Shown here: positions 1 to 64,000 of the stretch, piece by piece | How positions within the stretch are numbered: the stretch's first letter is position 1 | Layout: the number at the start of each line of letters is the position of its first letter | DNA from: a virus | Taxonomy: Duplodnaviria > Heunggongvirae > Uroviricota > Caudoviricetes | DNA length: 64,000 nucleotides | Direction: 5' to 3' (one strand) | Virus record (IMG/VR): IMGVR_UViG_3300033143_002040 | Span: 35,712-99,711 of that record | Translations under genes and position numbers: made by a program | The notes under the pieces: model-generated | Database searches by the model: none | What the model was told of the DNA's origin: nothing | The model's input: only the letters and a program-made list of their open reading frames with translations

Positions 1-2
1 AT

Positions 3-2855
3 TTTTATTTAGAAGATCCGAAAGGAAAATTCAGAAGCATTCATGGTGATCCTCTAATAAAGATCGAATGCGGTTCAATTGGTGAACTCAAGAAAATGAC
101 ACGTATCAATTCTCATAAGAAAAAGTATGAGTCAGATATTAAACCCATCAATAAAATTCTTGAAGCACACTATAAGCACTTAGACACAGCAAATCTAAAC
201 ATTGCCTTTTTCGATATTGAGACTGATTTCGATAAAGAACTAGGTTACAGTTCTCCAGAAGACGCGAACAATAAAATTCTCTCAATCGCAGTACACTTGC
301 AGTGGTTAAATCAAACAGTTTGTCTTGCATTGCCGCCTGAAGGCATGTCAATGGATGATGCAAAAGTTATTGCTGATGAAGTCGGTAATACAATTTTGTA
401 TCACGAAGAAACAGATATTCTCGATGCGTTTCTCACACTGATTGAAGATGCAGATGTTTTGAGTGGCTGGTTCAGTGAAGGTTATGATATTCCTTACACA
501 GTAAATCGTATCATAAAGCTAATGGGCCGGCATGAAACTCGACGCATGTGTTTGTGGGACAAACAACCAAAGCCAAGAACATTTCTGAGGGGCGGCAAAG
601 AAAGCCAAACGTATGAGCTAGTCGGTCGAATTCATTTTGATTATCTTGCATTGTACAAGAAATATACATATGAAGAACGACACAGCTATTCACTAGATGC
701 TATTGGTGAGGTTGAAGTCAATCAGCGTAAAGTTCCATATGAAGGAACGCTAGATGAATTGTACAACAATGATTTTAAGAAATTCTTAGAATACAACATT
801 CAAGATACAGAACTACTTAACGAGCTTGATAAAAAGTTGCAGTTTGTAGCGTTAGCTAGCAGCATCGCACATGGAAACGGAGTTCTTCTGCCTCGCGCAA
901 TGAGCGCAGTAGCACTTACTGAGCAAGCTATTATCGTTGAAGCGCATGAGCGTAACATGAAAGTACCTGATCGTGAACACAGTAGTTCAGATGATCTAGC
1001 TGCTGCTGGTGGCTGGGTACAATATCCGAAGAAGGGTTTACATCGTTGGATCGGAAGTAGTGACTTAAGCTCACTGTATCCATCTGTAATTCGTTGTCTT
1101 AACATGAGTCCAGAAACTATTGTTGGGCAATTGCGCACAGATCAAACTAATAGAGAGATTTACGCGCATCTTGATGCAGCAAAATCTAATACTTTTTCTG
1201 GATGGTGGAATGACAGATTCAATACAATTGAAATGGATGATTTTCTTAACAACGATAATGTTACACGAAGAAAATTAGACTTAGAAGACGGAACTACAAT
1301 AGATATAACTGGTGCAGAACTGCGCCACCTTATTTTTGAAGGCGGAAATGATTGGAGTATATCTGCAAACGGAACCATATTTCGCAATGATATTGAAGGT
1401 GTAATCCCAGGATTATTGCGTCGTTGGTACAGTGAACGTCAAGTAATGCAAGCATTTAAGCGTAGTTATGATTCTATAGCAGATGTCAAAGAAGGCATCA
1501 AGCTAAATATAACGCAAAATATAGCAGATGAAATTAATGCTAATCTCACTCGCAAATATAACGACGATGACGTTAATTTCTTTAATCCGTACGATCCAGA
1601 CTTGACGTTTAGTATCACGCAAGCAAAGAAAAAAGCAGCAAGCAAAAATACAGAAGACTTGTATCAGTATTTACTCGGACACAATTTGTACATTGACAAG
1701 AATCTAAAACTTCGTCATAACAATATTGATGAACTCAAAAAGATTATATCATTTTGGGATAAGAGACAGCTTGTTAAAAAAATTAATCTGAACAGTCTGT
1801 ACGGCGGACTGCTCAATATACATTGTCGTTTCTATGACTTACGGCTCGGTCAGAGTACTACATTAACTGGACGCAGTATCGCGAAGCACATGGCCGCAAA
1901 GACAAACGAATTCTTAGATAACAGTTACGATCATACTGGCCGCTCAATTATTTACGGTGATACTGATTCAGTATATTTCTCAGCATATCCGATTTTGAAA
2001 GATGATATAGATAAAGGAGAAATCGTGTGGACGAAGGATAGTGTAATTGAATTGTATGACATTATTGCGCAGCAAGTAAGTGACACATTTCCAAAGTTTA
2101 TGAATGACACATTCAATACACCAAAGAAACGAAGTGAAGTTATTAGAGCAAGCAGAGAAATTGTTGGTGATACAGGGCTGTTCATTAAGAAGAAAAGGTA
2201 CGCTCTACTTGTATATGATGATGAAGGCAATCGCAAAGATGTCAACGGCAGTGATGGCAAACTCAAAGCAATGGGTCTTGACTTGCGTAGATCAGATACA
2301 CAGAAACGTGTACAGGAATTCTTAACAGGCATCCTTTGGCAAACACTACGATTAGAGGGCGAAGAGGCTGTTATCAAAGTCATACGAGAATTCAAAAAAG
2401 AATTCGATACATTGAATCCTTGGGAGAAAGGTTCTCCGACAGGCGTGAATAATCTTACAGCATATAACGATAAGCTAGAACGTGCAATGGAAATTAGATT
2501 GGGCGGTCGCATCGCAGAAAAGGTTAAGGTGCCAGGTCATGTTATGGCAAGTTTGAATTGGAACTCGCTCCGCGCATCACATAATGATTTGCACAGTACT
2601 AGAATATTAGACGGACATAAGGTATTAGTTTGCAAACTTAAACCACACAATGACTTTCAAAAAACGTCAGTTGCTTATCCTGTAGATGAACCACATCTTC
2701 CTGATTGGTTTATAAATTTACCATTTGACGAACAAGCAATGATGCAAGCCAACGTCGATAAAAAAGTGGAGAACTTACTTAATGTTTTAAAGTGGGACCT
2801 CTCTCGCACATCACCACAAGCAGAACTCATGGAAACACTTTTTGATTTTAGTTGA
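3..2855 (+). CDS. gp43: Family-B DNA polymerase (T4 gp43-like); reading frame is open to nt 3, so the true N-terminus lies upstream of the window
   Basis: Exo I motif FDIETD near N-term; polymerase motif YGDTDS; LSGWFSEGYDIPYTVNRIIKLMG parallels T4 FTGWNIEGFDVPYIMNRVKMILG; in T4 the Exo I motif sits ~aa 110 whereas here it is ~aa 40 from the listed ATG, and the frame upstream of nt 96 has no stop. Confidence 0.9.
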   Translation, partial: FYLEDPKGKFRSIHGDPLIKIECGSIGELKKMTRINSHKKKYESDIKPINKILEAHYKHLDTANLNIAFFDIETDFDKELGYSSPEDANNKILSIAVHLQWLNQTVCLALPPEGMSMDDAKVIADEVGNTILYHEETDILDAFLTLIEDADVLSGWFSEGYDIPYTVNRIIKLMGRHETRRMCLWDKQPKPRTFLRGGKESQTYELVGRIHFDYLALYKKYTYEERHSYSLDAIGEVEVNQRKVPYEGTLDELYNNDFKKFLEYNIQDTELLNELDKKLQFVALASSIAHGNGVLLPRAMSAVALTEQAIIVEAHERNMKVPDREHSSSDDLAAAGGWVQYPKKGLHRWIGSSDLSSLYPSVIRCLNMSPETIVGQLRTDQTNREIYAHLDAAKSNTFSGWWNDRFNTIEMDDFLNNDNVTRRKLDLEDGTTIDITGAELRHLIFEGGNDWSISANGTIFRNDIEGVIPGLLRRWYSERQVMQAFKRSYDSIADVKEGIKLNITQNIADEINANLTRKYNDDDVNFFNPYDPDLTFSITQAKKKAASKNTEDLYQYLLGHNLYIDKNLKLRHNNIDELKKIISFWDKRQLVKKINLNSLYGGLLNIHCRFYDLRLGQSTTLTGRSIAKHMAAKTNEFLDNSYDHTGRSIIYGDTDSVYFSAYPILKDDIDKGEIVWTKDSVIELYDIIAQQVSDTFPKFMNDTFNTPKKRSEVIRASREIVGDTGLFIKKKRYALLVYDDEGNRKDVNGSDGKLKAMGLDLRRSDTQKRVQEFLTGILWQTLRLEGEEAVIKVIREFKKEFDTLNPWEKGSPTGVNNLTAYNDKLERAMEIRLGGRIAEKVKVPGHVMASLNWNSLRASHNDLHSTRILDGHKVLVCKLKPHNDFQKTSVAYPVDEPHLPDWFINLPFDEQAMMQANVDKKVENLLNVLKWDLSRTSPQAELMETLFDFS

Positions 2856-2881
2856 CTTTCCTTGCTCGTTTTGTTATAATT
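2853..2881 (+). promoter_or_regulatory. sigma70-like promoter (TTGACT-17-TATAAT) ahead of RBS AGGAG and the 2909 ATG
   Basis: TTGACT at 2853-2858, 17-nt spacer, TATAAT at 2876-2881; AGGAGAAC RBS follows. Confidence 0.55.
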
Positions 2882-2908
2882 TGTTATCATAATTAGGAGA
2901 ACTTTTAC

Positions 2909-3658
2909 ATGTTATCGGAAGTATTAACAGACATCCTCGCACAAACACATGGGCTAGGATTTATTGAAATGATGAAAATAGATAGTAGCGCAACTGAAAC
3001 AACGATTGCAGCTATCAACGACGACAAATCAGTTGTCGTATTTGGAAAACTTAATAGTCCGTTGACTGAACTAGAAGGTGTAGTAGGATTATCACGAATG
3101 GCAGTACTACAGGGTTATTTGAAATATCCACATTTTGTTGGGGATGATGCAACTATTGAAATCAAAACTACGCAGCGAGACGGTAGTGAAATCCCAACAG
3201 AGATTTATTTTTCTGCTAATGGTGGGCACGAATCTAGTTACCGCTTTATGCATAAAGACGTAGTGGAAGAGCAAGTCAAAGTACCACCTTTCAGGGGTGC
3301 AACTTGGGACGTTGTTATTACTGGTACAGATGAGATTATGAAGGATCTGAGCTACTTCAATGGAGTGTTAGGCGCGTTTGAGCCAACCTTTACTGTAAAG
3401 ACAGACGTTAATAATGATCTTAATTTCTATATTGGTAGCGGCCCGACTGACCGAGCTACGGTACCAGTTGCAAAAGCTGTGAACGGCACACTCACAGGCA
3501 ATCTTACATGGCCGCTCGTTGAAACGCTTGCTATACTTAAGCTTGCGAGTAAGGCAGATGATTGTATAATCAGCTTTAGTAACAAGGGTGTGATGAAGAT
3601 TGAAATGGAAACAGGCCTCGGCAGTTATGAATACTTACTCCCAGCAAGATCAATGTAA
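2909..3658 (+). CDS. hypothetical protein (249 aa), immediately downstream of DNA polymerase; function not recognisable (sliding-clamp guess not supportable)
   Basis: ORF with strong RBS and own promoter; no diagnostic motif seen. Confidence 0.6.
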   Translation: MLSEVLTDILAQTHGLGFIEMMKIDSSATETTIAAINDDKSVVVFGKLNSPLTELEGVVGLSRMAVLQGYLKYPHFVGDDATIEIKTTQRDGSEIPTEIYFSANGGHESSYRFMHKDVVEEQVKVPPFRGATWDVVITGTDEIMKDLSYFNGVLGAFEPTFTVKTDVNNDLNFYIGSGPTDRATVPVAKAVNGTLTGNLTWPLVETLAILKLASKADDCIISFSNKGVMKIEMETGLGSYEYLLPARSM

Positions 3659-4088
3659 AGTTGAATCATTTAGCGGAATATTTCGCTTCTTGTCTAACTT
3701 CCACCGCGCGCCTATGATGTATCATGGCATTGCATATCCAACATCAGAACATGCATATCAAGCCGCGAAGACATTAAACGAAAATTCACGAATGAATATT
3801 TCGATACTAGGCACGCCATATGAAGCAAAAAAGTACGGCAAAACAGTTAAGCGACGGTCTGATTGGGATGAAGTAAAATTAGAAGTCATGACGGAAATTG
3901 TACGTGCAAAATTTATACAAAATCCGTCACTAAGAGAAAAATTACTTGCAACGGATGATGCTATCCTAGAAGAAGGAAATACTTGGGGTGACACATACTG
4001 GGGCACATGTAAAGGCGAAGGCGAGAATCATTTAGGAAAAGTCTTAATGGATTTGCGTAATAACCTAAATACTAATACAGAGGAATAA
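3627..4088 (+). CDS. NADAR (YbiA/DUF1768) family N-glycosidase / ADP-ribosyl-processing enzyme
   Basis: VESFSGIFRFLSNFHRAP...YPTSEHAYQAAK aligns with E. coli YbiA INFYSTSDDYGDFSNFAAWP...WPTSEHYFQAQK; start chosen at internal Met (MNTYSQ), ORF track start 3600. Confidence 0.8.
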   Translation: MNTYSQQDQCKVESFSGIFRFLSNFHRAPMMYHGIAYPTSEHAYQAAKTLNENSRMNISILGTPYEAKKYGKTVKRRSDWDEVKLEVMTEIVRAKFIQNPSLREKLLATDDAILEEGNTWGDTYWGTCKGEGENHLGKVLMDLRNNLNTNTEE

Positions 4089-4091
4089 ACA

Positions 4092-4454
4092 ATGAAAAAA
4101 GTAACAATTAATCAAAACGAACTCCTAGAAATTTTGCGAGAGAATCGTGATACGCATGAAGCAGACTATAAAGATGCTTATGAAGGGTACTTAGTAACTT
4201 GCGGAGAAACTCTAATGAAGTTAATGGAGGAATTCAAAGCTGGCGAACGTGAAACAGTACAGTGGACTGAGTTCCCGCCACAGAGTCAAGTTAAGGACTA
4301 TGATCGTGTAATTCGTATGCTTGAGTTATCAGTTGATAATGAAATTGAATTGACGGCAGACGAGTTTGCAAATTTCGTACAAGACGATTGGCACTGGAAG
4401 GAAAACTGGACATTCACTAATTCTAACTATATCAGCAAGACGAGAGGGGTATAA
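4092..4454 (+). CDS. hypothetical protein (120 aa)
   Basis: tiled plus-strand ORF with AGGAA-type RBS. Confidence 0.5.
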   Translation: MKKVTINQNELLEILRENRDTHEADYKDAYEGYLVTCGETLMKLMEEFKAGERETVQWTEFPPQSQVKDYDRVIRMLELSVDNEIELTADEFANFVQDDWHWKENWTFTNSNYISKTRGV

Positions 4455-4696
4455 TGAATTCTATAGACTTTTGTTATTGGCTACAGGGCCATTTTGAAAT
4501 TAGTGAAACAACTGAATTGAATGAAAAGCAAGTTGAAATTATCAAGAATCATTTAAACCTTGTGTTCAAGCATGAGATTGATGGCATCTATGAAAAGGAT
4601 GAATTACAAAAGATACATGACGGCGGCACGGGTGGGCCAGGCGAGTTTACCCCGACGGTGCACACTTCACCAAACGATATAAAAATAAGATGCTAA
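4454..4696 (+). CDS. hypothetical protein (80 aa)
   Basis: ATGA-coupled to upstream ORF. Confidence 0.45.
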   Translation: MNSIDFCYWLQGHFEISETTELNEKQVEIIKNHLNLVFKHEIDGIYEKDELQKIHDGGTGGPGEFTPTVHTSPNDIKIRC

Positions 4697-4697
4697 T

Positions 4698-6227
4698 ATG
4701 AGAGATTTAACAGTAGGTAAAAAAGACTATGCATTATTCTTGCCAGCGATAAGTGGCTTCTACACAGAAGTACTTGGTCGCTGTAGGAATTTTCCAGATT
4801 ACCTGCCGCCTGATAGGACACCTAAGGGTTTTGAAAATGGTATGGAAGGTCTTGATTTCTTCAACGAGGATAAGGGATATTTCTATTACGATGTGGGTTT
4901 GTATTCAGCAGGACACGCATACTTAGACGAAGAACGTACTAATAAATTTGAGTGGATGATTCAAGAGCGCGATAAGAAAAAGACTACGCTCTTGGGTGAT
5001 TCAGGCGGGTATCAAATCGGCAAAGGTGTTATTAAATTTGATTGGGAACACTTCTATGAAAAGAAAGGTGATCCAGGTTACATCGGCAAAGCAGATAAAA
5101 TGCGAGCAGATATTCTTCATTGGCTTGAATACACGGCTGATTGGTCACTAACACTTGACGTACCTACATGGGCGTACATGGAAGAAACAGCAAGAGAACG
5201 CACAGGGTTGCGCACATTCCAAGAATGCTTAGATGCAACATTATTTAATCTCGATTATTTTGTTGAGCATAGAGAAAACAAAACAAAGTTCCTCAACGTA
5301 CTTCAAGGTACAACGTGGGATGATGCAAACACTTGGTACGACGCCGTAAAGGACTATCCGTTCGAAGGTTGGGCAATGGGCGGCAATAATATGCGCGACA
5401 TAGAAATCGCCCTTCGGCGTCTTATTATTATGCGGGACGAAGGGTACTTAGAAGGTAAAGATTGGATTCACTTCTTAGGAACTTCTAAACTTGAGTGGGC
5501 AGTAATGCTAACTGGTGTACAACGTGAATTGCGTAAGCACGTAAATCCGAATGTAACAGTCAGTTATGATGCAGCAAGTCCATTCATCGCAGCAGCAAAC
5601 GGCCGCATGTATACATATAATTCTTTGTTATGCGACAAACTTAGCTATGTGATGGATAGGGGATTTGACGGTAGACAATTAGCTCATAGTGATATTCCGT
5701 TTCCGTTTGAAAGTGAAATCGGACGGCGGTTAACAGTCGGTGATGTTTGTCACTACGGTAAAGGTGATCTTAACAAGCTTGGCAAGGTCACTAACTCAGC
5801 TTGGGATTCGTTTACTTATACAATTCTAGGAGCGCACAATTGCTACGCGCACATACGCGCAGTACAACGCATCAATCACCTTAGTGACTTAGAGAGTATG
5901 CGATTCGATCCAGATTGGAGAACATGGACAAAGACAAAGCGCAAATCTAAAGCAGCAGAAATGTCTTTTTGGGTTCCGCGAAATTTGTTGTACTTCAATA
6001 ATTTTATCAAAGAACTATTTGTATCGGACAATCCTATGCAGATGCTAGATGATGCTTCACCATTACTTCAAGAAATGACTAATCAGAAATATATCGACGG
6101 CAACACAGCATTATTTCAAGATTTGTTCGGAGATGAGAATGATAATGAAGTTATAACTGGCGAAGATTATGGACGCGAAGATGATGTACTTGATGCACTA
6201 GAAAGAAAACTGAGGAATGAAAACTAA
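4698..6227 (+). CDS. tRNA-guanine-transglycosylase-superfamily protein, DpdA-like putative DNA 7-deazaguanine transglycosylase
   Basis: LLGDSGGYQIGKG matches the TGT catalytic LTDSGGYQ motif; C-terminal Cys/His cluster (CHYGKG...AHNCYAH) in the position of the TGT Zn site; QueD/QueE homologs nearby. Confidence 0.6.
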   Translation: MRDLTVGKKDYALFLPAISGFYTEVLGRCRNFPDYLPPDRTPKGFENGMEGLDFFNEDKGYFYYDVGLYSAGHAYLDEERTNKFEWMIQERDKKKTTLLGDSGGYQIGKGVIKFDWEHFYEKKGDPGYIGKADKMRADILHWLEYTADWSLTLDVPTWAYMEETARERTGLRTFQECLDATLFNLDYFVEHRENKTKFLNVLQGTTWDDANTWYDAVKDYPFEGWAMGGNNMRDIEIALRRLIIMRDEGYLEGKDWIHFLGTSKLEWAVMLTGVQRELRKHVNPNVTVSYDAASPFIAAANGRMYTYNSLLCDKLSYVMDRGFDGRQLAHSDIPFPFESEIGRRLTVGDVCHYGKGDLNKLGKVTNSAWDSFTYTILGAHNCYAHIRAVQRINHLSDLESMRFDPDWRTWTKTKRKSKAAEMSFWVPRNLLYFNNFIKELFVSDNPMQMLDDASPLLQEMTNQKYIDGNTALFQDLFGDENDNEVITGEDYGREDDVLDALERKLRNEN

Positions 6228-6564
6228 TAATTCAAAAATACTTATTCCTATTGTTAGGAAACTCTATCCAAACATGATAGCTGATATGATTACGAAAGTT
6301 CAGCCGATGCAAGGCAAAACGGGTTCAATCTTTAGCCTGAATATAGAAGATTCTATAATTAATCCTTGGTCAGAATGGCGTAGAACAACAAGTTTATGGC
6401 CGCGTGAATCAATTACAGGAAAATGGATTGTTGGCCGCATCAACAAACGTGGACGGAATGTTTGGGGTGGCGGTGGTATGCAAGGTAAGGCTACTCGCAA
6501 ACGACAATTCGCAACAAACAAAGAATTATTTGCATTAAAATTAAAAGGTAATAGCGATGAGTGA
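6217..6564 (+). CDS. small protein, KEYFKKKLxG-family (subfamily with PR(K/E)SITGK box)
   Basis: WPRESITGKWIVGRINKRG ... NKELFALKLKGNSDE. Confidence 0.55.
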   Translation: MKTNNSKILIPIVRKLYPNMIADMITKVQPMQGKTGSIFSLNIEDSIINPWSEWRRTTSLWPRESITGKWIVGRINKRGRNVWGGGGMQGKATRKRQFATNKELFALKLKGNSDE

Positions 6565-6955
6565 TTTATATATTGTTGATTCTGGAACTGTTACTACTGG
6601 TAACGTATTAACATATACCACCACTAATACGGGTTCTATATGGGTCGCGCATGAACCATTAGCTCCGCCACCGCGGGTAAGCCCAATTCCGCCGCCCGTG
6701 CTTGATCCGTTTATCAAGAGGGAGTTTTGGGATGATGTAGAATGGAAAGAATATACTTCTTACATGCCGCGGAAATCAATTACAGGTAAGATTATTATAG
6801 GAAAAATGCATAAGCGTAGTAAAAAAGATATTATAAAAGGTGGAACTTATCATACATCAAATGTTACAAATACAATACTTGATAGAGCAATTCCTCATAC
6901 ACAATATGCTAAAACAAAAGAATTGTTTGAAGAAAAACTAAGAGGCAAAGCATGA
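6557..6955 (+). CDS. small protein, KEYFKKKLxG-family (PRKSITGK box)
   Basis: MPRKSITGKIIIGKMHKRS ... TKELFEEKLRGKA; paralog of 6217..6564. Confidence 0.55.
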   Translation: MSDLYIVDSGTVTTGNVLTYTTTNTGSIWVAHEPLAPPPRVSPIPPPVLDPFIKREFWDDVEWKEYTSYMPRKSITGKIIIGKMHKRSKKDIIKGGTYHTSNVTNTILDRAIPHTQYAKTKELFEEKLRGKA

Positions 6956-7257
6956 AACTCGGAGAATACAGAGTTGTGTATGGTGCATATTATAACTATC
7001 GTGCTGTACATGATACATCACATTGCGCAGACATTTGGACTGTAGAGGAACGCTGTCAAGTAACATTATTCGGATTATGTAAGCTGTGGGATTATTGGAG
7101 TGAGCATACAGAACCTAACTATGATGCTCAATACACTATACAATTTAAGAGTCCAGAGCAAGCATTTGAATATGTAGAACGATTATTAAACGGCAATCCT
7201 CGAAATACAACAATAAAGACAGTAGTAACAGAAATAAACCATGAACGAATCAATTAA
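6952..7257 (+). CDS. hypothetical protein (101 aa)
   Basis: tiled ORF, ATGA overlap with upstream. Confidence 0.45.
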   Translation: MKLGEYRVVYGAYYNYRAVHDTSHCADIWTVEERCQVTLFGLCKLWDYWSEHTEPNYDAQYTIQFKSPEQAFEYVERLLNGNPRNTTIKTVVTEINHERIN

Positions 7258-7768
7258 AAGAAATTACACAAACAGGAATGGTGAAGTTGCCGATGATGCA
7301 ATATACTTCACTGGCATCGAAGTCGAGAATACTCCACAACACGGTAAGAACACCCTATTCGTAGTGGGTATACAACCAGCTGAACAGATTGCTCGATTCG
7401 CAGCAGAACGAAAAATTAAACACATTTATCTTGGTGCTAACAAAAGTTTTCACATGATAGATGATTGGGAGCCCGTTATAGACGAGCTATTAGAACTAAA
7501 CTTTTGGGTTACATTAGATTTTCCAGTTCGGTGTCATAACTTTATTATGCGCACAATGGGGAATCATATGCGTAAGAGCAAATTTATTCCTATGATTTCT
7601 GTCGAGATACCGAACGTAGACATATATAATTACAACACCACAATCAAGATTGATGATATAGACATGGATCACTCAAACCCAGGTGTGTGGTGTCATAGTT
7701 TGCATAGCCTTTTGAATCGTGATAACTTTACAAGCTGGGATGAATACCAGGATGACGAAGCATTATGA
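7241..7768 (+). CDS. hypothetical protein (175 aa)
   Basis: tiled ORF. Confidence 0.5.
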   Translation: MNESIKRNYTNRNGEVADDAIYFTGIEVENTPQHGKNTLFVVGIQPAEQIARFAAERKIKHIYLGANKSFHMIDDWEPVIDELLELNFWVTLDFPVRCHNFIMRTMGNHMRKSKFIPMISVEIPNVDIYNYNTTIKIDDIDMDHSNPGVWCHSLHSLLNRDNFTSWDEYQDDEAL

Positions 7769-8130
7769 GCGGTTGCGGACGGCCTTTAGCAAAAGATGAG
7801 TGGTGGACTTTCTGCGGAGAAACAGATATGGGACAAACTGCTCCTGCTCTTTGTACAGAGTGCGGAGGTGAGTTTAAGCTTAAAGAGGTAGCTAACATGA
7901 TGGACGAACGAGCAGTAGAAGCAGGTAGACGAGCAGCAGAAACAATCGCAACAGATAAAGACCCAGGTGAAAAACACTTTATTTATCGCCTTGTAAAAAG
8001 TGCGTTTCGCATTCTAGGTTGTGTATTATTTATTATACTCGGCTTTGTTACTAATGAGATGTTATTGTGCTACGGAGCAGGCATGTTTTTTGCAGCAGAA
8101 GTTTTAGGCATCGCAGAGGAACTAACATGA
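7765..8130 (+). CDS. hypothetical Zn-ribbon protein with C-terminal transmembrane segment
   Basis: CGETDMG...CTECGG Cys pairs; hydrophobic C-term FRILGCVLFIILGFV. Confidence 0.45.
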   Translation: MSGCGRPLAKDEWWTFCGETDMGQTAPALCTECGGEFKLKEVANMMDERAVEAGRRAAETIATDKDPGEKHFIYRLVKSAFRILGCVLFIILGFVTNEMLLCYGAGMFFAAEVLGIAEELT

Positions 8131-8330
8131 TACATGCAAGTAACGAAAATTGGTTTGCATATCTAGAACGTGTTAGAAGGCATTTGCCAGAAGGATTTGA
8201 AGACGATTGTGTTGACGACGGAATTGCAGATAAGACTGGTGCATATATTTTTGTATCATTTATGAGAGGTGGTGCAGCACAAAGGTGTGCCGAAGACCTT
8301 GTACAAAAACTAGGAGTTGACGATGGCTAA
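8127..8330 (+). CDS. hypothetical protein (67 aa; internal start MIHASN chosen)
   Basis: ORF 8067..8330 overlaps upstream gene; internal Met abuts its stop. Confidence 0.35.
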   Translation: MIHASNENWFAYLERVRRHLPEGFEDDCVDDGIADKTGAYIFVSFMRGGAAQRCAEDLVQKLGVDDG

Positions 8331-8502
8331 TTGTACATCATGCGGAAGTGAAATTCCAGACGATCAAGGTAACTCTTGTTCAATGTGTTACGGCGACCCC
8401 GATCATGGTCACGATGGTTACTATCAAGCAATGCTAGATCAGCAATACGAAGAAGAAATGGCAAAGCAGTATCGTGAAGAATATAGAGAACGAGAAGAAT
8501 AA
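8317..8502 (+). CDS. hypothetical Zn-ribbon mini-protein
   Basis: CTSCGS...CSMCYGD. Confidence 0.4.
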   Translation: MTMANCTSCGSEIPDDQGNSCSMCYGDPDHGHDGYYQAMLDQQYEEEMAKQYREEYREREE

Positions 8503-8780
8503 TGGTAATAGAGATTGACGGCATTATCCATAACGGCAACCTTAAAACTGAATGGACTAAGTGGAGGGAAACATTTTGTTTCTTGCCACATAAAGACATT
8601 ACAGGAATATTTATCATGGGACTTATATGGTGTCGTGTGCAGGAATCTCGTATATATAAATATGAAAATGACATAGGTTATTACATATCGTCTAATTTAG
8701 GATATGTAGAGTACGCTAGAACGAAGAAAGATATTTTCTTACGTAGTCTCGCAGGAAAAGAATATAGGATAAAAATATGA
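8502..8780 (+). CDS. small protein, KEYFKKKLxG-family variant (HKDITG box)
   Basis: WTKWRETFCFLPHKDITGIFIMG ... TKKDIFLRSLAGKE. Confidence 0.5.
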   Translation: MVIEIDGIIHNGNLKTEWTKWRETFCFLPHKDITGIFIMGLIWCRVQESRIYKYENDIGYYISSNLGYVEYARTKKDIFLRSLAGKEYRIKI

Positions 8781-9310
8781 TTTATGAAGTTAAATATTGG
8801 CCTAACCCTTGTTTGAAGGAGGCCGCAAAAGATGTTACTGATTTGAGTCTTGAGGTATGCAATGACATAATTGCTAATTTATTTGAGACTATGTATACAG
8901 GACACGGCATGGGTCTTGCAGCAACACAATGTAACATACCGCTGTGTATTATGGTAATAGACACAACACAAATAGGCGGAAAGCTTAAGCAAGCATTTAT
9001 AAATCCTGTTATCAAAGAACTAACAGAAAAGAAAATCATTTCAGAAGAAGGCTGCTTAAGCTTTCCTGGAATTTTTGTGAAGATAGAACGCTGTGACGGC
9101 GTAGTAGTGGAACACACGACCTTGACAGGAGAGACAGAACAAGCTATACTAAATGGTGTAGATGCTATTTGCTTTCAGCATGAATACGACCACTTAAATG
9201 GTATTGTATTTTACGATCATTTGAAAGCAGCAAAGAGACAAATGATGGAAACGAAAGTACGTAAGAATGTGAAAAAGATAATAAGACTGGAAAACAAACA
9301 TGCGCATTAA
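8777..9310 (+). CDS. def: peptide deformylase
   Basis: GxGxAAxQ (GMGLAATQ), EGCLSFPG, HEYDHLNG motifs. Confidence 0.9.
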   Translation: MIYEVKYWPNPCLKEAAKDVTDLSLEVCNDIIANLFETMYTGHGMGLAATQCNIPLCIMVIDTTQIGGKLKQAFINPVIKELTEKKIISEEGCLSFPGIFVKIERCDGVVVEHTTLTGETEQAILNGVDAICFQHEYDHLNGIVFYDHLKAAKRQMMETKVRKNVKKIIRLENKHAH

Positions 9311-9788
9311 CATTAACAGACCACCTAAGCACGTTCGAAAAGAACAAGAGCGGATGGCTAGACAAGAGTGGCATAAGAAGTTTGCGTGGAAGGCTACTAA
9401 GGTAGATCATACTGATGTAGGACATAGAGTTGTCTGGTTTGAAAACTACTGGTGCAAGGAGAAAATTGGGCCGACACAAGGTGATAGCCCAGGAGACGGA
9501 CGATACTTCGAAAAATATTCTGAGAAAGAATACTTCAAGAAAAAACTAGATGGTGATTTTGATAAGCATGAAACAATGGTAGATGAGGCTACTGCAAGTT
9601 CAATAGCTAGTCAGATTCGCAATCAAATGAATAAACAGTATCCTAGCGGAGGCTTGCATAAAAAGGACGGGCCAAATTCAGGTGTTAACTTCAAGAAATA
9701 TGTAATTGGCAGAGCAGATCAAGATATTGAAGTTGAGTCAATTTTTCTCGGAGACGAAGAAGAAGATGGATGGGAGGAAGACAAATGA
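9300..9788 (+). CDS. KEYFKKKLxG-family protein (tandem paralog 1)
   Basis: ...VWFENYW...EKEYFKKKLDGDFDKHE. Confidence 0.55.
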   Translation: MRININRPPKHVRKEQERMARQEWHKKFAWKATKVDHTDVGHRVVWFENYWCKEKIGPTQGDSPGDGRYFEKYSEKEYFKKKLDGDFDKHETMVDEATASSIASQIRNQMNKQYPSGGLHKKDGPNSGVNFKKYVIGRADQDIEVESIFLGDEEEDGWEEDK

Positions 9789-10171
9789 AATTTAAGATAG
9801 ACAAACCGCCTGCGCATGTTACAAGACGAAAAAGAATTAATGCTAAACGAGAATGGCACACTAAGTTTGCATGGCTACCAACCGTAGTAGATGAAACCGA
9901 TATTGAATATAAGCGGGTATGGTTCGAGAAATATTGGCGGCAAGGTCACTGGGGTCCGTCTCGGATGGGAGATGCAAACCCTATGATATTTACAAAATAC
10001 TCCAATAAAGAATACTTTAAGAAAAAGCTTAATGGAGATTTTGATAAGGAAGAGATTGAAGCTGATACTAATGTTGGCTCAACAAGTAGCAGCCGTGCAT
10101 ACGTAAATAATCAAATACTAAAGAAAAGTGGGCCCCACATTCATAATCCATACAAAAGGAATACGGTATGA
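9770..10171 (+). CDS. KEYFKKKLxG-family protein (tandem paralog 2)
   Basis: ...VWFEKYW...NKEYFKKKLNGDFDKEE; collinear with 9300..9788 over its whole length. Confidence 0.55.
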   Translation: MGGRQMKFKIDKPPAHVTRRKRINAKREWHTKFAWLPTVVDETDIEYKRVWFEKYWRQGHWGPSRMGDANPMIFTKYSNKEYFKKKLNGDFDKEEIEADTNVGSTSSSRAYVNNQILKKSGPHIHNPYKRNTV

Positions 10172-10578
10172 AAGAACAAAGATTTATTTTCGTAACGTTT
10201 CAGAAAGAAGGCATACATTCTTATCCTGACGCCCCTGAGGGTGTAGAGTTTCTACGCCACCCTCATCGACACATATTTCATTTTCGTGTAGACATTGAGG
10301 TGTGGAATGATGATCGAGAGATTGAATTTATTTTATTCAAACGTGAACTTGAAGATCAATACAAGAAAGAAGTAGTTGGTCTCTCATCAGTACTTCAATT
10401 AAACAGCAAGAGTTGTGAAATGCTTGCAGATGATCTAGCAGAATACATACAAGATGCATACCCTGGCCGTGATCTTAAGATCGAAGTAAGCGAGGATGGC
10501 GAGAATGGTGCAGTCGGTTATTATCCTGCAGACCGTGAACAAGTACCAATTCTTTATCAACAAAGAGATATGTTCTAA
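10168..10578 (+). CDS. QueD-like / 6-pyruvoyl-tetrahydropterin synthase (T-fold) family protein
   Basis: HPHRHIFHFRVDIEV resembles the QueD HGHSFxVxLEI region; size 136 aa; the canonical CxxxHGH Cys is absent. Confidence 0.45.
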   Translation: MKEQRFIFVTFQKEGIHSYPDAPEGVEFLRHPHRHIFHFRVDIEVWNDDREIEFILFKRELEDQYKKEVVGLSSVLQLNSKSCEMLADDLAEYIQDAYPGRDLKIEVSEDGENGAVGYYPADREQVPILYQQRDMF

Positions 10579-10997
10579 TGACAAGTAAAGATGCTCCTGC
10601 TATGCATTCACTAGACTTAGAAGAAAAGATTACACGTATGCTTTCTGACAAGATGAACGAAGAAACTGACAGAGCTATAATGCAAACTTATGGCCAACCT
10701 AACAACGAATTTATATTACCTGAATCAGTAGAGTATGATAGATTGCGGGAAACGGAACAGAGAAAATTTAAGGACGCAATTATGCAAGATTGGCAGCAAC
10801 TAAGAAAACGAGATCCTGACGAGCAATTCCGCAGACAGACAAACAAAGATATTGCAGAGATTAAAGACTCAATACGCAAGATCGGAATTCTGTTTGGTGA
10901 AGACGCACCGAGCGAAGAACAAATGAAAAAACACAAGATGCTTAAAGATGCGTATAACAAGTACAAAATGATTGAGGCATTAGTATTAGAAAAATAA
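10578..10997 (+). CDS. hypothetical coiled-coil protein (C-terminal YNKYKMIEAL motif shared with 12584 and 12822 ORFs)
   Basis: tiled ORF. Confidence 0.45.
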   Translation: MTSKDAPAMHSLDLEEKITRMLSDKMNEETDRAIMQTYGQPNNEFILPESVEYDRLRETEQRKFKDAIMQDWQQLRKRDPDEQFRRQTNKDIAEIKDSIRKIGILFGEDAPSEEQMKKHKMLKDAYNKYKMIEALVLEK

Positions 10998-10998
10998 A

Positions 10999-11205
10999 AT
11001 GACAAACGGTTTCTTCATAGACGAATTACATAGGGTACATAACGTAAATGTAGTCGGTGCAAACCCTAACACTGACGCAGGATGGTACGACATTGATCGC
11101 GGTTCATATATAGAAACTGTCGTAACTCACAAAGACAATTTATTCTTAAATGAAGAAGTAGCCAAAAAAGAATCATTTTTACGACTACTGAAGGACAAAA
11201 GATAA
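10999..11205 (+). CDS. hypothetical protein (68 aa)
   Basis: tiled ORF. Confidence 0.4.
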   Translation: MTNGFFIDELHRVHNVNVVGANPNTDAGWYDIDRGSYIETVVTHKDNLFLNEEVAKKESFLRLLKDKR

Positions 11206-11208
11206 TAG

Positions 11209-11463
11209 ATGGCATTCGAAAATATAAAACAACAGAAAGTTTGGTGTATTCATTTTTGGGGCATGACACTAGAGGAAGGCCTGTTAATGGGCAAAGAAGG
11301 TGATGGATTTTATGTGCGTTTAGATGGTGCTGCAATAAATGACATCGAAATAATTAATGCTGATAATGTATTCTTTGAGAAAGAGGCAGGAGAAAGAGCA
11401 TTATTTAAAGCTAACTTAGCTGGTGATAAAAGGCCAGCAAATAAAGATATTAGAGACTTATAA
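11209..11463 (+). CDS. hypothetical protein (84 aa)
   Basis: tiled ORF. Confidence 0.4.
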   Translation: MAFENIKQQKVWCIHFWGMTLEEGLLMGKEGDGFYVRLDGAAINDIEIINADNVFFEKEAGERALFKANLAGDKRPANKDIRDL

Positions 11464-12584
11464 TGAAAATTTATATCATAGACCTTGAATCCGTTCCGAC
11501 ACGCTATACGTGTCAATGGAAAGAGCATATTCCAACTCTGCTGAAAAATGCAGCGACCTTGAGGAATAGGGCTGACGTAGAGATAGTAAATATCTCTGGA
11601 GGAGAAGCAGAGTTGAAAGCGACGCCTGGAGCTTTCTTAAACTTTGCGCAGACAAATGTGTATAAGAACAACCAACTAACACAAGTGTCTGAATTATTTT
11701 CTGAGGGCGAGGTCAATCCAGGCGACCAATTTATATTCACAGACGCATGGCATCCTGGGATTATGCAACTCAAATATATGAGTGAGTTGCTACAGATTCC
11801 CGTTGTGATACACGCACTGTGGCATGCAGGAAGCTATGACCCGCAAGACTTCTTAGGCAGACTTATCAAAGACAAACGCTGGACAAACAACTTTGAGAAA
11901 GCAGTCTTTCATGCAGTAGATTACAATTGGTTTGCAACTGACTTTCACATTGATATGTTCCGACGTAATTGTTTCCGCGAACCCTATCAAGGTTACTTCG
12001 CAGAACTTGATCCGCACGAAATCGAAACAAAGTATTGTCGCACAGGTTGGCCGATGGAATACATGGCTGACACGTTAGCTCCATATGCTAATCTAGAAAA
12101 GCGTGACTTGATTCTGTTCCCGCATCGTGTAGCACCAGAGAAGCAAGTAAGGATTTTCAACGAATTAGCAGAAGCACTTCCGCAGTATGAATGGGTTGTG
12201 TGTCAAGACAAAGAACTAACTAAGCATGAGTTTCATACATTGCTTGGTGAAGCTAAGATGGTCTTTAGCGCAAACTTGCAAGAAACGCTAGGCATTTCTA
12301 CTTGTATTGAGGGACCGCTAGTAGGTGCGCTACCGTGTGCTCCGAATCGCTTAAGCTACACAGAAATCTTTGCAGGACACGAAGAATTTTTATATCCAGA
12401 TGAATGGACTAGGAGTTACGATAAGTTCGACGCAAACAGAAAGAACTTAGTTGATCGCATAGAAGATATGATGCAGAACTATGATGCAGCAAAGGCACAT
12501 TTGTATTCTTACAACCAAAACCAGATTCCGAAGTTCTTTGGGTTCGATGCAGCGATAGAAGTTATCTTCAAGGAAGATGACTAA
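11463..12584 (+). CDS. hypothetical protein (373 aa); weak resemblance to GT-B glycosyltransferases such as T4 beta-glucosyltransferase (MKIxII ... IFTD)
   Basis: N-term MKIYIIDL and QFIFTDAWHP versus T4 beta-gt MKIAIINM and YYLFTDIRLP; resemblance only. Confidence 0.5.
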   Translation: MKIYIIDLESVPTRYTCQWKEHIPTLLKNAATLRNRADVEIVNISGGEAELKATPGAFLNFAQTNVYKNNQLTQVSELFSEGEVNPGDQFIFTDAWHPGIMQLKYMSELLQIPVVIHALWHAGSYDPQDFLGRLIKDKRWTNNFEKAVFHAVDYNWFATDFHIDMFRRNCFREPYQGYFAELDPHEIETKYCRTGWPMEYMADTLAPYANLEKRDLILFPHRVAPEKQVRIFNELAEALPQYEWVVCQDKELTKHEFHTLLGEAKMVFSANLQETLGISTCIEGPLVGALPCAPNRLSYTEIFAGHEEFLYPDEWTRSYDKFDANRKNLVDRIEDMMQNYDAAKAHLYSYNQNQIPKFFGFDAAIEVIFKEDD

Positions 12585-12841
12585 TGAGTTACGGTGGAGG
12601 TAGTCCTGGCGGACGCAAAAACATTACTGTCGCTGAATGGCAGGAGATCAGCATATCTCCAGAACTCATGGAAAGGATCGACAGGATGGAACGCAATCTA
12701 GATGTTGTAATGGAACGTCTAACTGTGCTTGATAAACCTAATCCTGAAAAGTTAGCGAAGTTCAAACAACTAAAAGTAGTGTATGAAAAGTACAAATTTC
12801 TAGAGAAACTTTGCGGGGAAGATGATGATGGATGTAGATGA
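12584..12841 (+). CDS. small coiled-coil protein (paralog A)
   Basis: ...FKQLKVVYEKYKFLEKL... Confidence 0.45.
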   Translation: MSYGGGSPGGRKNITVAEWQEISISPELMERIDRMERNLDVVMERLTVLDKPNPEKLAKFKQLKVVYEKYKFLEKLCGEDDDGCR

Positions 12842-13109
12842 CCTCATAGAAGAAATCGGAAATGTAAACGATGAGGTGATGAATCTTGAGCGACGTATTG
12901 ATACACTAGATCGTACATTCATTAAATGTACAAACGATATATTAGAAGCACTAAAGTTGCAAACTGATATGATTGCAGAACTTGGCGAGTTGGTAGCACT
13001 CAGCAAATCGCCAACAGAAGCCGACTTAAAGAAATATGCTGCGATACGTGAAGCGTTTGATCGGTACGATTTTGTGCGCAAACTTACATTAGGAAAGGAC
13101 ACTGAATAA
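12822..13109 (+). CDS. small coiled-coil protein (paralog B)
   Basis: ...LKKYAAIREAFDRYDFVRKL... Confidence 0.45.
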   Translation: MMMDVDDLIEEIGNVNDEVMNLERRIDTLDRTFIKCTNDILEALKLQTDMIAELGELVALSKSPTEADLKKYAAIREAFDRYDFVRKLTLGKDTE

Positions 13110-13447
13110 TGAAACTAGGTATAGAACCAAAAACGTGCCCCACTCATGTAATTAAGATTTACATTGCTGGTGACAGAAATCTTGCTAGACAAGTACTCCA
13201 AGAGTATGTTATGCGTGGTGCGTGTGTTAGCATTTCAGAAGAAGAATATATCTACACAATGGGTAATGAAACAGGAATCGTAGTAAACTTAATCAATTAC
13301 CCGCGCTTTCCTAAGACAGAAGAAATATTACTAGAGCAAGCATTAGAATTAGCAAACGAGCTACTTGTAAAGCTTTTTCAAGGATCTTGTACTGTAGTAG
13401 ATTACAATGGAGAATCATTCTTCATTAGTAGAAGAAAAGACGATTAA
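13109..13447 (+). CDS. hypothetical protein (112 aa)
   Basis: tiled ORF. Confidence 0.45.
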   Translation: MKLGIEPKTCPTHVIKIYIAGDRNLARQVLQEYVMRGACVSISEEEYIYTMGNETGIVVNLINYPRFPKTEEILLEQALELANELLVKLFQGSCTVVDYNGESFFISRRKDD

Positions 13448-13467
13448 AAATCTATAGGAGAAATAAA

Positions 13468-13800
13468 ATGGAAGAATTTGTAGCAGGGTTGACAATCGGA
13501 GGATTGTTAATAGAGAACTTAATTATTTTTGTGGCGGGCGCAATAGCATTGCTCGGATACAAGATTAAACGTATGCTAGGTAGCAACGGCTGGGATAAGA
13601 GCAACATGACAAATGCTTTGCGCTTAGAGAGCCACGAAACAATGCACCCAGAAGATTTTGGACGCATGTATTATTTGACACATGCGCAAATGGATTTGCT
13701 TCGTAACAACGGACACGATCCAGACATGCCTTTCGGATATATCAGTTTAGACGAACTCTCAGAAGTTGTAAAGACTCGACCAACAGAAGATCATGTTTAA
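13468..13800 (+). CDS. hypothetical protein with N-terminal transmembrane helix
   Basis: LTIGGLLIENLIIFVAGAIALLGY; RBS AGGAGA. Confidence 0.45.
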   Translation: MEEFVAGLTIGGLLIENLIIFVAGAIALLGYKIKRMLGSNGWDKSNMTNALRLESHETMHPEDFGRMYYLTHAQMDLLRNNGHDPDMPFGYISLDELSEVVKTRPTEDHV

Positions 13801-14218
13801 TAGAATAAGAAATTATTTTCTGAATCGTCGTGTTAAGAAAAAGACGAATTCTACTATCAGGTTATTACAAACAGCGGCGCCGCCATCACCTACTGTTATG
13901 ATTTTTGATGATGCGCAATCAAATACGTTAACGTTTACAAATAACAATGGCGTAAAGATTTTCTCAATTGAACCAAATGGAGAAGCAGTTTGGCACAAGG
14001 AAGATGTATATAACGAAGCTGCCTCTATATTTCTCCAGTGCGTTACTATGAACATTGAGGATAAAGCAGGTATTGCGCAAAATCGCATGGAATGGGAGGA
14101 ACGCATAACTGTGAAACTCGCTAGACAAGCGGAAATAGCTCCACTTGGGCCTGAGGAGTTGACAGATGTTATTCGAAAGTGTATAATGTATGATAAGCTG
14201 AAGGGTACAAAAAACTAA
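13793..14218 (+). CDS. hypothetical protein (141 aa)
   Basis: tiled ORF. Confidence 0.45.
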   Translation: MFNRIRNYFLNRRVKKKTNSTIRLLQTAAPPSPTVMIFDDAQSNTLTFTNNNGVKIFSIEPNGEAVWHKEDVYNEAASIFLQCVTMNIEDKAGIAQNRMEWEERITVKLARQAEIAPLGPEELTDVIRKCIMYDKLKGTKN

Positions 14219-14219
14219 A

Positions 14220-14432
14220 ATGGCAGTAAAATACTATAGAATAATTGCAATTGATTATGTCGAAGACTGTAAGTGTGACTCAGCCGAAGAAAAGAATGCT
14301 TGGATGGTTTTAGAAGATAAAGTAAACGCATTCCTTGTATCTGAAATAGAGCAAGATCGAATATGGAATCTCAGTGGAGATATTATTTCTGCTAACTATG
14401 GACTTGCACAAGTACTAGTTACGGAAAAGTAG
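14220..14432 (+). CDS. hypothetical protein (70 aa)
   Basis: tiled ORF. Confidence 0.4.
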   Translation: MAVKYYRIIAIDYVEDCKCDSAEEKNAWMVLEDKVNAFLVSEIEQDRIWNLSGDIISANYGLAQVLVTEK

Positions 14433-14436
14433 CATA

Positions 14437-15351
14437 ATGAGCAATAAATATAAATACAGCGAAATATTTACTTCGATTCAAGGCGAAGGAACCTACTGTG
14501 GAACACCGACAGTTTGGCTTCGTTGGTTCTTATGTAATTTACAATGCAGCGGCTTTGGTCAGAAAATACCAGAAGAACGCAGTACACATATTTTACCATA
14601 TAAAGAATTCGACGTTAGCACTGTAAAGCGTATCGAAGATTTACCTGTTTGGGATTATGGTTGTGATTCTAGCTATAGCTGGGCGCGGAAATTCAAAGAT
14701 TTATGTCCTGCGCATACAGCAAGACAACTTGCACAGAAACTAGAAAACGAATTACGCAAGTTTGACAACAATCCTGACGGAAAATTCTTGCTAAATAATG
14801 AGCGCGAGCTAAAAGATGTACATTTTTGTATGACAGGTGGTGAGCCGATGCTTGAACGTACACAAGTAGGGCAAGTCGAGTTACTGCATGCGTTAGCAGA
14901 TAATGTGAACTTACCAAGATTTATTACAGTAGAGACAAACGGAACACAGACGCTAACAGATGAATTAGCAAAAACAATCTCGTCATACGTAGCAAGCGGC
15001 GGAGAATGGTTTTGGTCGTGTTCGCCTAAGCTATTATATACAAGTGGTGAGAAGCCAACTAAGGCAATTAAGCCTGCTGTAGTCAAAACGTATCAAGACG
15101 TTAGTGCGTTTGGACAACTAAAGTTTGTTGTAAGCAACAGACCAGAAGCATGGGATGAACTTGAAGAACGAGTTGAAGATTTTAGGAATGCAGGGATTGA
15201 GTGGCCTGTTTGGATAATGCCCGTTGGCGCGACAGTCGAATCACAACAAGACGAGGATGCTATTGCAATAATTGAGGAAACTATTCGTAGAGGTTATCAC
15301 GTTGCTACGAGAGTACATTGTTACATTTGGGGCAATCAGATAGGAACATAA
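14437..15351 (+). CDS. queE: QueE-like 7-carboxy-7-deazaguanine synthase (radical SAM)
   Basis: FTSIQGEGTYCGTPTVWLRWFLCNLQC matches the QueE signature; FCMTGGEPM SAM-binding motif; Cys spacing is atypical (CNLQC ... distant C). Confidence 0.65.
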   Translation: MSNKYKYSEIFTSIQGEGTYCGTPTVWLRWFLCNLQCSGFGQKIPEERSTHILPYKEFDVSTVKRIEDLPVWDYGCDSSYSWARKFKDLCPAHTARQLAQKLENELRKFDNNPDGKFLLNNERELKDVHFCMTGGEPMLERTQVGQVELLHALADNVNLPRFITVETNGTQTLTDELAKTISSYVASGGEWFWSCSPKLLYTSGEKPTKAIKPAVVKTYQDVSAFGQLKFVVSNRPEAWDELEERVEDFRNAGIEWPVWIMPVGATVESQQDEDAIAIIEETIRRGYHVATRVHCYIWGNQIGT

Positions 15352-15542
15352 TGAATCCTTATTCGCAAGATAGAAAGAAATGTATTAGACAATATGAAAC
15401 TTGGCGAAAAGGCGCTATGGACAAATGGAATGAACATCGTGTTTGGGTATATAACGACGGATCAGCAGTAGCAAGTGTTATACGAGGTCCGTTTTCTGAG
15501 AAAGAGTATTTTAAATTATTACTAGAAGGTACAGTACAATGA
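15351..15542 (+). CDS. small KEYFKKKLxG-family protein
   Basis: ...FSEKEYFKLLLEGTVQ; internal start MNPYSQ abuts the queE stop. Confidence 0.45.
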   Translation: MNPYSQDRKKCIRQYETWRKGAMDKWNEHRVWVYNDGSAVASVIRGPFSEKEYFKLLLEGTVQ

Positions 15543-15805
15543 AGAAAGATACGGAACAGAAATTATTGATGGAACAGCCAATTCGTTATGAACGTGATGG
15601 AAATAAACTCACTAAGATCAATGAAGGGTGGGTAACTGAGGACAAAGAAATTTTTACACGATTACTTCGTAAAGAAACATTCCATTATATAGACGGAGTG
15701 GAACAAAAGGAGACTGACGTTGTAATTGAAACGCTTGAAACGCTCAAAGGCACGATGTACATGAAGCGTAAGCTTAGAGGCAAACTATTCGATGATGTTC
15801 AGTGA
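15539..15805 (+). CDS. hypothetical protein (88 aa), loose KEYFKKKLxG-family C-terminus
   Basis: ...MYMKRKLRGKLFDDVQ. Confidence 0.4.
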   Translation: MKKDTEQKLLMEQPIRYERDGNKLTKINEGWVTEDKEIFTRLLRKETFHYIDGVEQKETDVVIETLETLKGTMYMKRKLRGKLFDDVQ

Positions 15806-15823
15806 TAACGAGCTAGCAATAAT

Positions 15824-16150
15824 TTGGTTCGCGTTATTAATGGAACAACAAGAACAGAAAGAAGGAACGCCTCGCTGGTGGAAGTATGCGCGTATGGTTC
15901 GAAAAATAGAGGACGCATTAGGGGCAACAAAGCGGCCATTGTTAAAGGTAGTAAAGACAAAATGAATGACGATGATTGGGAAAATAAAACTATCCTTCAT
16001 GGCGGCGGTGAGTGGCTTAAAGAGAAAGATGGCCTGTACACTAAGTATATGAATATTCATTACAAGGATGGCAGAGTAGATAGACACATAATGGAGTCTG
16101 GAGTAACAGAAAAAGAATACTTCAAGAAAAAATTAGATGGATCCGACTGA
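15824..16150 (+). CDS. KEYFKKKLxG-family protein
   Basis: ...GVTEKEYFKKKLDGSD; true start may be a downstream Met. Confidence 0.5.
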   Translation: MVRVINGTTRTERRNASLVEVCAYGSKNRGRIRGNKAAIVKGSKDKMNDDDWENKTILHGGGEWLKEKDGLYTKYMNIHYKDGRVDRHIMESGVTEKEYFKKKLDGSD

Positions 16151-16349
16151 ACGTTGGCTGAAACGTAGATGCAGGGCAGATGAAAAACTTGTTTGTTGGG
16201 CAACGTTGCGTATAATAACTCGAGGTGAAACATATTACGAGTATCAGATGAACGGAACGAAGATGAATAATATCATCATAAATGAAAAAGAATATTTTAA
16301 GCAAGCCCTATTAGGGTTTAAGGGATTTAAATTTTATGACAAAAATTAA
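16137..16349 (+). CDS. KEYFKKKLxG-family protein
   Basis: ...INEKEYFKQALLGFKG. Confidence 0.45.
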   Translation: MDPTERWLKRRCRADEKLVCWATLRIITRGETYYEYQMNGTKMNNIIINEKEYFKQALLGFKGFKFYDKN

Positions 16350-16926
16350 AAGAATTTTACCTTTCGGTTGGTTTCCAGGACACTGGGGTCTAACAGGAAA
16401 AGTACGTGAAAGAGCAGAAGCAGAATACACACTCATTGGCGAAAGTCTCGACAAGAAAAATATCGAGATTAATCTTGGTGATCGAACTGATGAGGAAGTT
16501 GCAGTAGCATTACTTGAACACGAAGTAAAATACGGTAGGCTAACTCAGAAAGAACTTGACAAGCAAAGTGCAACTATTAAAAATGAACCTTGGGTGGATG
16601 TTAAGAATCTAGAAACAGATCCTGATAATCCTCGCTATGGCGGCGTTGAACTTGACTGGAATCAAGCATTCATTGACCACTTAGAGAAACATGGCTACGG
16701 TCCAAATCCAGATGATGAAGACACAGTTAATGATTGGTTCAACGATCTATGCAGAAACATTGCGTTAGATGCATATGATGGTGTTGGGGACTTTCAGGAA
16801 CGAGTAGAGGATACTTCTCAGGTAGCTCGTCGTACAAACATACACGAAGACGCCATTCCTATAAATATTGCTCCGCCGATTGATGGTGCAGAAAGTATAG
16901 AAGATATTGCAGACGATGATCTATAA
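16336..16926 (+). CDS. hypothetical acidic protein (196 aa)
   Basis: tiled ORF. Confidence 0.5.
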   Translation: MTKIKRILPFGWFPGHWGLTGKVRERAEAEYTLIGESLDKKNIEINLGDRTDEEVAVALLEHEVKYGRLTQKELDKQSATIKNEPWVDVKNLETDPDNPRYGGVELDWNQAFIDHLEKHGYGPNPDDEDTVNDWFNDLCRNIALDAYDGVGDFQERVEDTSQVARRTNIHEDAIPINIAPPIDGAESIEDIADDDL

Positions 16927-17993
16927 TGAGTGATAAACAAAAATATATCTTAGTAGATGCAATGAACATGTTTCACAGAGCGAAGCATGTAGTCCATCGC
17001 GGCGACATTGACACCCGCATAGGTATGGCGCTACACATCATGTTTAATAGCCTACGCAAAGGCTGGCGTGACTTGGGCGGGCATCACGTTGTCTACTGTC
17101 TGGAAGGACGTAGCTGGCGCAAGGATGAATACAAAGAATACAAAGCCAATCGTGTAGTTGCACAACTTAAGAAATCACAAAGAGAGCGCGAAGATGATGA
17201 ATTATTCTTTGAGGCGTTCAATGAACTGAATAAATTTATACAAGAGAAAACCAATTCCACAGTATTACAATGTCCTGTGGGAGAAGCAGATGATCTAATT
17301 GCAACATGGATTGATTTGCATCCTGAAAACGATCACATTATTATTAGTTCGGATTCAGATTTTGTACAACTGCTAGCACCTAATGTTGAGATTTATAACG
17401 GCATCACTGATGTCCGTTTTACAGATCAAGCAGCGTATGATGCAAAAGGACGCAAGTTAGAGTTAGCAGTTAAGAGTGACGGGAAACTCAAGGTAGGCAA
17501 GCCTGACGGATTTTTTCAAATGGATCAGGATGACTGGAACGAGTATGCCATGTTTCTGAAGTGCATACGCGGCGATAAAAGTGATAACATTTTTCCTGCG
17601 TTTCCCGGTGCTCGCATCAAAGGAAGTAAAAACAAAACAGGTATATTGGAAGCTTGGGAAGATCGAAATGACGGCGGATATAACTGGAATAACTTTATGC
17701 AGCAAAGCTGGACAGATGTAGACGGCAACACGCATACAGTTAAAGATAGATATGAGGTCAATCGTAAACTAATTGATCTACACAGACAGCCTGATGATAT
17801 AAAAGAAATGCTTGTGCAATCTATTCTCGATCACATAGATGCGCCGCGCAAGCAAGGTGTTGGCATACATTTCTTGAAGTTTTGTTCAATGTGGGACTTA
17901 GATAAGATCGTAAGATATCCTGACGAATACGCAGGAATGCTTAACTCTACATACAACGATCATTTAAAAGAAATCGCAAAGGAAATAGCGTAA
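16926..17993 (+). CDS. rnh: T4 RNase H-type 5'-3' exonuclease / flap endonuclease
   Basis: GEADDLIA vs T4 EADDHIA; ISSDSDFVQL vs ISSDGDFTQL; CIRGDKSDNI vs ILKGDKKDNV. Confidence 0.9.
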   Translation: MSDKQKYILVDAMNMFHRAKHVVHRGDIDTRIGMALHIMFNSLRKGWRDLGGHHVVYCLEGRSWRKDEYKEYKANRVVAQLKKSQREREDDELFFEAFNELNKFIQEKTNSTVLQCPVGEADDLIATWIDLHPENDHIIISSDSDFVQLLAPNVEIYNGITDVRFTDQAAYDAKGRKLELAVKSDGKLKVGKPDGFFQMDQDDWNEYAMFLKCIRGDKSDNIFPAFPGARIKGSKNKTGILEAWEDRNDGGYNWNNFMQQSWTDVDGNTHTVKDRYEVNRKLIDLHRQPDDIKEMLVQSILDHIDAPRKQGVGIHFLKFCSMWDLDKIVRYPDEYAGMLNSTYNDHLKEIAKEIA

Positions 17994-18208
17994 TGGCGCA
18001 TCATTCAGGAACTATTGAGATTGTCAAAATAACTGATTGGCATAAATGGTTCTCTATATTTAGTAAAATAGATATGCACGGTAAAAAAATAAGAGGATTT
18101 ATGTATCGTCATCATGCGCAAGCATGGGATTGTGGTCACACAATAAACATTTATTCTTATGTGACGCAAAAGGATATGTTCAAACTAAAATTAAAAGGAA
18201 GAGCATGA
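17993..18208 (+). CDS. small KEYFKKKLxG-family protein
   Basis: ...QKDMFKLKLKGRA. Confidence 0.45.
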   Translation: MAHHSGTIEIVKITDWHKWFSIFSKIDMHGKKIRGFMYRHHAQAWDCGHTINIYSYVTQKDMFKLKLKGRA

Positions 18209-18699
18209 TTATACAATTAAAAGAAATCACAGACAGTAGTTGGTTAGTAATGACGGAAAAAGAACAAGAAAAAATCGGATTACTAAGCACAAACAAATCG
18301 GGAAAATATCTTCTACTCACAAACGACGGCAAGGTGCAATTTGCAAATGATGAAGAGGTAAAGGATTTCTTTGAGGAAGATGTCTTTAATAATATAGTTG
18401 TAACGAAGCTAGCTGAGGAGAAAGACTTTTTTATTAAAGGATTTCCAGTAGACTTCGATCATCCGTTTGAAGCTGATACAGAAGATGTAATTTCTACTCT
18501 TCCGCTATATACCAAAACAAAAAACAGTAAAGTCTTTCATTGTGCAGGTTACTATTGTGTTAAATTCCCAAAAGGATGGATTCATTCTTTCTCACCTAAG
18601 CTATCAACTCTGCTAAAATATGAATATGTAGGTCCCCTTAAGACTGAAATGGAAATGAAGTCGAATTTAAGCATATTGAAGAAGAACAAAAATAAATGA
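18205..18699 (+). CDS. hypothetical protein (164 aa; internal start MIIQLK)
   Basis: ORF 18124..18699 overlaps upstream; ATGA-coupled internal start. Confidence 0.45.
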   Translation: MIIQLKEITDSSWLVMTEKEQEKIGLLSTNKSGKYLLLTNDGKVQFANDEEVKDFFEEDVFNNIVVTKLAEEKDFFIKGFPVDFDHPFEADTEDVISTLPLYTKTKNSKVFHCAGYYCVKFPKGWIHSFSPKLSTLLKYEYVGPLKTEMEMKSNLSILKKNKNK

Positions 18700-18725
18700 T
18701 AAATAGTAAGTAGGACACATATATT

Positions 18726-18926
18726 ATGGCAGACGAAATAAAAAACTTTCGTTTAAAAATACGCAATACAGCTAGTCTCAAACGGAGAGAATTATCATTT
18801 GGTTTGGCAGAAGCGCAGCTTCTAGATACCGAAATAGTTGCTCTTGAAGCACATATAGAAAAATTAGAACTGGAGCTCCTACAGACAAAAACAATGTCCA
18901 TTGATATTGTGGGACGTGATTTTTAA
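18726..18926 (+). CDS. hypothetical coiled-coil protein (66 aa)
   Basis: ORF. Confidence 0.35.
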   Translation: MADEIKNFRLKIRNTASLKRRELSFGLAEAQLLDTEIVALEAHIEKLELELLQTKTMSIDIVGRDF

Positions 18927-18939
18927 ATGTGGAGTTTTA

Positions 18940-19995
18940 ATGAAAAGACTATTTATAGGGCTAGTCGCTCTATTGACAATCAGTACGGGGCAAGCACACG
19001 ACTTAGCTGATAGAATGAATGAGGTGCTTCCTGCCGTTGCGTATATACGAGTAGAACAATTTGCTGTCCGCGATAAGCTAAATCCTCTTACCAAACTTAC
19101 CTCTTCCATCCGAGTTCCAACCACACCTATCATTGGTACAGGATTTATCATTGATAATAACAACGTAGTAACAAATTATCACGTTATTGCTTCCGCTGTA
19201 AAACATAATACTGAAATTCACATAACCTTTGAAGGAAGTAATCAACGATTTCTAGCAACAGTTATTGGTTACGATAAAATAGCTGACGTTGCTTTGCTAA
19301 TAATTCCAGGTGAACACCAAAGTGTTGAGATATTAGATGACACTGATTTACGGATGGGCGATCCCGTATTCAGCATATCACATTTTTATGGCATCGGTTG
19401 GTCAGGCACACAAGGTGTAATTAGTTCTATTCGCCGGCAAGATCAACGATATCCTTACATCAATAACCTACAACTACAGCTATTGCAAGGCAGTGGTAGT
19501 TCAGGTGGCCCTGTATTCAATATGAATGGCGATGTCATTGCATTAAATCGAAGTATTCTTTCTATGTTTCCAAAATCAATAATACAAACACGTAGTTCCG
19601 TTCTTTCTATGGTAGGCTATCCTGTAAGGGGAGATACATTGATAGCTGCAATCGCGGGCATACGCAAGGATATCATTGTCGTGTATCTTGATCTAGGAGT
19701 GTCATTGATAACATTTGGAAAGGATAGTATGTTTCACCTTAACTATGCAAATGGAGATGATGAATACCCTATCGGCGTAATGGTAATGAGCATTGATAAA
19801 AATATATCTACTACTTTGCAACAATCAGATATTATTATCAGCATAGAAGGCAATAAATTCTCTGATCCTTCTGAGTTGTTTACATGGCTTAATGAACAGA
19901 TCAAATATAAAGTTGGAGATACAGTTAACATACAAGTTTACCGAGACGCAGAAATCATAAATATTGCAGTACCAATAACAATAGCAGGATTATAA
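18940..19995 (+). CDS. secreted trypsin-like serine protease (HtrA/DegP S1C-like) with N-terminal signal peptide
   Basis: MKRLFIGLVALLTISTGQA signal; His in NYHVIAS, Asp in DVALLII, Ser in GSSGGPVF. Confidence 0.85.
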   Translation: MKRLFIGLVALLTISTGQAHDLADRMNEVLPAVAYIRVEQFAVRDKLNPLTKLTSSIRVPTTPIIGTGFIIDNNNVVTNYHVIASAVKHNTEIHITFEGSNQRFLATVIGYDKIADVALLIIPGEHQSVEILDDTDLRMGDPVFSISHFYGIGWSGTQGVISSIRRQDQRYPYINNLQLQLLQGSGSSGGPVFNMNGDVIALNRSILSMFPKSIIQTRSSVLSMVGYPVRGDTLIAAIAGIRKDIIVVYLDLGVSLITFGKDSMFHLNYANGDDEYPIGVMVMSIDKNISTTLQQSDIIISIEGNKFSDPSELFTWLNEQIKYKVGDTVNIQVYRDAEIINIAVPITIAGL

Positions 19996-20223
19996 ATGGA
20001 ACAAATCAAAGTTTACACGAAGAAACGCTGTCCGTATTGCACGGCGGCCAAACTATGGTTATCTCAAAGAAACTATGACTACACAGAAATTAGTCTCGAT
20101 GATGCTGATGAACAAAACAAATTTATTTCCTGTTATCCTGCACTTCGAACTGTTCCGCAAATATTTGTTGGGGATAAGAGCATTGGCGGGTTTAACGAAC
20201 TTACCAAATCTAAACTTGCGTAA
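19996..20223 (+). CDS. glutaredoxin / NrdH-like redoxin
   Basis: CPYC active site; 75 aa; TVPQIFVGDKSIGG. Confidence 0.8.
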   Translation: MEQIKVYTKKRCPYCTAAKLWLSQRNYDYTEISLDDADEQNKFISCYPALRTVPQIFVGDKSIGGFNELTKSKLA

Positions 20224-20253
20224 TATGAAGTAGATTAGATAAATACTGTTATA

Positions 20254-20895
20254 ATGAATTACGAATTTTACTATAACAGGCTGAATCAACGATCGGAAAA
20301 TCGGTTGCTAGAAGGCTATACTGAGAAACATCATATTATCCCCCGCTGCATGGGTGGCACGGATGATCCTGAGAACATTGCTATATTGACCGCTAGAGAA
20401 CATCATATAGCACACCAGTTATTGGTTAAGATGTATCCTGGCCATCACGGATTGATCTCCGCATTAAACGTAATGAGAACTGCTAGCAGTAAAAAGTATA
20501 GCTGGATTAAACGATTATGCCACGAACAATTATCTAAGAACTACAATGATCGTTATGGGGTTGATCGAGCGAAAAAGATAAGGAATAAACAATCTGTTTC
20601 GAAGATGGGCAATACCAACGGGCGATTCGGAAAAGGATGGAAAGCTACACCCGAACAAAAAGCAAGGATGTCCGAGGCACATAAAGGACAACTCGCATGG
20701 AATAAGGGCAAGAAAACTGGACCACAGACCCACGAACGCATTTCTCATCGTGCTCGTAAATGTCAAAAATCTTGTACAGTCGATGGCATAAAATATTCTT
20801 CGCGCAATGAAGCTGCTGACAAATTAAATATTCATATCACCACTATATATAAATGGCTTGCAAGCGGGCGAGCAAAGGAACACACAAATGGCTAG
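20254..20895 (+). CDS. HNH homing endonuclease (free-standing, copy 1)
   Basis: HHIIPRCMGGTDDPENIAILTAREHHIAH; paralog of 45414..46106. Confidence 0.8.
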   Translation: MNYEFYYNRLNQRSENRLLEGYTEKHHIIPRCMGGTDDPENIAILTAREHHIAHQLLVKMYPGHHGLISALNVMRTASSKKYSWIKRLCHEQLSKNYNDRYGVDRAKKIRNKQSVSKMGNTNGRFGKGWKATPEQKARMSEAHKGQLAWNKGKKTGPQTHERISHRARKCQKSCTVDGIKYSSRNEAADKLNIHITTIYKWLASGRAKEHTNG

Positions 20896-21184
20896 ACCGA
20901 AACCGACAATTATTCTAGAACATACTGATTCAAAAACATACAAGAGCGAGCAAGTTCTTCAAGCGGACTATATCTATGCAGTATACTTTGACGGGCGACC
21001 TATCAATCTTCGAACATTGAATTCTCTTGTCAACTATCCTGGCCCTAAATATAAAAAAGTCAGTTTTTCAAATTCTGGTCATGCGTTCAATCTAGCAGAG
21101 CGCCTTAATCGTATATTCAAGACAGATTCATTTGCTGTATGGAAACTAACTGGTGGTGAAATTATAACCGAAGATACAATATAA
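20888..21184 (+). CDS. hypothetical protein (98 aa; start MARPKP)
   Basis: ORF. Confidence 0.4.
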   Translation: MARPKPTIILEHTDSKTYKSEQVLQADYIYAVYFDGRPINLRTLNSLVNYPGPKYKKVSFSNSGHAFNLAERLNRIFKTDSFAVWKLTGGEIITEDTI

Positions 21185-21185
21185 G

Positions 21186-21554
21186 ATGGCCGCTGAACAT
21201 ATCCAACCGTTAAAAGATTTCATATTCAGTGAATTAAACGAAGATGTGTTTCCAGAAGAAACTCATAAATCATTAGATGGACTCATGTTCAACGCGCCTA
21301 CTACTTTGCGCCTGACTCATTTTGGCTATAATATTTTAAGAAATATCTACGATCACGAAAAATTTCCTCTTGAAGAAAAGCTAACTGGTCGAGAATTATT
21401 GACACTCAAAAATCATGTGACTTGGCCTTACTATCTTCCTGGGAGTCATGCTAATCTTTTCCTGTTTACCATCAAACAATCATTCATTCTCAAACTCAAC
21501 GGTGGAGATGTGAAAAAGTGGCTCAAAAATCTATATGAGAAGAATTCCAGTTAA
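21186..21554 (+). CDS. hypothetical protein (122 aa)
   Basis: ORF. Confidence 0.45.
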   Translation: MAAEHIQPLKDFIFSELNEDVFPEETHKSLDGLMFNAPTTLRLTHFGYNILRNIYDHEKFPLEEKLTGRELLTLKNHVTWPYYLPGSHANLFLFTIKQSFILKLNGGDVKKWLKNLYEKNSS

Positions 21555-21610
21555 AACAACGACTTAAGTACAGGTGTCGTAAGTTATTGATTCTTATGGA
21601 TATAAAGTGC

Positions 21611-21639
21611 TTGACATAAGTGCTTGATTCCTGTAATAT
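21611..21639 (+). promoter_or_regulatory. sigma70-consensus promoter TTGACA-17-TAATAT
   Basis: TTGACA 21611-21616, TAATAT 21634-21639; flanked by AAGTGCTTGA repeats. Confidence 0.6.
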
Positions 21640-21686
21640 AAGCACAATGGTATAGAACTATGTCATAGATACAGGAGAAATTCATA

Positions 21687-22010
21687 ATGGCGATTAATCG
21701 ACGCAAAACAGAAGAAGTACGCACAAGCACTCTAGCCGATGGCACGAGTGTAGAATGCGTAGTATGGGCAATTGAGCTAGACGGCGAACAGGTCGGCGAA
21801 GCTTGTGCTACATACAAGACAAAGACCCAGCGCACCTGGGATGCTAGCATGACCGTTGACGGAGTTTCAGTTTCGGTAGAAGGCATTGCTTCAATTAGCA
21901 AGGCCGTAACTGCATTGAACGATCAGTTGGTAGCTGCAACGGCTACTGATGCTGCTGATACAGCGGATGCTAACATTGAGATTGTTGAGTCTGAGGACGC
22001 TACAGCGTAA
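21687..22010 (+). CDS. small acidic Ala/Thr-rich protein (107 aa) in its own promoter-terminator unit
   Basis: RBS AGGAGA; followed by intrinsic terminator. Confidence 0.55.
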   Translation: MAINRRKTEEVRTSTLADGTSVECVVWAIELDGEQVGEACATYKTKTQRTWDASMTVDGVSVSVEGIASISKAVTALNDQLVAATATDAADTADANIEIVESEDATA

Positions 22011-22030
22011 TCTACTCCTTTCCAAGTAAA

Positions 22031-22056
22031 GAGGCCCCGCTAAGGGGCCTTTTTTA
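22031..22056 (+). terminator. rho-independent terminator (GGCCCC-gctaa-GGGGCC + T6)
   Basis: perfect 6-bp GC stem and U-tract. Confidence 0.8.
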
Positions 22057-22152
22057 TACCTGTAAGGAATTCAATGACTTAATACGTGTACGTAACTATC
22101 TGTTTTTAAAGAGTTTCCACTTAAGTGCTTGATGTTAAACAGGTTATAGTTG

Positions 22153-22181
22153 TTGACAAATGGCGCGCAGTTCCATATAAT
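22153..22181 (+). promoter_or_regulatory. sigma70-consensus promoter TTGACA-17-TATAAT
   Basis: perfect -35 and -10 hexamers. Confidence 0.7.
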
Positions 22182-22238
22182 ACACATACTAGATAGACAA
22201 ACGCAAGTCACATAAACGATTAATAAGGAACACGCACC

Positions 22239-23351
22239 ATGGCTAAGACAGACACGAATCAAAAAAGCATTCCAGTTCGACCTTCTGAACTTGTAGAAGT
22301 AGTCGAGCATGTAATGTCAGTAGGCCGTCCTTGCATGATTTGGGGACCGCCAGGAATCGGCAAATCAGACATTATCGCACAGATCGGAGCGAGAGAGAAT
22401 CGTCCCGTGATCGACCTGCGTTTGCTCTTGATGGAGCCGACTGACCTTAAAGGCATCCCTTTCTACGATCCGAAGACGGAAACGATGAAGTGGGGCAAGC
22501 CAGGTGAGCTTCCAGGTGAGGCCGATACAGAACTGCATAACGCTATTCTGTTCCTTGACGAGATTAACGCTGCACCGCAGTCGGTTCAGGCCGCTGCATA
22601 TCAGTTGATTCTGAATCGCAGAATTGGCGAGTACGAGCTTCCTGAATGTGTAAGTATCGTTGCTGCTGGTAACAGAGAGACTGATCGCGCAGTAACTTTT
22701 CGCATGCCGTCAGCACTTGCTAACAGGTTCATGCACTTTGAATTGATCGTATCTTTCGAAGATTGGCAGGACTGGGCAATTCGACACGGCGTACATCCTG
22801 ACGTAGTTGGTTTCTTGACTGCGCATCCGAACTACTTGTTCCAGTTTGATCCGAAGAGTGGCGACAAGGCTTTTGCTACTCCGCGTTCGTGGACGTTCGT
22901 TGGAGAGGCTCTGACTGACAAGCTTTCTGACAAGCTGAACGAAGTCATGGTCGCTGGCACAGTTGGTCTTGGACTCGCTACTGAATTCATGCAGAGCAGG
23001 CGCTTGAAAGGCAAGCTTCCGAATCCTCGCGACATCGTGTTGGGCAAGGTTACTAAGCTGAAGGAAGACAAAGCGATTGACGTTTCTGCTAAGTACTCGC
23101 TGGTTATCGGCATGTGCTACGCAATGTCTGAAATCAAGCAAGAGTTTGAAATGGACAAGTCTAAGGGTGACAAGGACTGGAACAAGGTCACTGACAACTT
23201 TTTGAAGTTTATGATGATCCCTGAACACTTCAAGAAGGAAATGGTCATCATGGCTGCTGTTACAGCATTCCGTCGCTACGACTTGGACTTCGATTCTGAG
23301 ACTCCCACTTTCAACAAATTCTTCAAAGAGTACCAAGAGTGGATTGTCTAA
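22239..23351 (+). CDS. MoxR/CobS-like AAA+ ATPase
   Basis: Walker A GPPGIGKS; Walker B ILFLDEINAAP; 370 aa typical of CobS/MoxR. Confidence 0.85.
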   Translation: MAKTDTNQKSIPVRPSELVEVVEHVMSVGRPCMIWGPPGIGKSDIIAQIGARENRPVIDLRLLLMEPTDLKGIPFYDPKTETMKWGKPGELPGEADTELHNAILFLDEINAAPQSVQAAAYQLILNRRIGEYELPECVSIVAAGNRETDRAVTFRMPSALANRFMHFELIVSFEDWQDWAIRHGVHPDVVGFLTAHPNYLFQFDPKSGDKAFATPRSWTFVGEALTDKLSDKLNEVMVAGTVGLGLATEFMQSRRLKGKLPNPRDIVLGKVTKLKEDKAIDVSAKYSLVIGMCYAMSEIKQEFEMDKSKGDKDWNKVTDNFLKFMMIPEHFKKEMVIMAAVTAFRRYDLDFDSETPTFNKFFKEYQEWIV

Positions 23352-23377
23352 ATGGTTAACTGGTGCAACGTGACTTG

Positions 23378-23412
23378 CGCTATGATTGGCCGCCCCGAGA
23401 CTTTCTTTGGGC
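23378..23412 (+). terminator. rho-independent terminator
   Basis: GCCGCCC...GGGCGGTC stem followed by TTTTTT. Confidence 0.7.
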
Positions 23413-23536
23413 GGTCTTTTTTATGAGATTCAAACAGTTACAGGCGCTCGTAAGTCATTGATTCTATTAGAGCAGAAATACTCCAAAAATAGTTATAAGT
23501 TATTGATAACTATAGTAATAGAGATGCATAAAGTGG

Positions 23537-23565
23537 TTGACGCAAGGGGTGTTTTACCGTATAAT
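23537..23565 (+). promoter_or_regulatory. sigma70-like promoter TTGACG-17-TATAAT with upstream inverted repeat
   Basis: -35 TTGACG 23537-23542; -10 TATAAT 23560-23565. Confidence 0.65.
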
Positions 23566-23594
23566 ATGTATATAAATTGATAGGAACTAATCAA

Positions 23595-25088
23595 ATGTCA
23601 CAGAAGTTTTCCCCAGAAGATAAATTAGTCAAAGCACGTATTGATTTTATTTACAACGATTGCGTGTTTCTCGGCAACTTAGCACTTCGACTTGAATTGG
23701 TCGATGCTACCGCATGGTGTCCTACTGCGGCAACTGACTTCAAGCATTTGTACTACAATCGAGATTTTATTGATCGTTGTTCACTTGAAGAAACCAAATT
23801 TGTGATTGCACACGAGGTTATGCATTGTGTGTACGATCACTTTTCTCGTCGTGAGGAACGTGATCCGCGTCTGTACAATTGTGCTGGCGACTACGTAATT
23901 AACTTGGAACTGAAGGATCTTGGAATCGGTTCTTTTCCTTCCAGTAATACCATGATGGATCCGAAGTACGAAGAATTCATCAAAGAGAATTTCCCTGAGC
24001 GTTACCGAAAGTATAAGAAAGAATTTGCTGGTGGTGAGCCAGGTGTGCTTTGCGAAGAAAAGTATCGCGATATGTCTTCTGAGGAAGTCTACAACATCCT
24101 AAAGAAAGAACAGGATGAGCGGGACAAGCAGAATGGTAAAGGCGAGAGCGACGGCCAGTGTGGCGAATGTGGCGGTACTGGACAGGCCCCAGGCGATCAA
24201 GGTGAAGGCGATCAAGATGGTGAAGGCGAAGGTGGCAGCGGCCAATGTGGCGGAAGCACCCCAGGTGATTGCCCGTCTTGTGGTGGTTCTGGCAAGAGTA
24301 AAGGCGGCCAGAACGGACCAATTTCACACGATATGCATATGGATCCTGAGGCTGGTGATGCTGATGGTGACGAAAATGATGGCTCGCAAGGTCCGATCAA
24401 GATTGACCAAGAAGAAATTGATCGGATGGACAGCGATATGCGTAAAGCGATCATGGACGCAGCAGCAGTTGCATCCGAAGCACGTGGTGGCGCAGGTAAC
24501 ATCCCAGGTGGTGTTAAGCGTCTGATTGATGATTGGACAGATTCTACAGTTGACTGGCGCGAGTATTTGAATAACAGCATTCAGTCAACTTTGAAGTCAG
24601 ATTACACATGGCAGCGTCAGAGCAGGAAGTCTCGCTCTACGAATTACTACTTGCCTGCAATGGACAACGATATGATGGTTAGTGTCGATCTTGCGATTGA
24701 TACGTCAGGTTCAATGTCTGATGAAATGTTGAGAGACATTCTTGCAGAGGTTAAAGGTATCATGGAGCAGTTCGCAGACTTCAAGCTTCGTGTATGGTGC
24801 TTCGATACTGAAACGTATGAAGTTCACACGTACACACCTGACACGGTTGATGAGATTTATGACTTCGAGTTAGAAGGTGGCGGTGGTACGATGTTTGAGT
24901 GCAATTGGGAAATGATGCGTCAGGAAGAAATTGTTCCAGATCAGTTCATTCTCTGCACAGACGGTTACCCCTGCGGAACTTGGGGCGAAGAGGATTACTG
25001 CGATACAGTATTCTTGGTGCACGGTCGTAAGAGCATTGTTGCTCCCTTCGGTGTTACGGTACATCACGAAAACGCTACTGACGATTAA
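23595..25088 (+). CDS. VWA-domain protein with N-terminal HExxH zincin-like motif and Gly/Cys-rich acidic linker (CobT/MoxR-partner-like)
   Basis: IAHEVMHCVYDH; MIDAS DTSGSMSDEM; linker GECGGTGQAPGDQGEGDQDGEGEGGSGQCGGSTPGDCPSCGGSGKS. Confidence 0.7.
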   Translation: MSQKFSPEDKLVKARIDFIYNDCVFLGNLALRLELVDATAWCPTAATDFKHLYYNRDFIDRCSLEETKFVIAHEVMHCVYDHFSRREERDPRLYNCAGDYVINLELKDLGIGSFPSSNTMMDPKYEEFIKENFPERYRKYKKEFAGGEPGVLCEEKYRDMSSEEVYNILKKEQDERDKQNGKGESDGQCGECGGTGQAPGDQGEGDQDGEGEGGSGQCGGSTPGDCPSCGGSGKSKGGQNGPISHDMHMDPEAGDADGDENDGSQGPIKIDQEEIDRMDSDMRKAIMDAAAVASEARGGAGNIPGGVKRLIDDWTDSTVDWREYLNNSIQSTLKSDYTWQRQSRKSRSTNYYLPAMDNDMMVSVDLAIDTSGSMSDEMLRDILAEVKGIMEQFADFKLRVWCFDTETYEVHTYTPDTVDEIYDFELEGGGGTMFECNWEMMRQEEIVPDQFILCTDGYPCGTWGEEDYCDTVFLVHGRKSIVAPFGVTVHHENATDD

Positions 25089-25089
25089 A

Positions 25090-25476
25090 ATGTATCAGAT
25101 GGTCAATCATAACGGCAACAAGGCTTACGAAGTCGATAATAAGCTTTATCAGACTCAAATGGAAGCTAAAGTTGATATTCAAGTGCAAAGGGCGAAGATT
25201 GATATAGAAATATTGCGTCTTGAGCAACAGCGAATAGCAGACTTTAGAAAAAAAGTTGGCCTTACTTTGCTAGAGAATGATGCAAGTGTCATGTTCACAA
25301 AGACAAGACAAGCAGTAATCGAATTGGCATTTGCTCACGAAATGGGAAAGACTCAGTACGTGATAGACCAAGCAGCATTAGCAGTTGCAAATACTCGCAC
25401 AATGTACGACTCAGTTTGCAGAAAGATTTTTAAGATTTGTTTGAAGCATGGACTCAAGAGTGAGCATTTAAAATGA
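25090..25476 (+). CDS. hypothetical protein (128 aa; start MYQMVNH)
   Basis: internal start right after upstream stop. Confidence 0.45.
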   Translation: MYQMVNHNGNKAYEVDNKLYQTQMEAKVDIQVQRAKIDIEILRLEQQRIADFRKKVGLTLLENDASVMFTKTRQAVIELAFAHEMGKTQYVIDQAALAVANTRTMYDSVCRKIFKICLKHGLKSEHLK

Positions 25477-25727
25477 CTTTAGGTGAAATAGTAAATAAGC
25501 GTCAACTTGACCTTAGACTTGAAAAGGCAGAAGCAGAATTGCAGTCTGCCTTAAGAGTGCTTGACTACTTGCTAAAAGAATCGGCCGCGACATTGTTTGG
25601 ATATGAGCGTAAGCCGAATCATAAAGAACGTTGTTATGCTAACGCCAAGTCACTTGACGTAGCACACGAAAAAATTGAGAAGTGTAAGAAAGAATTGTTT
25701 CAATTCAAATTGAAACACGGTGAATGA
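25473..25727 (+). CDS. small protein with KEYFKKKLxG-like C-terminus
   Basis: ...CKKELFQFKLKHGE. Confidence 0.4.
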   Translation: MTLGEIVNKRQLDLRLEKAEAELQSALRVLDYLLKESAATLFGYERKPNHKERCYANAKSLDVAHEKIEKCKKELFQFKLKHGE

Positions 25728-25737
25728 GAGAAGAAAG

Positions 25738-26991
25738 ATGGCTAAGAAAATACAAAATTATGAAGTAATGAAAGGTTTGTCTGGACAAGGCATTATCAAG
25801 TCTTGGACAAAGGGCGTTCCGTTTGAGTCACAAGCGCGGGATCAGCTAAAGAATATTGCATCGTTGCCGTTCATCCACAAGCATGTAGCAGCGATGCCTG
25901 ACGTACATTTAGGTAAGGGCGCGACGGTTGGGTCAGTAATTGCAACTAAGGGTGCGATTATTCCTGCTGCGGTAGGAGTAGATATTGGTTGCGGAATGAA
26001 TGCTGTACGACTTTCGTTGAAAGCTGCGGATTTGCCTGACACATTAACAAACGTGCGCGGAGAAATTGAGCGCATGGTTCCTGTTGGTCACGACTATCAC
26101 ACACGTTCGCGTATGGGATCAAAGTGGCACAACAAGACTGACAAGCTTTTGAACAACACTAACCAGCAGTTAGACCCAGGAATGCGGTCGATTCTTGCAA
26201 AGCATCCTACGATTGGTAAGATAGGTCGTGACTTTGAAGATCGCGCATACCGTCAGATTGGTACGCTTGGTGGTGGTAATCACTTTATTGAACTTTGCTT
26301 AGACGAGGCGGATGATGTTTGGGTAATGCTTCACTCAGGTTCACGTAATCCAGGAAACTGTATCGGCAACTATTTCATTCAGCTTGCTAAGAAAGAAATG
26401 GAACGATTCTTCATTCAGCTTCCTGATAAGGATTTAGCATACTTGGCCGAAGGCACAGAGTACTACGATGATTATATCGAAGCTGTTGGCTGGGCGCAAG
26501 ACTTTGCATATCGTAATCGACAGGTTATGATGGAACTTGTAATCATGGCACTGGAGCGCAAGCTGCCGCCGTTCTTGATTACTAAGGAAGCAATCAACTG
26601 TCACCACAACTATGTTTCGATGGAGAATCACTTCGGTGCGAATGTACACGTAACTCGCAAGGGTGCTGTACGTGCGCGTGTAGGCGACTACGGAATTATT
26701 CCAGGATCAATGGGTGCTAAGTCATTCATCGTTCGCGGACTTGGTAACAAGGATTCATTTAACTCTTGCTCTCACGGAGCAGGACGTTCACATTCACGAT
26801 CAGCGGCTAAGCGATTGTTTACAGTCGAGGATCACGAACGAGCTACGGCAGGTGTTGAGTGTCGTAAGGATGCTGGTGTGCTTGATGAGACACCTGCTGC
26901 TTACAAGGACATTGATGCTGTTATGAATGCTCAGAGAGATTTAGTTGAGATTGTTCACACGTTGAAGCAAGTAGTCTGCGTAAAAGGATAA
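25738..26991 (+). CDS. rtcB: RtcB RNA 3'-phosphate ligase
   Basis: MPDVHLGKGATVGSV, GVDIGCGM, GGGNHFIEL, CHHNY, HGAGRS motifs all present and in order. Confidence 0.9.
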   Translation: MAKKIQNYEVMKGLSGQGIIKSWTKGVPFESQARDQLKNIASLPFIHKHVAAMPDVHLGKGATVGSVIATKGAIIPAAVGVDIGCGMNAVRLSLKAADLPDTLTNVRGEIERMVPVGHDYHTRSRMGSKWHNKTDKLLNNTNQQLDPGMRSILAKHPTIGKIGRDFEDRAYRQIGTLGGGNHFIELCLDEADDVWVMLHSGSRNPGNCIGNYFIQLAKKEMERFFIQLPDKDLAYLAEGTEYYDDYIEAVGWAQDFAYRNRQVMMELVIMALERKLPPFLITKEAINCHHNYVSMENHFGANVHVTRKGAVRARVGDYGIIPGSMGAKSFIVRGLGNKDSFNSCSHGAGRSHSRSAAKRLFTVEDHERATAGVECRKDAGVLDETPAAYKDIDAVMNAQRDLVEIVHTLKQVVCVKG

Positions 26992-27028
26992 GATAATGAG
27001 TGAAAGAGACTGTTCAGCAAAAAACATA

Positions 27029-27271
27029 ATGCAGATGATTGGATTCTGTTGGGTATTATTCATTGGTCTTGCATTCGTTACTGGTTGTAGCGAACCAACG
27101 CCACAAGAAAGATTTGAAACTTATGTTGCTAATACAGGCACTCCGAATGGTGCAACTAACATCGAAATCATAGATGAAAAGTGGTACACATTTGAGTACA
27201 ACGATCAGTGTTTCTTGGCAACGAGATACTGGCGTCACGCTGCATTAACGAAAATTGATTGCGAGGATTAA
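27029..27271 (+). CDS. putative lipoprotein (lipobox LAFVTGC)
   Basis: MQMIGFCWVLFIGLAFVTGC signal + lipobox; ORF track start 26996. Confidence 0.5.
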   Translation: MQMIGFCWVLFIGLAFVTGCSEPTPQERFETYVANTGTPNGATNIEIIDEKWYTFEYNDQCFLATRYWRHAALTKIDCED

Positions 27272-27475
27272 ATGAATTTCTTAGACGCTAAGGAACTACA
27301 GAAACATGCGATGAAGGCCAAGTATGGCTGGCGTAGGTTCTTTATTCCTACACCCAGGTCCATTAAGAACGATGCATTTAATACTGCCTTTCGCATCAGA
27401 AATAATGGTGGTCGGCCAGAAGAACAAACTTCGGCACGACTAGACTTTGTACGTAAGTATCCGATAAAGGATTAG
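27272..27475 (+). CDS. hypothetical basic protein (67 aa)
   Basis: ORF. Confidence 0.4.
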   Translation: MNFLDAKELQKHAMKAKYGWRRFFIPTPRSIKNDAFNTAFRIRNNGGRPEEQTSARLDFVRKYPIKD

Positions 27476-27476
27476 A

Positions 27477-27788
27477 ATGAGTTTTTGCTCACATTGCGGA
27501 TCGAAGAACGCACCTGTAACACCATCTGCTAACAAAGGATATACGATGTATGTTGCAGAGGAAGGTGAATCTTGTACAGAATGTTACGATCCTGATATTG
27601 AAATGTTAATGTGCGATGATTGTAACGGAATAACTTACAAAAGCATCAGCATCACTCCGCCACCGATGTCCAATCCCAAAACAACTAAGATTCTGGGTGG
27701 CATAGGCTCGCGGAAGGTGTTGTGGCTTATTGGTGGCGAGTGGGTCGAGAAAGGCTGGCTCTTGCCGCAGGTAGGTTCAGATGTTTAA
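27477..27788 (+). CDS. hypothetical Zn-ribbon protein
   Basis: CSHCGS...CTECYD...CDDCNG. Confidence 0.45.
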   Translation: MSFCSHCGSKNAPVTPSANKGYTMYVAEEGESCTECYDPDIEMLMCDDCNGITYKSISITPPPMSNPKTTKILGGIGSRKVLWLIGGEWVEKGWLLPQVGSDV

Positions 27789-28119
27789 ATGGAACACAGA
27801 CAAGATTAGTTCAGATTTGCTAGACATTCCTAATGTCGAAGCGGTCATTGAACACGACCCTGGCGGGGATGTAGACACTAGCAACCTTCTCGCTAAAGTA
27901 ACTGGCGCAGACGAATACATTTATGTGTGCGGGTTTAGTGTTGACAATGTTATCACTGATCCTAGAGACACTGACATTGAAATGGTCGAAATTACAGATC
28001 AAAGCGGTGACGGGTTACAAAGCATCGACTTTGAGGTCGCGCGGGCGTATATAGCCGTACGTCAATATTTCGTAGGGCAGAATGTAGAAGTCGTTAACAG
28101 ACTAAAGGATTATTTCTAA
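27781..28119 (+). CDS. hypothetical protein (112 aa)
   Basis: ORF. Confidence 0.45.
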   Translation: MFKWNTDKISSDLLDIPNVEAVIEHDPGGDVDTSNLLAKVTGADEYIYVCGFSVDNVITDPRDTDIEMVEITDQSGDGLQSIDFEVARAYIAVRQYFVGQNVEVVNRLKDYF

Positions 28120-28224
28120 TGAATGATACAATAGTATTACTTATCATGTTCTCGCCAGTCTTTAGCATGTGCATATATAATGCGATCACCATGTGTGAAG
28201 CATTGAAGACAAAGGAAAGTTGAT

Positions 28225-28503
28225 ATGACTTGTAAATGTGGAAGTACACGCATCGCAGGAGTGGGTGCAAAATGTTCTGATTTATGTTATACTACATTAC
28301 CTGGCCGTAAAGATATTGACGGTTATGTGGTAAATGGGCTTGGCATCGGCGGTGGCGACTATGTAGAATTCGACTACTGCCTCGACTGTGGGCAACTACA
28401 GGGAACGTTTCCAATCACTGAGAAGTCGATCAGCGAAGCGTTGGATGACGCAGGTCTCTCCGAAAGAGAATACGACGAAGACGGATTTGAGGTACGAACA
28501 TGA
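28225..28503 (+). CDS. hypothetical Zn-ribbon protein
   Basis: CKCGS...CLDCGQ. Confidence 0.45.
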   Translation: MTCKCGSTRIAGVGAKCSDLCYTTLPGRKDIDGYVVNGLGIGGGDYVEFDYCLDCGQLQGTFPITEKSISEALDDAGLSEREYDEDGFEVRT

Positions 28504-28748
28504 ATATTACAATAGAATCAATTATGAATGCATGGTTGCCGATTTCGGTATTCTACTTTGTATATTTTATACTTTGCCCGATGTTAGCTATGTCTGGTAA
28601 TCGCTGGATAAACAAAGCAACTGGTGCTGAAAAACGCAAGCGATATTGGCAGGGCGTTCGTTGGGCATCAGGCATGTTTCATATTGCAGCAGTACTTGCG
28701 GGGTTACTGTTGTGGGTTTTACATCCTTACATGTTTCCCGCACAATAA
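28500..28748 (+). CDS. hypothetical membrane protein (2 TM)
   Basis: hydrophobic segments. Confidence 0.4.
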   Translation: MNITIESIMNAWLPISVFYFVYFILCPMLAMSGNRWINKATGAEKRKRYWQGVRWASGMFHIAAVLAGLLLWVLHPYMFPAQ

Positions 28749-28772
28749 ATTAACTGGAGGAAATACAGATTA

Positions 28773-29114
28773 ATGCAGTATTTTAAATGGCAAGAAGGTC
28801 GGCAGAAAAGTGGCTACGATAAGATGCTCCTTATTCAAAATACCTTCCTTCTTCCATTTGATTGCTACATTATTCGCTATCGTGAAGGTTCAGAGATTGA
28901 TACGCACACTGATCCTGTAGAAGGAAAAGAACATCACAGAATCAACATTGTATTAAAAAATGCGGAGTATGGCGGGCACTTCTGGTGCAACGACGAAGAA
29001 TCCTTAAACATATTTAATCGCATTATTTATTTTCGACCAGACAAATTTGAACACTCAGTTTCAAAAATACTATTTGGAACTCGGTATGTACTAAGTATAG
29101 GATGGGTTAAGTGA
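28773..29114 (+). CDS. hypothetical protein; possible small 2OG-Fe(II)-oxygenase-like fold (HxD...H)
   Basis: DTHTDPVEGKEHHRINIV ... GGHFW; weak. Confidence 0.4.
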   Translation: MQYFKWQEGRQKSGYDKMLLIQNTFLLPFDCYIIRYREGSEIDTHTDPVEGKEHHRINIVLKNAEYGGHFWCNDEESLNIFNRIIYFRPDKFEHSVSKILFGTRYVLSIGWVK

Positions 29115-29494
29115 GCGCAATAACAGAGCCGAATAGCAAAGAGCAATTCCTCAAACTTTTAAGTGGTAAGGAAATTGCGAGAGACAAATTCGGAACAGTA
29201 ATCAATATTGATGATATTGTTGTGTTTGGCTCAGGTGTGAAAAGCGGTCCAGATTTGAATTACGGGCTCGTAACTAAAATAAATTACAATAATATAGATG
29301 AGAAGACTGGCGAAGAAAAAGTATCTACTGTTGGTGTGCGAAAATGTCAAAAAAGCTGGGGTGCTAATGGCGTTTATAAACTGAACCTACATAGAGTTTC
29401 GATTAAGCGATGGGAGAATACTTGGGTCATTACTGAGTTTACACCGCAAGAAGTTAAAGATGCTATCAAAGCAGGAAACAACATAAAGAAATGA
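29111..29494 (+). CDS. tandem-paralog family protein 1 of 4
   Basis: IVVFGSGVKSGPDLNYGLVTKINYN. Confidence 0.5.
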   Translation: MSAITEPNSKEQFLKLLSGKEIARDKFGTVINIDDIVVFGSGVKSGPDLNYGLVTKINYNNIDEKTGEEKVSTVGVRKCQKSWGANGVYKLNLHRVSIKRWENTWVITEFTPQEVKDAIKAGNNIKK

Positions 29495-29658
29495 TTATAG
29501 CAACACTAGAAATGTGGCAGGATGGACAAGATGAACCTGTTAAGGAATTCGATAAAGAGTTTCCGAGCATGGCACATATGCATCAATGGTTGAATATTCA
29601 AGCGCAACATCCATTTATGTGGCTCATATTAATAGGTACGACGGAGATAAATGAATGA
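29491..29658 (+). CDS. small ORF (55 aa) not in ORF track, ATGA-coupled
   Basis: MIIATLEMWQDG... Confidence 0.3.
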   Translation: MIIATLEMWQDGQDEPVKEFDKEFPSMAHMHQWLNIQAQHPFMWLILIGTTEINE

Positions 29659-30056
29659 TAATGGAAGCAACGGAAGCTGATCGCAAACGGATTGAATTCG
29701 TAAGTAAACTCAAAGACAAACCGTATGCGTGTGACATATTTAATAGAGCAATACAACCTGGGGACATTCTAATCTTTGGTACTGGAACGCAGAGTGCAGC
29801 AGGATTGAACTTCGGACTTGTCGAAAAATTCAATTACAAAACTGCAACTCAATATACTTACACTCATAAAACTGGTGAAGATTATGTTTCGTCAGTAACA
29901 GTCAAAGTTGCAACTGTACGAAACGACATCATACGATTGCAGAATCGACGCGGGCTTGCATCATTTAGAGAAGCCTGCATTCTAGACAATCCGCCAGAAA
30001 ATATTATGGATGTATTTGTTGAGTGGGAGGAAAGCAATGTCAAGCGCAAAAGATAA
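29655..30056 (+). CDS. tandem-paralog family protein 2 of 4
   Basis: ILIFGTGTQSAAGLNFGLVEKFNYK. Confidence 0.5.
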   Translation: MIMEATEADRKRIEFVSKLKDKPYACDIFNRAIQPGDILIFGTGTQSAAGLNFGLVEKFNYKTATQYTYTHKTGEDYVSSVTVKVATVRNDIIRLQNRRGLASFREACILDNPPENIMDVFVEWEESNVKRKR

Positions 30057-30417
30057 ACAAGTATTCACTGAATCGCTCAAAGGTCTTAAGACAGCTAGAG
30101 ACCGCTTCGGAACGCCAATCGCTGCTGGCGAAATCATTGCGTATGCTACTGTTCAGTGGAAAAGCCCGATAATGAAAGTCGCAAAAATTATAGAAGTAAA
30201 ACGCAAAGAAGGAACTAAGATGGTGAATCAGGGTGGTAAATGGGTTTCAACTCCTGACCAAAAAGTTACTTTGCGTGTTCAGGGTGCGATGAAATCATCT
30301 TGGGATGAAGACGGAAAATGGGAATTACAGAATGCGTCTACACTAAAGAAAATAGAAAACGTGATTATACTCACTGATCCTGTCCAAGAAGTTGTAGACT
30401 TGTTTAAAGATATTTAA
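30037..30417 (+). CDS. tandem-paralog family protein 3 of 4
   Basis: KVAKIIEVKRKEG...LTDPVQEVVDLFKDI. Confidence 0.5.
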   Translation: MSSAKDKQVFTESLKGLKTARDRFGTPIAAGEIIAYATVQWKSPIMKVAKIIEVKRKEGTKMVNQGGKWVSTPDQKVTLRVQGAMKSSWDEDGKWELQNASTLKKIENVIILTDPVQEVVDLFKDI

Positions 30418-30782
30418 TGGCTGATGATAAAGATAAACGAGTATTTAAAGATAAGCTTTCGGGCAAAACGATTGCTTACGATGTCTTTGATACGCCAATG
30501 TTTGAAGGCGAATTTCTATTACATGCTGCAGGTGGCACAAGCCCTGAAATGCGTGTGTTAAAGATCCTCGAAGTGCGTAATGCACAAGCGTATCGCGGCG
30601 GCTACGGAAATCGTAAGAGAGAAAAATTTATTCAAGTCTCATTGAAAGTACGGAGAGCTACGCGATGGGGTCGTGGAGATTGGGTTTTACAGGATCGTCA
30701 GTCTTATATTAAATCATTAGAAAATTGTATTGTATTAACTAATCCAAAACCAGAACTTATAGAATTGTTTAAAGACGTTTGA
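30417..30782 (+). CDS. tandem-paralog family protein 4 of 4
   Basis: RVLKILEVRNAQ...LTNPKPELIELFKDV. Confidence 0.5.
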   Translation: MADDKDKRVFKDKLSGKTIAYDVFDTPMFEGEFLLHAAGGTSPEMRVLKILEVRNAQAYRGGYGNRKREKFIQVSLKVRRATRWGRGDWVLQDRQSYIKSLENCIVLTNPKPELIELFKDV

Positions 30783-31177
30783 TGGAATCTTCTAATAAAT
30801 CTATAGAATACGTCTTAGATGCGCTTTGTAACTATTATTATATTTACGGAGAGAATAGATCAAGATTTATGAGTGGCTGGGTGAGTGAAATACGTACAGC
30901 AGTTTATGTTGATAGCGTAAACTTTGACAAAGCAGATACGCCCATACACATGTTTGATGGTTTGCATGATAAAGAAATAAGTGGAACTTACTTTTTTATG
31001 AGGCAAGCACTTAACGAAATGTGTCGCGACATAGAAGAAATGGGTGAATTTCCGATTACTGATGAAAAATATTTAACAGATCAATGTTGCAAATATTTTG
31101 AAGCAGCATGGAAATTTAAAGAACGAGAAAATTTTAAGAGGAAACTAGCTGGTCAAAGAGTTATTCACGACTGGTGA
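30779..31177 (+). CDS. hypothetical protein (132 aa)
   Basis: ORF. Confidence 0.45.
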   Translation: MMESSNKSIEYVLDALCNYYYIYGENRSRFMSGWVSEIRTAVYVDSVNFDKADTPIHMFDGLHDKEISGTYFFMRQALNEMCRDIEEMGEFPITDEKYLTDQCCKYFEAAWKFKERENFKRKLAGQRVIHDW

Positions 31178-31256
31178 AGTAGTCTAGACTGTTAGCGGCG
31201 AGTATGAATCACCTTACTGCTAGCTAATCAATTAGTGATTCAGGAGAAGTAAAAAA

Positions 31257-32765
31257 ATGGATAGTATAATGTCAGGGTTTAGCTTGGTACCGAGCTTTGG
31301 CGGACAGATCGCGATTGGGATAGGTGTATTTCTATTCCTCGTTGTCTTTGTCGCCAAACTGTATCGAGTGGTAGTAAGGCCGAACGAGGTGCATGTTGTA
31401 CAGAATCGCAACTCGACGGTAATGTATGGTAAGACACCCGAGCCTGTTGAAGACGCTAATGGCGATTTAATTGAAAGCACAGATCACATCGTCAGCAACA
31501 GTTATTACGCATGGCCTACTTGGTGGCCGCGTATTGGTGTAACAGTTAGAATTTTGTCACTGGCTATTTTCGACCAAAAGCTAACTGATTACGAAGCATA
31601 CGATATTGGTAAGGTTCCGTTTATGGTTGACGTAGTAGCGTTCTTCCGTATCTTTGATCCATCTATTGCTGCGAAGCGCACGACTGATCTACATGAGTTG
31701 CGTTGCCAGCTAGAATCAATCTTGCAAGGTGCTACACGTAACATTCTTGCTAAGAACGAGATTGAAGAAATCATGCAGGAGCGTAACACGTATGGTCAAT
31801 TGTTTACGACTGAGACCGAAGATCAACTACGGGCTTGGGGCGTAAGTAATGTTAAGAATATCGAGCTTATGGATATTCGTGACGGTAAGGACTCTAGGGT
31901 TGTTACAGACATCATGGCTAAGAAAGAATCTTTGATTGATCGTGAGTCGCGTGTTGTTCGTGCTGATAACAAAAAGAAAGCCGAGACAGCGGAAATTGAG
32001 GCAGGACAGGTTATTGCTGTTCGCGCTCAAGAAGCTGAACAGTTAGTTGGTGAGCGTACTGCTGAGAAAGACAAGCAGGTTGGTATCGCTAACGAAATGG
32101 CGAATCAGGAAATTCAAGAGCAAGCTAAGACTACTGCTGAGAAAATTATGGCAGTTCAGTTGGTCGAGAATGTTCGTGCTGCTGAGATTAACCGCGAAGT
32201 ACAAGTAGTTGCGGCAGATCAGGACAAGCAGACGTTTGTTATTCGTGCAGACGGTGAGAAGCAGCAGAAGATTATTACTGCCGAAGCTGAGAAAGCTGAG
32301 ACAGTACTTGTTGCTGAAGGTATCTTGGTACAGCAGTTGAAAGACGCTGAAGGTATTCTCGCAGTCGGTACTTCTGAGGCAGAAGCAAAACGCTTGTTTG
32401 AAATGGCTCGCGTTACACCTGAGCTAGAAATGGCTCGCGAAATTGGCGAAAACGAAGGTTATCAGGGTTACTTGGTTAGCATTCGTGGAGTCGAGAAAGA
32501 CGAGACAGTTGGCGTTGAGCAAGCTAAGGCATTGCAGGATGCTGGCATCAAGGTTATTGCTAACACAGGAAATGTCGCTAGCGGCATTGACAGTGTGATG
32601 GATCTTTTCTCCGCAGCAGGCGGAACAGAAATCGCAGCAATGGCTGAGGCGCTTAGTCAGACTGACGCTGGAGCAGCACTGTTGAGTCGTTTGGGTATTA
32701 ATACCGGGACTGAAAAGACAACGACAGCAAAGCCACGCAAAGTAACAGCGGCTAAAAAGTCGTAG
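31257..32765 (+). CDS. SPFH/band-7 (flotillin/YqiK-like) membrane protein with long coiled-coil C-terminus
   Basis: N-terminal TM helix; YDIGKVPFMVDVVAFFRIFDP SPFH core; EA/EQ-rich coiled coil. Confidence 0.75.
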   Translation: MDSIMSGFSLVPSFGGQIAIGIGVFLFLVVFVAKLYRVVVRPNEVHVVQNRNSTVMYGKTPEPVEDANGDLIESTDHIVSNSYYAWPTWWPRIGVTVRILSLAIFDQKLTDYEAYDIGKVPFMVDVVAFFRIFDPSIAAKRTTDLHELRCQLESILQGATRNILAKNEIEEIMQERNTYGQLFTTETEDQLRAWGVSNVKNIELMDIRDGKDSRVVTDIMAKKESLIDRESRVVRADNKKKAETAEIEAGQVIAVRAQEAEQLVGERTAEKDKQVGIANEMANQEIQEQAKTTAEKIMAVQLVENVRAAEINREVQVVAADQDKQTFVIRADGEKQQKIITAEAEKAETVLVAEGILVQQLKDAEGILAVGTSEAEAKRLFEMARVTPELEMAREIGENEGYQGYLVSIRGVEKDETVGVEQAKALQDAGIKVIANTGNVASGIDSVMDLFSAAGGTEIAAMAEALSQTDAGAALLSRLGINTGTEKTTTAKPRKVTAAKKS

Positions 32766-32775
32766 AGCAAATGGT

Positions 32776-32808
32776 GAGTGGGGCGTTAAGCCCCACTCAA
32801 CTTTAAAT
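32776..32808 (+). terminator. putative intrinsic terminator hairpin (GAGTGGGGC-gttaa-GCCCCACTC)
   Basis: perfect 9-bp stem; weak U-tract. Confidence 0.5.
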
Positions 32809-33019
32809 GTATACAGTAACACCAGACAATGACGTATTAAAAATTCGCCTAATCAAACCTGGGCGCAATTCGAACCGAGTGCAAGTATGCACTGTATCAT
32901 CGCCTGAGGATGAAACACGATCTCTTTGGGGTCAGATAAATTATGAATTACATATGTCTGAAATTTTCACAAACCGTGAAGATGCAGAGAAACAAGCATT
33001 CATAAGGAAATTAAGTTGA
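32807..33019 (+). CDS. small protein with KEYFKKKLxG-like C-terminus
   Basis: ...EKQAFIRKLS. Confidence 0.4.
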   Translation: MYTVTPDNDVLKIRLIKPGRNSNRVQVCTVSSPEDETRSLWGQINYELHMSEIFTNREDAEKQAFIRKLS

Positions 33020-33198
33020 GCAAAGCACGATACATTATGAATGTAATTGTCTATTTACTGACAGGATTTCTTTTTGGAATGGGAATCATCGACAATGATC
33101 CTTTTATCAAAATACTTTGCACAGGGTGTCTTATGTTCACAACTGTAATTCTTATTATTAACACATGGTTTGTATTGAAGGGGGAAGAAAATGTATAG
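33016..33198 (+). CDS. small membrane protein (60 aa)
   Basis: two hydrophobic helices. Confidence 0.4.
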   Translation: MSKARYIMNVIVYLLTGFLFGMGIIDNDPFIKILCTGCLMFTTVILIINTWFVLKGEENV

Positions 33199-33365
33199 AT
33201 GGTATGATAGTTTAAAAGACCCAACTAGATTTCTAGTGTTCTTTATTCCCGCAGCTACACTAATTACAGCAGTATATCTTGCACCTTACCCGTTTAATGG
33301 TATTGCTATTGGATTACTCTTGTTTGCGGGTGTAACACGGGCAATTCACATTCACAAGGGTTAAT
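33192..33365 (+). CDS. small membrane protein (57 aa), not in ORF track
   Basis: MYRWYDSLKDPTRFLVFFIPAATLITAVYLAPYPFNGIAIGLLLFAG. Confidence 0.35.
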
Positions 33366-33653
33366 GTGTCAACATACGAAGAAGCGGAAGCAACAGAATG
33401 GTGCATCAAAAATGGCCTCATGGAACGGCCCCATGACCCGTATGATTGGACACAGTGGACTAAAGTATTCCGTGTATTTCCTAGAAAATCTATTAACAAC
33501 AAATTTCTATTCAATGTAATGTATAAAAGAAGACGCGCATATGATGAACATTTTTATTTTTCAAATGGTCAGCGCATTTACAAATATGAATATCAATATG
33601 CTAATGAAAGAGAAGTATTCAAGCAACTATTGAAGGAGGATAATCATGGTTAG
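33366..33653 (+). CDS. KEYFKKKLxG-family protein (PRKSI box)
   Basis: WTQWTKVFRVFPRKSINNK ... EREVFKQLLKEDNHG. Confidence 0.5.
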   Translation: MSTYEEAEATEWCIKNGLMERPHDPYDWTQWTKVFRVFPRKSINNKFLFNVMYKRRRAYDEHFYFSNGQRIYKYEYQYANEREVFKQLLKEDNHG

Positions 33654-33819
33654 TTGGAAAGACCAACCTAAATCCCATCGCCGCAGAGTCGGCAAGGGTT
33701 CATACGCTCTAAAGCGTCGGCGCACGATTGCGCTTGATAACTTGCTCAAGATCAAAGATCCTGACAAGCGTGAGCTAGCAGAGATTGAAACTCTGCAAAA
33801 GAGAACTGCTCGTGGCTAA
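33646..33819 (+). CDS. small Arg-rich basic protein (57 aa), not in ORF track
   Basis: MVSWKDQPKSHRRRVGKGSYALKRRRT... Confidence 0.3.
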   Translation: MVSWKDQPKSHRRRVGKGSYALKRRRTIALDNLLKIKDPDKRELAEIETLQKRTARG

Positions 33820-33853
33820 GAAAGCTGTGACAGTTGTTGTCGATGAGAAGGTC

Positions 33854-34105
33854 ATGTTTACTGACCTTCTCCGAAACAATGTGCCAGATATGATAAAATC
33901 GTGTGATGATGCGATTGAAGAAATAGAATATTATAAAAGAAAGATTATCAAGAAAACGTTTCCTGAGTTTGATTTCACATATCAAACATCATCAATGCGC
34001 TGGAAGTGTGAAACTTCTCCCTGCGGAATGTGTGTGTTTGATCTTGTCGAAGATCGACATAGGGATGATTGTATCTTTTGCCACTTACCAGATGAGAGAA
34101 AATGA
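33854..34105 (+). CDS. hypothetical Cys-rich protein (start uncertain; ORF track 33785)
   Basis: CETSPCGMC...CIFCH. Confidence 0.4.
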   Translation: MFTDLLRNNVPDMIKSCDDAIEEIEYYKRKIIKKTFPEFDFTYQTSSMRWKCETSPCGMCVFDLVEDRHRDDCIFCHLPDERK

Positions 34106-34431
34106 ACAAAATTTATTATCAAAGCAAGTCTCTTATGATTATTGGGCATACTGATGATTTAAACAAGATGACCGACATTGATTATTTTAATCACAAAGTG
34201 GTTAGTAGTAGTATATTACACAAAGCAGAGGAAGTTTGGTCTTATAATCCACAGAACAGATCGTTCGAATGTGTCAAGAATAGAAATGGGAAGGCTACAA
34301 TATTGATGTCTTTTCTTGTTAGCAAAGGCATCCACATTCGGCCCGATGTTGCAGCACTTAATAACGGCAAGCCTCCTCGATTTCGATTTGAAGATGATAA
34401 AGACCACTTCTTATTTCAGTTGAAATTCTAA
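34102..34431 (+). CDS. tandem paralog A (109 aa)
   Basis: ...HFLFQLKF C-terminus. Confidence 0.5.
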   Translation: MNKIYYQSKSLMIIGHTDDLNKMTDIDYFNHKVVSSSILHKAEEVWSYNPQNRSFECVKNRNGKATILMSFLVSKGIHIRPDVAALNNGKPPRFRFEDDKDHFLFQLKF

Positions 34432-34763
34432 TGACTAAAATTTATCACTTCAGCAACAAGCTTATTGTCATGGATAAGCAGTACAAGACTGACACGCATT
34501 CTTCAATACAAAGTATGATGTTGACAGTACTCAGAGCAACTCACGAAGCCATATATGCGGCACATGAAATTTGGTTATATAATCATAATACTAGCCGATT
34601 CGAAATGTATAAAAACAAAAACGGATTTAAAACATTATTAGAAAAATTCTTTGAGAACAAAGGCATTAATTTAAAATGTGATGCAGCCGATATGACTGCA
34701 AAATCTATCAGCTATAGATTTAAGGAACCAAAAGACGAATTCTTATTTAATCTAAAGTTCTGA
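34431..34763 (+). CDS. tandem paralog B (110 aa)
   Basis: ...EFLFNLKF C-terminus; collinear with 34102..34431. Confidence 0.5.
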   Translation: MTKIYHFSNKLIVMDKQYKTDTHSSIQSMMLTVLRATHEAIYAAHEIWLYNHNTSRFEMYKNKNGFKTLLEKFFENKGINLKCDAADMTAKSISYRFKEPKDEFLFNLKF

Positions 34764-34781
34764 TATAGATAAATAACTGTA

Positions 34782-34946
34782 TGAGGATTAATGATATTAT
34801 CAAAGAGCATGTAAGTGATGCGGAAGCATTTGTTACAGGCCACAGAATTGACCCTGAACTATTAGAACTACGGAAACGTAAGATGCAAATAGAACAAGGA
34901 ATTGATCCTGATGAGGCGGAAATTGTCCAGGATTTCCCAAGCTAGA
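34782..34946 (+). CDS. small ORF (54 aa) not in ORF track
   Basis: MRINDIIKEHVSDAEAF... Confidence 0.3.
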
Positions 34947-35045
34947 TAGAACTAGCCATCTCTGCGCGGTCACAGCGCAACGAGTCACAACACCAACAAA
35001 GTAGAACACGTAGCAGGTCGCTACGGAAAATACCTAAGGATTTCA

Positions 35046-35100
35046 ATAGGTTACGTATTTTAGAAACTTCAATGAAATCAATAGGTTACGTATTCTTGTA
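35046..35100 (+). repeat. two copies of a 16-bp direct repeat TCAATAGGTTACGTAT upstream of promoter
   Basis: copies at ~35046 and ~35084. Confidence 0.6.
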
Positions 35101-35146
35101 CGTTTGTGTGCGATTGTGCGCTATTGCACGATAAGATACAAAAAGC

Positions 35147-35175
35147 TTGACTTACAGGAATAGTGGTGCTACAAT
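35147..35175 (+). promoter_or_regulatory. sigma70-like promoter TTGACT-17-TACAAT
   Basis: spacer GGAATAGTGG shared with the 38057 promoter. Confidence 0.6.
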
Positions 35176-35196
35176 GTCGAGATAAGTAAGGATAGG

Positions 35197-35757
35197 ATGA
35201 TGAGTGATACATTAATTTTAAACGCAGATGGCAACCCGTTATCGGTAGTTCCGATTTCGGTTGTTTCATGGATGACAGCAATTAGGCTTGCTTACCAACA
35301 TAAGGTACGAGTTATTAGTTCGTATGAAGATTGGGAAGTGCATTCACCTAGCTGCACCTGGCAGGTTCCGTCGATTGTTATGTGTACGGAATTTGTGAAG
35401 TGGAGCAGGCAAGTCAAGTACAATCGCAGCAACATTTTGCTACGAGATATGTACACCTGTCAGCTTTGTGGTGCTAAGCCGCCTGCGAGTCAGTTAACTC
35501 TTGACCACGTAGTTCCTAGAGTTCACGGTGGTAAGACGAACTGGACTAACATCGTTGCTGCATGTAAGAAGTGTAACCACGACAAGGGTCACAACAAGAA
35601 GATTCGTCCTAAGAGGCTTCCGACTAAGCCGAACTATTACGAGCTAATGGCAAAGAGGATGAAGTTCCCAATTACGATTCGTGATCCAGAATGGCTAACA
35701 TTCCTAGCATGGCCTGAGGATAAGATCGAGATTCGCCCTCCACGGAAGGTTGCATGA
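35197..35757 (+). CDS. HNH nuclease (McrA/HNH-family)
   Basis: CQLCGAKP...LDHVVPRVHGGKTNWTNIVAACKKCNHDKG. Confidence 0.8.
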   Translation: MMSDTLILNADGNPLSVVPISVVSWMTAIRLAYQHKVRVISSYEDWEVHSPSCTWQVPSIVMCTEFVKWSRQVKYNRSNILLRDMYTCQLCGAKPPASQLTLDHVVPRVHGGKTNWTNIVAACKKCNHDKGHNKKIRPKRLPTKPNYYELMAKRMKFPITIRDPEWLTFLAWPEDKIEIRPPRKVA

Positions 35758-35993
35758 TCGACCATAAACTCTCGCTACGAAATCGTAAGATACTGAAAAG
35801 CGTCCACTTGTGTGGATGCTTTTCTTGTATTAGAACCTTTCCCGTATCAGCGATAAAAGAATGGACGGACAATGGTGAAACTGCTCTTTGCCCGAATTGC
35901 GGCATTGATTCCATCCTACCTGAGACTGTTGACATAAGCAAAGCGAGCCTTACGCAGATGTGTGAACGGTGGTTTAGCGGGTATCAATCGTAA
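35754..35993 (+). CDS. hypothetical Zn-finger protein (79 aa)
   Basis: CGCFSC...CPNCG. Confidence 0.45.
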   Translation: MIDHKLSLRNRKILKSVHLCGCFSCIRTFPVSAIKEWTDNGETALCPNCGIDSILPETVDISKASLTQMCERWFSGYQS

Positions 35994-36095
35994 ATAAACC
36001 TACCATGTTTTTGATATGGTGTCTTCCTAGATAGATAAATAAGTGCGTACACAACATATACGCACTTAATTAAACCGTTAAAGGAAAACAGGAAC

Positions 36096-36395
36096 ATGGC
36101 AAATACGAAGAAAAAAACTGCAAAGAAAGCATCTGCTAAGGTCACAAAGACTAGCGCAGCAGCAAAAGCAGCAAAAACACAAGCACCAACAGATGCACCA
36201 GTACAAGATGGTAGTCAGTTGACTATTGCTGATTTACAAGCACTTTCATCAGTTATTGATATTGCGGTTCGCCGCGGCGCATTTGGCGCAGGTGAAGTAA
36301 CAGAAGTTGGAGCTATCTTTGATAAGCTTAGTTCTTTCCTAGCTGTTATCGCATCACAAAAAGAAGCTGCTGACGCGGCTGAGGCAGGTAAGTAA
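36096..36395 (+). CDS. Lys/Ala-rich histone H1-like DNA-binding protein
   Basis: N-terminal KKKTAKKASAKVTKTSAAAKAAK low-complexity; 99 aa. Confidence 0.5.
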   Translation: MANTKKKTAKKASAKVTKTSAAAKAAKTQAPTDAPVQDGSQLTIADLQALSSVIDIAVRRGAFGAGEVTEVGAIFDKLSSFLAVIASQKEAADAAEAGK

Positions 36396-37078
36396 TGGCA
36401 ACATTCACAAAACACGTAGGACGTAATAAACATGGATCACGACTTGTGGTTGTATTCAGAGAGATTCCAGGCGCGGAAGATCATTGTTTAGTTGTCTTAT
36501 CAGATAGCTTAATGGACATGTATCACGATCAATTGATTCGTGAGGTTAATAGTAAAGAAGCACAAGCAACTGTTGATTTGTTCGAAGTTCTAACCAGACG
36601 CACATTTGGCGACGGCTCTCAAATGCTTAATAGTCTACATGAGAAGGGTCTTTTAAAGAAATATCCAGTTTCTGAAATCGAAATGCAACCGATGCCTAAT
36701 CGCATAGTTCCATTATCAATGGTCAATGACCAGATTGCAGGTAAATCTCCTACTGATCCAGCAGACGTTACTCCAGTTGTAGAAGGCGCAAAAACAGCAG
36801 CGGATATCGCCGCAGATGTAAATGCTGATGATACGGGTGTATCAGTTGATACTGAATCTGGTCTAGTAAAAGTCGATGCAGCAAAAGTTGATCCAGTTGT
36901 AATTGGTCAAGCTGTCGGTCAGACTAGTGAAGAAGCAACAAAGGTAGCAGCAGAAAGCAAATTGCTACAAGCTCGTTTGCTAGAAGAAGATGCTAAGAAA
37001 ATGCGTGAGGAAGCTTATGCACTTGATCCAGCACTTAAGAAAGGTGGACGACCTAAGAAAACAAAAGAAACAACATAA
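36395..37078 (+). CDS. hypothetical protein (227 aa)
   Basis: ORF, ATGA-coupled. Confidence 0.5.
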   Translation: MATFTKHVGRNKHGSRLVVVFREIPGAEDHCLVVLSDSLMDMYHDQLIREVNSKEAQATVDLFEVLTRRTFGDGSQMLNSLHEKGLLKKYPVSEIEMQPMPNRIVPLSMVNDQIAGKSPTDPADVTPVVEGAKTAADIAADVNADDTGVSVDTESGLVKVDAAKVDPVVIGQAVGQTSEEATKVAAESKLLQARLLEEDAKKMREEAYALDPALKKGGRPKKTKETT

Positions 37079-37100
37079 CACTTAGTACAAGTGAATGAGA

Positions 37101-37124
37101 AGGGACGCTATGCGTCCTTTTTCT
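37101..37124. terminator. bidirectional intrinsic terminator between convergent genes (GGACGC-tat-GCGTCC + T-run)
   Basis: perfect 6-bp stem; T5; A-run on the opposite side. Confidence 0.7.
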
Positions 37125-37128
37125 TTGG

Positions 37129-37674
37129 TTATTGTAATGGGACATACGGAGTTGTTCGACGCTGATAAGTGCAACGATCATACAGAAGGTCTAGTTGTGT
37201 ATCATGCATTGGAAATACTACGCCGCTATCAACGATATGCCAATCCTCTATAAGTGGTGGAGGGAAATATGCATCGCCATCAAATTCTTGATGAATAACT
37301 GTAGCATAAATTTTCTGCGTATGTGGCATAGCTTGCTTATAAATCTCTGCGCCTCCAGCGATCATTATTTCATTATCTTTTGCAACGAGTTTCGCTGCAA
37401 ATATTGCTTTAGATACTTCGTGAAATATCTTAACATCTGGGTGATCTACAGTATAGTCTTTATCTCTAGTGAGCAAATATGTTGTCCGACCCATGAGAGG
37501 TCTATATTTTTCAGGAATTGATTCATACGTCTTGCGACCCATTATAACAATTTTGTCCATTGTTACTGCTTTGAAATATTCTAAATCTTCTCGTATGTAC
37601 CAAGGAATTTCATTTCCTGATCCGATAACGAAGTTGTGAGAAAAGGCTACAATTATACTTACAGTCATATACAT
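37129..37674 (-). CDS. frd: dihydrofolate reductase
   Basis: VIGSGNEIPW, IMGRKTYESIP, LLTRDKD, IAGGAEIY motifs. Confidence 0.85.
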   Translation of the reverse strand: MYMTVSIIVAFSHNFVIGSGNEIPWYIREDLEYFKAVTMDKIVIMGRKTYESIPEKYRPLMGRTTYLLTRDKDYTVDHPDVKIFHEVSKAIFAAKLVAKDNEIMIAGGAEIYKQAMPHTQKIYATVIHQEFDGDAYFPPPLIEDWHIVDSGVVFPMHDTQLDLLYDRCTYQRRTTPYVPLQ

Positions 37675-37707
37675 ATTTATCTTAATTAAAATCAGATAAA
37701 TAATAGT

Positions 37708-38040
37708 ATGGCAATAGAACTAAAATTCGACACAAGAGTTAATCTAGCAGAGCAACTTATCACCGACGGTGAAGTTAATCCTATAATTGACTTCGATGGC
37801 ACACGATATTCTATCTCAATAAGCAAAGCACGTGGAATGGTAGAGTGGCTTCCTTTCAAACTCACCACACAAACTATCATCGGAGACAAGATATACACAT
37901 ATCCGTATGCTGCCCATAACATTTTATTTGAAGCTCTCCTAGGGCCATCCTCGAAGACATATTCACGTTTTGCCACTAGCTCTGAGTCTACTTTCCCGAA
38001 TTTTCCTGTTCCTCCAGATATGGGATCAGTTACGCCATAA
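37708..38040 (+). CDS. hypothetical protein (110 aa); competes with the minus-strand ORF 37692..38201
   Basis: plus ORF ends just before the 38057 promoter; strand assignment uncertain. Confidence 0.3.
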   Translation: MAIELKFDTRVNLAEQLITDGEVNPIIDFDGTRYSISISKARGMVEWLPFKLTTQTIIGDKIYTYPYAAHNILFEALLGPSSKTYSRFATSSESTFPNFPVPPDMGSVTP

Positions 38041-38056
38041 AGTGGAAACATAGCTA

Positions 38057-38085
38057 TTGACTTCTGGTAATAGTGGAAGTATAAT
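38057..38085 (+). promoter_or_regulatory. sigma70-consensus promoter TTGACT-17-TATAAT, only ~6 nt before the ATG (near-leaderless)
   Basis: TTGACT 38057-38062; TATAAT 38080-38085. Confidence 0.6.
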
Positions 38086-38091
38086 ATGTGA

Positions 38092-38340
38092 ATGAATACT
38101 GAAACTGATACCAATGAAACTAGGTCTGCATTCGTGGTGTATGTTCCGAGCAAGGGATTCATCAAGAATAAGCAGAGAAATTTCACCGAAGACTTCGACA
38201 AGGCGCGCCTCTATGGCCGTGAGTCTGACGCATCGAATAGTCTTGGCATGAGTGGCCTTAAAGATTCGGGCTTCGTAATTCCAGTGAAGATGATCCTTGA
38301 TCCGAAGCTTATTTTCAAAGCGGTGCTTAAAGGCAAATGA
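38092..38340 (+). CDS. hypothetical protein (82 aa)
   Basis: ORF. Confidence 0.45.
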   Translation: MNTETDTNETRSAFVVYVPSKGFIKNKQRNFTEDFDKARLYGRESDASNSLGMSGLKDSGFVIPVKMILDPKLIFKAVLKGK

Positions 38341-38681
38341 ACTGGCGCGACTTTATATCTGCGTGGAAAGAAGTTCCTTCGTATCTCTATGATGCGAGCA
38401 TTACTCTTTGGGCTACTCCCCTCTGGTGGAAGATTACAACCATAATCTATCTTGTTACATTGTTCGGCGGAATGTGGTTTTCTATTACTGCGATGATCGC
38501 ATGGATGGATAGCTTGTCTGCGAACGTTGCGTATGAATACAACCCATTAGATGAACTGATATTTTGGGGATGGATGTTTGGTACTATCGCAGGTATGTTC
38601 GTCTATCGAGAAATCTTTAGTCGTGTCGCATCTAAGGTTCTTCTATTTCTCAATTGTATCGAGGAAGGCGACCTAGACTAA
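38337..38681 (+). CDS. hypothetical membrane protein (114 aa)
   Basis: multiple TM segments. Confidence 0.45.
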   Translation: MNWRDFISAWKEVPSYLYDASITLWATPLWWKITTIIYLVTLFGGMWFSITAMIAWMDSLSANVAYEYNPLDELIFWGWMFGTIAGMFVYREIFSRVASKVLLFLNCIEEGDLD

Positions 38682-38780
38682 TGGATAAAGACGTTCTACG
38701 ACGCATTGCTGAACGCGGTCTTGCTCGCGCACAAGATGAAGAAGATAGCGAATACTGCGATATTTTTCAGCACATCTTAG

Positions 38781-39080
38781 ATGAATTGGGACGAACGTAT
38801 GAATGACATTAAATTTGAACAAGGCAAGAAACTTTTGTTGGAAGGCTGGGTTTATTTATTCATAGGACAGCTTATAGTCGGCGGCCATTCAATTTATGAA
38901 TTAGCTGACAAATATCCTGACTTGGGAATTATCCAATATGCGTTTGTACTTTCGTTTGGGTCGGTAATCATAGCTACGTTTCTTTTAGGTGTTATTACCA
39001 TCTGCTACTTTATCGCAAAAGCAATTGGTGTTAAAATAGAGTCGTGGAGAGAGCGTTGTAGGGAACGTAACAAAACATGA
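38781..39080 (+). CDS. hypothetical membrane protein (99 aa)
   Basis: TM segments. Confidence 0.45.
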   Translation: MNWDERMNDIKFEQGKKLLLEGWVYLFIGQLIVGGHSIYELADKYPDLGIIQYAFVLSFGSVIIATFLLGVITICYFIAKAIGVKIESWRERCRERNKT

Positions 39081-39222
39081 ATATGTATGGCGGAATAAGG
39101 CCGCTACAAATTAATTCTGGAACATTCTGGCGTTGTCATCATGGACATACGTTACTAATGCCTTGCAAGCATTGCGGGCTTAAGCATCCTATTCGTTACA
39201 TCAAACATTGGTGGGCAGCACA

Positions 39223-39570
39223 ATGACTCATCTTTGGAAAACTTCTGAAACATATATATTTGATATGCCTGAAGTTCGCATAATGGATGTATATGGAAAA
39301 AGTGTACGACACCCACTAAAGCCATACCTTATGAAATTAAATCCGAAAGTGACTAATGTGAGGTTCTGCGAAGACGGCCACGCCACTCTCATCGACATTG
39401 GAATACCTAAATATCCCGATGAACATCCTTACTTTACATCAGACGATTCTCATGCGCTATTAGTCTCGTATATGGATTATGCTAATATGTCGTATGAAGA
39501 AATACACGCATGGTACAAAGATCCTGATGCATACAAAAAGTCTAAAGAGGATGACAATGACGTTAGCTAA
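39223..39570 (+). CDS. hypothetical protein (start MTHLWK)
   Basis: ORF. Confidence 0.45.
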   Translation: MTHLWKTSETYIFDMPEVRIMDVYGKSVRHPLKPYLMKLNPKVTNVRFCEDGHATLIDIGIPKYPDEHPYFTSDDSHALLVSYMDYANMSYEEIHAWYKDPDAYKKSKEDDNDVS

Positions 39571-39660
39571 GTTTATTGAGCTAGCTCCTTACTGGTGGTA
39601 CGCAGCAGGTTCTATCTGCTTCCTTATCGGATCGGTAATCGTAATACTAAAGAATATATA

Positions 39661-39825
39661 ATGAGTAATACAAAATTTTGTGCTTGTGAAGGCACGACTG
39701 ACGCACTACCCTCTGTACCTGTACTCACAGACGCAGCAATGTTTGAATCTACTAAAGATGGTGAAGAAGGCTTTGAGTGTAGATATTGCGGTGAATTCTA
39801 TTCAAAGGCTTCACTAAAGAGTTAA
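39661..39825 (+). CDS. small Zn-ribbon protein (54 aa)
   Basis: CACEG...CRYCGE. Confidence 0.4.
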   Translation: MSNTKFCACEGTTDALPSVPVLTDAAMFESTKDGEEGFECRYCGEFYSKASLKS

Positions 39826-39831
39826 GAGTGT

Positions 39832-40137
39832 ATGAAGAAATACTACACCTATCGCATTGGCTGGACTGAATTAGACCTTTATTACTACGGAGTACGCACA
39901 GCAAACAAATGGCAACCTGAAGAAGATTTCTGGGTTCAGTATTTTACGAGTAGCCCGTCAGTTGCAGTATTACGTGAACAATTTGGCGAACCTGATCTAC
40001 GAGAAATACGTAGAAGATTTGAAACAAGACTAGAAGCCAAGCGATGGGAAATGCGAGCATTGCGATATATTGGCACTCAACACCCCAAATATATCAACGG
40101 CAAACCTAGAGATTTTTATAAAGAATGGGCTAAATAA
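39832..40137 (+). CDS. hypothetical protein (101 aa)
   Basis: ORF. Confidence 0.45.
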   Translation: MKKYYTYRIGWTELDLYYYGVRTANKWQPEEDFWVQYFTSSPSVAVLREQFGEPDLREIRRRFETRLEAKRWEMRALRYIGTQHPKYINGKPRDFYKEWAK

Positions 40138-40170
40138 GTGTGTTGGTGGTAGTATATAACAGGAGTCATA

Positions 40171-40359
40171 ATGGAAATCGTATTAGCATTTTTTGTTTTA
40201 TCAATAGTAGCGTTCGTCTACTTTATCCCTACCATTGTCGCGTTCATGCGAGGACATCACAATCGTTGGCCGATTGCAGTTCTTAACTTTTTTCTTGGTG
40301 GAACTTGTATTGGCTGGGTGATTGCGTTAATTTGGTCACTAACTGTAGTTAAAGATTAA
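40171..40359 (+). CDS. small membrane protein (62 aa)
   Basis: two TM helices. Confidence 0.45.
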   Translation: MEIVLAFFVLSIVAFVYFIPTIVAFMRGHHNRWPIAVLNFFLGGTCIGWVIALIWSLTVVKD

Positions 40360-41327
40360 TTCTGTTTTAATATTTCTTTAACTGCTTTGTCCAAATCATC
40401 ACTATTAGTTTTACCGTTAAGATTGTCGATCATCCAATCACCAAATTCAACAGTTAGATAATCTGTTTCTGTATAGTCGCCAAACACATGACCGTTGGCC
40501 GCTACCATTCTGTGATTTTCATTTGCAACAACATAGTATTGATCTATAGTAGATACTGAAGGGTATCCTGCGGCTCGTACACGCATCCACTCACCGTCTT
40601 TGCATATAGTGTGCGTTCCTGTTACGTTGACACCGTCAACACCATACCAAGTTTCGTATTTGCCATTGCCTGTTATTGTTTGGTCTACTACGCCGCCCAT
40701 TTCCATTACATCACCAAATACAATGTCTTGAACTTCTTTGAGTGATCCATCTGCCATACGGAATTCTGTACCGTACATAAAACAGCCGCCTCCGCCGCCT
40801 CCGCCGCCGTCGCCAGAGAGTACTCGCCAGTCCATTGCTGCTGTTGCTAGTACAGTAGTTCCTCGTCTAATCTGAAAATCAAATTGTGCGTGTTGTTCAC
40901 CGACACCTGAACCAGAGCCTGCGGAATCAACAAAAGTCCATTCTCTAGTTGTGCCTAGATCAAACCAAGTATCTTCGTCGCCGTCGCTATCACCGCCTGT
41001 CGGCGTGGTTACTGAGTCTATCCAAACACCGCCGCTTGGTGAGATTCCAAATCCTTCATCTTTCACAACCCAATTGAGATTAGTTATGCGTACATCGTAT
41101 GAAGAAGATGCGGCCGTATTAGGAATTATCCAGTCTGTCAATGCTTCAAATTGTACGAATGAAAAAGTACGACGCCAGTTGCATGTGCCGTCTGTATTAA
41201 ACGCTCGGCCTGCCGTACGCATAGCACTAGAGGTACTGCTGTGGTCGAATGTCTGGGCTGTTATAGTAACACCACCTGTAGCAGCAGCAGTTTGAATGCC
41301 GCGATCTCCTGATGAACTAGTAGACAT
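40356..41327 (-). CDS. tail-fibre-associated protein with C-terminal Hint (Hedgehog/intein-like) domain after a poly-Gly linker
   Basis: GGGGGGGGCFMYGTEF...VTGTHTICKDGEW...VVANENHRMVAANGHVFGDY. Confidence 0.7.
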   Translation of the reverse strand: MSTSSSGDRGIQTAAATGGVTITAQTFDHSSTSSAMRTAGRAFNTDGTCNWRRTFSFVQFEALTDWIIPNTAASSSYDVRITNLNWVVKDEGFGISPSGGVWIDSVTTPTGGDSDGDEDTWFDLGTTREWTFVDSAGSGSGVGEQHAQFDFQIRRGTTVLATAAMDWRVLSGDGGGGGGGGCFMYGTEFRMADGSLKEVQDIVFGDVMEMGGVVDQTITGNGKYETWYGVDGVNVTGTHTICKDGEWMRVRAAGYPSVSTIDQYYVVANENHRMVAANGHVFGDYTETDYLTVEFGDWMIDNLNGKTNSDDLDKAVKEILKQN

Positions 41328-42943
41328 TATACTGTAATCTCACTACCCCAGATGTAAAAAGTATCAGCAGCAAAACGATACAAAGTTGCTACTCCGCCTG
41401 CACCGATAGTACATCCGCCTACTGTATCTGTACTTCCTACTCCTGGTTCAAGGTAGAATAGCGTTGCTGTACCATCAACAATAGTATAGTCTGTAGCTGA
41501 ACCATTTACAATAGATGTTACACCACCAACTGGAAAATCTGTTGTTCCGCTTCCCTCAAGAGTTAATGTGTGCGCTGCGCCGTCACTATGGCCTGTTAAG
41601 TGTCCGCAATGTCGTGCTTCCAATGCATCAGACGTATCCCAATTAAATTGTGGTAATGTATTGAAACCAATATCAAGCCATGTTGTATCATCATGCGCTC
41701 GAATTTGTGCGCTTGATGAGTTGCCTGTAGCTGCTCTATCCTGTGTTCTTAACGCATCATCACCAGTCCATTCTATAGTAACTGCGCCTGCGGCTGCGAT
41801 CCTTGGAGTTGTAATTTCTGTTACGAATACTGGACTATTATGTAATGCAAATGCTGATCCTGTACCTGTTGCAGTTGTTACGCCAGTGCCGCCACGAGTT
41901 GTTGCTAGCGTACCTGTGTGCGTACCAGAGCTTAAATTCAAAGCTGTAATAAGAGATCCGTCGCCAGCGAAAGCTGCTGCATTTAATTGGCCTGCGCTTG
42001 CATTATAAGATAGTTGTCCGCCGTCTATGTGTGGTAGCTGATTTGTTGCGCTGTTTGCTGTTACTAAAACTGGATATGTAGTTGTGTCACCGCTATCGCC
42101 ATCTATACTATTAATTGTAACATTAGTTGCATTAGAGGCTGTTGTTGCAGTTGTAGCTGTGGCTGCGTTGCCTACCAATGAGCCATTAAACGTACCTGTA
42201 AAAAATAATGTTACCAAAGTAGATGTTGCAGCATTATAAGTTAATCCGCTTGCATATAATGGATCTTGTAGTGTGCCGCCTGAAGTAGCTGCCTCATCAC
42301 CTACAAGCATAATGTTTGTTGTTGTATCAAGTGTCGAGGTTGTGTCTAGAATAACTTGGCCTGCCGATACCGATGGCGAAATCCAAGTATAGTTGTTTGA
42401 CAAATCAGCCGACAATACATAACCTGTACCTGCTGCGTTTGCTGGTAATGCTGGCTCTGCGCCGTCTGCTAATACACCTTGACTTGCTGTTGCAAATGCA
42501 GTAGCATGTAGACCATCAACTTGATCTGCATTTAAGTTTGAAACTACTGTATTGCTGTTAACAGTAATCGGCGCGCCTGCTGCTGAAAATACAGGCGCAC
42601 TAGTAAATGTTTTTACATCAGCAATAGACTCTGCACCTGAAGTATGAACTACATCAATGTCAAGTGGGATTTTATTCCAAGTTGAGCCGTCAAAGAGATT
42701 TAGGCGACCCGTACTTGGAGTGCTGTCAAACCAAAGTTGGCCTTTAACTCTCGTTGTTCCGAATGCTGGAGCAGTAGTGTTAGAAAAGTTTTCTAACTGC
42801 CTTAATTGCCCTGAGACAAAATCATCACCATAATTAATAGCGTCTTGTCCGATGAACGGAATATCATATTGATTGTTAATTGTTCCTGTTTGAACATTAA
42901 CTGTAAACGTTCCGTCTGATGATGTTACATTATAATCTGCCAT
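41327..42943 (-). CDS. tail fibre protein (Thr/Gly/Ala/Ser-rich), shares its N-terminal domain with 43642..45405
   Basis: MADYNVTSSDG...GQLWFDSTPSTGRLNLFDGSTWNKI; low-complexity fibrous body. Confidence 0.7.
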   Translation of the reverse strand: MADYNVTSSDGTFTVNVQTGTINNQYDIPFIGQDAINYGDDFVSGQLRQLENFSNTTAPAFGTTRVKGQLWFDSTPSTGRLNLFDGSTWNKIPLDIDVVHTSGAESIADVKTFTSAPVFSAAGAPITVNSNTVVSNLNADQVDGLHATAFATASQGVLADGAEPALPANAAGTGYVLSADLSNNYTWISPSVSAGQVILDTTSTLDTTTNIMLVGDEAATSGGTLQDPLYASGLTYNAATSTLVTLFFTGTFNGSLVGNAATATTATTASNATNVTINSIDGDSGDTTTYPVLVTANSATNQLPHIDGGQLSYNASAGQLNAAAFAGDGSLITALNLSSGTHTGTLATTRGGTGVTTATGTGSAFALHNSPVFVTEITTPRIAAAGAVTIEWTGDDALRTQDRAATGNSSSAQIRAHDDTTWLDIGFNTLPQFNWDTSDALEARHCGHLTGHSDGAAHTLTLEGSGTTDFPVGGVTSIVNGSATDYTIVDGTATLFYLEPGVGSTDTVGGCTIGAGGVATLYRFAADTFYIWGSEITV

Positions 42944-42956
42944 TTTCTCTTAGTCC

Positions 42957-43640
42957 TTATGTTGCGTCTGCGTCTATTACTATGGTTGCTGTGTCTAAAA
43001 CTGGGCCTGTTCCTTTTCGTATAGAAATGATACCGTCCCAATATTCACTATCGCCGTAGCCAGCACCTACTGTCCAACTGCATCTGTGGTCAAATGCTGC
43101 ATTGCCGTTAAATGTTGCGCCGGTTCCTGAACCACTTGTTGCAACACTAGAAATTGGATCAATAGGTAAAATGCCATAATCACCTGTGTGTGTAAACGTT
43201 AGTCCTGTTATTGCGCCGCCTGATACAGATGATACAGTTGCCTGTACTGGCGTGTCATATGTTCCGCCTACCCATTCAATCGTATCATTAATATTATAGT
43301 TTATTCCGCCGCCTACGATTGACCAACCGAAGCCTAAATATGCTGTCGCATTAGTCCATACTTCTGCGGCTGGGCCGCTCGGAGTGACTGAGCCTGTTCC
43401 TGTGTTTCGCTTCAATTGATATACAGGATTTCCAGGTGTAGCATCGACTGGATCAATCCAATTATACACAAACGTATCACCAGAATTACCTTCAAGACAC
43501 CACATTTGCCCATATGAATAGAAAATGGCCGTAGCAACGGCTCCAAATGCGCCAGCATCAGAACAAAACATATTTTCTAAATTAACCATTCCGCCTGCTA
43601 CACTAGCTGCGGTTGTAGTATCGAAGTGAATAAAACTCAT
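42957..43640 (-). CDS. tail-fibre-module protein (228 aa; start MSFIHFD)
   Basis: internal start directly after upstream stop; G/T/S-rich. Confidence 0.55.
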   Translation of the reverse strand: MSFIHFDTTTAASVAGGMVNLENMFCSDAGAFGAVATAIFYSYGQMWCLEGNSGDTFVYNWIDPVDATPGNPVYQLKRNTGTGSVTPSGPAAEVWTNATAYLGFGWSIVGGGINYNINDTIEWVGGTYDTPVQATVSSVSGGAITGLTFTHTGDYGILPIDPISSVATSGSGTGATFNGNAAFDHRCSWTVGAGYGDSEYWDGIISIRKGTGPVLDTATIVIDADAT

Positions 43641-43641
43641 A

Positions 43642-45405
43642 TTATGATATTCCGTTGCCCCAAATTTGCCAATTTGAAGCTGACTTCTTGCGTAGAGTAA
43701 CAATACCGTTGTAAGCAATTGTTCGTGTGCCAATGCTTGGTGCAGAGCCACTTCCGTCAACCCACTCTAAGTCAGTGATTGTTCCTTCTACTATCGTTAA
43801 CGTGCCTGTTCCATGATCGTTATGTACTACTAACGAACCACCAACAGGAATATCTGTATCAAGATCAAGTGTTATGATACGAGAAGTAGACGCACTCCTT
43901 CTTAGGAATTTACCAATGTCATCAGAATCAACCGTGCGCGCACTTGATACAATTGATTCTGGTGTTTCGTTAAAGCCTACGTTACGTTCTAAACCACCAG
44001 AATCACTGACACCAGCAGTTGTCGTAACATTTGTACCTGTAACTGCGTGGAGTGTCATAGCTTGAACGCCACCCTGAGTTACCGTCGTTTCAGTAGGATC
44101 TAGATTCATAACTAGTGTGTTTGCTGCATACAAATTTAGATCATCTACTAAAGCATTGACTTCACTAAAGCTGCTGCCGCTGCGAGTTCCCATGCGTATC
44201 ATCGTCTGGCCGTCATCGTTGTGATTTACAGAAACGAAGCCTTCATTGGTGCTGTTAGCGTTTGTAGTACCGAGTACTTTTACTTCTCCGCCGCCAGAAC
44301 CTGTTACTCCACTAAAGATTGTTGTATCAACCTTAAGACCGCCAGAGAATCCTGTAATGTTAAAGTCTACTGCTGTAGCTGCAACAATATCAAAGTCGCC
44401 CGAAGCACTATCAAAATCTACTGCAACATCGTCACCAGTGCCAAACAAAATCTTATCATTGTCTTGTAGATCAAGGTCACCATTGAATGTAACTGTAGCA
44501 GAGAATGTTGTTGCTGCTAATGTTCCAGGTGCAGAACGATCAATGAGGTTAGCTTCTAATATGCTACCGATGTTTGTTGCTGATAGGTTTGATCCATTCC
44601 ATGTTAATGCACCAGCAGTATCAATCCAATCACCACCTGAGCGATAAAGTAGATCATTGTCCACTGCACCAGCTAAAGTAACGTCTGTCAAGTCACTGAA
44701 TATCGAGACTCCTGCTGAACCTGCTACCCAACTTGGGAGACCTGCTGCTAATGTTAGTACATCACCGTTTGTACCTATTACTAATTTTGTTAGAGTATTG
44801 GCGCCCGATGCATATAAAATATCACCAGCCACATATGATGTTAGTCCTGTTCCGCCGTATGTTTCATCTAGTTCTGTTACTAGTGTTAGTTCTGGTAGAT
44901 TAACTATTGAAACACCTGTGACATTTATATCAGCAGTCGATGTGCCAACGATATTAAGGTCTGTATCATCGTGTGAAAATGCTATAGAGTTTCCTGGAGT
45001 CGGGCCAATAATAGCAAGCGAACCAGATCCATTAATTGTGATTCTCGTATCTTCTGTATACTTTTTATTTGTATCGTCCCATCGTACCACAGCAGATTCA
45101 AGAGTACCAGTATTAGTATTTGCTACTTGATCCCATGTCGAGCCATTGTAGACGTTAAGGGATCTCGTTGCTGCTGTAGTATCGTACCATACTTGACCTG
45201 TTGCTCTACCTGCAGAACCTGTTGTTGGTGCTGATGTATTCGCAAAGTGTTCTAGCAACCAATAAAATGACGTTGCTACATCTAGTCCGTAAGAAACTGC
45301 ATTCTGACCGACTAGCTGTAGATCAGTCTGCGTATCAGGAGATACCGCGTCTGCAATCGCTGGGCCAGGGTTGCCGTCTGATTTTGTTATGTTATATGTT
45401 GCCAT
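43642..45405 (-). CDS. tail fibre protein (587 aa)
   Basis: MATYNITKSDGN...GQVWYDTTAATRSLNVYNGSTWDQV N-domain; fibrous repeats. Confidence 0.7.
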   Translation of the reverse strand: MATYNITKSDGNPGPAIADAVSPDTQTDLQLVGQNAVSYGLDVATSFYWLLEHFANTSAPTTGSAGRATGQVWYDTTAATRSLNVYNGSTWDQVANTNTGTLESAVVRWDDTNKKYTEDTRITINGSGSLAIIGPTPGNSIAFSHDDTDLNIVGTSTADINVTGVSIVNLPELTLVTELDETYGGTGLTSYVAGDILYASGANTLTKLVIGTNGDVLTLAAGLPSWVAGSAGVSIFSDLTDVTLAGAVDNDLLYRSGGDWIDTAGALTWNGSNLSATNIGSILEANLIDRSAPGTLAATTFSATVTFNGDLDLQDNDKILFGTGDDVAVDFDSASGDFDIVAATAVDFNITGFSGGLKVDTTIFSGVTGSGGGEVKVLGTTNANSTNEGFVSVNHNDDGQTMIRMGTRSGSSFSEVNALVDDLNLYAANTLVMNLDPTETTVTQGGVQAMTLHAVTGTNVTTTAGVSDSGGLERNVGFNETPESIVSSARTVDSDDIGKFLRRSASTSRIITLDLDTDIPVGGSLVVHNDHGTGTLTIVEGTITDLEWVDGSGSAPSIGTRTIAYNGIVTLRKKSASNWQIWGNGIS

Positions 45406-45413
45406 TGTTCGTA

Positions 45414-46106
45414 TTAACTCCTAGTCTTCTCATTTATTTTCTGTGATGTCCAACCCTTAAATCCTTTGTGGACTGATTGGAAGGGTAAATTATTGTCTCT
45501 ACAATATTTACGTAAATTTTTAATCTGTGCTGTCTTGCCTTGTGGATCTGTGACGAGCCAATTACATGCTAATTTTTCTGCTTGTTTTTGTCGGGCTATT
45601 TTATTTTGTGACAGCAACCTAGCATTCTCACCAAATATTTTTCTCGCGTTGTCTGTAATAACACGCGATTTCCACGCTTCTTTTAATGCTTCTCTATGTG
45701 CTTCACTTTTTGGCTTGCCTTTTAAGGATGCAGAACGTTTAGCCTTTATAGCATCCGCATATTCTTTTCCATATCGTTCTTCGTATGTTTTTCCTTTGTA
45801 CAATACAGACATATTTTTTGCATGTTTTTCTCTCAACCATGCATAAAGTATATTACCTGTGCGTTCTTTCTGTTTCCCAGATGTCATCCTGTGTGCTGCA
45901 AATATAAGTTTTCTATTGTGAGGATATATCTTTACAAGCAGTAAGTGAGCTACATAATGTTCCCTTGCAGTCAATATTGAAATATTGCTAGGATCATCGC
46001 CACCGCCCATACACTTCGGAACGATATGATGTCTCTCAGTATATCCATCAAGCACACGATCTTGCGTTCTCTCATTCAGCCTGTTATAGTGTTCTATATA
46101 ATTCAT
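45414..46106 (-). CDS. HNH homing endonuclease (free-standing, copy 2) inserted in the tail-fibre operon
   Basis: HHIVPKCMGGGDDPSNISILTAREHYVAH; ~60% identical to the 20254 copy over the first 75 aa. Confidence 0.8.
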   Translation of the reverse strand: MNYIEHYNRLNERTQDRVLDGYTERHHIVPKCMGGGDDPSNISILTAREHYVAHLLLVKIYPHNRKLIFAAHRMTSGKQKERTGNILYAWLREKHAKNMSVLYKGKTYEERYGKEYADAIKAKRSASLKGKPKSEAHREALKEAWKSRVITDNARKIFGENARLLSQNKIARQKQAEKLACNWLVTDPQGKTAQIKNLRKYCRDNNLPFQSVHKGFKGWTSQKINEKTRS

Positions 46107-46732
46107 TAGGGCCCCATTTGCACCCTTATGGTGTACTCTATCTGAAGCTCCCTGTTCTGCGCTTTCTGTACTGGATGAAAGATAACGTGTGTTAGCATTC
46201 TTCCGTCAGGTGCAAAACTAAACGTTGGGCCTAATGTACCCGCTGATGTACCTGTATATAATGCAAGCTCATCAAAAATATATGTATCATTTGTTGTTGT
46301 TGCTGTATCAACTACGCTTTGTGTAAATTCTGGCGAAGCATTATCTGGCTCGCCGAATGCAATCAATACTGTTGTTGTTAAATCTGAAAAGTTTGATGTG
46401 CCAATAACTGTTACAATACTATTACCCGTAGCTGATAGTACTTCCCAATATGTTGGTTGATATGGCTCTGCCGATGCATCTTGTAGATTACTTGTATTTG
46501 GTGATCTATAAGATATGTTACCTGAGCTATCAATACTTGTGCCGCCTGAACCAAAGACCATATGTGTAATATGTCCTGTATCGGATCCTTGAAGTGCATT
46601 TGTAATAGCCCAAGAAATATTACCAAAGTGAATAGCATTTTCTTGATGAACAAATACTTCGCCTGTGTTCGGATCACTGATCTTTACAATGCCCTTAGCA
46701 CTCGTAGCGTTCATTATTAAATCTTCGTACAT
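46106..46732 (-). CDS. structural (baseplate/tail-fibre-associated) protein, 208 aa
   Basis: position in the structural operon; T/S/G-rich. Confidence 0.55.
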   Translation of the reverse strand: MYEDLIMNATSAKGIVKISDPNTGEVFVHQENAIHFGNISWAITNALQGSDTGHITHMVFGSGGTSIDSSGNISYRSPNTSNLQDASAEPYQPTYWEVLSATGNSIVTVIGTSNFSDLTTTVLIAFGEPDNASPEFTQSVVDTATTTNDTYIFDELALYTGTSAGTLGPTFSFAPDGRMLTHVIFHPVQKAQNRELQIEYTIRVQMGP

Positions 46733-46735
46733 TAC

Positions 46736-46870
46736 TTATCCTCGTGTGTTTACTATGACTTTTCCAGTCTTCGTATCTTTAATGACAAGATGCGCAGCCA
46801 CGGAACCTTCAAGCTCCTCATCTGGTTTTGCTTCTTTCTTTTCATCATCTTTCATCTTACTATTTATCAT
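46736..46870 (-). CDS. small Lys/Glu-rich ORF (44 aa) between the giant gene and the next gene, not in ORF track
   Basis: RBS AGGAAA; stop 4 nt before the next start. Confidence 0.3.
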   Translation of the reverse strand: MINSKMKDDEKKEAKPDEELEGSVAAHLVIKDTKTGKVIVNTRG

Positions 46871-46880
46871 ACTTTCCTAA

Positions 46881-49800
46881 TTAGGGTGAAAGGGAAATTG
46901 GCAATGCGTTGCCTTCTTCTAATTGTATAAATGCTGCTGCTACTGTAGTTGCTGCATTCAATCCACCTGGGAGTGCCCTATCTAGTACCCAAGTCACACC
47001 GTAGTTTTCACTGATTCTGCCTTCTTCATTAATAATATCTCCGCTTAAGGCAAGAACTACGCCTTCAAGATTTGTAGTTACTGAAATCTGTGCGTTGCCA
47101 TCGCCGGCGCCAGAGATAGTGAATGCTGCGCCGCCTGGAGTATACCCCGTGCCTCTGTCTACAATAGTCACATATAATATGCTGCCATCATCGTAGACAC
47201 CACCAACTTCTAGTACTGCCGGTGTTGCTGATGGGCCTAGTGCACCTTCAAGGGATGCTACTGATATAGTATCTCCGACTGAATATCCTGTGCCAGCTAT
47301 ATCAACAGTAATTATGCTAACTTCACCAGAAGCAATAAGGTCTTTAATGAAATATGAATTTTGAATTTGTGAATTAAACGCTGTTGTGACACGCAATGTA
47401 TCACCAACTACTACACTATCAGTAGTAACAAATGTTGTTTCTACAACATCAGCAAAGTGTACATTACCGTTGCCATTATTAATCCATATGCCGCCTGTAG
47501 CTGCGCCTGATTGATATGATGTTGTCGCACTATTAACCCAATAGATACTTGAAGCTGGAATTACTTGATCTGTGCCGCCGTCAAATACTTTCGATGCTAT
47601 TTGATGAGTTTGTGCGTGTGTACCTTGTGTCCCACGTACCACGCCAGTTAGTTGATTAGCGCCGACATTAACACCATGATATTCAATGCGTTCTGTACCA
47701 ATCCAAGCTATTTGTGGATCATCTAGTGTTGGAGTTGTTGAATACAAATTCGTCACTAAGGTGACTGGAATCAAATTATCAGTCAGTCCAAGTGTTGCTG
47801 TTAATGCTGTGCTTGCACCATCCGCATAACGATGTGAAGTTAAATTCTGTTGCGTATCATGATGGATACGATATGACAATGCTGTTAGCGTAAACGTTGC
47901 ATTGACACCAGACGCATCTGCTGTTGTTGCAAATGGACTCGTTGGATATACAAAGTAATCACCTTGATTTGTTACTGTAAATGTAGCTATTGGGCCAGGA
48001 GGTCCTGACGATGTTGTTACAACATCTATTGTGAGTGGCGATCCAAAATCATCTTCGTTATTAGTATCAGGAGTAATTGAGAATCCTGTTGCTACAACTG
48101 GAGGATCTAATGGTACAAACTGCGTAATAGATATTTGAGACAAGATAGTAGCTGACTGGAATCCGAGTCCGCTAGCAGTTGTAACTGTGAAGTCAGTAAC
48201 ATCTCCGTTAACGTCAACTGCATCAACTGTAACTGTTGTTTGGTCAGTCATTGTAATAATGTCGCCTACAACATACGCTGTGCTTCCGACAGTAAGCGTA
48301 GCTGTTGTATCTTCTGTATTAGTTTTAACTGCATCATTTATAGATAGCGTAATGACTGTAGCTGTTACATTAACAATAGTATATGTACCATCATTCTCAC
48401 CTAGGTTCTCTGAACCTGTAATAATAAGTTTCTGTCCAGAAGCAAATCCTAACGTATCAAACGCTGTGCCGCCAGTACGAGTAATTGTATCTGAAGTGTT
48501 TGATCCGTCAAACGCAAGACTTTGACTGACTACTGGAGCAACACGAATAACTTCTGCACCATCACCGCTTGTGAATGTTCCGTTGCTACCAACACCATCA
48601 AAATCAGTTTCATCTTGTGCTGCAATTGTTGTTTGTAGTCTGACACCGCCCGTAGCTGTTAGTGTTTCACCTACAGCATATCCTGTTCCTGCTACCGTGA
48701 GAACAATGTCTGTGCTATCAGCAATAACAATCAGATTCTCACGAGGATCTAGCGGTACCATTTCTTCTGAAATACCTGCAGTAACTTGCGGATTAATAAG
48801 ATCACCAGCTTCAATGTATGTAAAGATTTGAATATTATCTGTTCCCGTAGATGGTGCTCCGAATGTTCTGAATCCAGTTACATCTTTTACTGATACAAAT
48901 GTTAGTGTTGTTCCTATAAAGAAGTAATCAACATTAAGCACTTGCTCAATATCGTCTACAACAACAAACATGAAGAACGTTGGTACTGTAGATAAGATTT
49001 CAAATTCTTTCGTGCTACTGTTACCACTAAATGTTTCTTCTGATGGAATATTTGCAAACGTTCCTTGAGTTGTATTTGCCGTTCCTGTTGTCAACACAAA
49101 CCCTATACCTGCATCATTAGATGATGCTTGTAAAATTGGGTCGCCGGCAATAATGAATGCCGTACTACCGCCAGTAAGTGTAAAGCCAGTGACAACACCT
49201 GCTGCCACAACATCAACGGTAATATTAGAACCGTTATTACTACTCGGACCATCTTGCATAATGATTGTATCGAATCCTGCTAGCTGTGCAGTAGTGTCTG
49301 GAGGTGTCGAAGTATTGACTAATACATCTGAGGTAGATAATGTAATAACAGTAGCAGTAACATCAACGATAGTATATGTACCATCATTCTCGCCTGTATT
49401 TTCAGATAGCGTTACAATAAGTCTTTGACCCACTGTAAATTCGCCAGCTGTATTAAACGCCGTACCATCTGTACGCGTAATCGTATCTGCGCCACCTACT
49501 AATGCGAATGTTAACCCTGATGTATAATCATTAGATCCTGTATTCGCTTTGTATCCTGAGCCGCCAGCGAATGAACCATTCGGGAACACGCCGTCATAAT
49601 TAGATTGCGTGCTGCCAGGAACAGTAGTTGTCAAGTCATCAGGTGAGCCGTCAAGTGTAGTAACACTCGGATCATTAACTGAAGACTCGAATCCAATTTG
49701 ATCCCACGGAGTTGTATCGTGAGGTACTGATGATCCATTCTCAAAGACTAGTGCTGTTAACTGTGCACCAGATCCTGATCCACCTAGTAGATCAACTGGA

Positions 49801-52800
49801 TCTATTGTTGGAGTTTGGATATATGAACCGCCATCAATTAAATCAAGTGCTGTAATAACTGTACCAGCTTCTGCGCTTACGCGGAACTGTGCGTTACTAA
49901 CGGGCGTACCTGATCCTGCATCAAGTTGTAATATATCTCCTACTACATAACCTGAGCCACCATCAAAGAGTGTATAACTTCCTAATGTAGGCAGACCACC
50001 GAAAGATGTATTCTGTAAGAATGATCCTTGATAGTCAAAGAAGAACTCTGATGTGATAGCAGTATTAATTAATGCTACAGCTTCAAGCTCCTCTGTTGTA
50101 GTTGGATTGCCGTTCTGGGCAGGGTCAAATTCTGCAAGCGTTGTACCCGTATTAGGAAGCGGTGTTTCTAATACATCTATTGCTGTTCCGTTTATATATC
50201 CGCTACCAGAGTTACTTATGAATAGATTTGTTATGACTCCTAAAATAATGTCATATGTGATTTCACCTGTTCCGTTGCCGCCGCCCGCTGTAGACGTAAG
50301 AGTAAGTGTAACTCCTGTGTCATTTGTATAACCTGTGCCGCCAAATCCAGGAGTTACTATGTTCACAGATACAAGTTGTCCGCCAGCTACATCAACAGTA
50401 ATATCTGCTGTGATGCCTCCTGTAGGTGCTTGAATATCTGCAAGTTCTGTACGATAATTATTAACTGCTCTGCCTGCTGCACCTAGACGTACAAAAACTG
50501 TACCATTGTCTAATGTTGAGTATCCTTTGTAAGAACTGCTCTGACTGTTTTCGAACTTAGCAATACGCATTTCTGTAACACTCAAGTCACCACCACGAAT
50601 TTGATCGTACACCATAAACGATGTTATAGTGCGAGACTGTTCTGTTGCTTCGCCCTCAGCTAGATCAAGTTCTGTTGCGCGAGTCACACGGAAGTCACGT
50701 ACCTTTGTTTGATACGGCTTAGCTTCTGTGATATACTCTAGCGCACTATCGAACGGATCTTCTTGGAATACACGAGGTTGTGATAATGTTTGTCCTGTTT
50801 GATCTAGGAAGATATATGTTGATTTGAATGCCCAATCAAGATCATCCTGTTCACTAAAGACATAGTTCAACATAGCAAAATATACTAAGTTGTTATTCAC
50901 AACTAATTCATTCACAAATACTTCTGTTTCTATCGCTAGTATAAGTTCACGCAATTCAAGTGCGGTTGCTAAAGATTGATCGGTTGTGTAAATTGTACTC
51001 AATAGATTCAGCCTGCTTGCTTCACGCATAATCAATGTGTATAATTCTGTGTCAGAGCTATACTCATACAAACTAAATCGCGTTCCTATTACTTTTACAA
51101 TATCTCCATCAAGCGGATTAAGTAGCAACACTAAATCACTAGTATCATCTACTTGTCGAATTGGAGATGAGTTAGTCTCATCAAATCCTTCGAGGTACCA
51201 ATCTACCCATTCCCAAAGATCATTAGTGGATAGTGTTGCATTCCATAGTGGATTTTCGTCACGTAGAATAATGCTTTCTGTTAGTTGATTTATTTTATCT
51301 ACATATACTCGTCGTGCATCAAAGATGTCAAAGAACATAGTCTGCATAGGTCGTGTACGTATACCTAATTGATTTGCTGCACTCAATGTTGGATCAGGTA
51401 CAACTAAGTATCCCATAGTTGGATCTGCTGCTGTTGGCAATGCATTGTTAAAGTTATTCAATGCAAGACTCTCAACAGTCAACTTGTGAACTTCTGGCAA
51501 TAGTGGTAATGCTGGAGTTGCTACCGAAGCTATATTTACTCTAGTAGCTGGGTTCGGCACACCGAACAATGGATTAGCTTGGCGTGCTTGGCTATGTACA
51601 TATACCGATGTAGAATCTATTACTTCTATATAATACATAACACCATCTGTTAAACCGATAGTATCAATGCCGCCTGCCTTAGAATAGCGCGCACCATTGC
51701 CATTAGAGAATCCGTGTTCTGCTTTAAACGTAATAGCTTCTGTTCCGCTATCTATACCAGACGTATCTGTTGCTCCAACTGGATCAGTATTGAATTCTCC
51801 AATATCATCTGTATATGCTTCTGTACCAATTGGTATCGGAACAGTATATCCTACAAGAGAATCAACCGTCTTGTCCCAGTGTATATTATTAATAACGTAG
51901 CTAGGATCATTCTCACGACCTAACTCCCATTCAACGTGTGTTGGTCGTTCATCATCACTACGGCGGAAGTTAATTTGGAATACGTTATCACTATCTGTGA
52001 ACACTCCGTCCACACCAGAGAACATGAAACCTGACTGACTAACTGGGCTGAACCATTGATATAGATTAGCTGCTGGATTGCTAATAATACTTGCAACTTC
52101 AAATGCAGCGATTGTTCTATTAACACCACCTGGAATTTCTGTGCGATCCTTGACCCAGAAGTAATAATATGTAGCTACTCTTTCAAGAATCGGATCCCAC
52201 TCTTGTAATTCAGTGTAATTAGTTAAGCTACGTACTATTCCGTCACCCGTGTATGCAGTTGGCAGACTTGTACTACGTGTCCATTCATAGACATCCACAC
52301 TTGATCCTGAGAATAATTTGCCCCAATTATCTCTGCGGTATTCATCAGTACCTTGCTCGTAATGTAGATATGCACTTGTGCTTTGATCCCACCATAGCAA
52401 GCCAACTTGATCACCGTCAAAGGCTAAGTCTGCGCTAACTAGTTTAGCTGCATCGTCTACTGATGCATTAGTGTATCGTGCAGGATCACGTTGACTCTTC
52501 CATGTAATGTTTAGATCAGCAGTACCTGGGATAATTCCCTTGAACGGATCATAAACTGGGATTTGAGCTAGTGTATCCTTAGTATCATTCTCATATACAA
52601 ATGCATTTTCAAATTTATATGTTTCAATGTATTCTGCTTCTATGCGTAATGCATTATACGAATATAATACTCCAGCAGGTGACTTAATGACAGATGGTGA
52701 AAGTACATGCTCGAATCCACCGTTACGAATAAGATCAGTAGGTGTTACTCGCAAATAGCCTCGCTCGCCTTCTGGGAAACCTGTTCCGCCAAAAATGTCT

Positions 52801-55800
52801 GTTATTGTCCAGAATCCATTATTGCTATCAGATATGATTTCAACAAGATCACCAATATCAAATATTGCATCAAAGTCTACTGCCGCAGAGTTATCAACAA
52901 TTGTTTCTGCTGCTGCGGTTTCAGTAATAGAAATCTCCATTGAATCATCATCTGCATTAGTAGTAGTCAATGACGTTGAGAGGGTAATAACTGTTGAGGT
53001 GACAGTAAGAATATCATGTATGCCATCATTACCTGCGTCTTCAGAATTACTTATTGTAATTTCTTGAAGTGCTACAAAAAATCCAGGATCATCAAACGGC
53101 GTGCCATCTGTTCTTGTAATTGTATTTGCGCCACTGTCAATCGCTAGCCCTGCGCCACCACCTGCCCCACCAGTTGCATTCCAGTCGTTTAATGCTATGA
53201 ATGCAGTTTGCTTACTTGCTGGAACATCAGTACCAAGAATACTTGAACCAGAGCCAATCGACAATGATTCATCTAAGAAAAGACCAACTGCAGGTGTTGC
53301 TGTAGTAATAAATTCACTAGCTGTCCATACTGTATTTAATGCTGCGCCTGTTATTGTACTTGCAATTGTTTCAGATACTAATGTATCATCTGCTATCAAA
53401 GTAATTACGAATGGTTCAACACCGCTCGTTGCAATAGTATATGTACCATTGTTAGATACTGTACCTGTAATAGTAATCGTTTGTCCCTCAAAGAATCCTT
53501 CTGAAACAAACGTAGATGAGCCGCCTGTACGTGTTATCGTATCAGGGTTGTCATCTGCGAATATTAGTGTCGCTGCATCAGATGTAGTGACTGGGCTGTT
53601 TTCACCATCAGTCCAAACAATTAGATCATTCAGTGTTACATTATCTACGTCTAATGATTGTGACCCGAATAGAGCTAATGTTGATTCAAAGATTCTACGC
53701 TCCCCGATTGTACGGAAACGCAAATTCATTAACGTAAAGTATTCTGTATCATCTGCAAGAATGTTATCCTCAATAGGTTCACCGTCCTTGCTTAAGGTAT
53801 AAGTTGAACCACTGACAAGTACATAGTCATACAAAACATTGTTTGCATAAATTTGTCCTTCGTTTCTAATTGAGTTGCCCATGTAGCGACGCCAGCCTGT
53901 AGGTTCTATAATATCATCAGAACTAACTACAATGCCATCATCAAAGAATGTCAAGTCAACAGTAGCTCCTGTGCCTCCTGAAGGAAGAACTGTAGTAGCT
54001 GCGCCTGATGCAGTTGGCAGCGATGCATCATTTGAGTATTCGCCGCGTGTTGTAATCTCTACACTAAACACTTCTTGATTAAGTCTTCCTAGTGTTAGTG
54101 AGAAGTTTACACCTGTACCGTCTGAGCTTGCTTGCGCAATTGTATCTAGGTCAGTTGTAATACCTGCTGTCGTTGCAGTAGTTACTGTGAATTCAGAAAC
54201 AATACCTGTTGTGGGCGTTACTTGTACGTTGTCTACATCTAGTGTTAGTGTGAAGCCTGCTCCGCCCGAAGGTGGTGCTTGTCTAGGTGCTAACACTTCA
54301 TTATTAAATATTGTTGTAACTGTACTAGCAGAGATAATTTGGAAAGCAGTAATTGGTGCGCCAACTACTGGTGTAACAAACGGATCACCTGCGCCTGTGA
54401 CTTGTACAACAGTACCGTCTGACATTGTTATTATATCGCCAATGAGATAATCAGTACCTGCTGTGAATGTACCTTCTGTCGTTGGAGAGTTATCAAAGTC
54501 TGCTTCAGTTTGCAATGCAATTGTTGATACAGTTGCATTGTCTACAGTAATAGTAGAGCCATCTGTTAACGTAATTATATCCCCAATGTCGTGACCTGTG
54601 CCGCCTGCAAACGTACCTTCATCTAATGTTACACCATCGAATAATAGATAAGTTTGTGAAGCTATTGTAGCTACTTCATCAACTGTCAATGTTGCACCTA
54701 CTCCTGTACCACCGACTACTGTTAATACATCATCTATGCTATAGCCTGTTCCACCTGCTGCTACTGTTACTGTATCAATAGTAACGTAGTATTCAGAACC
54801 TGTTGAACCTACTTTAACATTTGCTGTTGCAATACTACCGAAAGCATCAACTTGATACTCAATGATTGCATTGCCGTTGCTAGATGGTACTGTGTTTGAT
54901 GTAATAGTAAACTCTGCATCTCTAGTATAACCGAAGCCGCCACCAATAACTGTTACTGCCTCGACTACTTCGCCGTCTACATCAATTGTGAACTGTGCTT
55001 CGATCAAGTCTTCACGAGGAATACTTGTTAATGTTACAAGACCATCGTCTTCTGCTGCAGGAGTTTGCGTTAGTGTAGCACCTATTCCTAATAGATCACT
55101 ACCGCTTTCTTCGTTTGCAATTCCTGGAGTTAGTGTAAAGTCATTGTTACCTAGACCATTCGATGATGCTGTTGTTAATGTTGTGTCCGCACGCGCTGCG
55201 AATGATGTTTGACTCGCTAATGTAATATTAAACGTTACTACTGCGCCACTAGAAACAGTATTTACTGTGACTTGTGTACCATCGCTAAGAGTAATAATCT
55301 CTGTAGCAACATATCCTGTGCCGCCAAAGAATGTACCATTCGGACTTACGTTATCAAAGTCTGTATTAACTTGTCCAAGTATAGTAGAACCCTTATAGCC
55401 ATCAAGTCCATACACGCCAAATTCTTCGCGTGCATCGCGTGCCACCCAGATCGTCTGACCGTGCTTGCTTGGAACCGTTGCTGCTGTAGCTAATGAATCA
55501 ACATCAGCCTCAGAGAATGATTGGAAGTTAGCATCTTCACTGTGTACATAGCCTGCGTTCGTAGTATTATATGTATCTAATACATCATCAGGCCATACCT
55601 CGCCTGCAACGTCACATGCAACACCACCTGGTTTTGTAATCCAGCGTGTCTCATCATCAATGTCAATAAGAATTGCACCATTTGATGGATCATCTGTAGC
55701 GACATCAAAGCTAATACGTGCCGTTGCTCTATCTGCTAATGCGGATATAACTGGCAAGCCTATTGCAACTTGTGGCGGTTGACTGTAACCAGTACCACCT

Positions 55801-58800
55801 GTCAATATATCAATACGCAATATCGAACCATCTGTGTCTAAGATAGATACTGCTGTAGCACCTGAACCTGTTGTATCGTCAGGATGATTAGTAATGAATA
55901 CAGTTGGCGCAATTGTATATGTATTAGCTGCGCTAACAAGATCAATCTCTGTAACTACACCTGTTGGGAATGCAGTTAATGTATGCGCAGTACCAACGCC
56001 AGTGCTTGTCAAGTCGATGTGAATTGGCGTAACTGATGTTGCATCTGATTTTGTTAATGCGAATTGGAATCTATCCTCATCAATTACAATGATATAGTAT
56101 TCTGTATCGTCAAGTAGTCCGCCAACAACAGTGCCGCCACCTGCACTATATGTCTTAGGTGCGCCGCTTCTGTAATTGTGATTATCAATCGTTACTAGAT
56201 CACCACGAACTCCGTCAGGATCGTCATCCGTAACTGTAACATCATCTACGCTATCGAATGCATAAGTAGGCGGAACTGATTCTGTTGCAGGGTATGCGAG
56301 TTGAACCAACTGTGGATCAACTTTAACTTCATCTGCTGCAATCAAGAACTCTGTAAAGTTATTAACACATACTGCACCAAAGCTATCGAGTCTCAATGCC
56401 CATTCTTCAATGATAGTTAGATCATTGTCAATGTCTGTAACAAGTTTGTTACGCTCCATCTTCTCAACAGCTTGTCGTGTACCCTTCTGTCGAACCATAC
56501 CCTGATAGAACTGATACTGTGCATCATCTAGAATACCTAGATCAGTAAAGTAATCGCGCTCGTCAAAGCCGATTAAGTGACGCGCAGTTTCTTCAATAGC
56601 AGGATTGTCTAGTACGACTTCTGTATTGTGATAGTTACGAATACTGTCTACCATGTTCTCATAGTTAGGTAGCAAACCGTTAGCTGTAATAATGAATCCT
56701 GCAGCTTCAAGCTTACCTGTCCATTCGCGAGTACGACGACCTCTAAAGTCTAGTCGTGCTAGTCGTGAACCAAGAACTGGATCGTACAATGTATCGTTGA
56801 ACACAGTTACGTTATCGAATGTAACGATGTTCTCTGTTTCGCGAGTGATCGCATGTAAACCATAGATACCTGTCTGTTCTATATCAGGCTCTAGTTCTAT
56901 TCTGCGATCTACACGATTAATGATTGTATTGATAGGATCAATAGCAACACCATTCTTATCTAGAACAGCGTATACACCATTGATGACTTGCTCTACATTA
57001 TCAACATAACCTTCTTGAGCTATAAGTATAGCCTTCTCTGCCATCGGAGATAACTGTATAATAGAGTTTTCTTCCCATTGAGTACCTACCCAGAACAAGA
57101 AGTCCTTTGCTGCTTGTACCCAGTTGTTAATTGTATTGTTAGCTGAGTTGACTGTTTCGAACGTCCAACCTGCATTCGTTTGTGCTTCGCCTAATCCTAC
57201 TAAGAAATCGAAGACTTCCTGAACACCATTAAATTTATGGCCGTATGGAATTGCGACTTCTGAATTTGCACCAGTTACCTTGTAGGTAGCACTCACACCT
57301 CCAGTGATTGGAAGTTTGTTTAGCTTCAACCATTTGTCAGCTTCAAACGTATCTGCTTGATGCGCTTCTATACAACGATAGAATATACCATTTAGTCTAG
57401 CAATCATACCTAACATATATGAAGTACCAATTGCAAACTGAATGAATGTCTCAGGCTGACCACCTACTGTTACGTCTTGATCTGCTGCTGATATAACTCG
57501 CGGAACTATAATGAACTCGGCCGCCGTAACATCGTAGCCAAATACTTGATACTGGTCATCAGCTAATGCACGAACAAGCGCGCCACTGTATACATAGTCT
57601 GTAACTGGCGCGCCTGTGTACAATGCTACGTCAATGTTCTCTGCTGGCACAAGTAAGTTACTTGCTTGCGAAGTAACACTGATACCTTCTACGAACACTT
57701 TCATAGTATCTTTGTTAGTAAACGCGGCCATCTTGTGGCCGAGCTTAACGTCTAGTGTACGAAGAAGGTTTCCGAAGTCTACTGTAACATCTTTCTTCAA
57801 TGACTTAAGCCGACCAGCAATCCATACTTGATAACCAGTCTGTATCTGAGCCACGCCACTCACTACTTCACCGTGTACGTATAACGTACTGTTTCCTATA
57901 CGTTTAAAGATACCTGCATCACTAGATACAATCTGTTCATTGTCAACTGGCACTTCATAAATATGTTCTGGATCCCAAAACTTCTCACCGAACTCACCTG
58001 GTCGAGCAAGAAACAATGCTTCTGCTACTGCGAACGGGAATGATTCCGATGTTTCCCAAGCATACTCTACTGGTGCTTTATCAGTCCAGTCATAATCTGC
58101 AGCCGCATCACTAGCACTCGGATCTACCAAGCTTGCGGACGCGTCGATACAAAGCAAAGGCGAAGCCTTTAAAGCGCCGAGGACATCTACAGGAAGATGA
58201 TCCGCAACTAAGTCCGTCCTAGCATAACGTGTATCAACGTATCCTAACACGATTTCTTCCGTAGCTATATCTACTTGACGCCTTACATACCCATTCTCAA
58301 GATCACTCCACATAGCATTAGTTGACACATAAGGAGCAGAGCCATAGCCTGTGAAGTTATCTCCAAACAAAGCTAACTCTTCCGCACCATCATCACCAAC
58401 TAATAATGCTGTACTCTCCCACCAATCAGGTATAGCAGAGAAACCTAGCATCTCCCATGGAGTAGTATCAGGTGTCTGTGAGTCGTAATAGTAATCGAAT
58501 ATACCTCTCCAATAACCTGGCAGCAACTCACCATCTACATCTACTACTGTCTTATAGTTCCAAGTGAATGGATCTAATGCATCATAATAACCATTAGTAA
58601 TGTAATCAGCTTTATTTGACGATACCCACTTATAGAAAGACTGTTTAATCAAGTCTTGTAACTCACTTAGCTCCCATCGTGTAGAACGGAACTTACCAGG
58701 CTTATACGTATCCATTTCCAAAGGTATCGTGTAATTTTTTCGGAACCCTTCTATAATACCATTGTATATACGTGTCTCAAACTCTAGTAGTAATTCATCT

Positions 58801-61800
58801 ATAATACTATTATAAACTGGTGTACGAGAACCATCATGTCCTAGTATGAACTGAGTGGAATTAGCATATGTATCATCTGTGATAATAGCTGGAACCACGG
58901 CTGTATAGAGTCCTAATTTAGTAGGAGTCGCAGGAATGTGTGCAGCCGAAGATTCTCCAAAGAGGCGCATGACTATGCTCGCACCTACCGATGGTGGAGT
59001 TGTCATTGTTATTTGGATTGGGTTAAGATTTGTTATTGTATAATCTTTTCCAACCGCCTGTAAAATTTCATCAATGTAAACATATAATACATTTCTTTTA
59101 TCTTCTAGGTCAACGAAGTCTGTTGTGCTGTATATGAGTGTAGCCCCTGTACCCACGAATACTGTCTCTTGATACACAGTGTTCCACGCTATCATGTACG
59201 TATCATTGAACGCTGTGTCATACTCGCGTGCCCTAATGATGCGACGTATAGCCTCGTCTACCCATTCGCTTACGGGTATCTGATTGCCTAACTGTTGAGG
59301 GGTAAAGCCTTCCTTGACTAACTGTATGCCTACCCTTATGAACTTATTCTTATAGCGTGTGTACTCATTAGATGATAGACGTAATGCCTCTACTATGTCT
59401 AGCTCATCAGTGGATGTGCATAGCATTGTCTTGATGAGTGGGCTTTGGTTCTGTAGTATGAACGTACCCAGTGAGCCATCTTTGAGTGTGTCTCTATAGT
59501 TATTACCTGCACCGAACGCTGTGCCTTCATACACAGCCTGCTCAGTGATGATAGATGTATAGTGAGGGGTGAACTCATTCCATGATTGTTCTAGGACTTC
59601 TAAGTTGTTAGGGTTGTTCTCTAATGCATTAGGTATCTCAAAGTATCCTAAGTCTTCGTCTGCTATTGCATCGAAGGTGTAGGTGAGTAACTCTACTACT
59701 GCGCCTTCGCCAGGTGCGCCTGATGCTTGCTGGCGGGCTAAGATAGCTGCGCTTACTATTGGTGCAGTAACGAATGTAATGACTGTGCCTGTTGATGCAT
59801 CTTGTGATACTATGATATAATCTGTGAAGGCATTGCTTAAGTCTGTGCCTAGGGTTTGATACAGTCCATCAATGTATACTTCAAAGTCTTCGCTGATTGA
59901 TGAGAAGGTGTAGCCAGCTTGGGTACCTGTGCCAGCCGCTGATTCATCATTGGTTGATCGTGCTAATAGTTTCATACTATTAGTCTCAGGTATGTAAGCG
60001 AACTCAGATGTATTCAAACGTCTGCCTTGTGTTACAACAAAGTTAGCTGGGCCAGAGACTTGATCGACTGGCCCACCGCTTATTGGGAATGTGTTTTCAT
60101 CGTCTGTTGTAGTTAAGAATCTATCTATAACTCTTAACTCCTCTGGTGCAGTAGATGATTGCCAATTAGTCTCAAAGCTTGAGCCTAGGATGGTACAATC
60201 AGCAGGCGCAGTATCAAACACCTTGAAGAAATAGTAGCCTACTATCTCTGTGGTGGCTGAGCCAGTTGGAGTGTAATCGACTCGATCTGTCTCGAGGTCG
60301 TTCTCAAAGATAACATCTCCCAGTTCTCTAAAGCCTTTGGTCTCTAGTGGAAATCCAAGAACTGGATCATCAGTAAGGGAACCACCTCCCTGCTCTGTAA
60401 GTCGTTGTTGTGTAAGGACTTTATATGAGTATATCTCATTGCCTATGAAAGTGGAAACAGGGTAAGCTGTTGAATCGTCTAGGGTTATTCCATCTCCATC
60501 ATACAGACTGAATAGTGGCTGCTGGTTAGCCGCATCTTTGCTCTGTGCTAGCTCCCACGTGTAAGTCACTGTTAATACATCTAATTCTTGATAGAACGTA
60601 GAGCCTTGGTAGGCGGTTCCCTCCAAGATCAATATGTTCTCTCCTATGTCTACTGTGACAGAGCTAGGGAAGATGCCTGTCTCTAGATCAATACGTTCTA
60701 GTAAGATAACGCCTGGGTTTGTAACAAGATCAACATGCCATATGAAACGTGTCAATGCGCCAGTGGCACCGCTTACATCCCATGGTGTAGTACCTGCGGC
60801 TGCAATGTGATAGCCTCTCAATACTGCTGCCACTGCGCCTTCTGTTACTAATGATTCTGTTGAAGCCAGCGTGATAACTGTAGAAGTAACACCAGCCGCA
60901 GCAATCTCATAGTCACCGTCATTAGATGCTGAGCCTGCAATGTTTATTGTCTGGCCAGGTGTAAAGCCTTCAGCTAAGAAGTCTACGCCACCGCCAGCAC
61001 CAGTGATCGTATCAGCCGAACCTACATCAGCAAACGCTAGTGTAGTTGCAGTCGTAGTAGTAACTGGACCCGACTCATCCCATCGTGAGCCAGTGAATGT
61101 GCCAAAGCCAGCATCAGGATCTTTATCCCACTCTTGGAACGTTGGCACACTAACAGGATTCAAGAAGATAAGTGTATCTCCGTTCACTAGTTCATGTCCA
61201 TCTACTTCTAGTCCAGAGCCAGCACCTTGGATATCACCAAAGCTTTCTGTCTCTGCTACTGCTGTTACTTCACCAATAAATCTATTGCCAAAGTTATATA
61301 GTTCAATGTCTTTTTTAAACTCTAAGATAGGCCGAGCGGCTTTGTTACTACGTGACACAGCCGAGGCAAGTATACCATCAATCAATGCGCCACTACCATT
61401 ACCAGTAACAATCGTGTTGTCATCCCATAACGTAACGCCCAACTCATTAGCTGTATCTAGTGTTAATGAGAAGCCTGTACCTGGACCTGTTGATCCTGTT
61501 TGACTCTGGGTAGTTCCTTGTGTTAAGATAAGAGAAGTACTAGACGTAGTAATAGTAAACTCAGTCACTACACCTGCCAATACATTCTCCACTTCAATAA
61601 TTGTGCCATCATCTAGTGTAACAAAGTCACCTATAACATGAGAAGCTCCACCAGCATAAGTACCATTAGGTGATACGTTATCAAAGTCCGCCTCGGTCTG
61701 CCCTAATGATGTCAAGAAGCCAGAAGCTTTAGTAGCAATGTTATTAGGATCCCACGATGAACCAAGTCCACCAACAGCCTCATTATCCCATTGCAATGGC

Positions 61801-62807
61801 TCAACAATAGCAGGTATAGATCCTGCTCCATTATGCTGTGCAAACGAATATCCAGTACCTCTTGTTAATACTCCTATGCCATCAATAACTCCACCTAATG
61901 CTATACTAGAGACAAAGAATGAACCATCAGACCCGTCACCCACATTAACTAGAAGAGGATCACCTACCTCATAGTTTAGTCCACCATCAGTAATCGTTCC
62001 ACCAAGTAACTGTCCAAGAGCCGTAATGCTATCAACTGCGTCTTCATGGAACCATCTATTACTTCTACTCCAAGGACTACCTTCACAACTTCCACGCTCA
62101 CTAGTAATGTAATCAGCTATACTTAGGTCAGCAGGCACAACACTCAAGTCTTCTACTAAGCGAATACCTCTACCAACACACTCTACATACAATGGCGTAT
62201 CATAAGATGCCGAACCTTCAAACTGTACACGCATACCTGTACTGAACTGGAAGTCTCCAGGAGTCAAGTTGGCATTATTACTAGTATTGAAGTCTGTAGC
62301 GCCAATGATGTCGCTCTCTATGAAAGTATCATATGTAGCAGCATCCCAAAGCGGTGCTTGGATGAACGCCGTAGGAGCAGTATTAGTTATGTTTGATGCC
62401 TCCAACCAGAGATAGTTTTGATAGTTTAGGAACTTATCTACATCTATCGGCGGTGCAAAGCTATAGTATAGATCACTAAACAATCTATCATGGTTGTCAA
62501 TATTGCCGCCACGATGCTCAACATAGTTTAATAGGTCTTCATAGAAGTTATGATTCGAGTCTTGCAATGCAGCATTAACCGCATAGGCAATAGGCTCAAG
62601 CTGATAAGACGCTCTGTTCTTATTAGGTTCACCTAAATAATTATCCACTGCAGGGTCTAGGACATCACTCGAACGCCTACCGATAAATCCCTGTGCCTGT
62701 TCTACATTGGCTGAATTAAATAACTGGTCAAATGTCGCAGCATAGAACTCCTTTTGGACCTCTGTCTGCAATATTGCCGGTAATTTCTTTACAAATCTCT
62801 GAATCAT
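46881..62807 (-). CDS. giant (5,308 aa) repetitive fibrous structural protein, probably a tail-fibre/baseplate-associated fibre
   Basis: 15.9-kb uninterrupted ORF; two repeated module types (DTITRTGG...GQxIxIxGSxxNDGTYTIxxVTxTVITL x5; FDNVSPNGTxxGGxGY...GDIITLxDGTxxxV x6); many GTGY motifs; heads the minus-strand tail-fibre operon. Confidence 0.85.
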   Translation of the reverse strand: MIQRFVKKLPAILQTEVQKEFYAATFDQLFNSANVEQAQGFIGRRSSDVLDPAVDNYLGEPNKNRASYQLEPIAYAVNAALQDSNHNFYEDLLNYVEHRGGNIDNHDRLFSDLYYSFAPPIDVDKFLNYQNYLWLEASNITNTAPTAFIQAPLWDAATYDTFIESDIIGATDFNTSNNANLTPGDFQFSTGMRVQFEGSASYDTPLYVECVGRGIRLVEDLSVVPADLSIADYITSERGSCEGSPWSRSNRWFHEDAVDSITALGQLLGGTITDGGLNYEVGDPLLVNVGDGSDGSFFVSSIALGGVIDGIGVLTRGTGYSFAQHNGAGSIPAIVEPLQWDNEAVGGLGSSWDPNNIATKASGFLTSLGQTEADFDNVSPNGTYAGGASHVIGDFVTLDDGTIIEVENVLAGVVTEFTITTSSTSLILTQGTTQSQTGSTGPGTGFSLTLDTANELGVTLWDDNTIVTGNGSGALIDGILASAVSRSNKAARPILEFKKDIELYNFGNRFIGEVTAVAETESFGDIQGAGSGLEVDGHELVNGDTLIFLNPVSVPTFQEWDKDPDAGFGTFTGSRWDESGPVTTTTATTLAFADVGSADTITGAGGGVDFLAEGFTPGQTINIAGSASNDGDYEIAAAGVTSTVITLASTESLVTEGAVAAVLRGYHIAAAGTTPWDVSGATGALTRFIWHVDLVTNPGVILLERIDLETGIFPSSVTVDIGENILILEGTAYQGSTFYQELDVLTVTYTWELAQSKDAANQQPLFSLYDGDGITLDDSTAYPVSTFIGNEIYSYKVLTQQRLTEQGGGSLTDDPVLGFPLETKGFRELGDVIFENDLETDRVDYTPTGSATTEIVGYYFFKVFDTAPADCTILGSSFETNWQSSTAPEELRVIDRFLTTTDDENTFPISGGPVDQVSGPANFVVTQGRRLNTSEFAYIPETNSMKLLARSTNDESAAGTGTQAGYTFSSISEDFEVYIDGLYQTLGTDLSNAFTDYIIVSQDASTGTVITFVTAPIVSAAILARQQASGAPGEGAVVELLTYTFDAIADEDLGYFEIPNALENNPNNLEVLEQSWNEFTPHYTSIITEQAVYEGTAFGAGNNYRDTLKDGSLGTFILQNQSPLIKTMLCTSTDELDIVEALRLSSNEYTRYKNKFIRVGIQLVKEGFTPQQLGNQIPVSEWVDEAIRRIIRAREYDTAFNDTYMIAWNTVYQETVFVGTGATLIYSTTDFVDLEDKRNVLYVYIDEILQAVGKDYTITNLNPIQITMTTPPSVGASIVMRLFGESSAAHIPATPTKLGLYTAVVPAIITDDTYANSTQFILGHDGSRTPVYNSIIDELLLEFETRIYNGIIEGFRKNYTIPLEMDTYKPGKFRSTRWELSELQDLIKQSFYKWVSSNKADYITNGYYDALDPFTWNYKTVVDVDGELLPGYWRGIFDYYYDSQTPDTTPWEMLGFSAIPDWWESTALLVGDDGAEELALFGDNFTGYGSAPYVSTNAMWSDLENGYVRRQVDIATEEIVLGYVDTRYARTDLVADHLPVDVLGALKASPLLCIDASASLVDPSASDAAADYDWTDKAPVEYAWETSESFPFAVAEALFLARPGEFGEKFWDPEHIYEVPVDNEQIVSSDAGIFKRIGNSTLYVHGEVVSGVAQIQTGYQVWIAGRLKSLKKDVTVDFGNLLRTLDVKLGHKMAAFTNKDTMKVFVEGISVTSQASNLLVPAENIDVALYTGAPVTDYVYSGALVRALADDQYQVFGYDVTAAEFIIVPRVISAADQDVTVGGQPETFIQFAIGTSYMLGMIARLNGIFYRCIEAHQADTFEADKWLKLNKLPITGGVSATYKVTGANSEVAIPYGHKFNGVQEVFDFLVGLGEAQTNAGWTFETVNSANNTINNWVQAAKDFLFWVGTQWEENSIIQLSPMAEKAILIAQEGYVDNVEQVINGVYAVLDKNGVAIDPINTIINRVDRRIELEPDIEQTGIYGLHAITRETENIVTFDNVTVFNDTLYDPVLGSRLARLDFRGRRTREWTGKLEAAGFIITANGLLPNYENMVDSIRNYHNTEVVLDNPAIEETARHLIGFDERDYFTDLGILDDAQYQFYQGMVRQKGTRQAVEKMERNKLVTDIDNDLTIIEEWALRLDSFGAVCVNNFTEFLIAADEVKVDPQLVQLAYPATESVPPTYAFDSVDDVTVTDDDPDGVRGDLVTIDNHNYRSGAPKTYSAGGGTVVGGLLDDTEYYIIVIDEDRFQFALTKSDATSVTPIHIDLTSTGVGTAHTLTAFPTGVVTEIDLVSAANTYTIAPTVFITNHPDDTTGSGATAVSILDTDGSILRIDILTGGTGYSQPPQVAIGLPVISALADRATARISFDVATDDPSNGAILIDIDDETRWITKPGGVACDVAGEVWPDDVLDTYNTTNAGYVHSEDANFQSFSEADVDSLATAATVPSKHGQTIWVARDAREEFGVYGLDGYKGSTILGQVNTDFDNVSPNGTFFGGTGYVATEIITLSDGTQVTVNTVSSGAVVTFNITLASQTSFAARADTTLTTASSNGLGNNDFTLTPGIANEESGSDLLGIGATLTQTPAAEDDGLVTLTSIPREDLIEAQFTIDVDGEVVEAVTVIGGGFGYTRDAEFTITSNTVPSSNGNAIIEYQVDAFGSIATANVKVGSTGSEYYVTIDTVTVAAGGTGYSIDDVLTVVGGTGVGATLTVDEVATIASQTYLLFDGVTLDEGTFAGGTGHDIGDIITLTDGSTITVDNATVSTIALQTEADFDNSPTTEGTFTAGTDYLIGDIITMSDGTVVQVTGAGDPFVTPVVGAPITAFQIISASTVTTIFNNEVLAPRQAPPSGGAGFTLTLDVDNVQVTPTTGIVSEFTVTTATTAGITTDLDTIAQASSDGTGVNFSLTLGRLNQEVFSVEITTRGEYSNDASLPTASGAATTVLPSGGTGATVDLTFFDDGIVVSSDDIIEPTGWRRYMGNSIRNEGQIYANNVLYDYVLVSGSTYTLSKDGEPIEDNILADDTEYFTLMNLRFRTIGERRIFESTLALFGSQSLDVDNVTLNDLIVWTDGENSPVTTSDAATLIFADDNPDTITRTGGSSTFVSEGFFEGQTITITGTVSNNGTYTIATSGVEPFVITLIADDTLVSETIASTITGAALNTVWTASEFITTATPAVGLFLDESLSIGSGSSILGTDVPASKQTAFIALNDWNATGGAGGGAGLAIDSGANTITRTDGTPFDDPGFFVALQEITISNSEDAGNDGIHDILTVTSTVITLSTSLTTTNADDDSMEISITETAAAETIVDNSAAVDFDAIFDIGDLVEIISDSNNGFWTITDIFGGTGFPEGERGYLRVTPTDLIRNGGFEHVLSPSVIKSPAGVLYSYNALRIEAEYIETYKFENAFVYENDTKDTLAQIPVYDPFKGIIPGTADLNITWKSQRDPARYTNASVDDAAKLVSADLAFDGDQVGLLWWDQSTSAYLHYEQGTDEYRRDNWGKLFSGSSVDVYEWTRSTSLPTAYTGDGIVRSLTNYTELQEWDPILERVATYYYFWVKDRTEIPGGVNRTIAAFEVASIISNPAANLYQWFSPVSQSGFMFSGVDGVFTDSDNVFQINFRRSDDERPTHVEWELGRENDPSYVINNIHWDKTVDSLVGYTVPIPIGTEAYTDDIGEFNTDPVGATDTSGIDSGTEAITFKAEHGFSNGNGARYSKAGGIDTIGLTDGVMYYIEVIDSTSVYVHSQARQANPLFGVPNPATRVNIASVATPALPLLPEVHKLTVESLALNNFNNALPTAADPTMGYLVVPDPTLSAANQLGIRTRPMQTMFFDIFDARRVYVDKINQLTESIILRDENPLWNATLSTNDLWEWVDWYLEGFDETNSSPIRQVDDTSDLVLLLNPLDGDIVKVIGTRFSLYEYSSDTELYTLIMREASRLNLLSTIYTTDQSLATALELRELILAIETEVFVNELVVNNNLVYFAMLNYVFSEQDDLDWAFKSTYIFLDQTGQTLSQPRVFQEDPFDSALEYITEAKPYQTKVRDFRVTRATELDLAEGEATEQSRTITSFMVYDQIRGGDLSVTEMRIAKFENSQSSSYKGYSTLDNGTVFVRLGAAGRAVNNYRTELADIQAPTGGITADITVDVAGGQLVSVNIVTPGFGGTGYTNDTGVTLTLTSTAGGGNGTGEITYDIILGVITNLFISNSGSGYINGTAIDVLETPLPNTGTTLAEFDPAQNGNPTTTEELEAVALINTAITSEFFFDYQGSFLQNTSFGGLPTLGSYTLFDGGSGYVVGDILQLDAGSGTPVSNAQFRVSAEAGTVITALDLIDGGSYIQTPTIDPVDLLGGSGSGAQLTALVFENGSSVPHDTTPWDQIGFESSVNDPSVTTLDGSPDDLTTTVPGSTQSNYDGVFPNGSFAGGSGYKANTGSNDYTSGLTFALVGGADTITRTDGTAFNTAGEFTVGQRLIVTLSENTGENDGTYTIVDVTATVITLSTSDVLVNTSTPPDTTAQLAGFDTIIMQDGPSSNNGSNITVDVVAAGVVTGFTLTGGSTAFIIAGDPILQASSNDAGIGFVLTTGTANTTQGTFANIPSEETFSGNSSTKEFEILSTVPTFFMFVVVDDIEQVLNVDYFFIGTTLTFVSVKDVTGFRTFGAPSTGTDNIQIFTYIEAGDLINPQVTAGISEEMVPLDPRENLIVIADSTDIVLTVAGTGYAVGETLTATGGVRLQTTIAAQDETDFDGVGSNGTFTSGDGAEVIRVAPVVSQSLAFDGSNTSDTITRTGGTAFDTLGFASGQKLIITGSENLGENDGTYTIVNVTATVITLSINDAVKTNTEDTTATLTVGSTAYVVGDIITMTDQTTVTVDAVDVNGDVTDFTVTTASGLGFQSATILSQISITQFVPLDPPVVATGFSITPDTNNEDDFGSPLTIDVVTTSSGPPGPIATFTVTNQGDYFVYPTSPFATTADASGVNATFTLTALSYRIHHDTQQNLTSHRYADGASTALTATLGLTDNLIPVTLVTNLYSTTPTLDDPQIAWIGTERIEYHGVNVGANQLTGVVRGTQGTHAQTHQIASKVFDGGTDQVIPASSIYWVNSATTSYQSGAATGGIWINNGNGNVHFADVVETTFVTTDSVVVGDTLRVTTAFNSQIQNSYFIKDLIASGEVSIITVDIAGTGYSVGDTISVASLEGALGPSATPAVLEVGGVYDDGSILYVTIVDRGTGYTPGGAAFTISGAGDGNAQISVTTNLEGVVLALSGDIINEEGRISENYGVTWVLDRALPGGLNAATTVAAAFIQLEEGNALPISLSP

Positions 62808-63033
62808 TCCCTTTTTATTCCTTTTTTATTCTCGTCTCCACCGTCCCTAAAGTTATGGAAACAGCGTAATAGTAGCTATTAATAACTAAAACCCATCACT
62901 AGTTGCACTAGTGATATAAAGCCTTCATTTGTAGCATAATTATCATTCTTAAACCCTTGTATAGCTTCATTCTTCTCTACTATTCTTTTATACTGCTTAA
63001 CTGTTCATTATATAAGACACTAGTGATTCTTAT

Positions 63034-63162
63034 ATCGTAATAGTGGTAAAAAATCACTCTCGATACTTCTCTCTTGTAAAACCCACTGAACGGTCATCAT
63101 TTAGTGTTGTTAGTGTATTATTAAATCGTAATACTGGTAAAAATCACTCTCGATACTTCTCT
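63034..63162. repeat. two ~39-bp direct repeats (ATCGTAATAsTGGTAAAAATCACTCTCGATACTTCTCT) upstream of the giant gene
   Basis: copy 1 63034-63072, copy 2 63125-63162; 1 mismatch + 1 indel. Confidence 0.8.
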
Positions 63163-63411
63163 GTATGTGTACATTTTACCATTCTAAATCCTCTGTATCG
63201 AAAAAACGTCCTACCACTCTCTACGTCAACTATAGCTTCATTGTTACTTTTTCTGCGTGTTTAAAAACATTCTTATATCGTATTCGGGACTATTTTTGCC
63301 TCCCTATTATCTCACTCACTTACACTCAAATACATCATACAATTTAGTACTGTTGTGAATAGTTACTACAGTCAAGCCTACAAGTAGAGTTGCATGAGTG
63401 AATATAGTATC

Positions 63412-63531
63412 TCATAGGATATAAGTATCAAATCCATATGCTGCTAGTGTTACTACTATTACCATTACGAACGGCCATGCGTATACTCTTACGCTGCCGA
63501 TCATCCAACTTTTAGTTTCACTTAATTTCAT
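63412..63531 (-). CDS. small TM peptide (39 aa), ATGA-coupled to the upstream gene
   Basis: MKLSETKSWMIGSVRVYAWPFVMVIVVTLAAYGF. Confidence 0.35.
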   Translation of the reverse strand: MKLSETKSWMIGSVRVYAWPFVMVIVVTLAAYGFDTYIL

Positions 63532-63776
63532 CTTGTTTCTCCATAACTTGGTTCGTGATCGTTGCCTAGTGCATTGTCGTGTCCTAAGCTGTCGCGACTT
63601 CGTGACCATTGTTCATATGCTTTCTTCCAGCTTCCGTCGTACCAGTTATCTGTTGTACCATCGTTCAGTCCGTTTTGATAACCAGCGTGAAAGGCTTCTT
63701 GTTCATAAGATAGAGTGTCTTCGTTAATGTTCTCTAGCTTTTCCATTAAATCTTTCATATCTATTTGCTTGTTCAT
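63528..63776 (-). CDS. hypothetical protein (82 aa)
   Basis: ORF, acidic/aromatic. Confidence 0.4.
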   Translation of the reverse strand: MNKQIDMKDLMEKLENINEDTLSYEQEAFHAGYQNGLNDGTTDNWYDGSWKKAYEQWSRSRDSLGHDNALGNDHEPSYGETR

Positions 63777-64000
63777 ATTATATCTCTGTCTATTCTTTAT
63801 GGTTTGTGAAGCTTGTCTTAGCTAGTTCGTATACTATTTCGTCGGATTCTTTATCGAGTGTTGCGCCTTCTATGTGGCATTCAGTAGTTGTGTACATGTC
63901 GTTATTACTATCTGTGATATGTATGCAGCAAGGTTGATTACTCTCTACACATCCTTTTACGTTTCTTATGTCTACGCAGTCTAAATTAGCAGAATAGATG

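Follow-up and report, generated by a model that had tools for sequence, protein, structure and literature searches.

Giant gene and its neighbours

The window, by which we mean the whole 64-kb stretch of DNA analysed here, carries on its minus strand a single reading frame of 5,308 aa (46881..62807), with an ATG start and without an internal stop. Its product has a computed mass of 568 kDa and a computed pI of 4.05. The start codon is backed by homologues that share N-terminal sequence, which reads MIQQFSKKLPQILQT in the homologue P0172 and MIQRFVKKLPAILQT in the window protein. Residue counts (Thr 11.8%, Gly 9.3%, Ala 8.3%, Val 8.1%, Ser 7.1%) confirm the Thr/Gly/Ser/Ala/Val-rich composition noted in an earlier, sequence-only reading of this locus, though the bias is regional: the combined fraction of these five residues is 0.50–0.56 at aa 250–750, 2250–3250 and 4000–5300, and 0.32–0.42 in the remainder.

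Upstream of the ATG, at a distance of ∼90 nt, a terminator-like hairpin (62894..62916, minus strand) closes a ∼600-nt non-coding stretch, so that the giant gene is probably the first in a transcription unit of its own. Its place at the head of a fibre-gene cluster, as originally described, is upheld by this arrangement. Apart from the non-coding stretch, the 1.2 kb upstream has small ORFs only, and a gp6-like gene was found nowhere in the 64-kb window. Nor does a gp6-like gene lie directly upstream of the giant gene in the closest relative, L006, and the upstream region is not conserved between L006 and the window. Megablast of the 5′ end of the giant gene together with its upstream region gave no match among phages. 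The T4-type late promoter TATAAATA is not enriched and is absent upstream of the giant gene; the window has no tRNAs.

Downstream, a gene for a 208-aa protein (46106..46732, minus strand) belongs to PHROG 11259 and is the orthologue of PA5oct gp357 (42% identity) and Atu_ph07 gp177. The PA5oct gp357 record bears an ESI-MS/MS note, marking a virion protein. In those phages too the orthologue follows the giant gene, separated from it by the 41-aa gp356 in PA5oct and by gp179 and gp178 in Atu_ph07. Two fibre-like genes of 587 aa (43642–45405) and 538 aa (41327–42943), both on the minus strand, flank a 267-aa ORF. Their products share a ∼90-aa N-terminal adaptor that is also present in PA5oct gp358 (whose record has a ‘T4-like gp10’ note), PA5oct gp359 and Atu_ph07 gp176, and these two genes are the likelier ones to encode receptor-binding proteins. 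Other downstream genes encode an HNH endonuclease and a 323-aa protein whose C-terminal half is weakly Hint-like, with a match below the Pfam cut-off. The sequence-only reading had listed four tail-fibre-like genes, a homing endonuclease and a Hint-domain protein here. Fibre-like genes and an endonuclease are indeed present; four was a generous count for two clear fibre-like genes plus the 267-aa ORF, and the Hint assignment is sub-threshold.

Integrity of the reading frame

A frame of this length could be an artefact of collapsed or mis-joined repeats, or a fusion of truly separate genes, and the homologous region is in fact broken in two metagenomic relatives: by one frameshift in L006, a second independent assembly whose giant gene is 55–60% identical, and by one in-frame stop in L007. 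These breaks are single events in different places, the pattern expected of sequencing errors. Repeat collapse is unlikely because repeats at the DNA level are weak; the strongest direct repeat inside the ORF spans 97 nt at 76% identity, and no meaningful tandem arrays were found in the DNA of the gene. The independently assembled P0171 (5,034 aa) is collinear with the window protein at 76–81% identity. Together with P0172 (5,062 aa) and >120 further representatives it is unbroken, with lengths of 3,000–7,900 aa and a collinear core, and the gene is a single ORF of 3,323–4,555 aa in 6/6 isolates. We consider an artefactual or fused origin extremely unlikely, and the single uninterrupted 15.9-kb minus-strand ORF reported at first sight stands, at 5,308 codons.

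Conserved blocks and inserted modules

The chain alternates between blocks conserved in the family and lineage-specific insertions, all encoded on the minus strand. Its N-terminal domain, conserved family-wide (aa 1–258, 62034..62807), comprises N-terminal helices, a low-confidence conserved stretch at aa 32–88 and then an alpha/beta domain. A non-repetitive N-terminus had been recognized before, at ∼350 aa; the domain is conserved and non-repetitive as claimed, but ends at aa 258. Insertion 1 (aa 259–485, 61353..62033) contains the first GTGY (aa 317) and a copy of repeat module A (aa 369–455), is modelled at pLDDT <50, and is missing from the isolates and from compact homologues such as P0003. 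A beta-rich conserved block (aa 486–548, 61164..61352; pLDDT 75–95) precedes insertion 2 (aa 549–720, 60648..61163), which has a copy of module B at aa 587–657.

Conservation in the family is highest in core 1 (aa 721–2175, 56283..60647), which is interrupted by a short variable stretch (aa 1194–1283) and has invariant columns in the motifs TPTKLGLY, GHDGS and PWEMLGF..KP.WW. Lineage-specific region 3 (aa 2176–3386, 52650..56282) holds module A at aa 2478–2566 and aa 2717–2911, module B at aa 3078–3147 and aa 3218–3284, and short GG(T/S)GY units. Conserved core 2 (aa 3387–4048, 50664..52649) includes a variable stretch at aa 3655–3855 and matches positions 1746–2149 of PHROG 10938. The C-terminal region (aa 4049–5308, 46884..50663) is mostly lineage-specific, and contains two composite units in which B is nested within A (aa 4398–4579 and aa 4730–4918), 48% identical to each other. 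Near its end is a conserved motif, with the C-terminal consensus ERIEY...RGT..T..H at ∼aa 5040–5085, and aa 4945–5110 are matched in the PA5oct and Atu_ph07 orthologues. A weak match to Rcc01698_C (E = 0.008) was seen in the C-terminal region of 2/12 members.

Within core 1, aa 1792–1818 (57354–57434) resemble a CBM5/12 motif. The profile matches are weak: PF02839 (CBM_5_12) scores 21.1 bits in the window protein, with a gathering cut-off of 26.2, and matches at the same position were obtained in 6/25 and 5/12 family members, at best with E = 2e-5. When the full-length profile of 12 sequences (A4) was searched against PDB, it returned only chitin-binding motifs, in the chitin-binding domains of chitinases (2rts, E = 0.013; 1ed7, E = 0.83).

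Internal repeats were detected by windowed BLAST and iterated HMMs, and the two repeat-module families that the sequence-only reading had proposed were both recovered. Module A (∼87 aa) gave 10 HMM matches, amounting to ∼7 copies, some split or partial; module B (∼71 aa) has 5 copies. A third module family defined by the GTGY motif was considered and rejected, since the motif forms the core of module A in its N-terminal half; the ‘scattered GTGY(S/T) motifs’ once counted beyond the two families are accounted for in this way. All recognisable modules combined cover ∼1,170 aa, 22% of the protein, whereas seven conserved non-repetitive blocks, spread along its whole length, add up to ∼2,080 aa, 39% of the chain. 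To describe the body as built from modules was therefore an overstatement.

The modules sit in the lineage-specific insertions, and insertions differ even among close relatives. P0171 lacks aa 3167–3371 and aa 4131–4221 of the window protein, and module content varies across P0163 to P0165. Among the best 148 of 1,310 family representatives, module A was present in 8 and module B in 2. Lineage-specific insertions of other members include YHYH, gp9-C-like, CBM_X2 and head-fibre domains, and their sites in the scaffold vary. PHROG matches labelled ‘baseplate wedge subunit’ in two family members were rejected, since they trace to a shared inserted YHYH-type domain and not to the core.

A family of giant virion proteins

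The giant protein matches PHROG 10938, ‘virion structural protein’, with E = 9e-270 for its N-terminal half and 7e-89 for its C-terminal half. BLAST matches are collinear over the whole length with PA5oct gp355, Atu_ph07 gp180 and CBB gp236, and collinear matches were also found to Phosso (XYS97451), XaC1 and vB_Ec-M-J. By these sequence comparisons the giant protein is a collinear orthologue of the largest ORF in RaK2/PA5oct/Atu_ph07-like jumbo myoviruses, the gene that has been called the hallmark largest ORF of RaK2-like phages (PMC5259590).

A search with core 1 matched 1,310 cluster representatives. Of the best 148, 20 equal or exceed the window protein in length, with a maximum of 7,914 aa. 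The size that had been called exceptional is so for phages generally, but is typical within this lineage.

Orthologues are present in virions. The PA5oct gp355 record bears an ESI-MS/MS note; this protein is gp128 of a published study, where it is among the two largest proteins and adjoins the baseplate wedge protein gp129 (PMC7318152). CBB_236 was detected by mass spectrometry in virions, with 21 peptides and 7.7% coverage (PMC5259590).

Baseplate context in relatives

In six isolates from different genera, and in one 328-kb metagenome contig, the giant gene comes directly after gp25-like and gp6-like wedge genes, the order being gp53, gp5, gp25, gp6 and then the giant gene. In T4 the slot after gp6 holds gp7. 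Across contractile systems the order gp25/W, gp6/J, gp7/I and then fibre is a widely conserved one. Synteny is also kept downstream, with the gp357 orthologue followed by fibres that have the common N-terminal adaptor. Since neither the window nor L006 has a gp6-like gene directly upstream, the synteny argument rests on the relatives.

Comparisons with gp7 itself were negative. The gp7 Pfam domains PF21428, PF21456 and PF21427 had no match in the giant protein at E ≤0.1, and BLASTP found no match to T4 gp7. With hhalign, probabilities against the T4 gp7 family (A2) were 0.3% for the 36-sequence profile A1 and 0.2% for the full-length profile A4. Proteins of the gp7/TssG type sometimes resemble the N-terminus of gp6-like proteins; hhalign of the giant N-terminal profile against the N-termini of cognate gp6-like proteins detected no similarity.

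These results could be read to mean that the protein is associated with the baseplate or tail without being of the gp7 type, for example as an outer-periphery scaffold on a complete wedge, in which a small protein serves as gp7/TssG. Every homology test to gp7 or to the wedge N-terminus is consistent with this, as is the uncoupling of the giant gene from gp6 in the window, and the jumbo phage phiKZ builds extra peripheral layers with the scaffold proteins gp27 and gp139 (PMC13250141). Against it, no other candidate for a third wedge subunit is evident beside gp6 in the clusters of the seven relatives. The conserved gene order of contractile systems also counts against it. We consider an outer scaffold of this kind unlikely.

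Predicted structure

An AF2 model of aa 1–1200 has a pTM of 0.60, with the conserved blocks at pLDDT 75–95 and the modules at <50. The model indicates globular, packed domains for the conserved parts of this segment, as opposed to an extended fibre. Foldseek of the same model against PDB gave no match at E ≤0.001. PDB sequence searches with the two halves of the protein and with profile A1 gave none either, and no homologue with a solved structure was found. An NCBIfam search of the giant protein returned nothing, and neither Pfam nor NCBIfam revealed a depolymerase or beta-helix domain. The structural evidence for a wedge-arm or platform protein of the baseplate is weak.

The sequence-only reading had suggested a very long fibre or whisker that sets host range. 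Such a protein would be a multimer reaching out from its N-terminal anchor, with repeat modules as its shaft. Modular regions rich in Thr, Gly and Ser do account for 61% of the protein, the gene stands first in a cluster of fibre-like genes, and ‘hairy’ appendages, so far unexplained and unassigned to genes, are described on relatives such as CBB, phAPEC6 and Atu_ph07 (PMC5259590, PMC7247149, PMC6102473). Fibres and whiskers have an extended shaft of regular repeats, are usually trimeric and carry a receptor-binding domain at the distal end. In the giant protein, non-repetitive conserved blocks rich in aromatic residues, 2,080 aa in all, are distributed over the entire chain, well beyond the N-terminus, and are predicted to be packed and globular in the part modelled; tandem shaft repeats are lacking, and the modules are few, diverged and sometimes nested. 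The low MS coverage in CBB fits a low copy number, and in seven relatives the gene lies inside the baseplate cluster. We regard a fibre or whisker as quite unlikely; the context in relatives points instead to a baseplate component in the gp7 position, and a baseplate platform with add-on domains is more likely than a long repetitive fibre.

A proposed baseplate platform with inserted modules

Our preferred explanation, which we hold with moderate confidence, is that the giant protein is a baseplate-associated structural protein of RaK2/PA5oct/Atu_ph07-like jumbo myoviruses, a wedge arm or platform with accessory beta-modules. The seven conserved blocks would form a multi-domain body in the periphery of an enlarged baseplate, with the role that gene position suggests, that of T4 gp7 and of the phage 812 ‘arm scaffold protein’ gp117. 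The N-terminus of the giant protein would join two copies of the gp6-like wedge protein, presumably with six giant chains per virion, and the rest would reach outward as a platform on which the downstream fibres could dock through their ∼90-aa N-terminal adaptor. At a few insertion hot spots the chain appears to have gained small beta-modules, rich in Thr and Gly and specific to the lineage (A, B and B nested in A). They are probably solvent-exposed decorations that may weakly bind glycans of the host surface, and they might have a role in host adhesion. Among close relatives they are gained and lost quickly.

A more far-reaching version is doubtful but worth stating. The family might be a single-chain baseplate protein for the whole periphery, which closes the wedge as gp7 does and also serves as platform and connector, tasks divided in T4 between gp8, gp9 and gp10, and whose hot spots form an evolvable display scaffold. 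If so, these phages would tune host range by inserting, nesting and deleting small binding domains in one chain, rather than by swapping fibre genes. Among the domains seen at the hot spots are modules A and B and the YHYH, gp9-C-like and CBM-like domains. Having B inside A, and indels of 200 aa relative to a homologue 76–81% identical, the window protein would then be a snapshot of such tuning.

The family comprises the largest gene products of one main jumbo-phage lineage, confirmed in virions, with neither a solved structure nor a recognisable Pfam core. Placement in the gp7 position is a concrete hypothesis for cryo-EM on PA5oct, 121Q and CBB. So is the map of conserved blocks and insertions, which is useful too when host-range differences among uncultivated jumbo phages are interpreted. 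For the window itself, what the analysis brings is chiefly a correction: the annotation that suits the gene is giant structural protein of the baseplate cluster, PHROG 10938 family, instead of repetitive tail fibre.

Comparison with known systems

The T4 wedge subunit gp7 (1,032 aa) has the same gene position as the giant gene of the relatives, after the gp6-like gene and before genes for peripheral baseplate and fibre proteins. Both proteins are large and multi-domain, the giant protein being five times longer. There is no detectable sequence or profile similarity between them; the likeness is one of gene position in the relatives.

The branched systems of CBA120 (TSP4/TSP2), G7C (gp66) and phiKp24 (gp306) use gp10-like or adaptor domains, and adaptor sharing is likewise seen in the neighbouring fibres of the window, as expected for proteins that dock on one platform. 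The branched proteins differ in being trimeric tailspikes with enzymatic C-terminal domains; the giant protein has no recognised depolymerase or beta-helix.

Staphylococcus phage 812 has the gene for its arm scaffold, gp117, immediately behind the wedge gene; the N-terminal 176 residues of gp117 complete the wedge and the remainder carries receptor-binding proteins (PMC13433997). This protein and its A511 equivalent, encoded after the wedge gene, with a wedge-completing N-terminus and a long arm that docks several receptor-binding proteins, are the model that we propose for the giant protein.

The closest likeness is to the members of PHROG 10938 (PA5oct gp355/gp128, CBB_236, GAP32_230, Atu_ph07 gp180 and Phosso XYS97451), which are collinear with the window protein over the N-terminal domain, both cores and the C-terminal motif, at ∼40% identity for the PA5oct orthologue and 25–30% for the others. 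All of them are giant proteins in which conserved blocks alternate with variable insertions. The window protein is longer, at 5,308 aa against 3,323–4,555 aa in the six isolate orthologues examined; it differs further in having its own module families A and B, in the HNH endonuclease inserted in its downstream cluster, and in that neither a gp25-like nor a gp6-like gene comes right before its gene in the window. It thus joins an already catalogued, large family of baseplate-adjacent giant proteins.

The giant ORF and its assembly

Positions 46881..62807 on the minus strand hold one ORF of 5,308 aa with an ATG start. Its translation has no internal stop, bearing out the single uninterrupted frame described in the sequence-only reading. 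The predicted protein has a mass of 568 kDa and a pI of 4.05, and its commonest residues are Thr, Gly, Ala, Val, Asp, Leu and Ser. The richness in Thr, Gly, Ser, Ala and Val claimed for it holds in three regions (aa 250–750, 2250–3250 and 4000–5300), where the five residues together make up a fraction of 0.50–0.56. It does not hold as a uniform bias; the fraction is 0.32–0.42, with aromatics higher, at aa 1–250, 750–2250 and 3250–4000.

The best direct repeat in the DNA of the ORF is 97 nt long at 76% identity and no real tandem arrays were found there, so repeat collapse in assembly is not a concern. That the ORF is an assembly or annotation error is extremely improbable, ruled out for practical purposes by this weakness of the DNA repeats, by a large family of representatives and by collinearity with P0171, an independently assembled close relative. 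Two metagenomic contigs carry a homologous giant gene with a single interruption, one frameshift at ~6474 in L006 (the closest metagenomic relative) and one in-frame stop at ~15733 in L007 (a 328-kb ENA contig), so that in both contigs gene callers break it into two ORFs. Sequencing errors are probably responsible; recoding is the alternative.

A jumbo-phage virion protein family

The two halves of the giant protein were matched by the PHROG 10938 profile ('virion structural protein', 3,324 positions long) with E = 9e-270 and 7e-89. A tblastn search of 50,697 phage records with the conserved core matched 93, every one a jumbo myovirus: PA5oct-like Pseudomonas phages (40% identity), Sinorhizobium phage Phosso, Agrobacterium phage Atu_ph07, and RaK2-like phages that infect enterobacteria and Xanthomonas. 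The family-B DNA polymerase of the window (96–2855, plus strand) is ~40% identical to polymerases of the same group. Together these matches place the window in an uncultivated, distant member of the jumbo-phage assemblage. The polymerase lies in the left part of the window (1–40000, mostly plus strand), which carries replication and nucleotide-metabolism genes; a QueE-like radical SAM protein (14437–15351, plus), a large HNH endonuclease (23577–25088, plus), an RtcB ligase (25720–26991, plus) and DHFR (37129–37674, minus) are also encoded there. No tRNA genes were found in the window.

Pairwise BLAST showed the giant protein to be collinear over its whole length with PA5oct gp355 (3,857 aa), Atu_ph07 gp180 (4,449 aa) and CBB gp236 (3,340 aa), and likewise with the orthologues of Phosso (4,555 aa), XaC1 (3,332 aa) and vB_Ec-M-J (3,323 aa). 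Orthologues are already known from virions: an ESI-MS/MS note is attached to the PA5oct gp355 record, and CBB_236 was found by mass spectrometry with 21 peptides (PMC5259590). The 'largest ORF' served as the shared origin when RaK2-like genomes were aligned (PMC5259590). PA5oct gp128, the published counterpart of gp355 and adjoining the baseplate wedge gp129, has been named among the two largest proteins of that phage (PMC7318152).

To measure family size, core 1 (aa 721–2175) was searched exhaustively with HMMER, which returned 1,310 cluster representatives at E ≤ 0.001 and 778 at E ≤ 1e-30. The best 148 representatives have a median length of 3,697 aa and a maximum of 7,914 aa. Since 20 of these 148 are as long as the giant protein or longer, a size that had been called exceptional is remarkable among phages generally but ordinary in the family. 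We conclude that this is a new, large, module-rich member of a known, functionally uncharacterised jumbo-phage virion protein family. The finding is real yet largely explained, and the family overall is a worthwhile structural target.

Conserved blocks and module turnover

Residues were taken as conserved when three or more of the six isolate orthologues matched them collinearly. Such residues form seven blocks (aa 5–145, 208–258, 486–548, 721–1193, 1284–2175, 3387–3654 and 3856–4048) summing to 2,081 aa. Lineage-specific sequence accounts for the other 3,227 aa, of which 2,474 have no match in any of the six isolates. All modules sit in these lineage-specific segments, which coincide with the Thr/Gly-rich regions. 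Within core 1, a CBM5/12-like motif (aa 1792–1818) was detected weakly yet consistently across the family. The protein had been proposed to be a long fibre or whisker. Conserved globular blocks along the entire chain, the lack of shaft-type tandem repeats and the low peptide coverage in CBB all argue against this interpretation, which we consider distinctly unlikely.

Windowed self-BLAST and iterated HMMs defined two module families within the protein, as the sequence-only reading had supposed. Module A (~87 aa) gave ten HMM matches, representing about seven copies, and module B (~71 aa) is present in five. B is nested within A at two sites (aa 4398–4579 and aa 4730–4918), and the two composite units are 48% identical. 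Scattered GTGY(S/T) motifs, taken earlier for a separate element, were rejected as a family of their own; an HMM seeded on one occurrence led to the N-terminal halves of module A copies. Recognisable modules total ~1,170 residues, 22% of the protein.

Module content turns over fast between relatives. Modules A and B are present in only 8 and 2, respectively, of the 148 best family representatives. P0171 (5,034 aa) is collinear with the giant protein at 76–81% identity, but lacks aa 3167–3371 and aa 4131–4221, and A and B unit content varies among P0163 to P0165, which are C-terminal fragments. Accessory domains of other members (YHYH, T4 gp9 C-terminal-like, CBM_X2 and a head-fibre domain) are lineage-specific insertions whose scaffold positions differ between members. 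Four relatives (P0006, P0023, P0018 and P0032) carry differing inserted domains, including YHYH and one like the T4 gp9 C-terminus (PHROG 677); the YHYH insert is common to the other giant phage PHROGs 2885, 701 and 4406. Modules A and B also recur at 40–60% identity in unrelated ~1,700-aa phage proteins (P0166–P0170; 799–5880 of contig L008), and so appear mobile among phage structural proteins. Neighbours of these ~1,700-aa proteins on other phage-like contigs include RNR, thymidylate synthase and GTP cyclohydrolase I.

Gene neighbourhood

A gp25-like gene and a large gp6-like wedge gene immediately precede the giant gene in all six isolates, within a cluster to which gp53-like and gp5 hub/lysozyme genes also belong. 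The 328-kb metagenome contig has the same order, with a small gene matching Pfam GPW_gp25. The T4 gene in the corresponding slot is gp7. Upstream synteny is lost in our phage; no gp6-like gene was found anywhere in the 64-kb window, nor in the 885 bp upstream in L006. A position at the head of an operon, as claimed earlier, is reasonable because a terminator-like hairpin (62916–62894, minus) lies ~90 nt before the start, near the end of a ~600-nt non-coding stretch. This stretch (62808–63400) has stops in every frame and contains a direct repeat of ~50 nt with 90 nt spacing (63026–63072 and 63117–63162), whose 14-nt core occurs a third time at 63269–63282. It showed no conservation with L006.

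Downstream synteny is kept. A 208-aa protein (46106–46732, minus) is the orthologue of PA5oct virion protein gp357 (42% identity). Two fibre-like genes (43642–45405 and 41327–42943, minus) have variable bodies and a common N-terminal adaptor of ~90 aa, also present in PA5oct gp358 (noted as T4 gp10-like), PA5oct gp359 and Atu_ph07 gp176; receptor binding in this phage is more likely to fall to their products. An HNH homing endonuclease gene (45414–46106, minus; PHROG 655, E = 9e-53) is inserted so as to separate the fibre genes from the gp357 orthologue. PA5oct has nothing at this position. In Atu_ph07 the neighbouring interval, from the giant gene to the gp357 orthologue, contains gp178, which weakly resembles the C-terminal half of the endonuclease (25% over 105 aa). 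A 323-aa protein of the fibre cluster (40356–41327, minus) has a nine-glycine run followed by 'CFMYGTEFRMADGS...', a pattern resembling a Hint/intein-type N-terminal splice or autoprocessing motif. Pfam Hom_end_hint matched it with E = 0.0037, under the gathering score, and it may have an autoproteolytic C-terminal domain.

Proposed baseplate role

Homology tests of the gp7 idea were negative. BLASTP of the giant protein against T4 gp6, gp7, gp8 and gp10 gave no match, and no gp7 Pfam domains were found in it. With hhalign, the family profile reached a probability of 0.3% against a 21-sequence gp7 profile, and the full-length family profile 0.2%. The family N-terminal profile showed no similarity to the cognate gp6-like proteins, and no PDB sequence relatives were found except for the chitin-binding motif. 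Structure prediction lends the idea weak support. An AF2 model of aa 1–1200 (36-sequence alignment; pTM 0.60) had pLDDT of 75–95 in conserved blocks and <50 in inserted modules. A Foldseek search of PDB with this model found nothing, which is not decisive, because in solved baseplates the corresponding N-terminal part folds only inside a heterotrimer (PMC13433997). In the giant protein, the strongly conserved aa 32–88 are just the stretch that the model renders at low confidence.

We are far surer of a structural role in association with the baseplate than of a gp7-type wedge role, which, like copy number, we infer. The protein could instead be an outer-periphery scaffold rather than a third wedge subunit; this would fit all the negative homology tests and the extra scaffold layers of phiKZ (PMC13250141), and we rate it as rather unlikely. 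It differs from our preferred reading, an arm-scaffold role in an enlarged jumbo-phage baseplate, solely in how the giant protein is anchored. In the arm-scaffold reading, the conserved blocks would form the body of a baseplate component, the downstream fibres would dock on it via their common N-terminal adaptor, and the inserted modules would be surface decorations that may contribute to adhesion through weak glycan binding.

The closest parallel is offered by gp117, the arm scaffold of Staphylococcus phage 812, whose gene comes directly after a wedge gene (PMC13433997), an order also seen in relatives of the giant protein. The first 176 residues of gp117 complete the heterotrimer of the wedge, and the rest makes up an arm of the baseplate on which tripod and receptor-binding proteins have docking sites (PMC13433997). 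By this analogy, we marginally favour a gp117-type role for the giant protein.

Follow-up and report, generated by a model that had tools for sequence, protein, structure and literature searches.

The DNA analysed here is a 64,000-nucleotide stretch of a jumbo phage (the window), in which a single giant ORF of 5,308 aa (46881..62807 on the minus strand, from the ORF list and its translation) carries all five copies of a small repeated module, termed module B. We put at roughly 0.65 the probability that these are members of a small-barrel family, added as five copies to three variable regions of a giant virion protein by cassette-like gain and loss, and serving in surface decoration. Under this reading the B copies would be gained and lost as cassettes and would stand out from the surface of the virion as decorations or extensions, where they may modulate reach or a weak adhesion to the host envelope; they would have neither a catalytic role nor that of a conserved site for specific receptor binding. 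The module probably functions in surface decoration or adhesion. No new mechanism or system is involved, accessory β-domains being already familiar in phage structural proteins.

The product of the giant ORF is, from sequence comparison, a virion structural protein homologous to PA5oct gp355 (phrog_10938), whose family is that of a giant virion protein of Rak2-like and related jumbo myophages. Each half of the protein matched phrog_10938 (E 1.8e-269 and 4.6e-89), tblastn against PA5oct-group phages gave 41% identity, and the protein runs significantly collinear with gp355 across eight conserved BLAST blocks at 27–44% identity. The gp355 protein is 3,857 aa long and is without module B; the window protein is 1,451 aa longer, and most of this extra length consists of lineage-specific repeat modules. 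Detection of gp355 in the virion by ESI-MS/MS is noted in the PA5oct record, and its gene comes after gp25-like and gp6-like baseplate wedge genes inside the baseplate gene cluster, a neighbourhood that suggests, by analogy, a baseplate placement for the giant protein. Genes resembling PA5oct gp357 to gp359, which are downstream genes in PA5oct, are present in the window; no gp6-like gene lies directly upstream of the giant ORF in this window, and the 1.2 kb upstream of its start codon contains no long same-strand ORF. The sequence-only reading had labelled the gene a fibre gene. This label is not supported, the homologue being a mass-spectrometry-confirmed virion protein from a baseplate cluster, and no tail fibre family was returned by Pfam, PHROG or NCBIfam scans of the giant protein. 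As regards T4 gp7-type similarity, phmmer searches of the complete set of PDB sequences with aa 1–600 and aa 1037–2175 found nothing at E ≤ 1, and the conserved core of the protein matched no solved structure by sequence. The sole Pfam return for the whole protein at E ≤ 1 was a sub-threshold CBM_5_12, and a PA5oct-group homologue is annotated as chitin-binding.

The five copies of module B all lie on the minus strand, at 60822..61049 (copy 1, aa 587–662), 53352..53573 (copy 2, aa 3079–3152), 52935..53144 (copy 3, aa 3222–3291), 49290..49523 (copy 4, aa 4429–4506) and 48297..48527 (copy 5, aa 4761–4837). The peptides from which the module was first recognized proved to be exact substrings of the giant-ORF translation (aa 592–649, 3082–3137, 3224–3276, 4435–4490 and 4765–4821; window 60861–61034, 53397–53564, 52980–53138, 49338–49505 and 48345–48515), with ends no more than 14 nt from the positions originally given. 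In leave-one-out analysis, in which an HMM built from four copies scored the fifth and 200 locally shuffled whole proteins served as the control, copies 1 to 5 scored 52.8, 42.4, 40.2, 78.9 and 70.5 bits, respectively, against a best shuffle score of ≤ 9.4. An external profile built from 55 domains, all from unrelated proteins, gave 68.0, 63.2, 30.2, 50.8 and 53.3 bits against a shuffle maximum of 3.8, and recovered exactly these five sites. No significant sixth copy was found in the giant protein, the best candidate (aa 3291–3338, 2.0 bits) being within noise. Since the leave-one-out and external-profile scores far exceed those of the shuffles, the similarity is one of homology rather than composition, and the original proposal of a discrete module of domain size, present as homologous copies, is borne out. 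Pairwise identity is 32–56% over ∼ 80 aligned residues, or 38–62% over the trimmed domain alignment, copy 3 being the most divergent. All five copies agree in the columns T, I, T, G, F, G, F, Q, N, G, I, V, V, I, T and L, and they display the signature elements TITR, G, an aromatic residue, GF, GQxI, N(D/N)GxYxI and (I/L)TL; at the position where W prevails in the family (78%) the window copies carry F, and in copy 1 the R is replaced by G.

As judged from profile and motif searches, module B is a member of a large family that has no Pfam or NCBIfam model. The unit is ∼ 65–75 residues long, and a consensus derived from 651 instances gives the signature ..ltF......DTITRs.GSW..DGF.aGq.ItVsGs..NDGtYtIasV....LTL. 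A search of cluster representatives returned 3,187 proteins at E ≤ 1e-3, of which 834 also passed E ≤ 1e-10; a single protein may hold as many as 16 copies (up to 16–18 in giant bacterial arrays), mostly spaced 60–120 aa apart. The window protein and the 16 carrier proteins scanned all fell short of the curated Pfam cut-offs, no NCBIfam model covers module B, and the PDB holds no significant sequence match to it. A motif scan recovered 94 genomic stretches, nearly all in ORFs open across the entire 8-kb loci, from Planctomycetota, Desulfobacterota, Anaerolineales, Myxococcota, Bradyrhizobium, Marinobacter, Youngiibacter and others; in IMG/VR the scan gave 43 stretches, with some carriers matching PHROG tail, baseplate or virion-structural families. 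Bacterial carriers usually hold the module in tandem arrays within giant proteins that are apparently extracellular, whereas in phages one or two copies at a time are found in tail-tube, tail, baseplate and virion proteins; Stenotrophomonas phage A1432, for example, has one module B in its major tail protein, at aa 102–164 (34 bits). Little annotation exists for the giant virion proteins of jumbo phages or for the giant surface proteins of bacteria, and a 70-residue unit found in at least 3,187 cluster representatives provides both an annotation handle and a well-defined structure target.

LktA_tand_53 filament repeats occur in two of the bacterial carriers (L058 and L109), one of which also has a LEPR-XLL domain. 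Giant bacterial filament proteins of this kind share the beads-on-a-string architecture, and module B co-occurs with them in Youngiibacter and Marinobacter loci. The window protein differs in having neither feature, NCBIfam scans of both of its parts having returned no LEPR-XLL or LktA repeats, and in that its B copies are dispersed and nested rather than tandem. More speculatively, and with the odds clearly against so broad a claim, module B could be an undescribed and very widespread ‘plug-in’ barrel common to bacterial filament proteins and phage tail or baseplate proteins, copied alone into surface loops, which phages may take from or exchange with their hosts and which may engage the same envelope or matrix ligands. 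If that were true, the copy number and placement of module B would be a tunable determinant of adsorption.

Module B is predicted to be an autonomously folding small β-barrel. AlphaFold2 modelling of the module gave a small closed β-barrel at a pLDDT of 76.3 and a pTM of 0.68, and the fold matches include tail tube inserts, riboflavin synthase and E1, which are closed barrels. The earlier expectation of a β-sandwich domain is not borne out: the predicted fold is a closed barrel, and no Ig, FN3 or BACON matches were found with Pfam. The Ig-like, FN3 and BACON domains of phage virion proteins are small and β-rich, are gained and lost sporadically, and are generally thought to provide weak surface adhesion. 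Module B resembles these accessory domains in its evolutionary behaviour but differs in its predicted closed barrel, as opposed to an Ig sandwich, and bears no sequence relationship to them. In siphophages, small-barrel domains are likewise inserted in tail tube or major tail proteins (PDB 9n71 of Acinetobacter phage Mystique, 9jlf_E of phage FCWL1, phrog_584 and phage A1432), with one copy in the tube protein as compared with five in the giant virion protein here; the PDB sequence match of these inserts to module B is not significant (E 0.24) and does not imply family membership of 9n71 or 9jlf_E.

The barrel fold also bears on the somewhat unlikely alternative that module B binds carbohydrates or a receptor specifically, in the manner of a CBM, the five copies providing multivalent binding to a host surface glycan. 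The predicted fold resembles the β-barrels of phi92 endosialidase, of depolymerase and tailspike proteins and of GH110 enzymes, and one BFVD match is named ‘Endosialidase, beta barrel domain’; the sub-threshold CBM_5_12 return, the chitin-binding annotation of the PA5oct-group homologue and the resemblance of the bacterial carriers to surface filaments point the same way. However, no CBM or End_beta_barrel match was obtained with Pfam even at E ≤ 1, the latter being the family of the phi92 endosialidase barrel (4hiz), and module B shows no sign of a sugar-binding site. The positions conserved among the 651 instances are glycines, turn residues (N, D and G) and alternating hydrophobic or aromatic residues of core-like character, with no obvious conserved polar surface patch, and the fold matches are to generic small barrels, including those of F1-ATPase, E1 and helicases.

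All five copies fall within lineage-variable regions of the giant protein, of which there are three. Copy 1 sits between blocks conserved with gp355 (aa 479–549 and 686–913), and copy 2 lies within a stretch (aa 2459–3387) whose gp355 counterpart is only ∼ 107 aa long. The closest orthologue, P0021, is 76–81% identical to the window protein and has counterparts of copies 1, 2, 4 and 5 at 73–82% identity (73% for copy 1, 77% for copy 2 and 82% for copy 4). Copy 3 is absent from P0021; according to BLAST, a ∼ 205-aa segment containing this copy (aa 3167–3371; 52695..53309, minus strand) is missing, with window residues 1–3166 aligning to P0021 residues 16–3185 and window residues 3372–4130 aligning to P0021 residues 3183–3935. 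Comparison of related phages, which the sequence-only reading had recommended, therefore does reveal differences in copy number: P0021 has four copies, and more distant orthologues hold one or none at places that carry two in the window, P0159 being without both of the A–B composites described below. Among distant homologues, 42 of 46 have no module B and the remaining four have a single copy in the giant ORF. Copies 3 and 5 are accordingly specific cassettes that could possibly affect adsorption or host range.

Copies 4 and 5 appear, from their flanking sequences, to be nested within a loop of a second repeat, module A, between its GGxGY and GDxITL motifs. Uninterrupted examples of module A, identified as a self-BLAST family and with an A-HMM, occur on the minus strand at 61440..61712 (aa 366–456, taken as the reference for the host module) and at 55104..55385 (aa 2475–2568). 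Around copy 4 the host module is split, again on the minus strand, into an N-terminal part at 49548..49619 (aa 4397–4420; A-HMM positions 3–26, 6.2 bits) and a C-terminal part at 49071..49238 (aa 4524–4579; positions 34–91, 19.5 bits), and around copy 5 into parts at 48558..48629 (aa 4727–4750; positions 1–24, 10.9 bits) and 48051..48302 (aa 4836–4919; positions 17–92, 29.9 bits). With a shuffle maximum of 11.1 bits for the A-HMM, both N-terminal fragments are at noise level when taken alone; that of copy 4 gains support from being collinear with its C-terminal counterpart and from the presence of a matching composite in two distant orthologues, P0157 and P0158. In a model of the 201-aa A–B–A composite, B was the only long stretch at a pLDDT of 70–88, the A parts reaching 28–40 and 56–73. 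Because the composite model failed for the A parts, the nesting is read only from sequence and its comparison between orthologues.

At the site of copy 5, P0157 and P0158 contain a full-length, uninterrupted module A (44 and 65 bits), although P0157, P0158 and P0159 are all metagenomic fragments and possibly incomplete. The N-terminal A flank of copy 5 is 79% identical to the start of this uninterrupted module, as against 44% to the host module of copy 4, and the C-terminal flank is 45–55% identical to the uninterrupted module, as against 40%. For B itself the relationship is the reverse, copy 5 being 65% identical to copy 4 and 43–53% identical to the B modules of P0157 and P0158. Since the distant orthologues hold an uninterrupted A at this site, module B of copy 5 was most probably copied alone, its source being the copy-4 site and its destination the corresponding loop of the following module A, and the gain probably took place after the split from the P0157/P0158 lineage and before the split from P0021. 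The proposal that copies 4 and 5 arose by intragenic duplication is in this respect upheld, with B modules 65% identical to each other and flanks orthologous to an uninterrupted A. What was duplicated was probably not a tandem block, B alone having been placed into the loop of a pre-existing, paralogous A. Copies 4 and 5 are, as had been noted, the most similar pair (62–65% at the amino acid level), but not by so wide a margin as was claimed, since copies 1 and 2 reach 51%. Nor is the duplication recent, as both copies have positional orthologues in P0021 at 79–82% identity and the DNA of the two copies is only 76% identical.

The same comparisons weigh on a rather unlikely alternative history, in which the copy-5 composite is ancestral, the whole A–B–A unit having been duplicated once, with later loss of the second B in the P0157/P0158 lineage and gene conversion accounting for the similarity of copies 4 and 5. 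Loss is common, P0159 having lost both composites, and P0157 and P0158 may be sister lineages, in which case a single loss could suffice. Against this, the B modules share 65% identity and their host A parts only 40–44%, although between orthologues A and B diverge at comparable rates (∼ 79–83% between the window protein and P0021). Moreover, the B of copy 4 resembles that of copy 5 more than it does its P0157 and P0158 orthologues (46–53%), and the ancestral history requires a precise, in-frame excision as well as gene conversion. On the favoured reading, in which B alone was inserted, orthologues that hold the insert and orthologues that lack it at that loop provide a clean natural example of one domain transplanted into another, and the series also illustrates the diversification of phage baseplate peripheries.

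It had also been suggested that the modules are recombination substrates for fibre-length variation. That they serve mainly as substrates for homologous recombination, with unequal exchange altering the length of the protein, is improbable. Indels between orthologues do coincide with module segments, as in the loss of aa 3167–3371 from P0021 and of both composites from P0159, and the B of copy 5 was apparently copied from the copy-4 site; but the observed indels are unlike the B-to-B deletions expected from unequal crossing-over. Even the best pair, copies 4 and 5, shares only 76% DNA identity over 97 nt, with a longest near-exact run of ∼ 20 nt, and the other pairs share stretches of 22–38 nt at 66–80%. 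Exact DNA identity extends over no more than ∼ 20 nt, which makes the copies poor present-day substrates for homologous recombination. In addition, copies 1, 2, 4 and 5 of the window protein have stable orthologues in P0021, and conservation of the family in thousands of unrelated proteins is indicative of selection at the protein level.

The remaining alternative, that the similarity is a mere compositional bias of a Thr/Gly/Val-rich protein, has next to no chance of being correct and is refuted by the leave-one-out and external-profile tests (real copies at 40–79 bits, and a profile that finds exactly five sites), for all that T, G, V, A and S are abundant in the protein and several other types of repeat occur in it.

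A single minus-strand ORF of 5,308 codons spans bases 46881-62807 of the window, and in its translation module B, a repeat of ~65-75 residues, occurs at aa 587-662, 3079-3152, 3222-3291, 4429-4506 and 4761-4837 (copies 1 to 5). The five peptide strings quoted in the sequence-only reading are exact substrings of the 5,308-aa protein (aa 592-649, 3082-3137, 3224-3276, 4435-4490 and 4765-4821), and every end of the nucleotide coordinates that it gave for the copies proved correct to within 14 nt. The copies are 32-56% identical over ~80 aligned residues and have 16 invariant columns in common. When a profile was built from four copies the fifth was found at 40-79 bits, whereas 200 versions of the protein, permuted inside 100-residue windows, gave 9.4 bits or less. 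Moreover, an external profile of 55 domains, all from unrelated proteins, picked out exactly these five sites, at 30-68 bits, with shuffles reaching 3.8 bits at most. Because both sets of scores lie above those of the shuffled proteins, the repeats are real, and compositional bias, the alternative raised when they were first noticed, does not account for them. BLAST of the full protein against itself gave the identity match alone, and the repeats were therefore sought with overlapping fragments. No sixth significant copy was found in the giant protein by a relaxed scan; a degenerate candidate directly after copy 3 (aa 3291-3338, FDIGDLVEIISDSNNGFWTITDI) scored 2.0 bits, inside the shuffle noise, and was not accepted.

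An AlphaFold2 model of copy 5, based on an 11-sequence alignment (pLDDT 76.3, pTM 0.68), is mostly β, with one short helical turn. The B region folded alike (pLDDT 70-88) in a model of the 201-residue composite in which B is flanked by the two parts of a second repeat, module A; the mean pLDDT of this composite was 53, B alone being confident and the model uninformative for A. With moderate model confidence, the predicted fold of B is best described as a generic six-stranded small β-barrel, which replaces the β-sandwich originally proposed.

When 1.84 billion cluster representatives were searched exhaustively with the profile, 3,187 proteins matched at E ≤ 1e-3 and 834 at E ≤ 1e-10; word-indexed homologue searches with module alignments returned six short matches each time, far below the exhaustive search. 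Among the best 147 of the 3,187 proteins, the median is 4 copies per protein (maximum 16), the copies are mostly spaced by 60-120 aa, and 54 proteins exceed 2,000 aa. The consensus of 651 instances is ..ltF......DTITRs.GSW..DGF.aGq.ItVsGs..NDGtYtIasV....LTL.....L..E, in which conservation falls on glycines, on turn residues and on hydrophobic or aromatic residues in alternation; the window copies have F at a position where most family members have W. The module B family is not in the curated libraries searched. Pfam gave nothing above its curated cut-off in the window protein, ten carriers and six further carriers, its faint matches being to other small barrels only (Phage_attach, Dna2, NifZ and DUF3104), and NCBIfam has no model for module B. 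In PHROGs there were only weak matches, of the C-terminal half of B to phrog_1236 ('head protein') and phrog_584 ('major tail protein'). Module B profiles found nothing significant among PDB sequences, and a full-text literature search with B motif strings found no paper. Module B joins a familiar class, that of small β accessory domains, as a new and uncurated member.

Among PHROGs the giant protein has a match of E 1.8e-269 to phrog_10938, 'virion structural protein'; PHROG matches elsewhere in this jumbo-phage window include those to a DNA polymerase, an RtcB-type tRNA-splicing ligase and an exonuclease. A tblastn search gave 41% identity between the conserved core of the giant protein and a protein of a PA5oct-group Pseudomonas jumbo phage, and 28-32% with proteins of Atu_ph07, SCTP-2, CBB and Rak2-like phages. 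Megablast of the giant gene against 50,697 phage records gave no match, there was no close relative among IMG/VR contigs (best 41%), and a search of PDB sequences gave no solved structure matching the conserved core. The PA5oct homologue, gp355, comprises 3,857 aa, and its record notes detection by ESI-MS/MS. In PA5oct the genes run from a baseplate hub/lysozyme through a gp25-like wedge gene and a large gp6-like wedge gene to gp355 and then a gp10-like gene. Because gp355 sits among baseplate genes, the giant protein is treated here as baseplate-associated, its position suggesting that of T4 gp7; nothing identifies it as a fibre, as the sequence-only reading had taken it to be. Literature searches on PA5oct and on gp7 yielded no account of repeats in the giant gene. 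In the Pseudomonas phage vB_Pa-PAC2 the homologue carries the annotation 'chitin-binding type-3 domain-containing protein', and there is a weak match to phrog_460, 'head closure Hc2', within the giant protein (window 55728-56009, aa 2267-2360; E 9.8e-06).

The window protein and gp355 are collinear over eight conserved blocks (aa 8-258, 479-549, 686-913, 1037-2175, 2279-2459, 3387-3656, 3802-4054 and 4945-5081). Module B is absent from gp355, and the five copies all occupy gaps between blocks: copy 1 the gap that separates the second from the third, copies 2 and 3 a 930-aa stretch whose gp355 counterpart has only ~107 aa, and copies 4 and 5 the last variable region. Among 46 distant IMG/VR homologues of the giant protein, 42 have no B and four have a single B in the giant ORF, one of these four with a further B in an adjacent ORF. 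Module B is an accessory, lineage-specific addition.

Fragment-wise self-BLAST revealed module A, a repeat of ~93 aa with the pattern DFDNVSPNGTFxGGxGY..GDxITLSDGTxVxV..V..GxVTxFxIT...GFxLT. An HMM made from only its three uninterrupted copies gave split matches on either side of B: for copy 4, positions 3-26 match aa 4397-4420 and positions 34-91 match aa 4524-4579; for copy 5, positions 1-24 match aa 4727-4750 and positions 17-92 match aa 4836-4919. These split matches place B within A, with the GGxGY motif on one side and the GDxITL motif on the other. Although the N-terminal A fragments beside copies 4 and 5 score at noise level when taken singly, comparative sequence data settle the nesting. 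Three more distant orthologous fragments (P0157, P0158 and P0159, from metagenomes and of uncertain completeness) are 57-60% identical. In P0157 and P0158 a full-length, uninterrupted A occupies the copy-5 position (HMM positions 1-91 and 1-92; 44 and 65 bits) and an A-B-A composite the copy-4 position; in P0159 neither composite is present. Homology between A and B themselves was considered, as MAFFT repeatedly paired the end of A (GVVTEFTITTSS) with that of B (GVTSTVITLAS), and was rejected at an hhalign probability of 6% over 10 columns. Module A is also nested in module A: in window 54075-54665 (aa 2715-2911), HMM positions 2-47 (aa 2715-2761) are followed by a complete A at aa 2764-2862, after which positions 45-91 resume at aa 2866-2911. 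The giant protein thereby has domain-in-domain insertions of two kinds, this one in a loop other than that which hosts B.

The closest orthologue found, P0021 (5,034 aa; 76-81% identical), has four B copies, which are positional orthologues of copies 1, 2, 4 and 5 at 73-82% identity, whereas paralogous pairs in the same comparison are only 38-62% identical. All B duplications therefore predate the split between the window and P0021 lineages. The intragenic copying that had been read from the likeness of the two 3'-proximal copies (4 and 5) did take place, the two being 65% identical, but on this comparison it is not recent. Copy number does vary in related phages, as had been anticipated, with four copies in P0021, an uninterrupted A at the copy-5 site of P0157 and P0158, and no composites in P0159. 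P0021 is without window aa 3167-3371, which include copy 3, and without aa 4131-4221. Copy 3 has diverged to the same degree as the rest, which somewhat favours its loss in the P0021 line over a recent gain.

The origin of copy 5 can be approached from the A that surrounds it. This A is orthologous to the one that stands uninterrupted in P0157 and P0158 (79% identical in the N-part, 45-55% in the C-part), and is only 44% (N-part) and 40% (C-part) identical to the A hosting copy 4. The B of copy 4 or copy 5 is 43-53% identical to the copy-4 B of P0157 and P0158, below the value between the two window copies. On the simplest reading, B alone (~78 aa) would have been copied out of the A-B-A unit at the copy-4 site and placed in the corresponding loop of the A next to it, after the P0157/P0158 lineage had split off and before the split from P0021. 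An ancestral copy-5 composite, from which the other lineage lost B precisely and after which gene conversion raised the similarity of copies 4 and 5, is a less likely course of events, requiring more steps. Documented by orthologues both with and without the insert, the proposed loop-to-loop transplantation of B is a neat example of how domains evolve, though no revolutionary one. The DNA of copies 4 and 5 agrees at 76% of positions across 97 nt, with ~20 nt near-exact, which makes them poor substrates for homologous recombination today; the suggestion that B copies serve as recombination substrates is thus unlikely to hold as a present-day mechanism.

In copies 1 and 2 the shared unit extends to ~105 aa and has a Trp motif on both sides, 'RWDESG...' before and '...PWDVSG' after copy 1 (window 61068-61079 and 60771-60782), and 'VWTDGE...' before and '...VWTASE' after copy 2 (window 53601-53615 and 53313-53327). 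The motifs are kept in P0021, and in DNA only 5-7 nt are common to them; the arrangement may reflect a host hairpin or an insertion footprint. A third repeat type, with G-x-G-Y/F motifs (for example GGTGYSIDDVLTVVGGTG and GSGYVVGDILQLDAGSG), has 18 motif sites in the giant protein. Two of them lie in window 50145-50417 (aa 4131-4221), and since P0021 lacks this segment the family also varies in copy number.

A degenerate DNA motif encoding DTITR..GSW..DGF matched 94 stretches in a species-representative genome set, mostly in MAGs of Planctomycetota, Desulfobacterota, Anaerolineales and Myxococcota; isolates of Bradyrhizobium, Marinobacter, Desulfobulbus and Youngiibacter were also among them. 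Nearly all of these matches fall inside ORFs open across the entire 8-kb locus, with up to 18 copies, and two bacterial carriers also have LktA_tand_53 filament repeats, one of them with a LEPR-XLL domain besides. By these features the bacterial carriers resemble giant surface proteins or filaments. The two with LktA_tand_53 repeats are L109 (Youngiibacter multivorans), with 21 stretches of NCBIfam LktA_tand_53, and L058 (Marinobacter orientalis), with the repeats and the LEPR-XLL domain; both are giant ORFs with no Pfam match, and L143 is a further bacterial carrier listed with them. A 105-aa 'stand-alone' B protein, P0002, is on a chromosomal contig adjoining rpsP-rimM-trmD-rplS, among overlapping unannotated ORFs that resemble a frameshift-fragmented giant gene.

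In IMG/VR the motif matched 43 stretches, and the carriers are mostly of 250-840 aa with one or two B copies, some matching PHROG tail, baseplate or virion-structural families. In cultured phages tblastn gave a single match to B, in the major tail protein of Stenotrophomonas phage A1432, whose residues 102-164 match the B profile at 34 bits; this is another nested copy. In a recurrent family of proteins of ~655-690 aa, which has no PHROG or Pfam match, two B copies stand in tandem at ~aa 270 and 350. The family occurs at IMG/VR loci L152, L157, L158, L162, L163, L167, L168, L173, L175, L179, L183 and L186 and at genome loci L064, L078, L098 and L105, the bacterial contigs probably being prophages.

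Module B is a discrete module that, in prediction, folds independently; it tolerates insertion into loops and linkers, and is gained and lost as a cassette in lineage-variable regions of a virion protein. Its most likely role would be that of an outward-facing decoration or extension unit, adjusting reach and spacing. This is suggested by conserved positions that are core and turn residues, by bacterial carriers that string B as beads in very long tandem arrays, and by phage carriers that are tail, tube or baseplate proteins. Alternatively, outward-facing B might provide weak, non-specific adhesion to the host envelope; the analogy behind both proposals is with the Ig-like domains that phage structural proteins carry as accessories. 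B might also bind carbohydrates specifically, as the predicted fold resembles the endosialidase barrel and a CBM_5_12 Pfam match lies elsewhere in the giant protein, in its conserved core (window 57354-57434, aa 1792-1818), sub-threshold at E 0.0011 and 19.4 bits versus a cut-off of 26.2; however, no conserved surface motif in B supports such a role.

Around the giant gene, the ~1.2 kb upstream (62808-64000) contain no long minus-strand ORF, only short ones, and promoter and terminator scans there were not above chance. The gp25-like and gp6-like wedge genes are directly upstream in PA5oct, whereas within the window they are not. Downstream, between a 208-aa gene and a 587-aa structural gene, is a homing endonuclease-like ORF of 230 aa (window 45414-46106, minus strand), which matches phrog_655 (E 8.8e-53) and HNH-type families. 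PA5oct has no gene at the corresponding place, and the ORF is probably a mobile endonuclease inserted into the structural gene cluster.

Follow-up and report, generated by a model that had tools for sequence, protein, structure and literature searches.

The conspicuous AT-rich, repeat-bearing gap ahead of the 16-kb virion gene of an uncultured jumbo phage is probably (we put the probability at roughly 60%) the relic of two small membrane-protein genes, in which the repeats represent the duplicated tail of one of these genes and short conserved cores have been kept for signals of the giant gene. The two genes are designated here as orfS and orfU. Along the gene strand, the gap would thus consist of an orfS pseudogene, a degenerate array of orfS tails, a lineage-specific hairpin and the stump of orfU. 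According to this reconstruction, orfS lost its reading frame and would survive as a 5′ fragment, and its last ~50 nt (the K-F/Y-x-x-I-x-I codons and the stop codon) would have been multiplied together with ~40 nt of 3′ flanking DNA to about five units, most likely by slipped or unequal recombination between copies. The two repeats noticed at the outset would be the heads of the two best-preserved neighbouring units, and orfU would have shrunk to a 59-nt block right before the start codon of the giant gene. The bulk of the gap is presumably functionless and drifting; the cores may persist as gene-boundary or cis-regulatory signals (promoter or leader) of the giant gene, and the hairpin may act as a terminator parting transcripts of the upstream small ORFs from the giant gene's own transcript.

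In our reading, the region is an ordinary product of hyperplastic-region turnover, and what looks like an elaborate control region before a 16-kb phage gene would be a gene graveyard. It calls for caution and provides a small evolutionary case of such turnover in a jumbo phage, where slippage duplicates the ends of genes, their bodies decay and nothing but boundary signals is retained. If the cores are regulatory, they offer a first handle on the expression of the giant virion protein in this uncultured clade and an example of coding sequence recycled as a control element.

Genomic setting of the gap

The window, i.e. the whole stretch of 64,000 nucleotides analysed, originates from an uncultured jumbo myovirus whose plus strand encodes a T4-type DNA polymerase, RtcB and a QueE-like protein, the structural genes being on the minus strand. 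Identical sequence, bar the few differences given below, is carried by two near-identical JGI metagenome contigs, L001 and L002. The gap (62808-63411) comprises 604 bp on the minus strand and is bordered by a membrane-protein ORF of 39 aa and by the giant gene. The original prediction had described it as an unusually long, AT-rich noncoding stretch of about 600 bp ahead of the giant gene, and this description was confirmed: it is the longest ORF-free stretch in the ~74 kb made up of the window and a 9.8-kb extension, and its GC content of 33.3%, compared to 40.8% for the window, falls within the lowest 0.7% of 604-bp windows. The coordinates of all features are compiled in Table 1.

The giant protein matches the virion structural protein family phrog_10938 and is ~40% identical to gp355 of phage PA5oct, a virion protein confirmed by mass spectrometry, the gene of which lies directly after the baseplate wedge genes. 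A homologue of the baseplate wedge gene (1128 aa, phrog_10646) is located on L001 ~4 kb upstream of the giant gene, and between them lie the 604-bp gap and ~10 small ORFs. The wedge gene directly adjoins the giant gene in PA5oct as well as in two distant relatives, L003 and L004. Because these two large genes abut there, the small ORFs and the gap appear to form a hyperplastic segment, prone to insertions, within a conserved structural module.

Database comparisons did not assign the gap to any known element. A DNA similarity search against 50,697 phage records gave no match for it, Pfam gave none for the small ORFs inside it, and the Rfam covariance models found nothing in it, their single match lying outside the gap at chance level (E=1.9). 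ARAGORN detected no tRNA in the window, and no mobile-element signature was found at the gap. When IMG/VR was scanned for exact patterns of the repeat and of the block preceding the giant gene, the outcome was either nothing or four chance matches in unrelated contexts.

The short ORFs in the gap were rejected as genes. Two plus-strand ORFs (73 and 60 aa) crossing the repeats have neither a family match nor a ribosome-binding site, and a 1-nt indel between near-identical contigs, at 63139, falls within the 73-aa ORF. The longest minus-strand ORF has 26 aa, and minus-strand ORFs of 17-26 aa vary in length and frame among relatives; likewise, a micro-ORF beginning MKLYKG.. ranges from 9 to 20 aa across relatives and is missing from L016.

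Table 1. Coordinates of the features discussed (window positions; basis of each assignment in the last column)
Feature	Position	Strand	Basis or remark
Giant virion structural gene, 5308 aa	46881..62807	-	ORF list
E block: putative remnant of orfU C-terminal motif (HNFxxGGDExKK)	62808..62866	-	tblastn and alignment
Perfect 9-10 bp hairpin with 3-nt loop (hairpin 62894-62916), followed by GGGTTTT(T)	62886..62916	-	terminator scan
Head of unit u0 with proximal X core (AGAGAAGAATGAAGCTATACAAGGGTTTAAGAATGA)	62938..62982	-	aligns to nt 212-275 of L016 orfS, z=4.9
Imperfect palindrome TATAAGA-AT-CACTAGTG-TCTTATA, overlapping the end of R1	63011..63034	.	read from sequence
R1: downstream repeat, head of unit u1 (62983-63072)	63026..63072	-	repeat and orfS alignment
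R2: upstream repeat, head of unit u2 (63073-63162)	63117..63162	-	repeat and orfS alignment
Degenerate unit with distal X core (AATGAAGCTATAGTTGACG, 63224-63246)	63163..63267	-	remainder of unit assigned by eye
R3: putative first copy of orfS 3′ end (..GGAGGCAAAAATAGTCCCGAATACGATATAAGAAT), with third 14-mer	63268..63303	-	alignment
Block A: putative orfS 5′ (transmembrane) remnant	63309..63401	-	DNA alignment and translated match
ORFs with shared C-terminus	~6217-7257, 8502-9310, 11209-11463, 16137-16926, 25473-25727; in the extension, 72926-73225	+	

Probable remnants of two small genes

The gap was compared with the corresponding loci of 17 metagenomic relatives; 15 of them, at 55-91% identity, came from a metagenome scan with the N-terminus of the giant protein, and L024 and L025 were added by protein search. 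Upstream of the giant gene, these relatives carry two families of small genes. OrfS (71-92 aa), intact in L016, L005, L015 and L012, codes for a protein with an N-terminal hydrophobic stretch (an apparent transmembrane segment), the motif ..ALYxYP.. and a C-terminal K-F/Y-x-x-I-x-I. The second family, orfU (87-139 aa), is intact in L007, L010, L011, L013, L014, L018 and L019 and its product combines a hydrophobic start with the motif ..G(H/R)NFxRxP(H/D)VEKK... Neither family has a match in PHROG.

Segments of the window were locally aligned to the intact orfS and orfU genes and scored against shuffled controls. Block A, at the upstream end of the gap, aligned to the orfS genes of L012 (nt 7-91, z=13) and L016 (nt 27-113, z=10.5). 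Translated, it reads TVLNCMMYLSVSE*D against TILNGMMYVRLSESD, and it carries a net +7-nt indel, which shifts the frame, and a TCA>TGA stop; an internal deletion adds to the lesions of orfS. R3, R2, R1 and the region 63002-62942 each aligned to the orfS 3′ end, stop codon included, with z=3.4-16. This portion of the gap thus combines the defining marks of a pseudogene, namely homology to genes that are intact in relatives, disabling lesions and lack of an intact ORF. Among the relatives orfS is found intact, deleted or degraded; because L024 has independently lost most of it, as judged by eye from the upstream sequences of L024 and L005, the gene appears to be expendable and to have been lost repeatedly.

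The 59-nt E block abuts the ATG of the giant gene. Its translation, FHNFRDGGDENKKGIKRE, aligns with the conserved motif of orfU, as expected for a stump of this gene.

The two families have a tail in common in one relative. In L018 (3440-3487), orfU ends with ..SNITI and a stop codon, encoded by ATAACGATTTAA, which is the same tail as in orfS and in the repeats of the window; this suggests a past exchange between the orfS and orfU families at the sequence described below as the Y core.

A degenerate array of probable gene tails

The two direct repeats were found exactly at the positions originally proposed (63034-63072 and 63125-63162). They are real, but the length of ~39 bp given for them was an underestimate, as they extend over 47 nt (R1) and 46 nt (R2). 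R1 and R2 differ by 3 mismatches and one 1-nt indel located in a homopolymer. Their 24-nt core AAAAATCACTCTCGATACTTCTCT occurs in 2 copies in 64 kb, compared to 0 expected from 100 shuffles, and the 14-mer ATTCTTATATCGTA is found once more, unchanged, at 63269-63282, which makes three copies.

All three copies resemble the end of orfS. R3 aligned to the final 35 nt of orfS in L012 and to the end of the gene in L016, and R1 likewise aligned to the 3′ terminus of orfS in L016 (24/25) and in L012. The right half of R2 (TTTACCAGTATTACGATTTAATAATACACTA) is identical at 30/31 positions to the 3′ end of the intact L012 gene, comprising the KFTSISI codons and the stop codon.

The similarity continues beyond the repeats themselves. 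Homology between units u1 and u2 spans all of their 90 nt, with 44/47 identical positions in the heads and 27/43 in the tails (p=0.008 for the tails); the two units are arranged head to tail and resemble each other over the whole unit, as members of a tandem array do. The outer units are detectable through their cores only: the X core, AATGAAGCTATA, is a diverged form of the head sequence AGAGAAGTATCGAGAGTGA. Its distal copy is identical at the matching position in L005 and L024, and its proximal copy is near-identical in L012, L005 and L024. Taken together, these alignments point to an array of about five degenerate units of ~90 nt. Tandem Repeats Finder (TRF) reported no ~90-nt array in the gap, the units being too diverged.

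The internal pattern of the array bears on its history. The left half of R1 and R2 (AGAGAAGTATCGAGAGTGA) is the same within the window and unconserved in L012, which fits gene conversion or a recent (re-)duplication rather than function. In L012 itself, the first copy is an apparent recombinant of the left part of R3 with the right part of R2, and the intervening 152 nt are absent. Where R1 ends, an imperfect palindrome was noted; its sequence CACTAGTGAT is found only there and in the hairpin, and its RNA fold was not significant (z=-1.1).

Conserved cores against neutral drift

As a neutral yardstick, the window and its relatives were compared at the four-fold degenerate sites in the giant gene. 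The identity there amounts to 0.67 for L012, 0.62 for L016, 0.52 for L005, 0.44 for L015, 0.43 for L024 and ~0.33 for distant relatives. The alignable part of the gap (423 nt, with 60 nt from the start of the giant gene included) is ~65% identical to L012, which is roughly neutral.

Three short cores depart from this background. The Y core, TTTACCAGTATTACGAT[AT]TAAGAA, is best conserved in its 3′ part CGAT[AT]TAAGAA; a fuller form reads CGAT[AT]TAAGAA[TC] with TTTACC upstream, and 30/31 positions are identical to L012. Approximately 22-26 nt of the X core are identical in L012, L005 and L024. The E core consists of CATAACTTT..CGGTGGAGACGAG..AAAAAGG; the E block is identical to L005 at 43/46 positions and recognisable, as CATAACTTT..CGGTGGAGACGAG..AAAAAAGG, in the DNA of 16/16 loci, translated or not, and it is unique within the window. 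The order X..Y..X..E is kept in five lineages. The original prediction had proposed that the repeat be compared with relatives and searched for elsewhere in the genome, and both comparisons were informative: at least five relatives carry core parts of it ahead of the giant gene, so that it is not absent from relatives, and within 74 kb it is confined to one locus. The same applies to the three cores, which were found at this locus only, in 74 kb of the phage and at the other loci, apart from one weak Y-like case at 4675.

Conservation of the three cores far above the neutral rate, as read from five to six close relatives that are kin by descent, suggests that they retain some cis-regulatory function for the giant gene, most plausibly in signals for its transcription or translation. 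Phage mosaicism, i.e. recent exchange, could mimic such local conservation.

Several observations concern the E block in particular. In distant relatives it lies inside the orfU frame, with AAC as an Asn codon in 16/16 loci; in the clade of the window orfU is gone and the block is kept beside the start of the giant gene. This suggests a role at the DNA or RNA level. The block need not abut the start codon, because L016, the closest relative (91% identical), carries a 61-nt insertion between the E block and the giant ATG (1140-1203).

The Y core coincides with the ends of three different ORFs, L012 orfS, L016 orfS and L018 orfU, which terminate inside it in different frames and with different stops. 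Because of this, the Y core would be a boundary signal in its own right. For the same reason, descent may have run from gene tail to repeat or the other way; in the latter case the repeats would not be gene pieces but an original boundary element into which ORFs happened to extend. A Y-core-like motif, AACGATATAAAAAT, was also seen at 4673-4686, 23 nt upstream of a 509-aa ORF starting at 4698.

The cores may also be read more ambitiously. For the giant virion gene in this clade of uncultured phages, they may form a dedicated cis-regulatory module, i.e. a tandem promoter or operator array plus leader, which was exapted from the coding sequence of two small genes and outlived them; this proposal is tentative and we consider it possible rather than probable. 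The E block would be the clearest case of exaptation if such a module is real.

Promoter-like signals

A related explanation holds that each unit is a phage-specific middle or late promoter or activator site, multiplied in order to drive or time the 16-kb gene. In its favour, the Y and X cores exceed the neutral rate of conservation and follow one order in five lineages, and their placement in some relatives would suit a promoter: the L018 Y core lies 27 nt before the ATG of the giant gene, and ATATAAGA-like motifs lie directly upstream of it in L013 and L025. The arrangement TTTACC - 12 nt - TAAGAAT also speaks for this explanation, as we take it to resemble the box-plus-minus-10 layout of T4 middle promoters. 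However, neither the sigma-70 nor the T4 late consensus (TATAAATA) is matched in the units, the motif is missing at other gene starts in 74 kb save for the weak case at 4675, a terminator-like hairpin stands between the units and the gene, and the same gene is expressed in relatives that have no array. We therefore regard multiplied promoters as a rather unlikely explanation, and decay of small genes as the better one.

The searches for known promoter types were consistent with this assessment. No sigma-70-like site was found inside R1, and the gap with its surroundings, here and in relatives, contains no more such sites than shuffled sequences. The sole promoter-like site touching R2 (63201-63173) shows 9/12 matches and has only its -35 part near R2. 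An alternative sigma-70 reading, TTTACC-N18-TACACT, was discarded, as it fits only R2 and L012 and fails in R1. The gap lacks the T4 late consensus, six copies of which occur in 74 kb, none of them placed at late gene starts. The duplicated promoter or enhancer suggested in the original prediction is thus partly upheld: a promoter or regulatory role of the conserved cores is possible and is the functional reading that we prefer, but no consensus promoter is present.

Hairpin, RNA folding and variation between contigs

The only strong structure in the gap is a hairpin on the gene strand downstream of the array, with a fold of -13.2 kcal/mol (z=-3.4). Its stem has only 3 G-C pairs, the T-run that follows comprises 4 nt (5 in L002), and the structure is unconserved in relatives. 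R1 and R2 fold no better than shuffled sequences on either strand (z -0.2 to -1.65), and the fold of the whole gap gave z=-2.3 and -1.5. A conserved RNA structure was sought in the E block and none was found, the cores being linear motifs without covariation.

These results bear on the idea that the gap contains one or more ncRNA genes, in which an RNA of ~100-130 nt would start in the array and end at the hairpin, similar to the ncRNAs of PA5oct. The strong gene-strand hairpin with its T-run, a perfect TATAAT ~100 nt upstream of this hairpin (63002-63007, minus-strand reading) and the precedent of four ncRNAs in ORF-free regions of PA5oct (PMC7318152) are in line with this idea. Rfam gave no match, on the other hand, the units and the whole region have fold z-scores between -0.2 and -2.3, the hairpin is not conserved and tolerates loop inversion and indels, and the cores lack covariation. 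An ncRNA gene is quite improbable on this evidence, and the regulatory RNA considered at the outset was not borne out, as the repeat units fold no better than shuffles and belong to no known RNA family. The ORF-free transcribed regions ncRNA001-004 of PA5oct were defined by RNA-seq and are 236-619 bp long (PMC7318152); they illustrate that gaps of this kind may be transcribed. They have in common with the gap that they are long ORF-free stretches without a database homologue in a related jumbo lineage; they differ in that they show no sequence similarity to the gap and are sited elsewhere in the genome, and in that the gap is known from sequence alone.

Comparison of the window with L001 and L002 over 10.5 kb revealed 4 differences, namely one SNP in the giant gene and 3 changes inside the gap, for 2 of which a homopolymer assembly error is possible. 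The homopolymer in R2 (A on the plus strand) has six bases in L001 and L002 and five in the window; because of this additional base, R1 and R2 are of equal length in these two contigs. In L002 the T-run after the hairpin is 1 nt longer, and at 62903-62907 the 3-nt loop of the hairpin is inverted relative to the window and L001 (GCA versus TGC on the gene strand), in contigs that are otherwise ~99.95% identical. This inversion is apparently a flip-flop of the kind made by recombination within a cruciform. As a whole, the variants in the gap are of the kind seen in DNA under weak constraint whose sequence is prone to slippage and to cruciform formation.

Search for origin, packaging and insertion signals

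The original prediction had also considered a packaging or origin-like element and the remnant of a mobile-element target duplication. An AT-rich region with direct repeats would suit a replication origin, a packaging signal or a target-site duplication, and a homing-endonuclease gene is indeed present at the other end of the giant gene. However, the cumulative GC skew turns at ~40 kb, together with the strand switch, and not at the gap, and the spacings of the repeats (152, 91 and ~87 bp) show no helical phasing, which leaves an origin or packaging element without its expected features. Against a target-site duplication, R2 and R1 are separated by only 52 nt, in which neither an ORF nor terminal inverted repeats are present, and relatives have orthologous repeats that do not flank an insertion. 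Explanations of this group are scarcely credible. The proposed remnant nevertheless proved partly apt: the repeats do appear to be a remnant, of the 3′ end of a small gene and not of a mobile insertion.

Two homing/HNH endonuclease genes are located in the window at 45414-46106 and 23577-25088 (phrog_655, phrog_1314). One of them lies less than 1 kb past the 3′ end of the giant gene, with two small ORFs intervening.

Relation to known phage systems

The turnover of ORFans in T4-like and jumbo myoviruses shares the main traits of the gap and its surroundings: a cluster of small, poorly conserved ORFs lies between conserved structural genes, gene content varies among close relatives, and frameshifted or stopped fragments are left behind. 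It differs in that here the 3′ end of a gene was multiplied to an array of about five units and short cores remained constant across lineages.

A more specific precedent is given by the PeSL/PmSL elements of T4-type phages, short repeated intergenic promoter-stem-loop motifs at plastic gene boundaries (PMC2839356, PMC4122927). PeSL copies recombine and thereby delete or duplicate intervening DNA, and some copies are degraded and mis-spaced (PMC4122927). The gap could accordingly be a mobile cassette of this type, in which a unit of promoter and stem-loop shuffles ORFs in hyperplastic regions. It does share with PeSLs the boundary repeats in a plastic region and the association of copies with indels and exchanges between related genomes, as illustrated by the first copy in L012, which resembles an R3/R2 recombinant; degraded, mis-spaced copies ascribed to recombinational slippage would likewise fit (PMC4122927). 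In contrast to PeSLs, the units described here have no recognisable sigma-70-like promoter or stem-loop, they carry the coding sequence of a C-terminus, and in 74 kb and at the locus of every relative they are confined to the locus of one late structural gene. Because two defining features, a promoter with stem-loop in the unit and, within this scope, dispersed copies, are missing, a cassette of this type is very improbable. PeSLs are the closest described analogue in behaviour, and the region is not to be filed among them; a gene relic with duplicated tails describes it better.

Further observations on the locus and the genome

At 2325-9044 of L024, an 80%-identical relative, gene calling splits the giant gene into three ORFs (239, 82 and 4693 aa), so that near its 5′ end the gene may be either interrupted or mis-assembled. 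The first of these calls starts at a TTG within the E block, in frame with the giant ORF, and the same frame is found in L005. Programmed -1 frameshifting at the A AAA AAG run in orfU/E was considered and rejected, as the -1 frame stops within 3 codons; in the clade of the window the run is, as judged by eye, also out of that register.

A de novo search upstream of all genes yielded AAAGAAT and ATAAAGA as top k-mers, which resemble the Y core. They were rejected as a promoter motif, as they largely correspond to the C-termini (KELF..KL.G) of paralogous small genes and were not significant after correction for multiple tests. The small plus-strand ORFs concerned share the C-terminal peptide ..K(K)ELF..KL.G, which takes the DNA form AAAGAAT(T)nTTT ~20-40 nt before the next start codon. 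From their sequences, these ORFs seem to be paralogues that make up a family of small genes of the early or middle class.

Finally, direct repeats were also observed in the early region just upstream of near-consensus sigma-70 promoters, at 21614-21628 and 22119-22133 (A[CT][AT]TAAGTGCTTGAT) and at 35036-35059 and 35071-35094 (a 24-nt repeat with CAATAGGTTACGTATT). These early-region repeats are possibly operators or UP-like elements.
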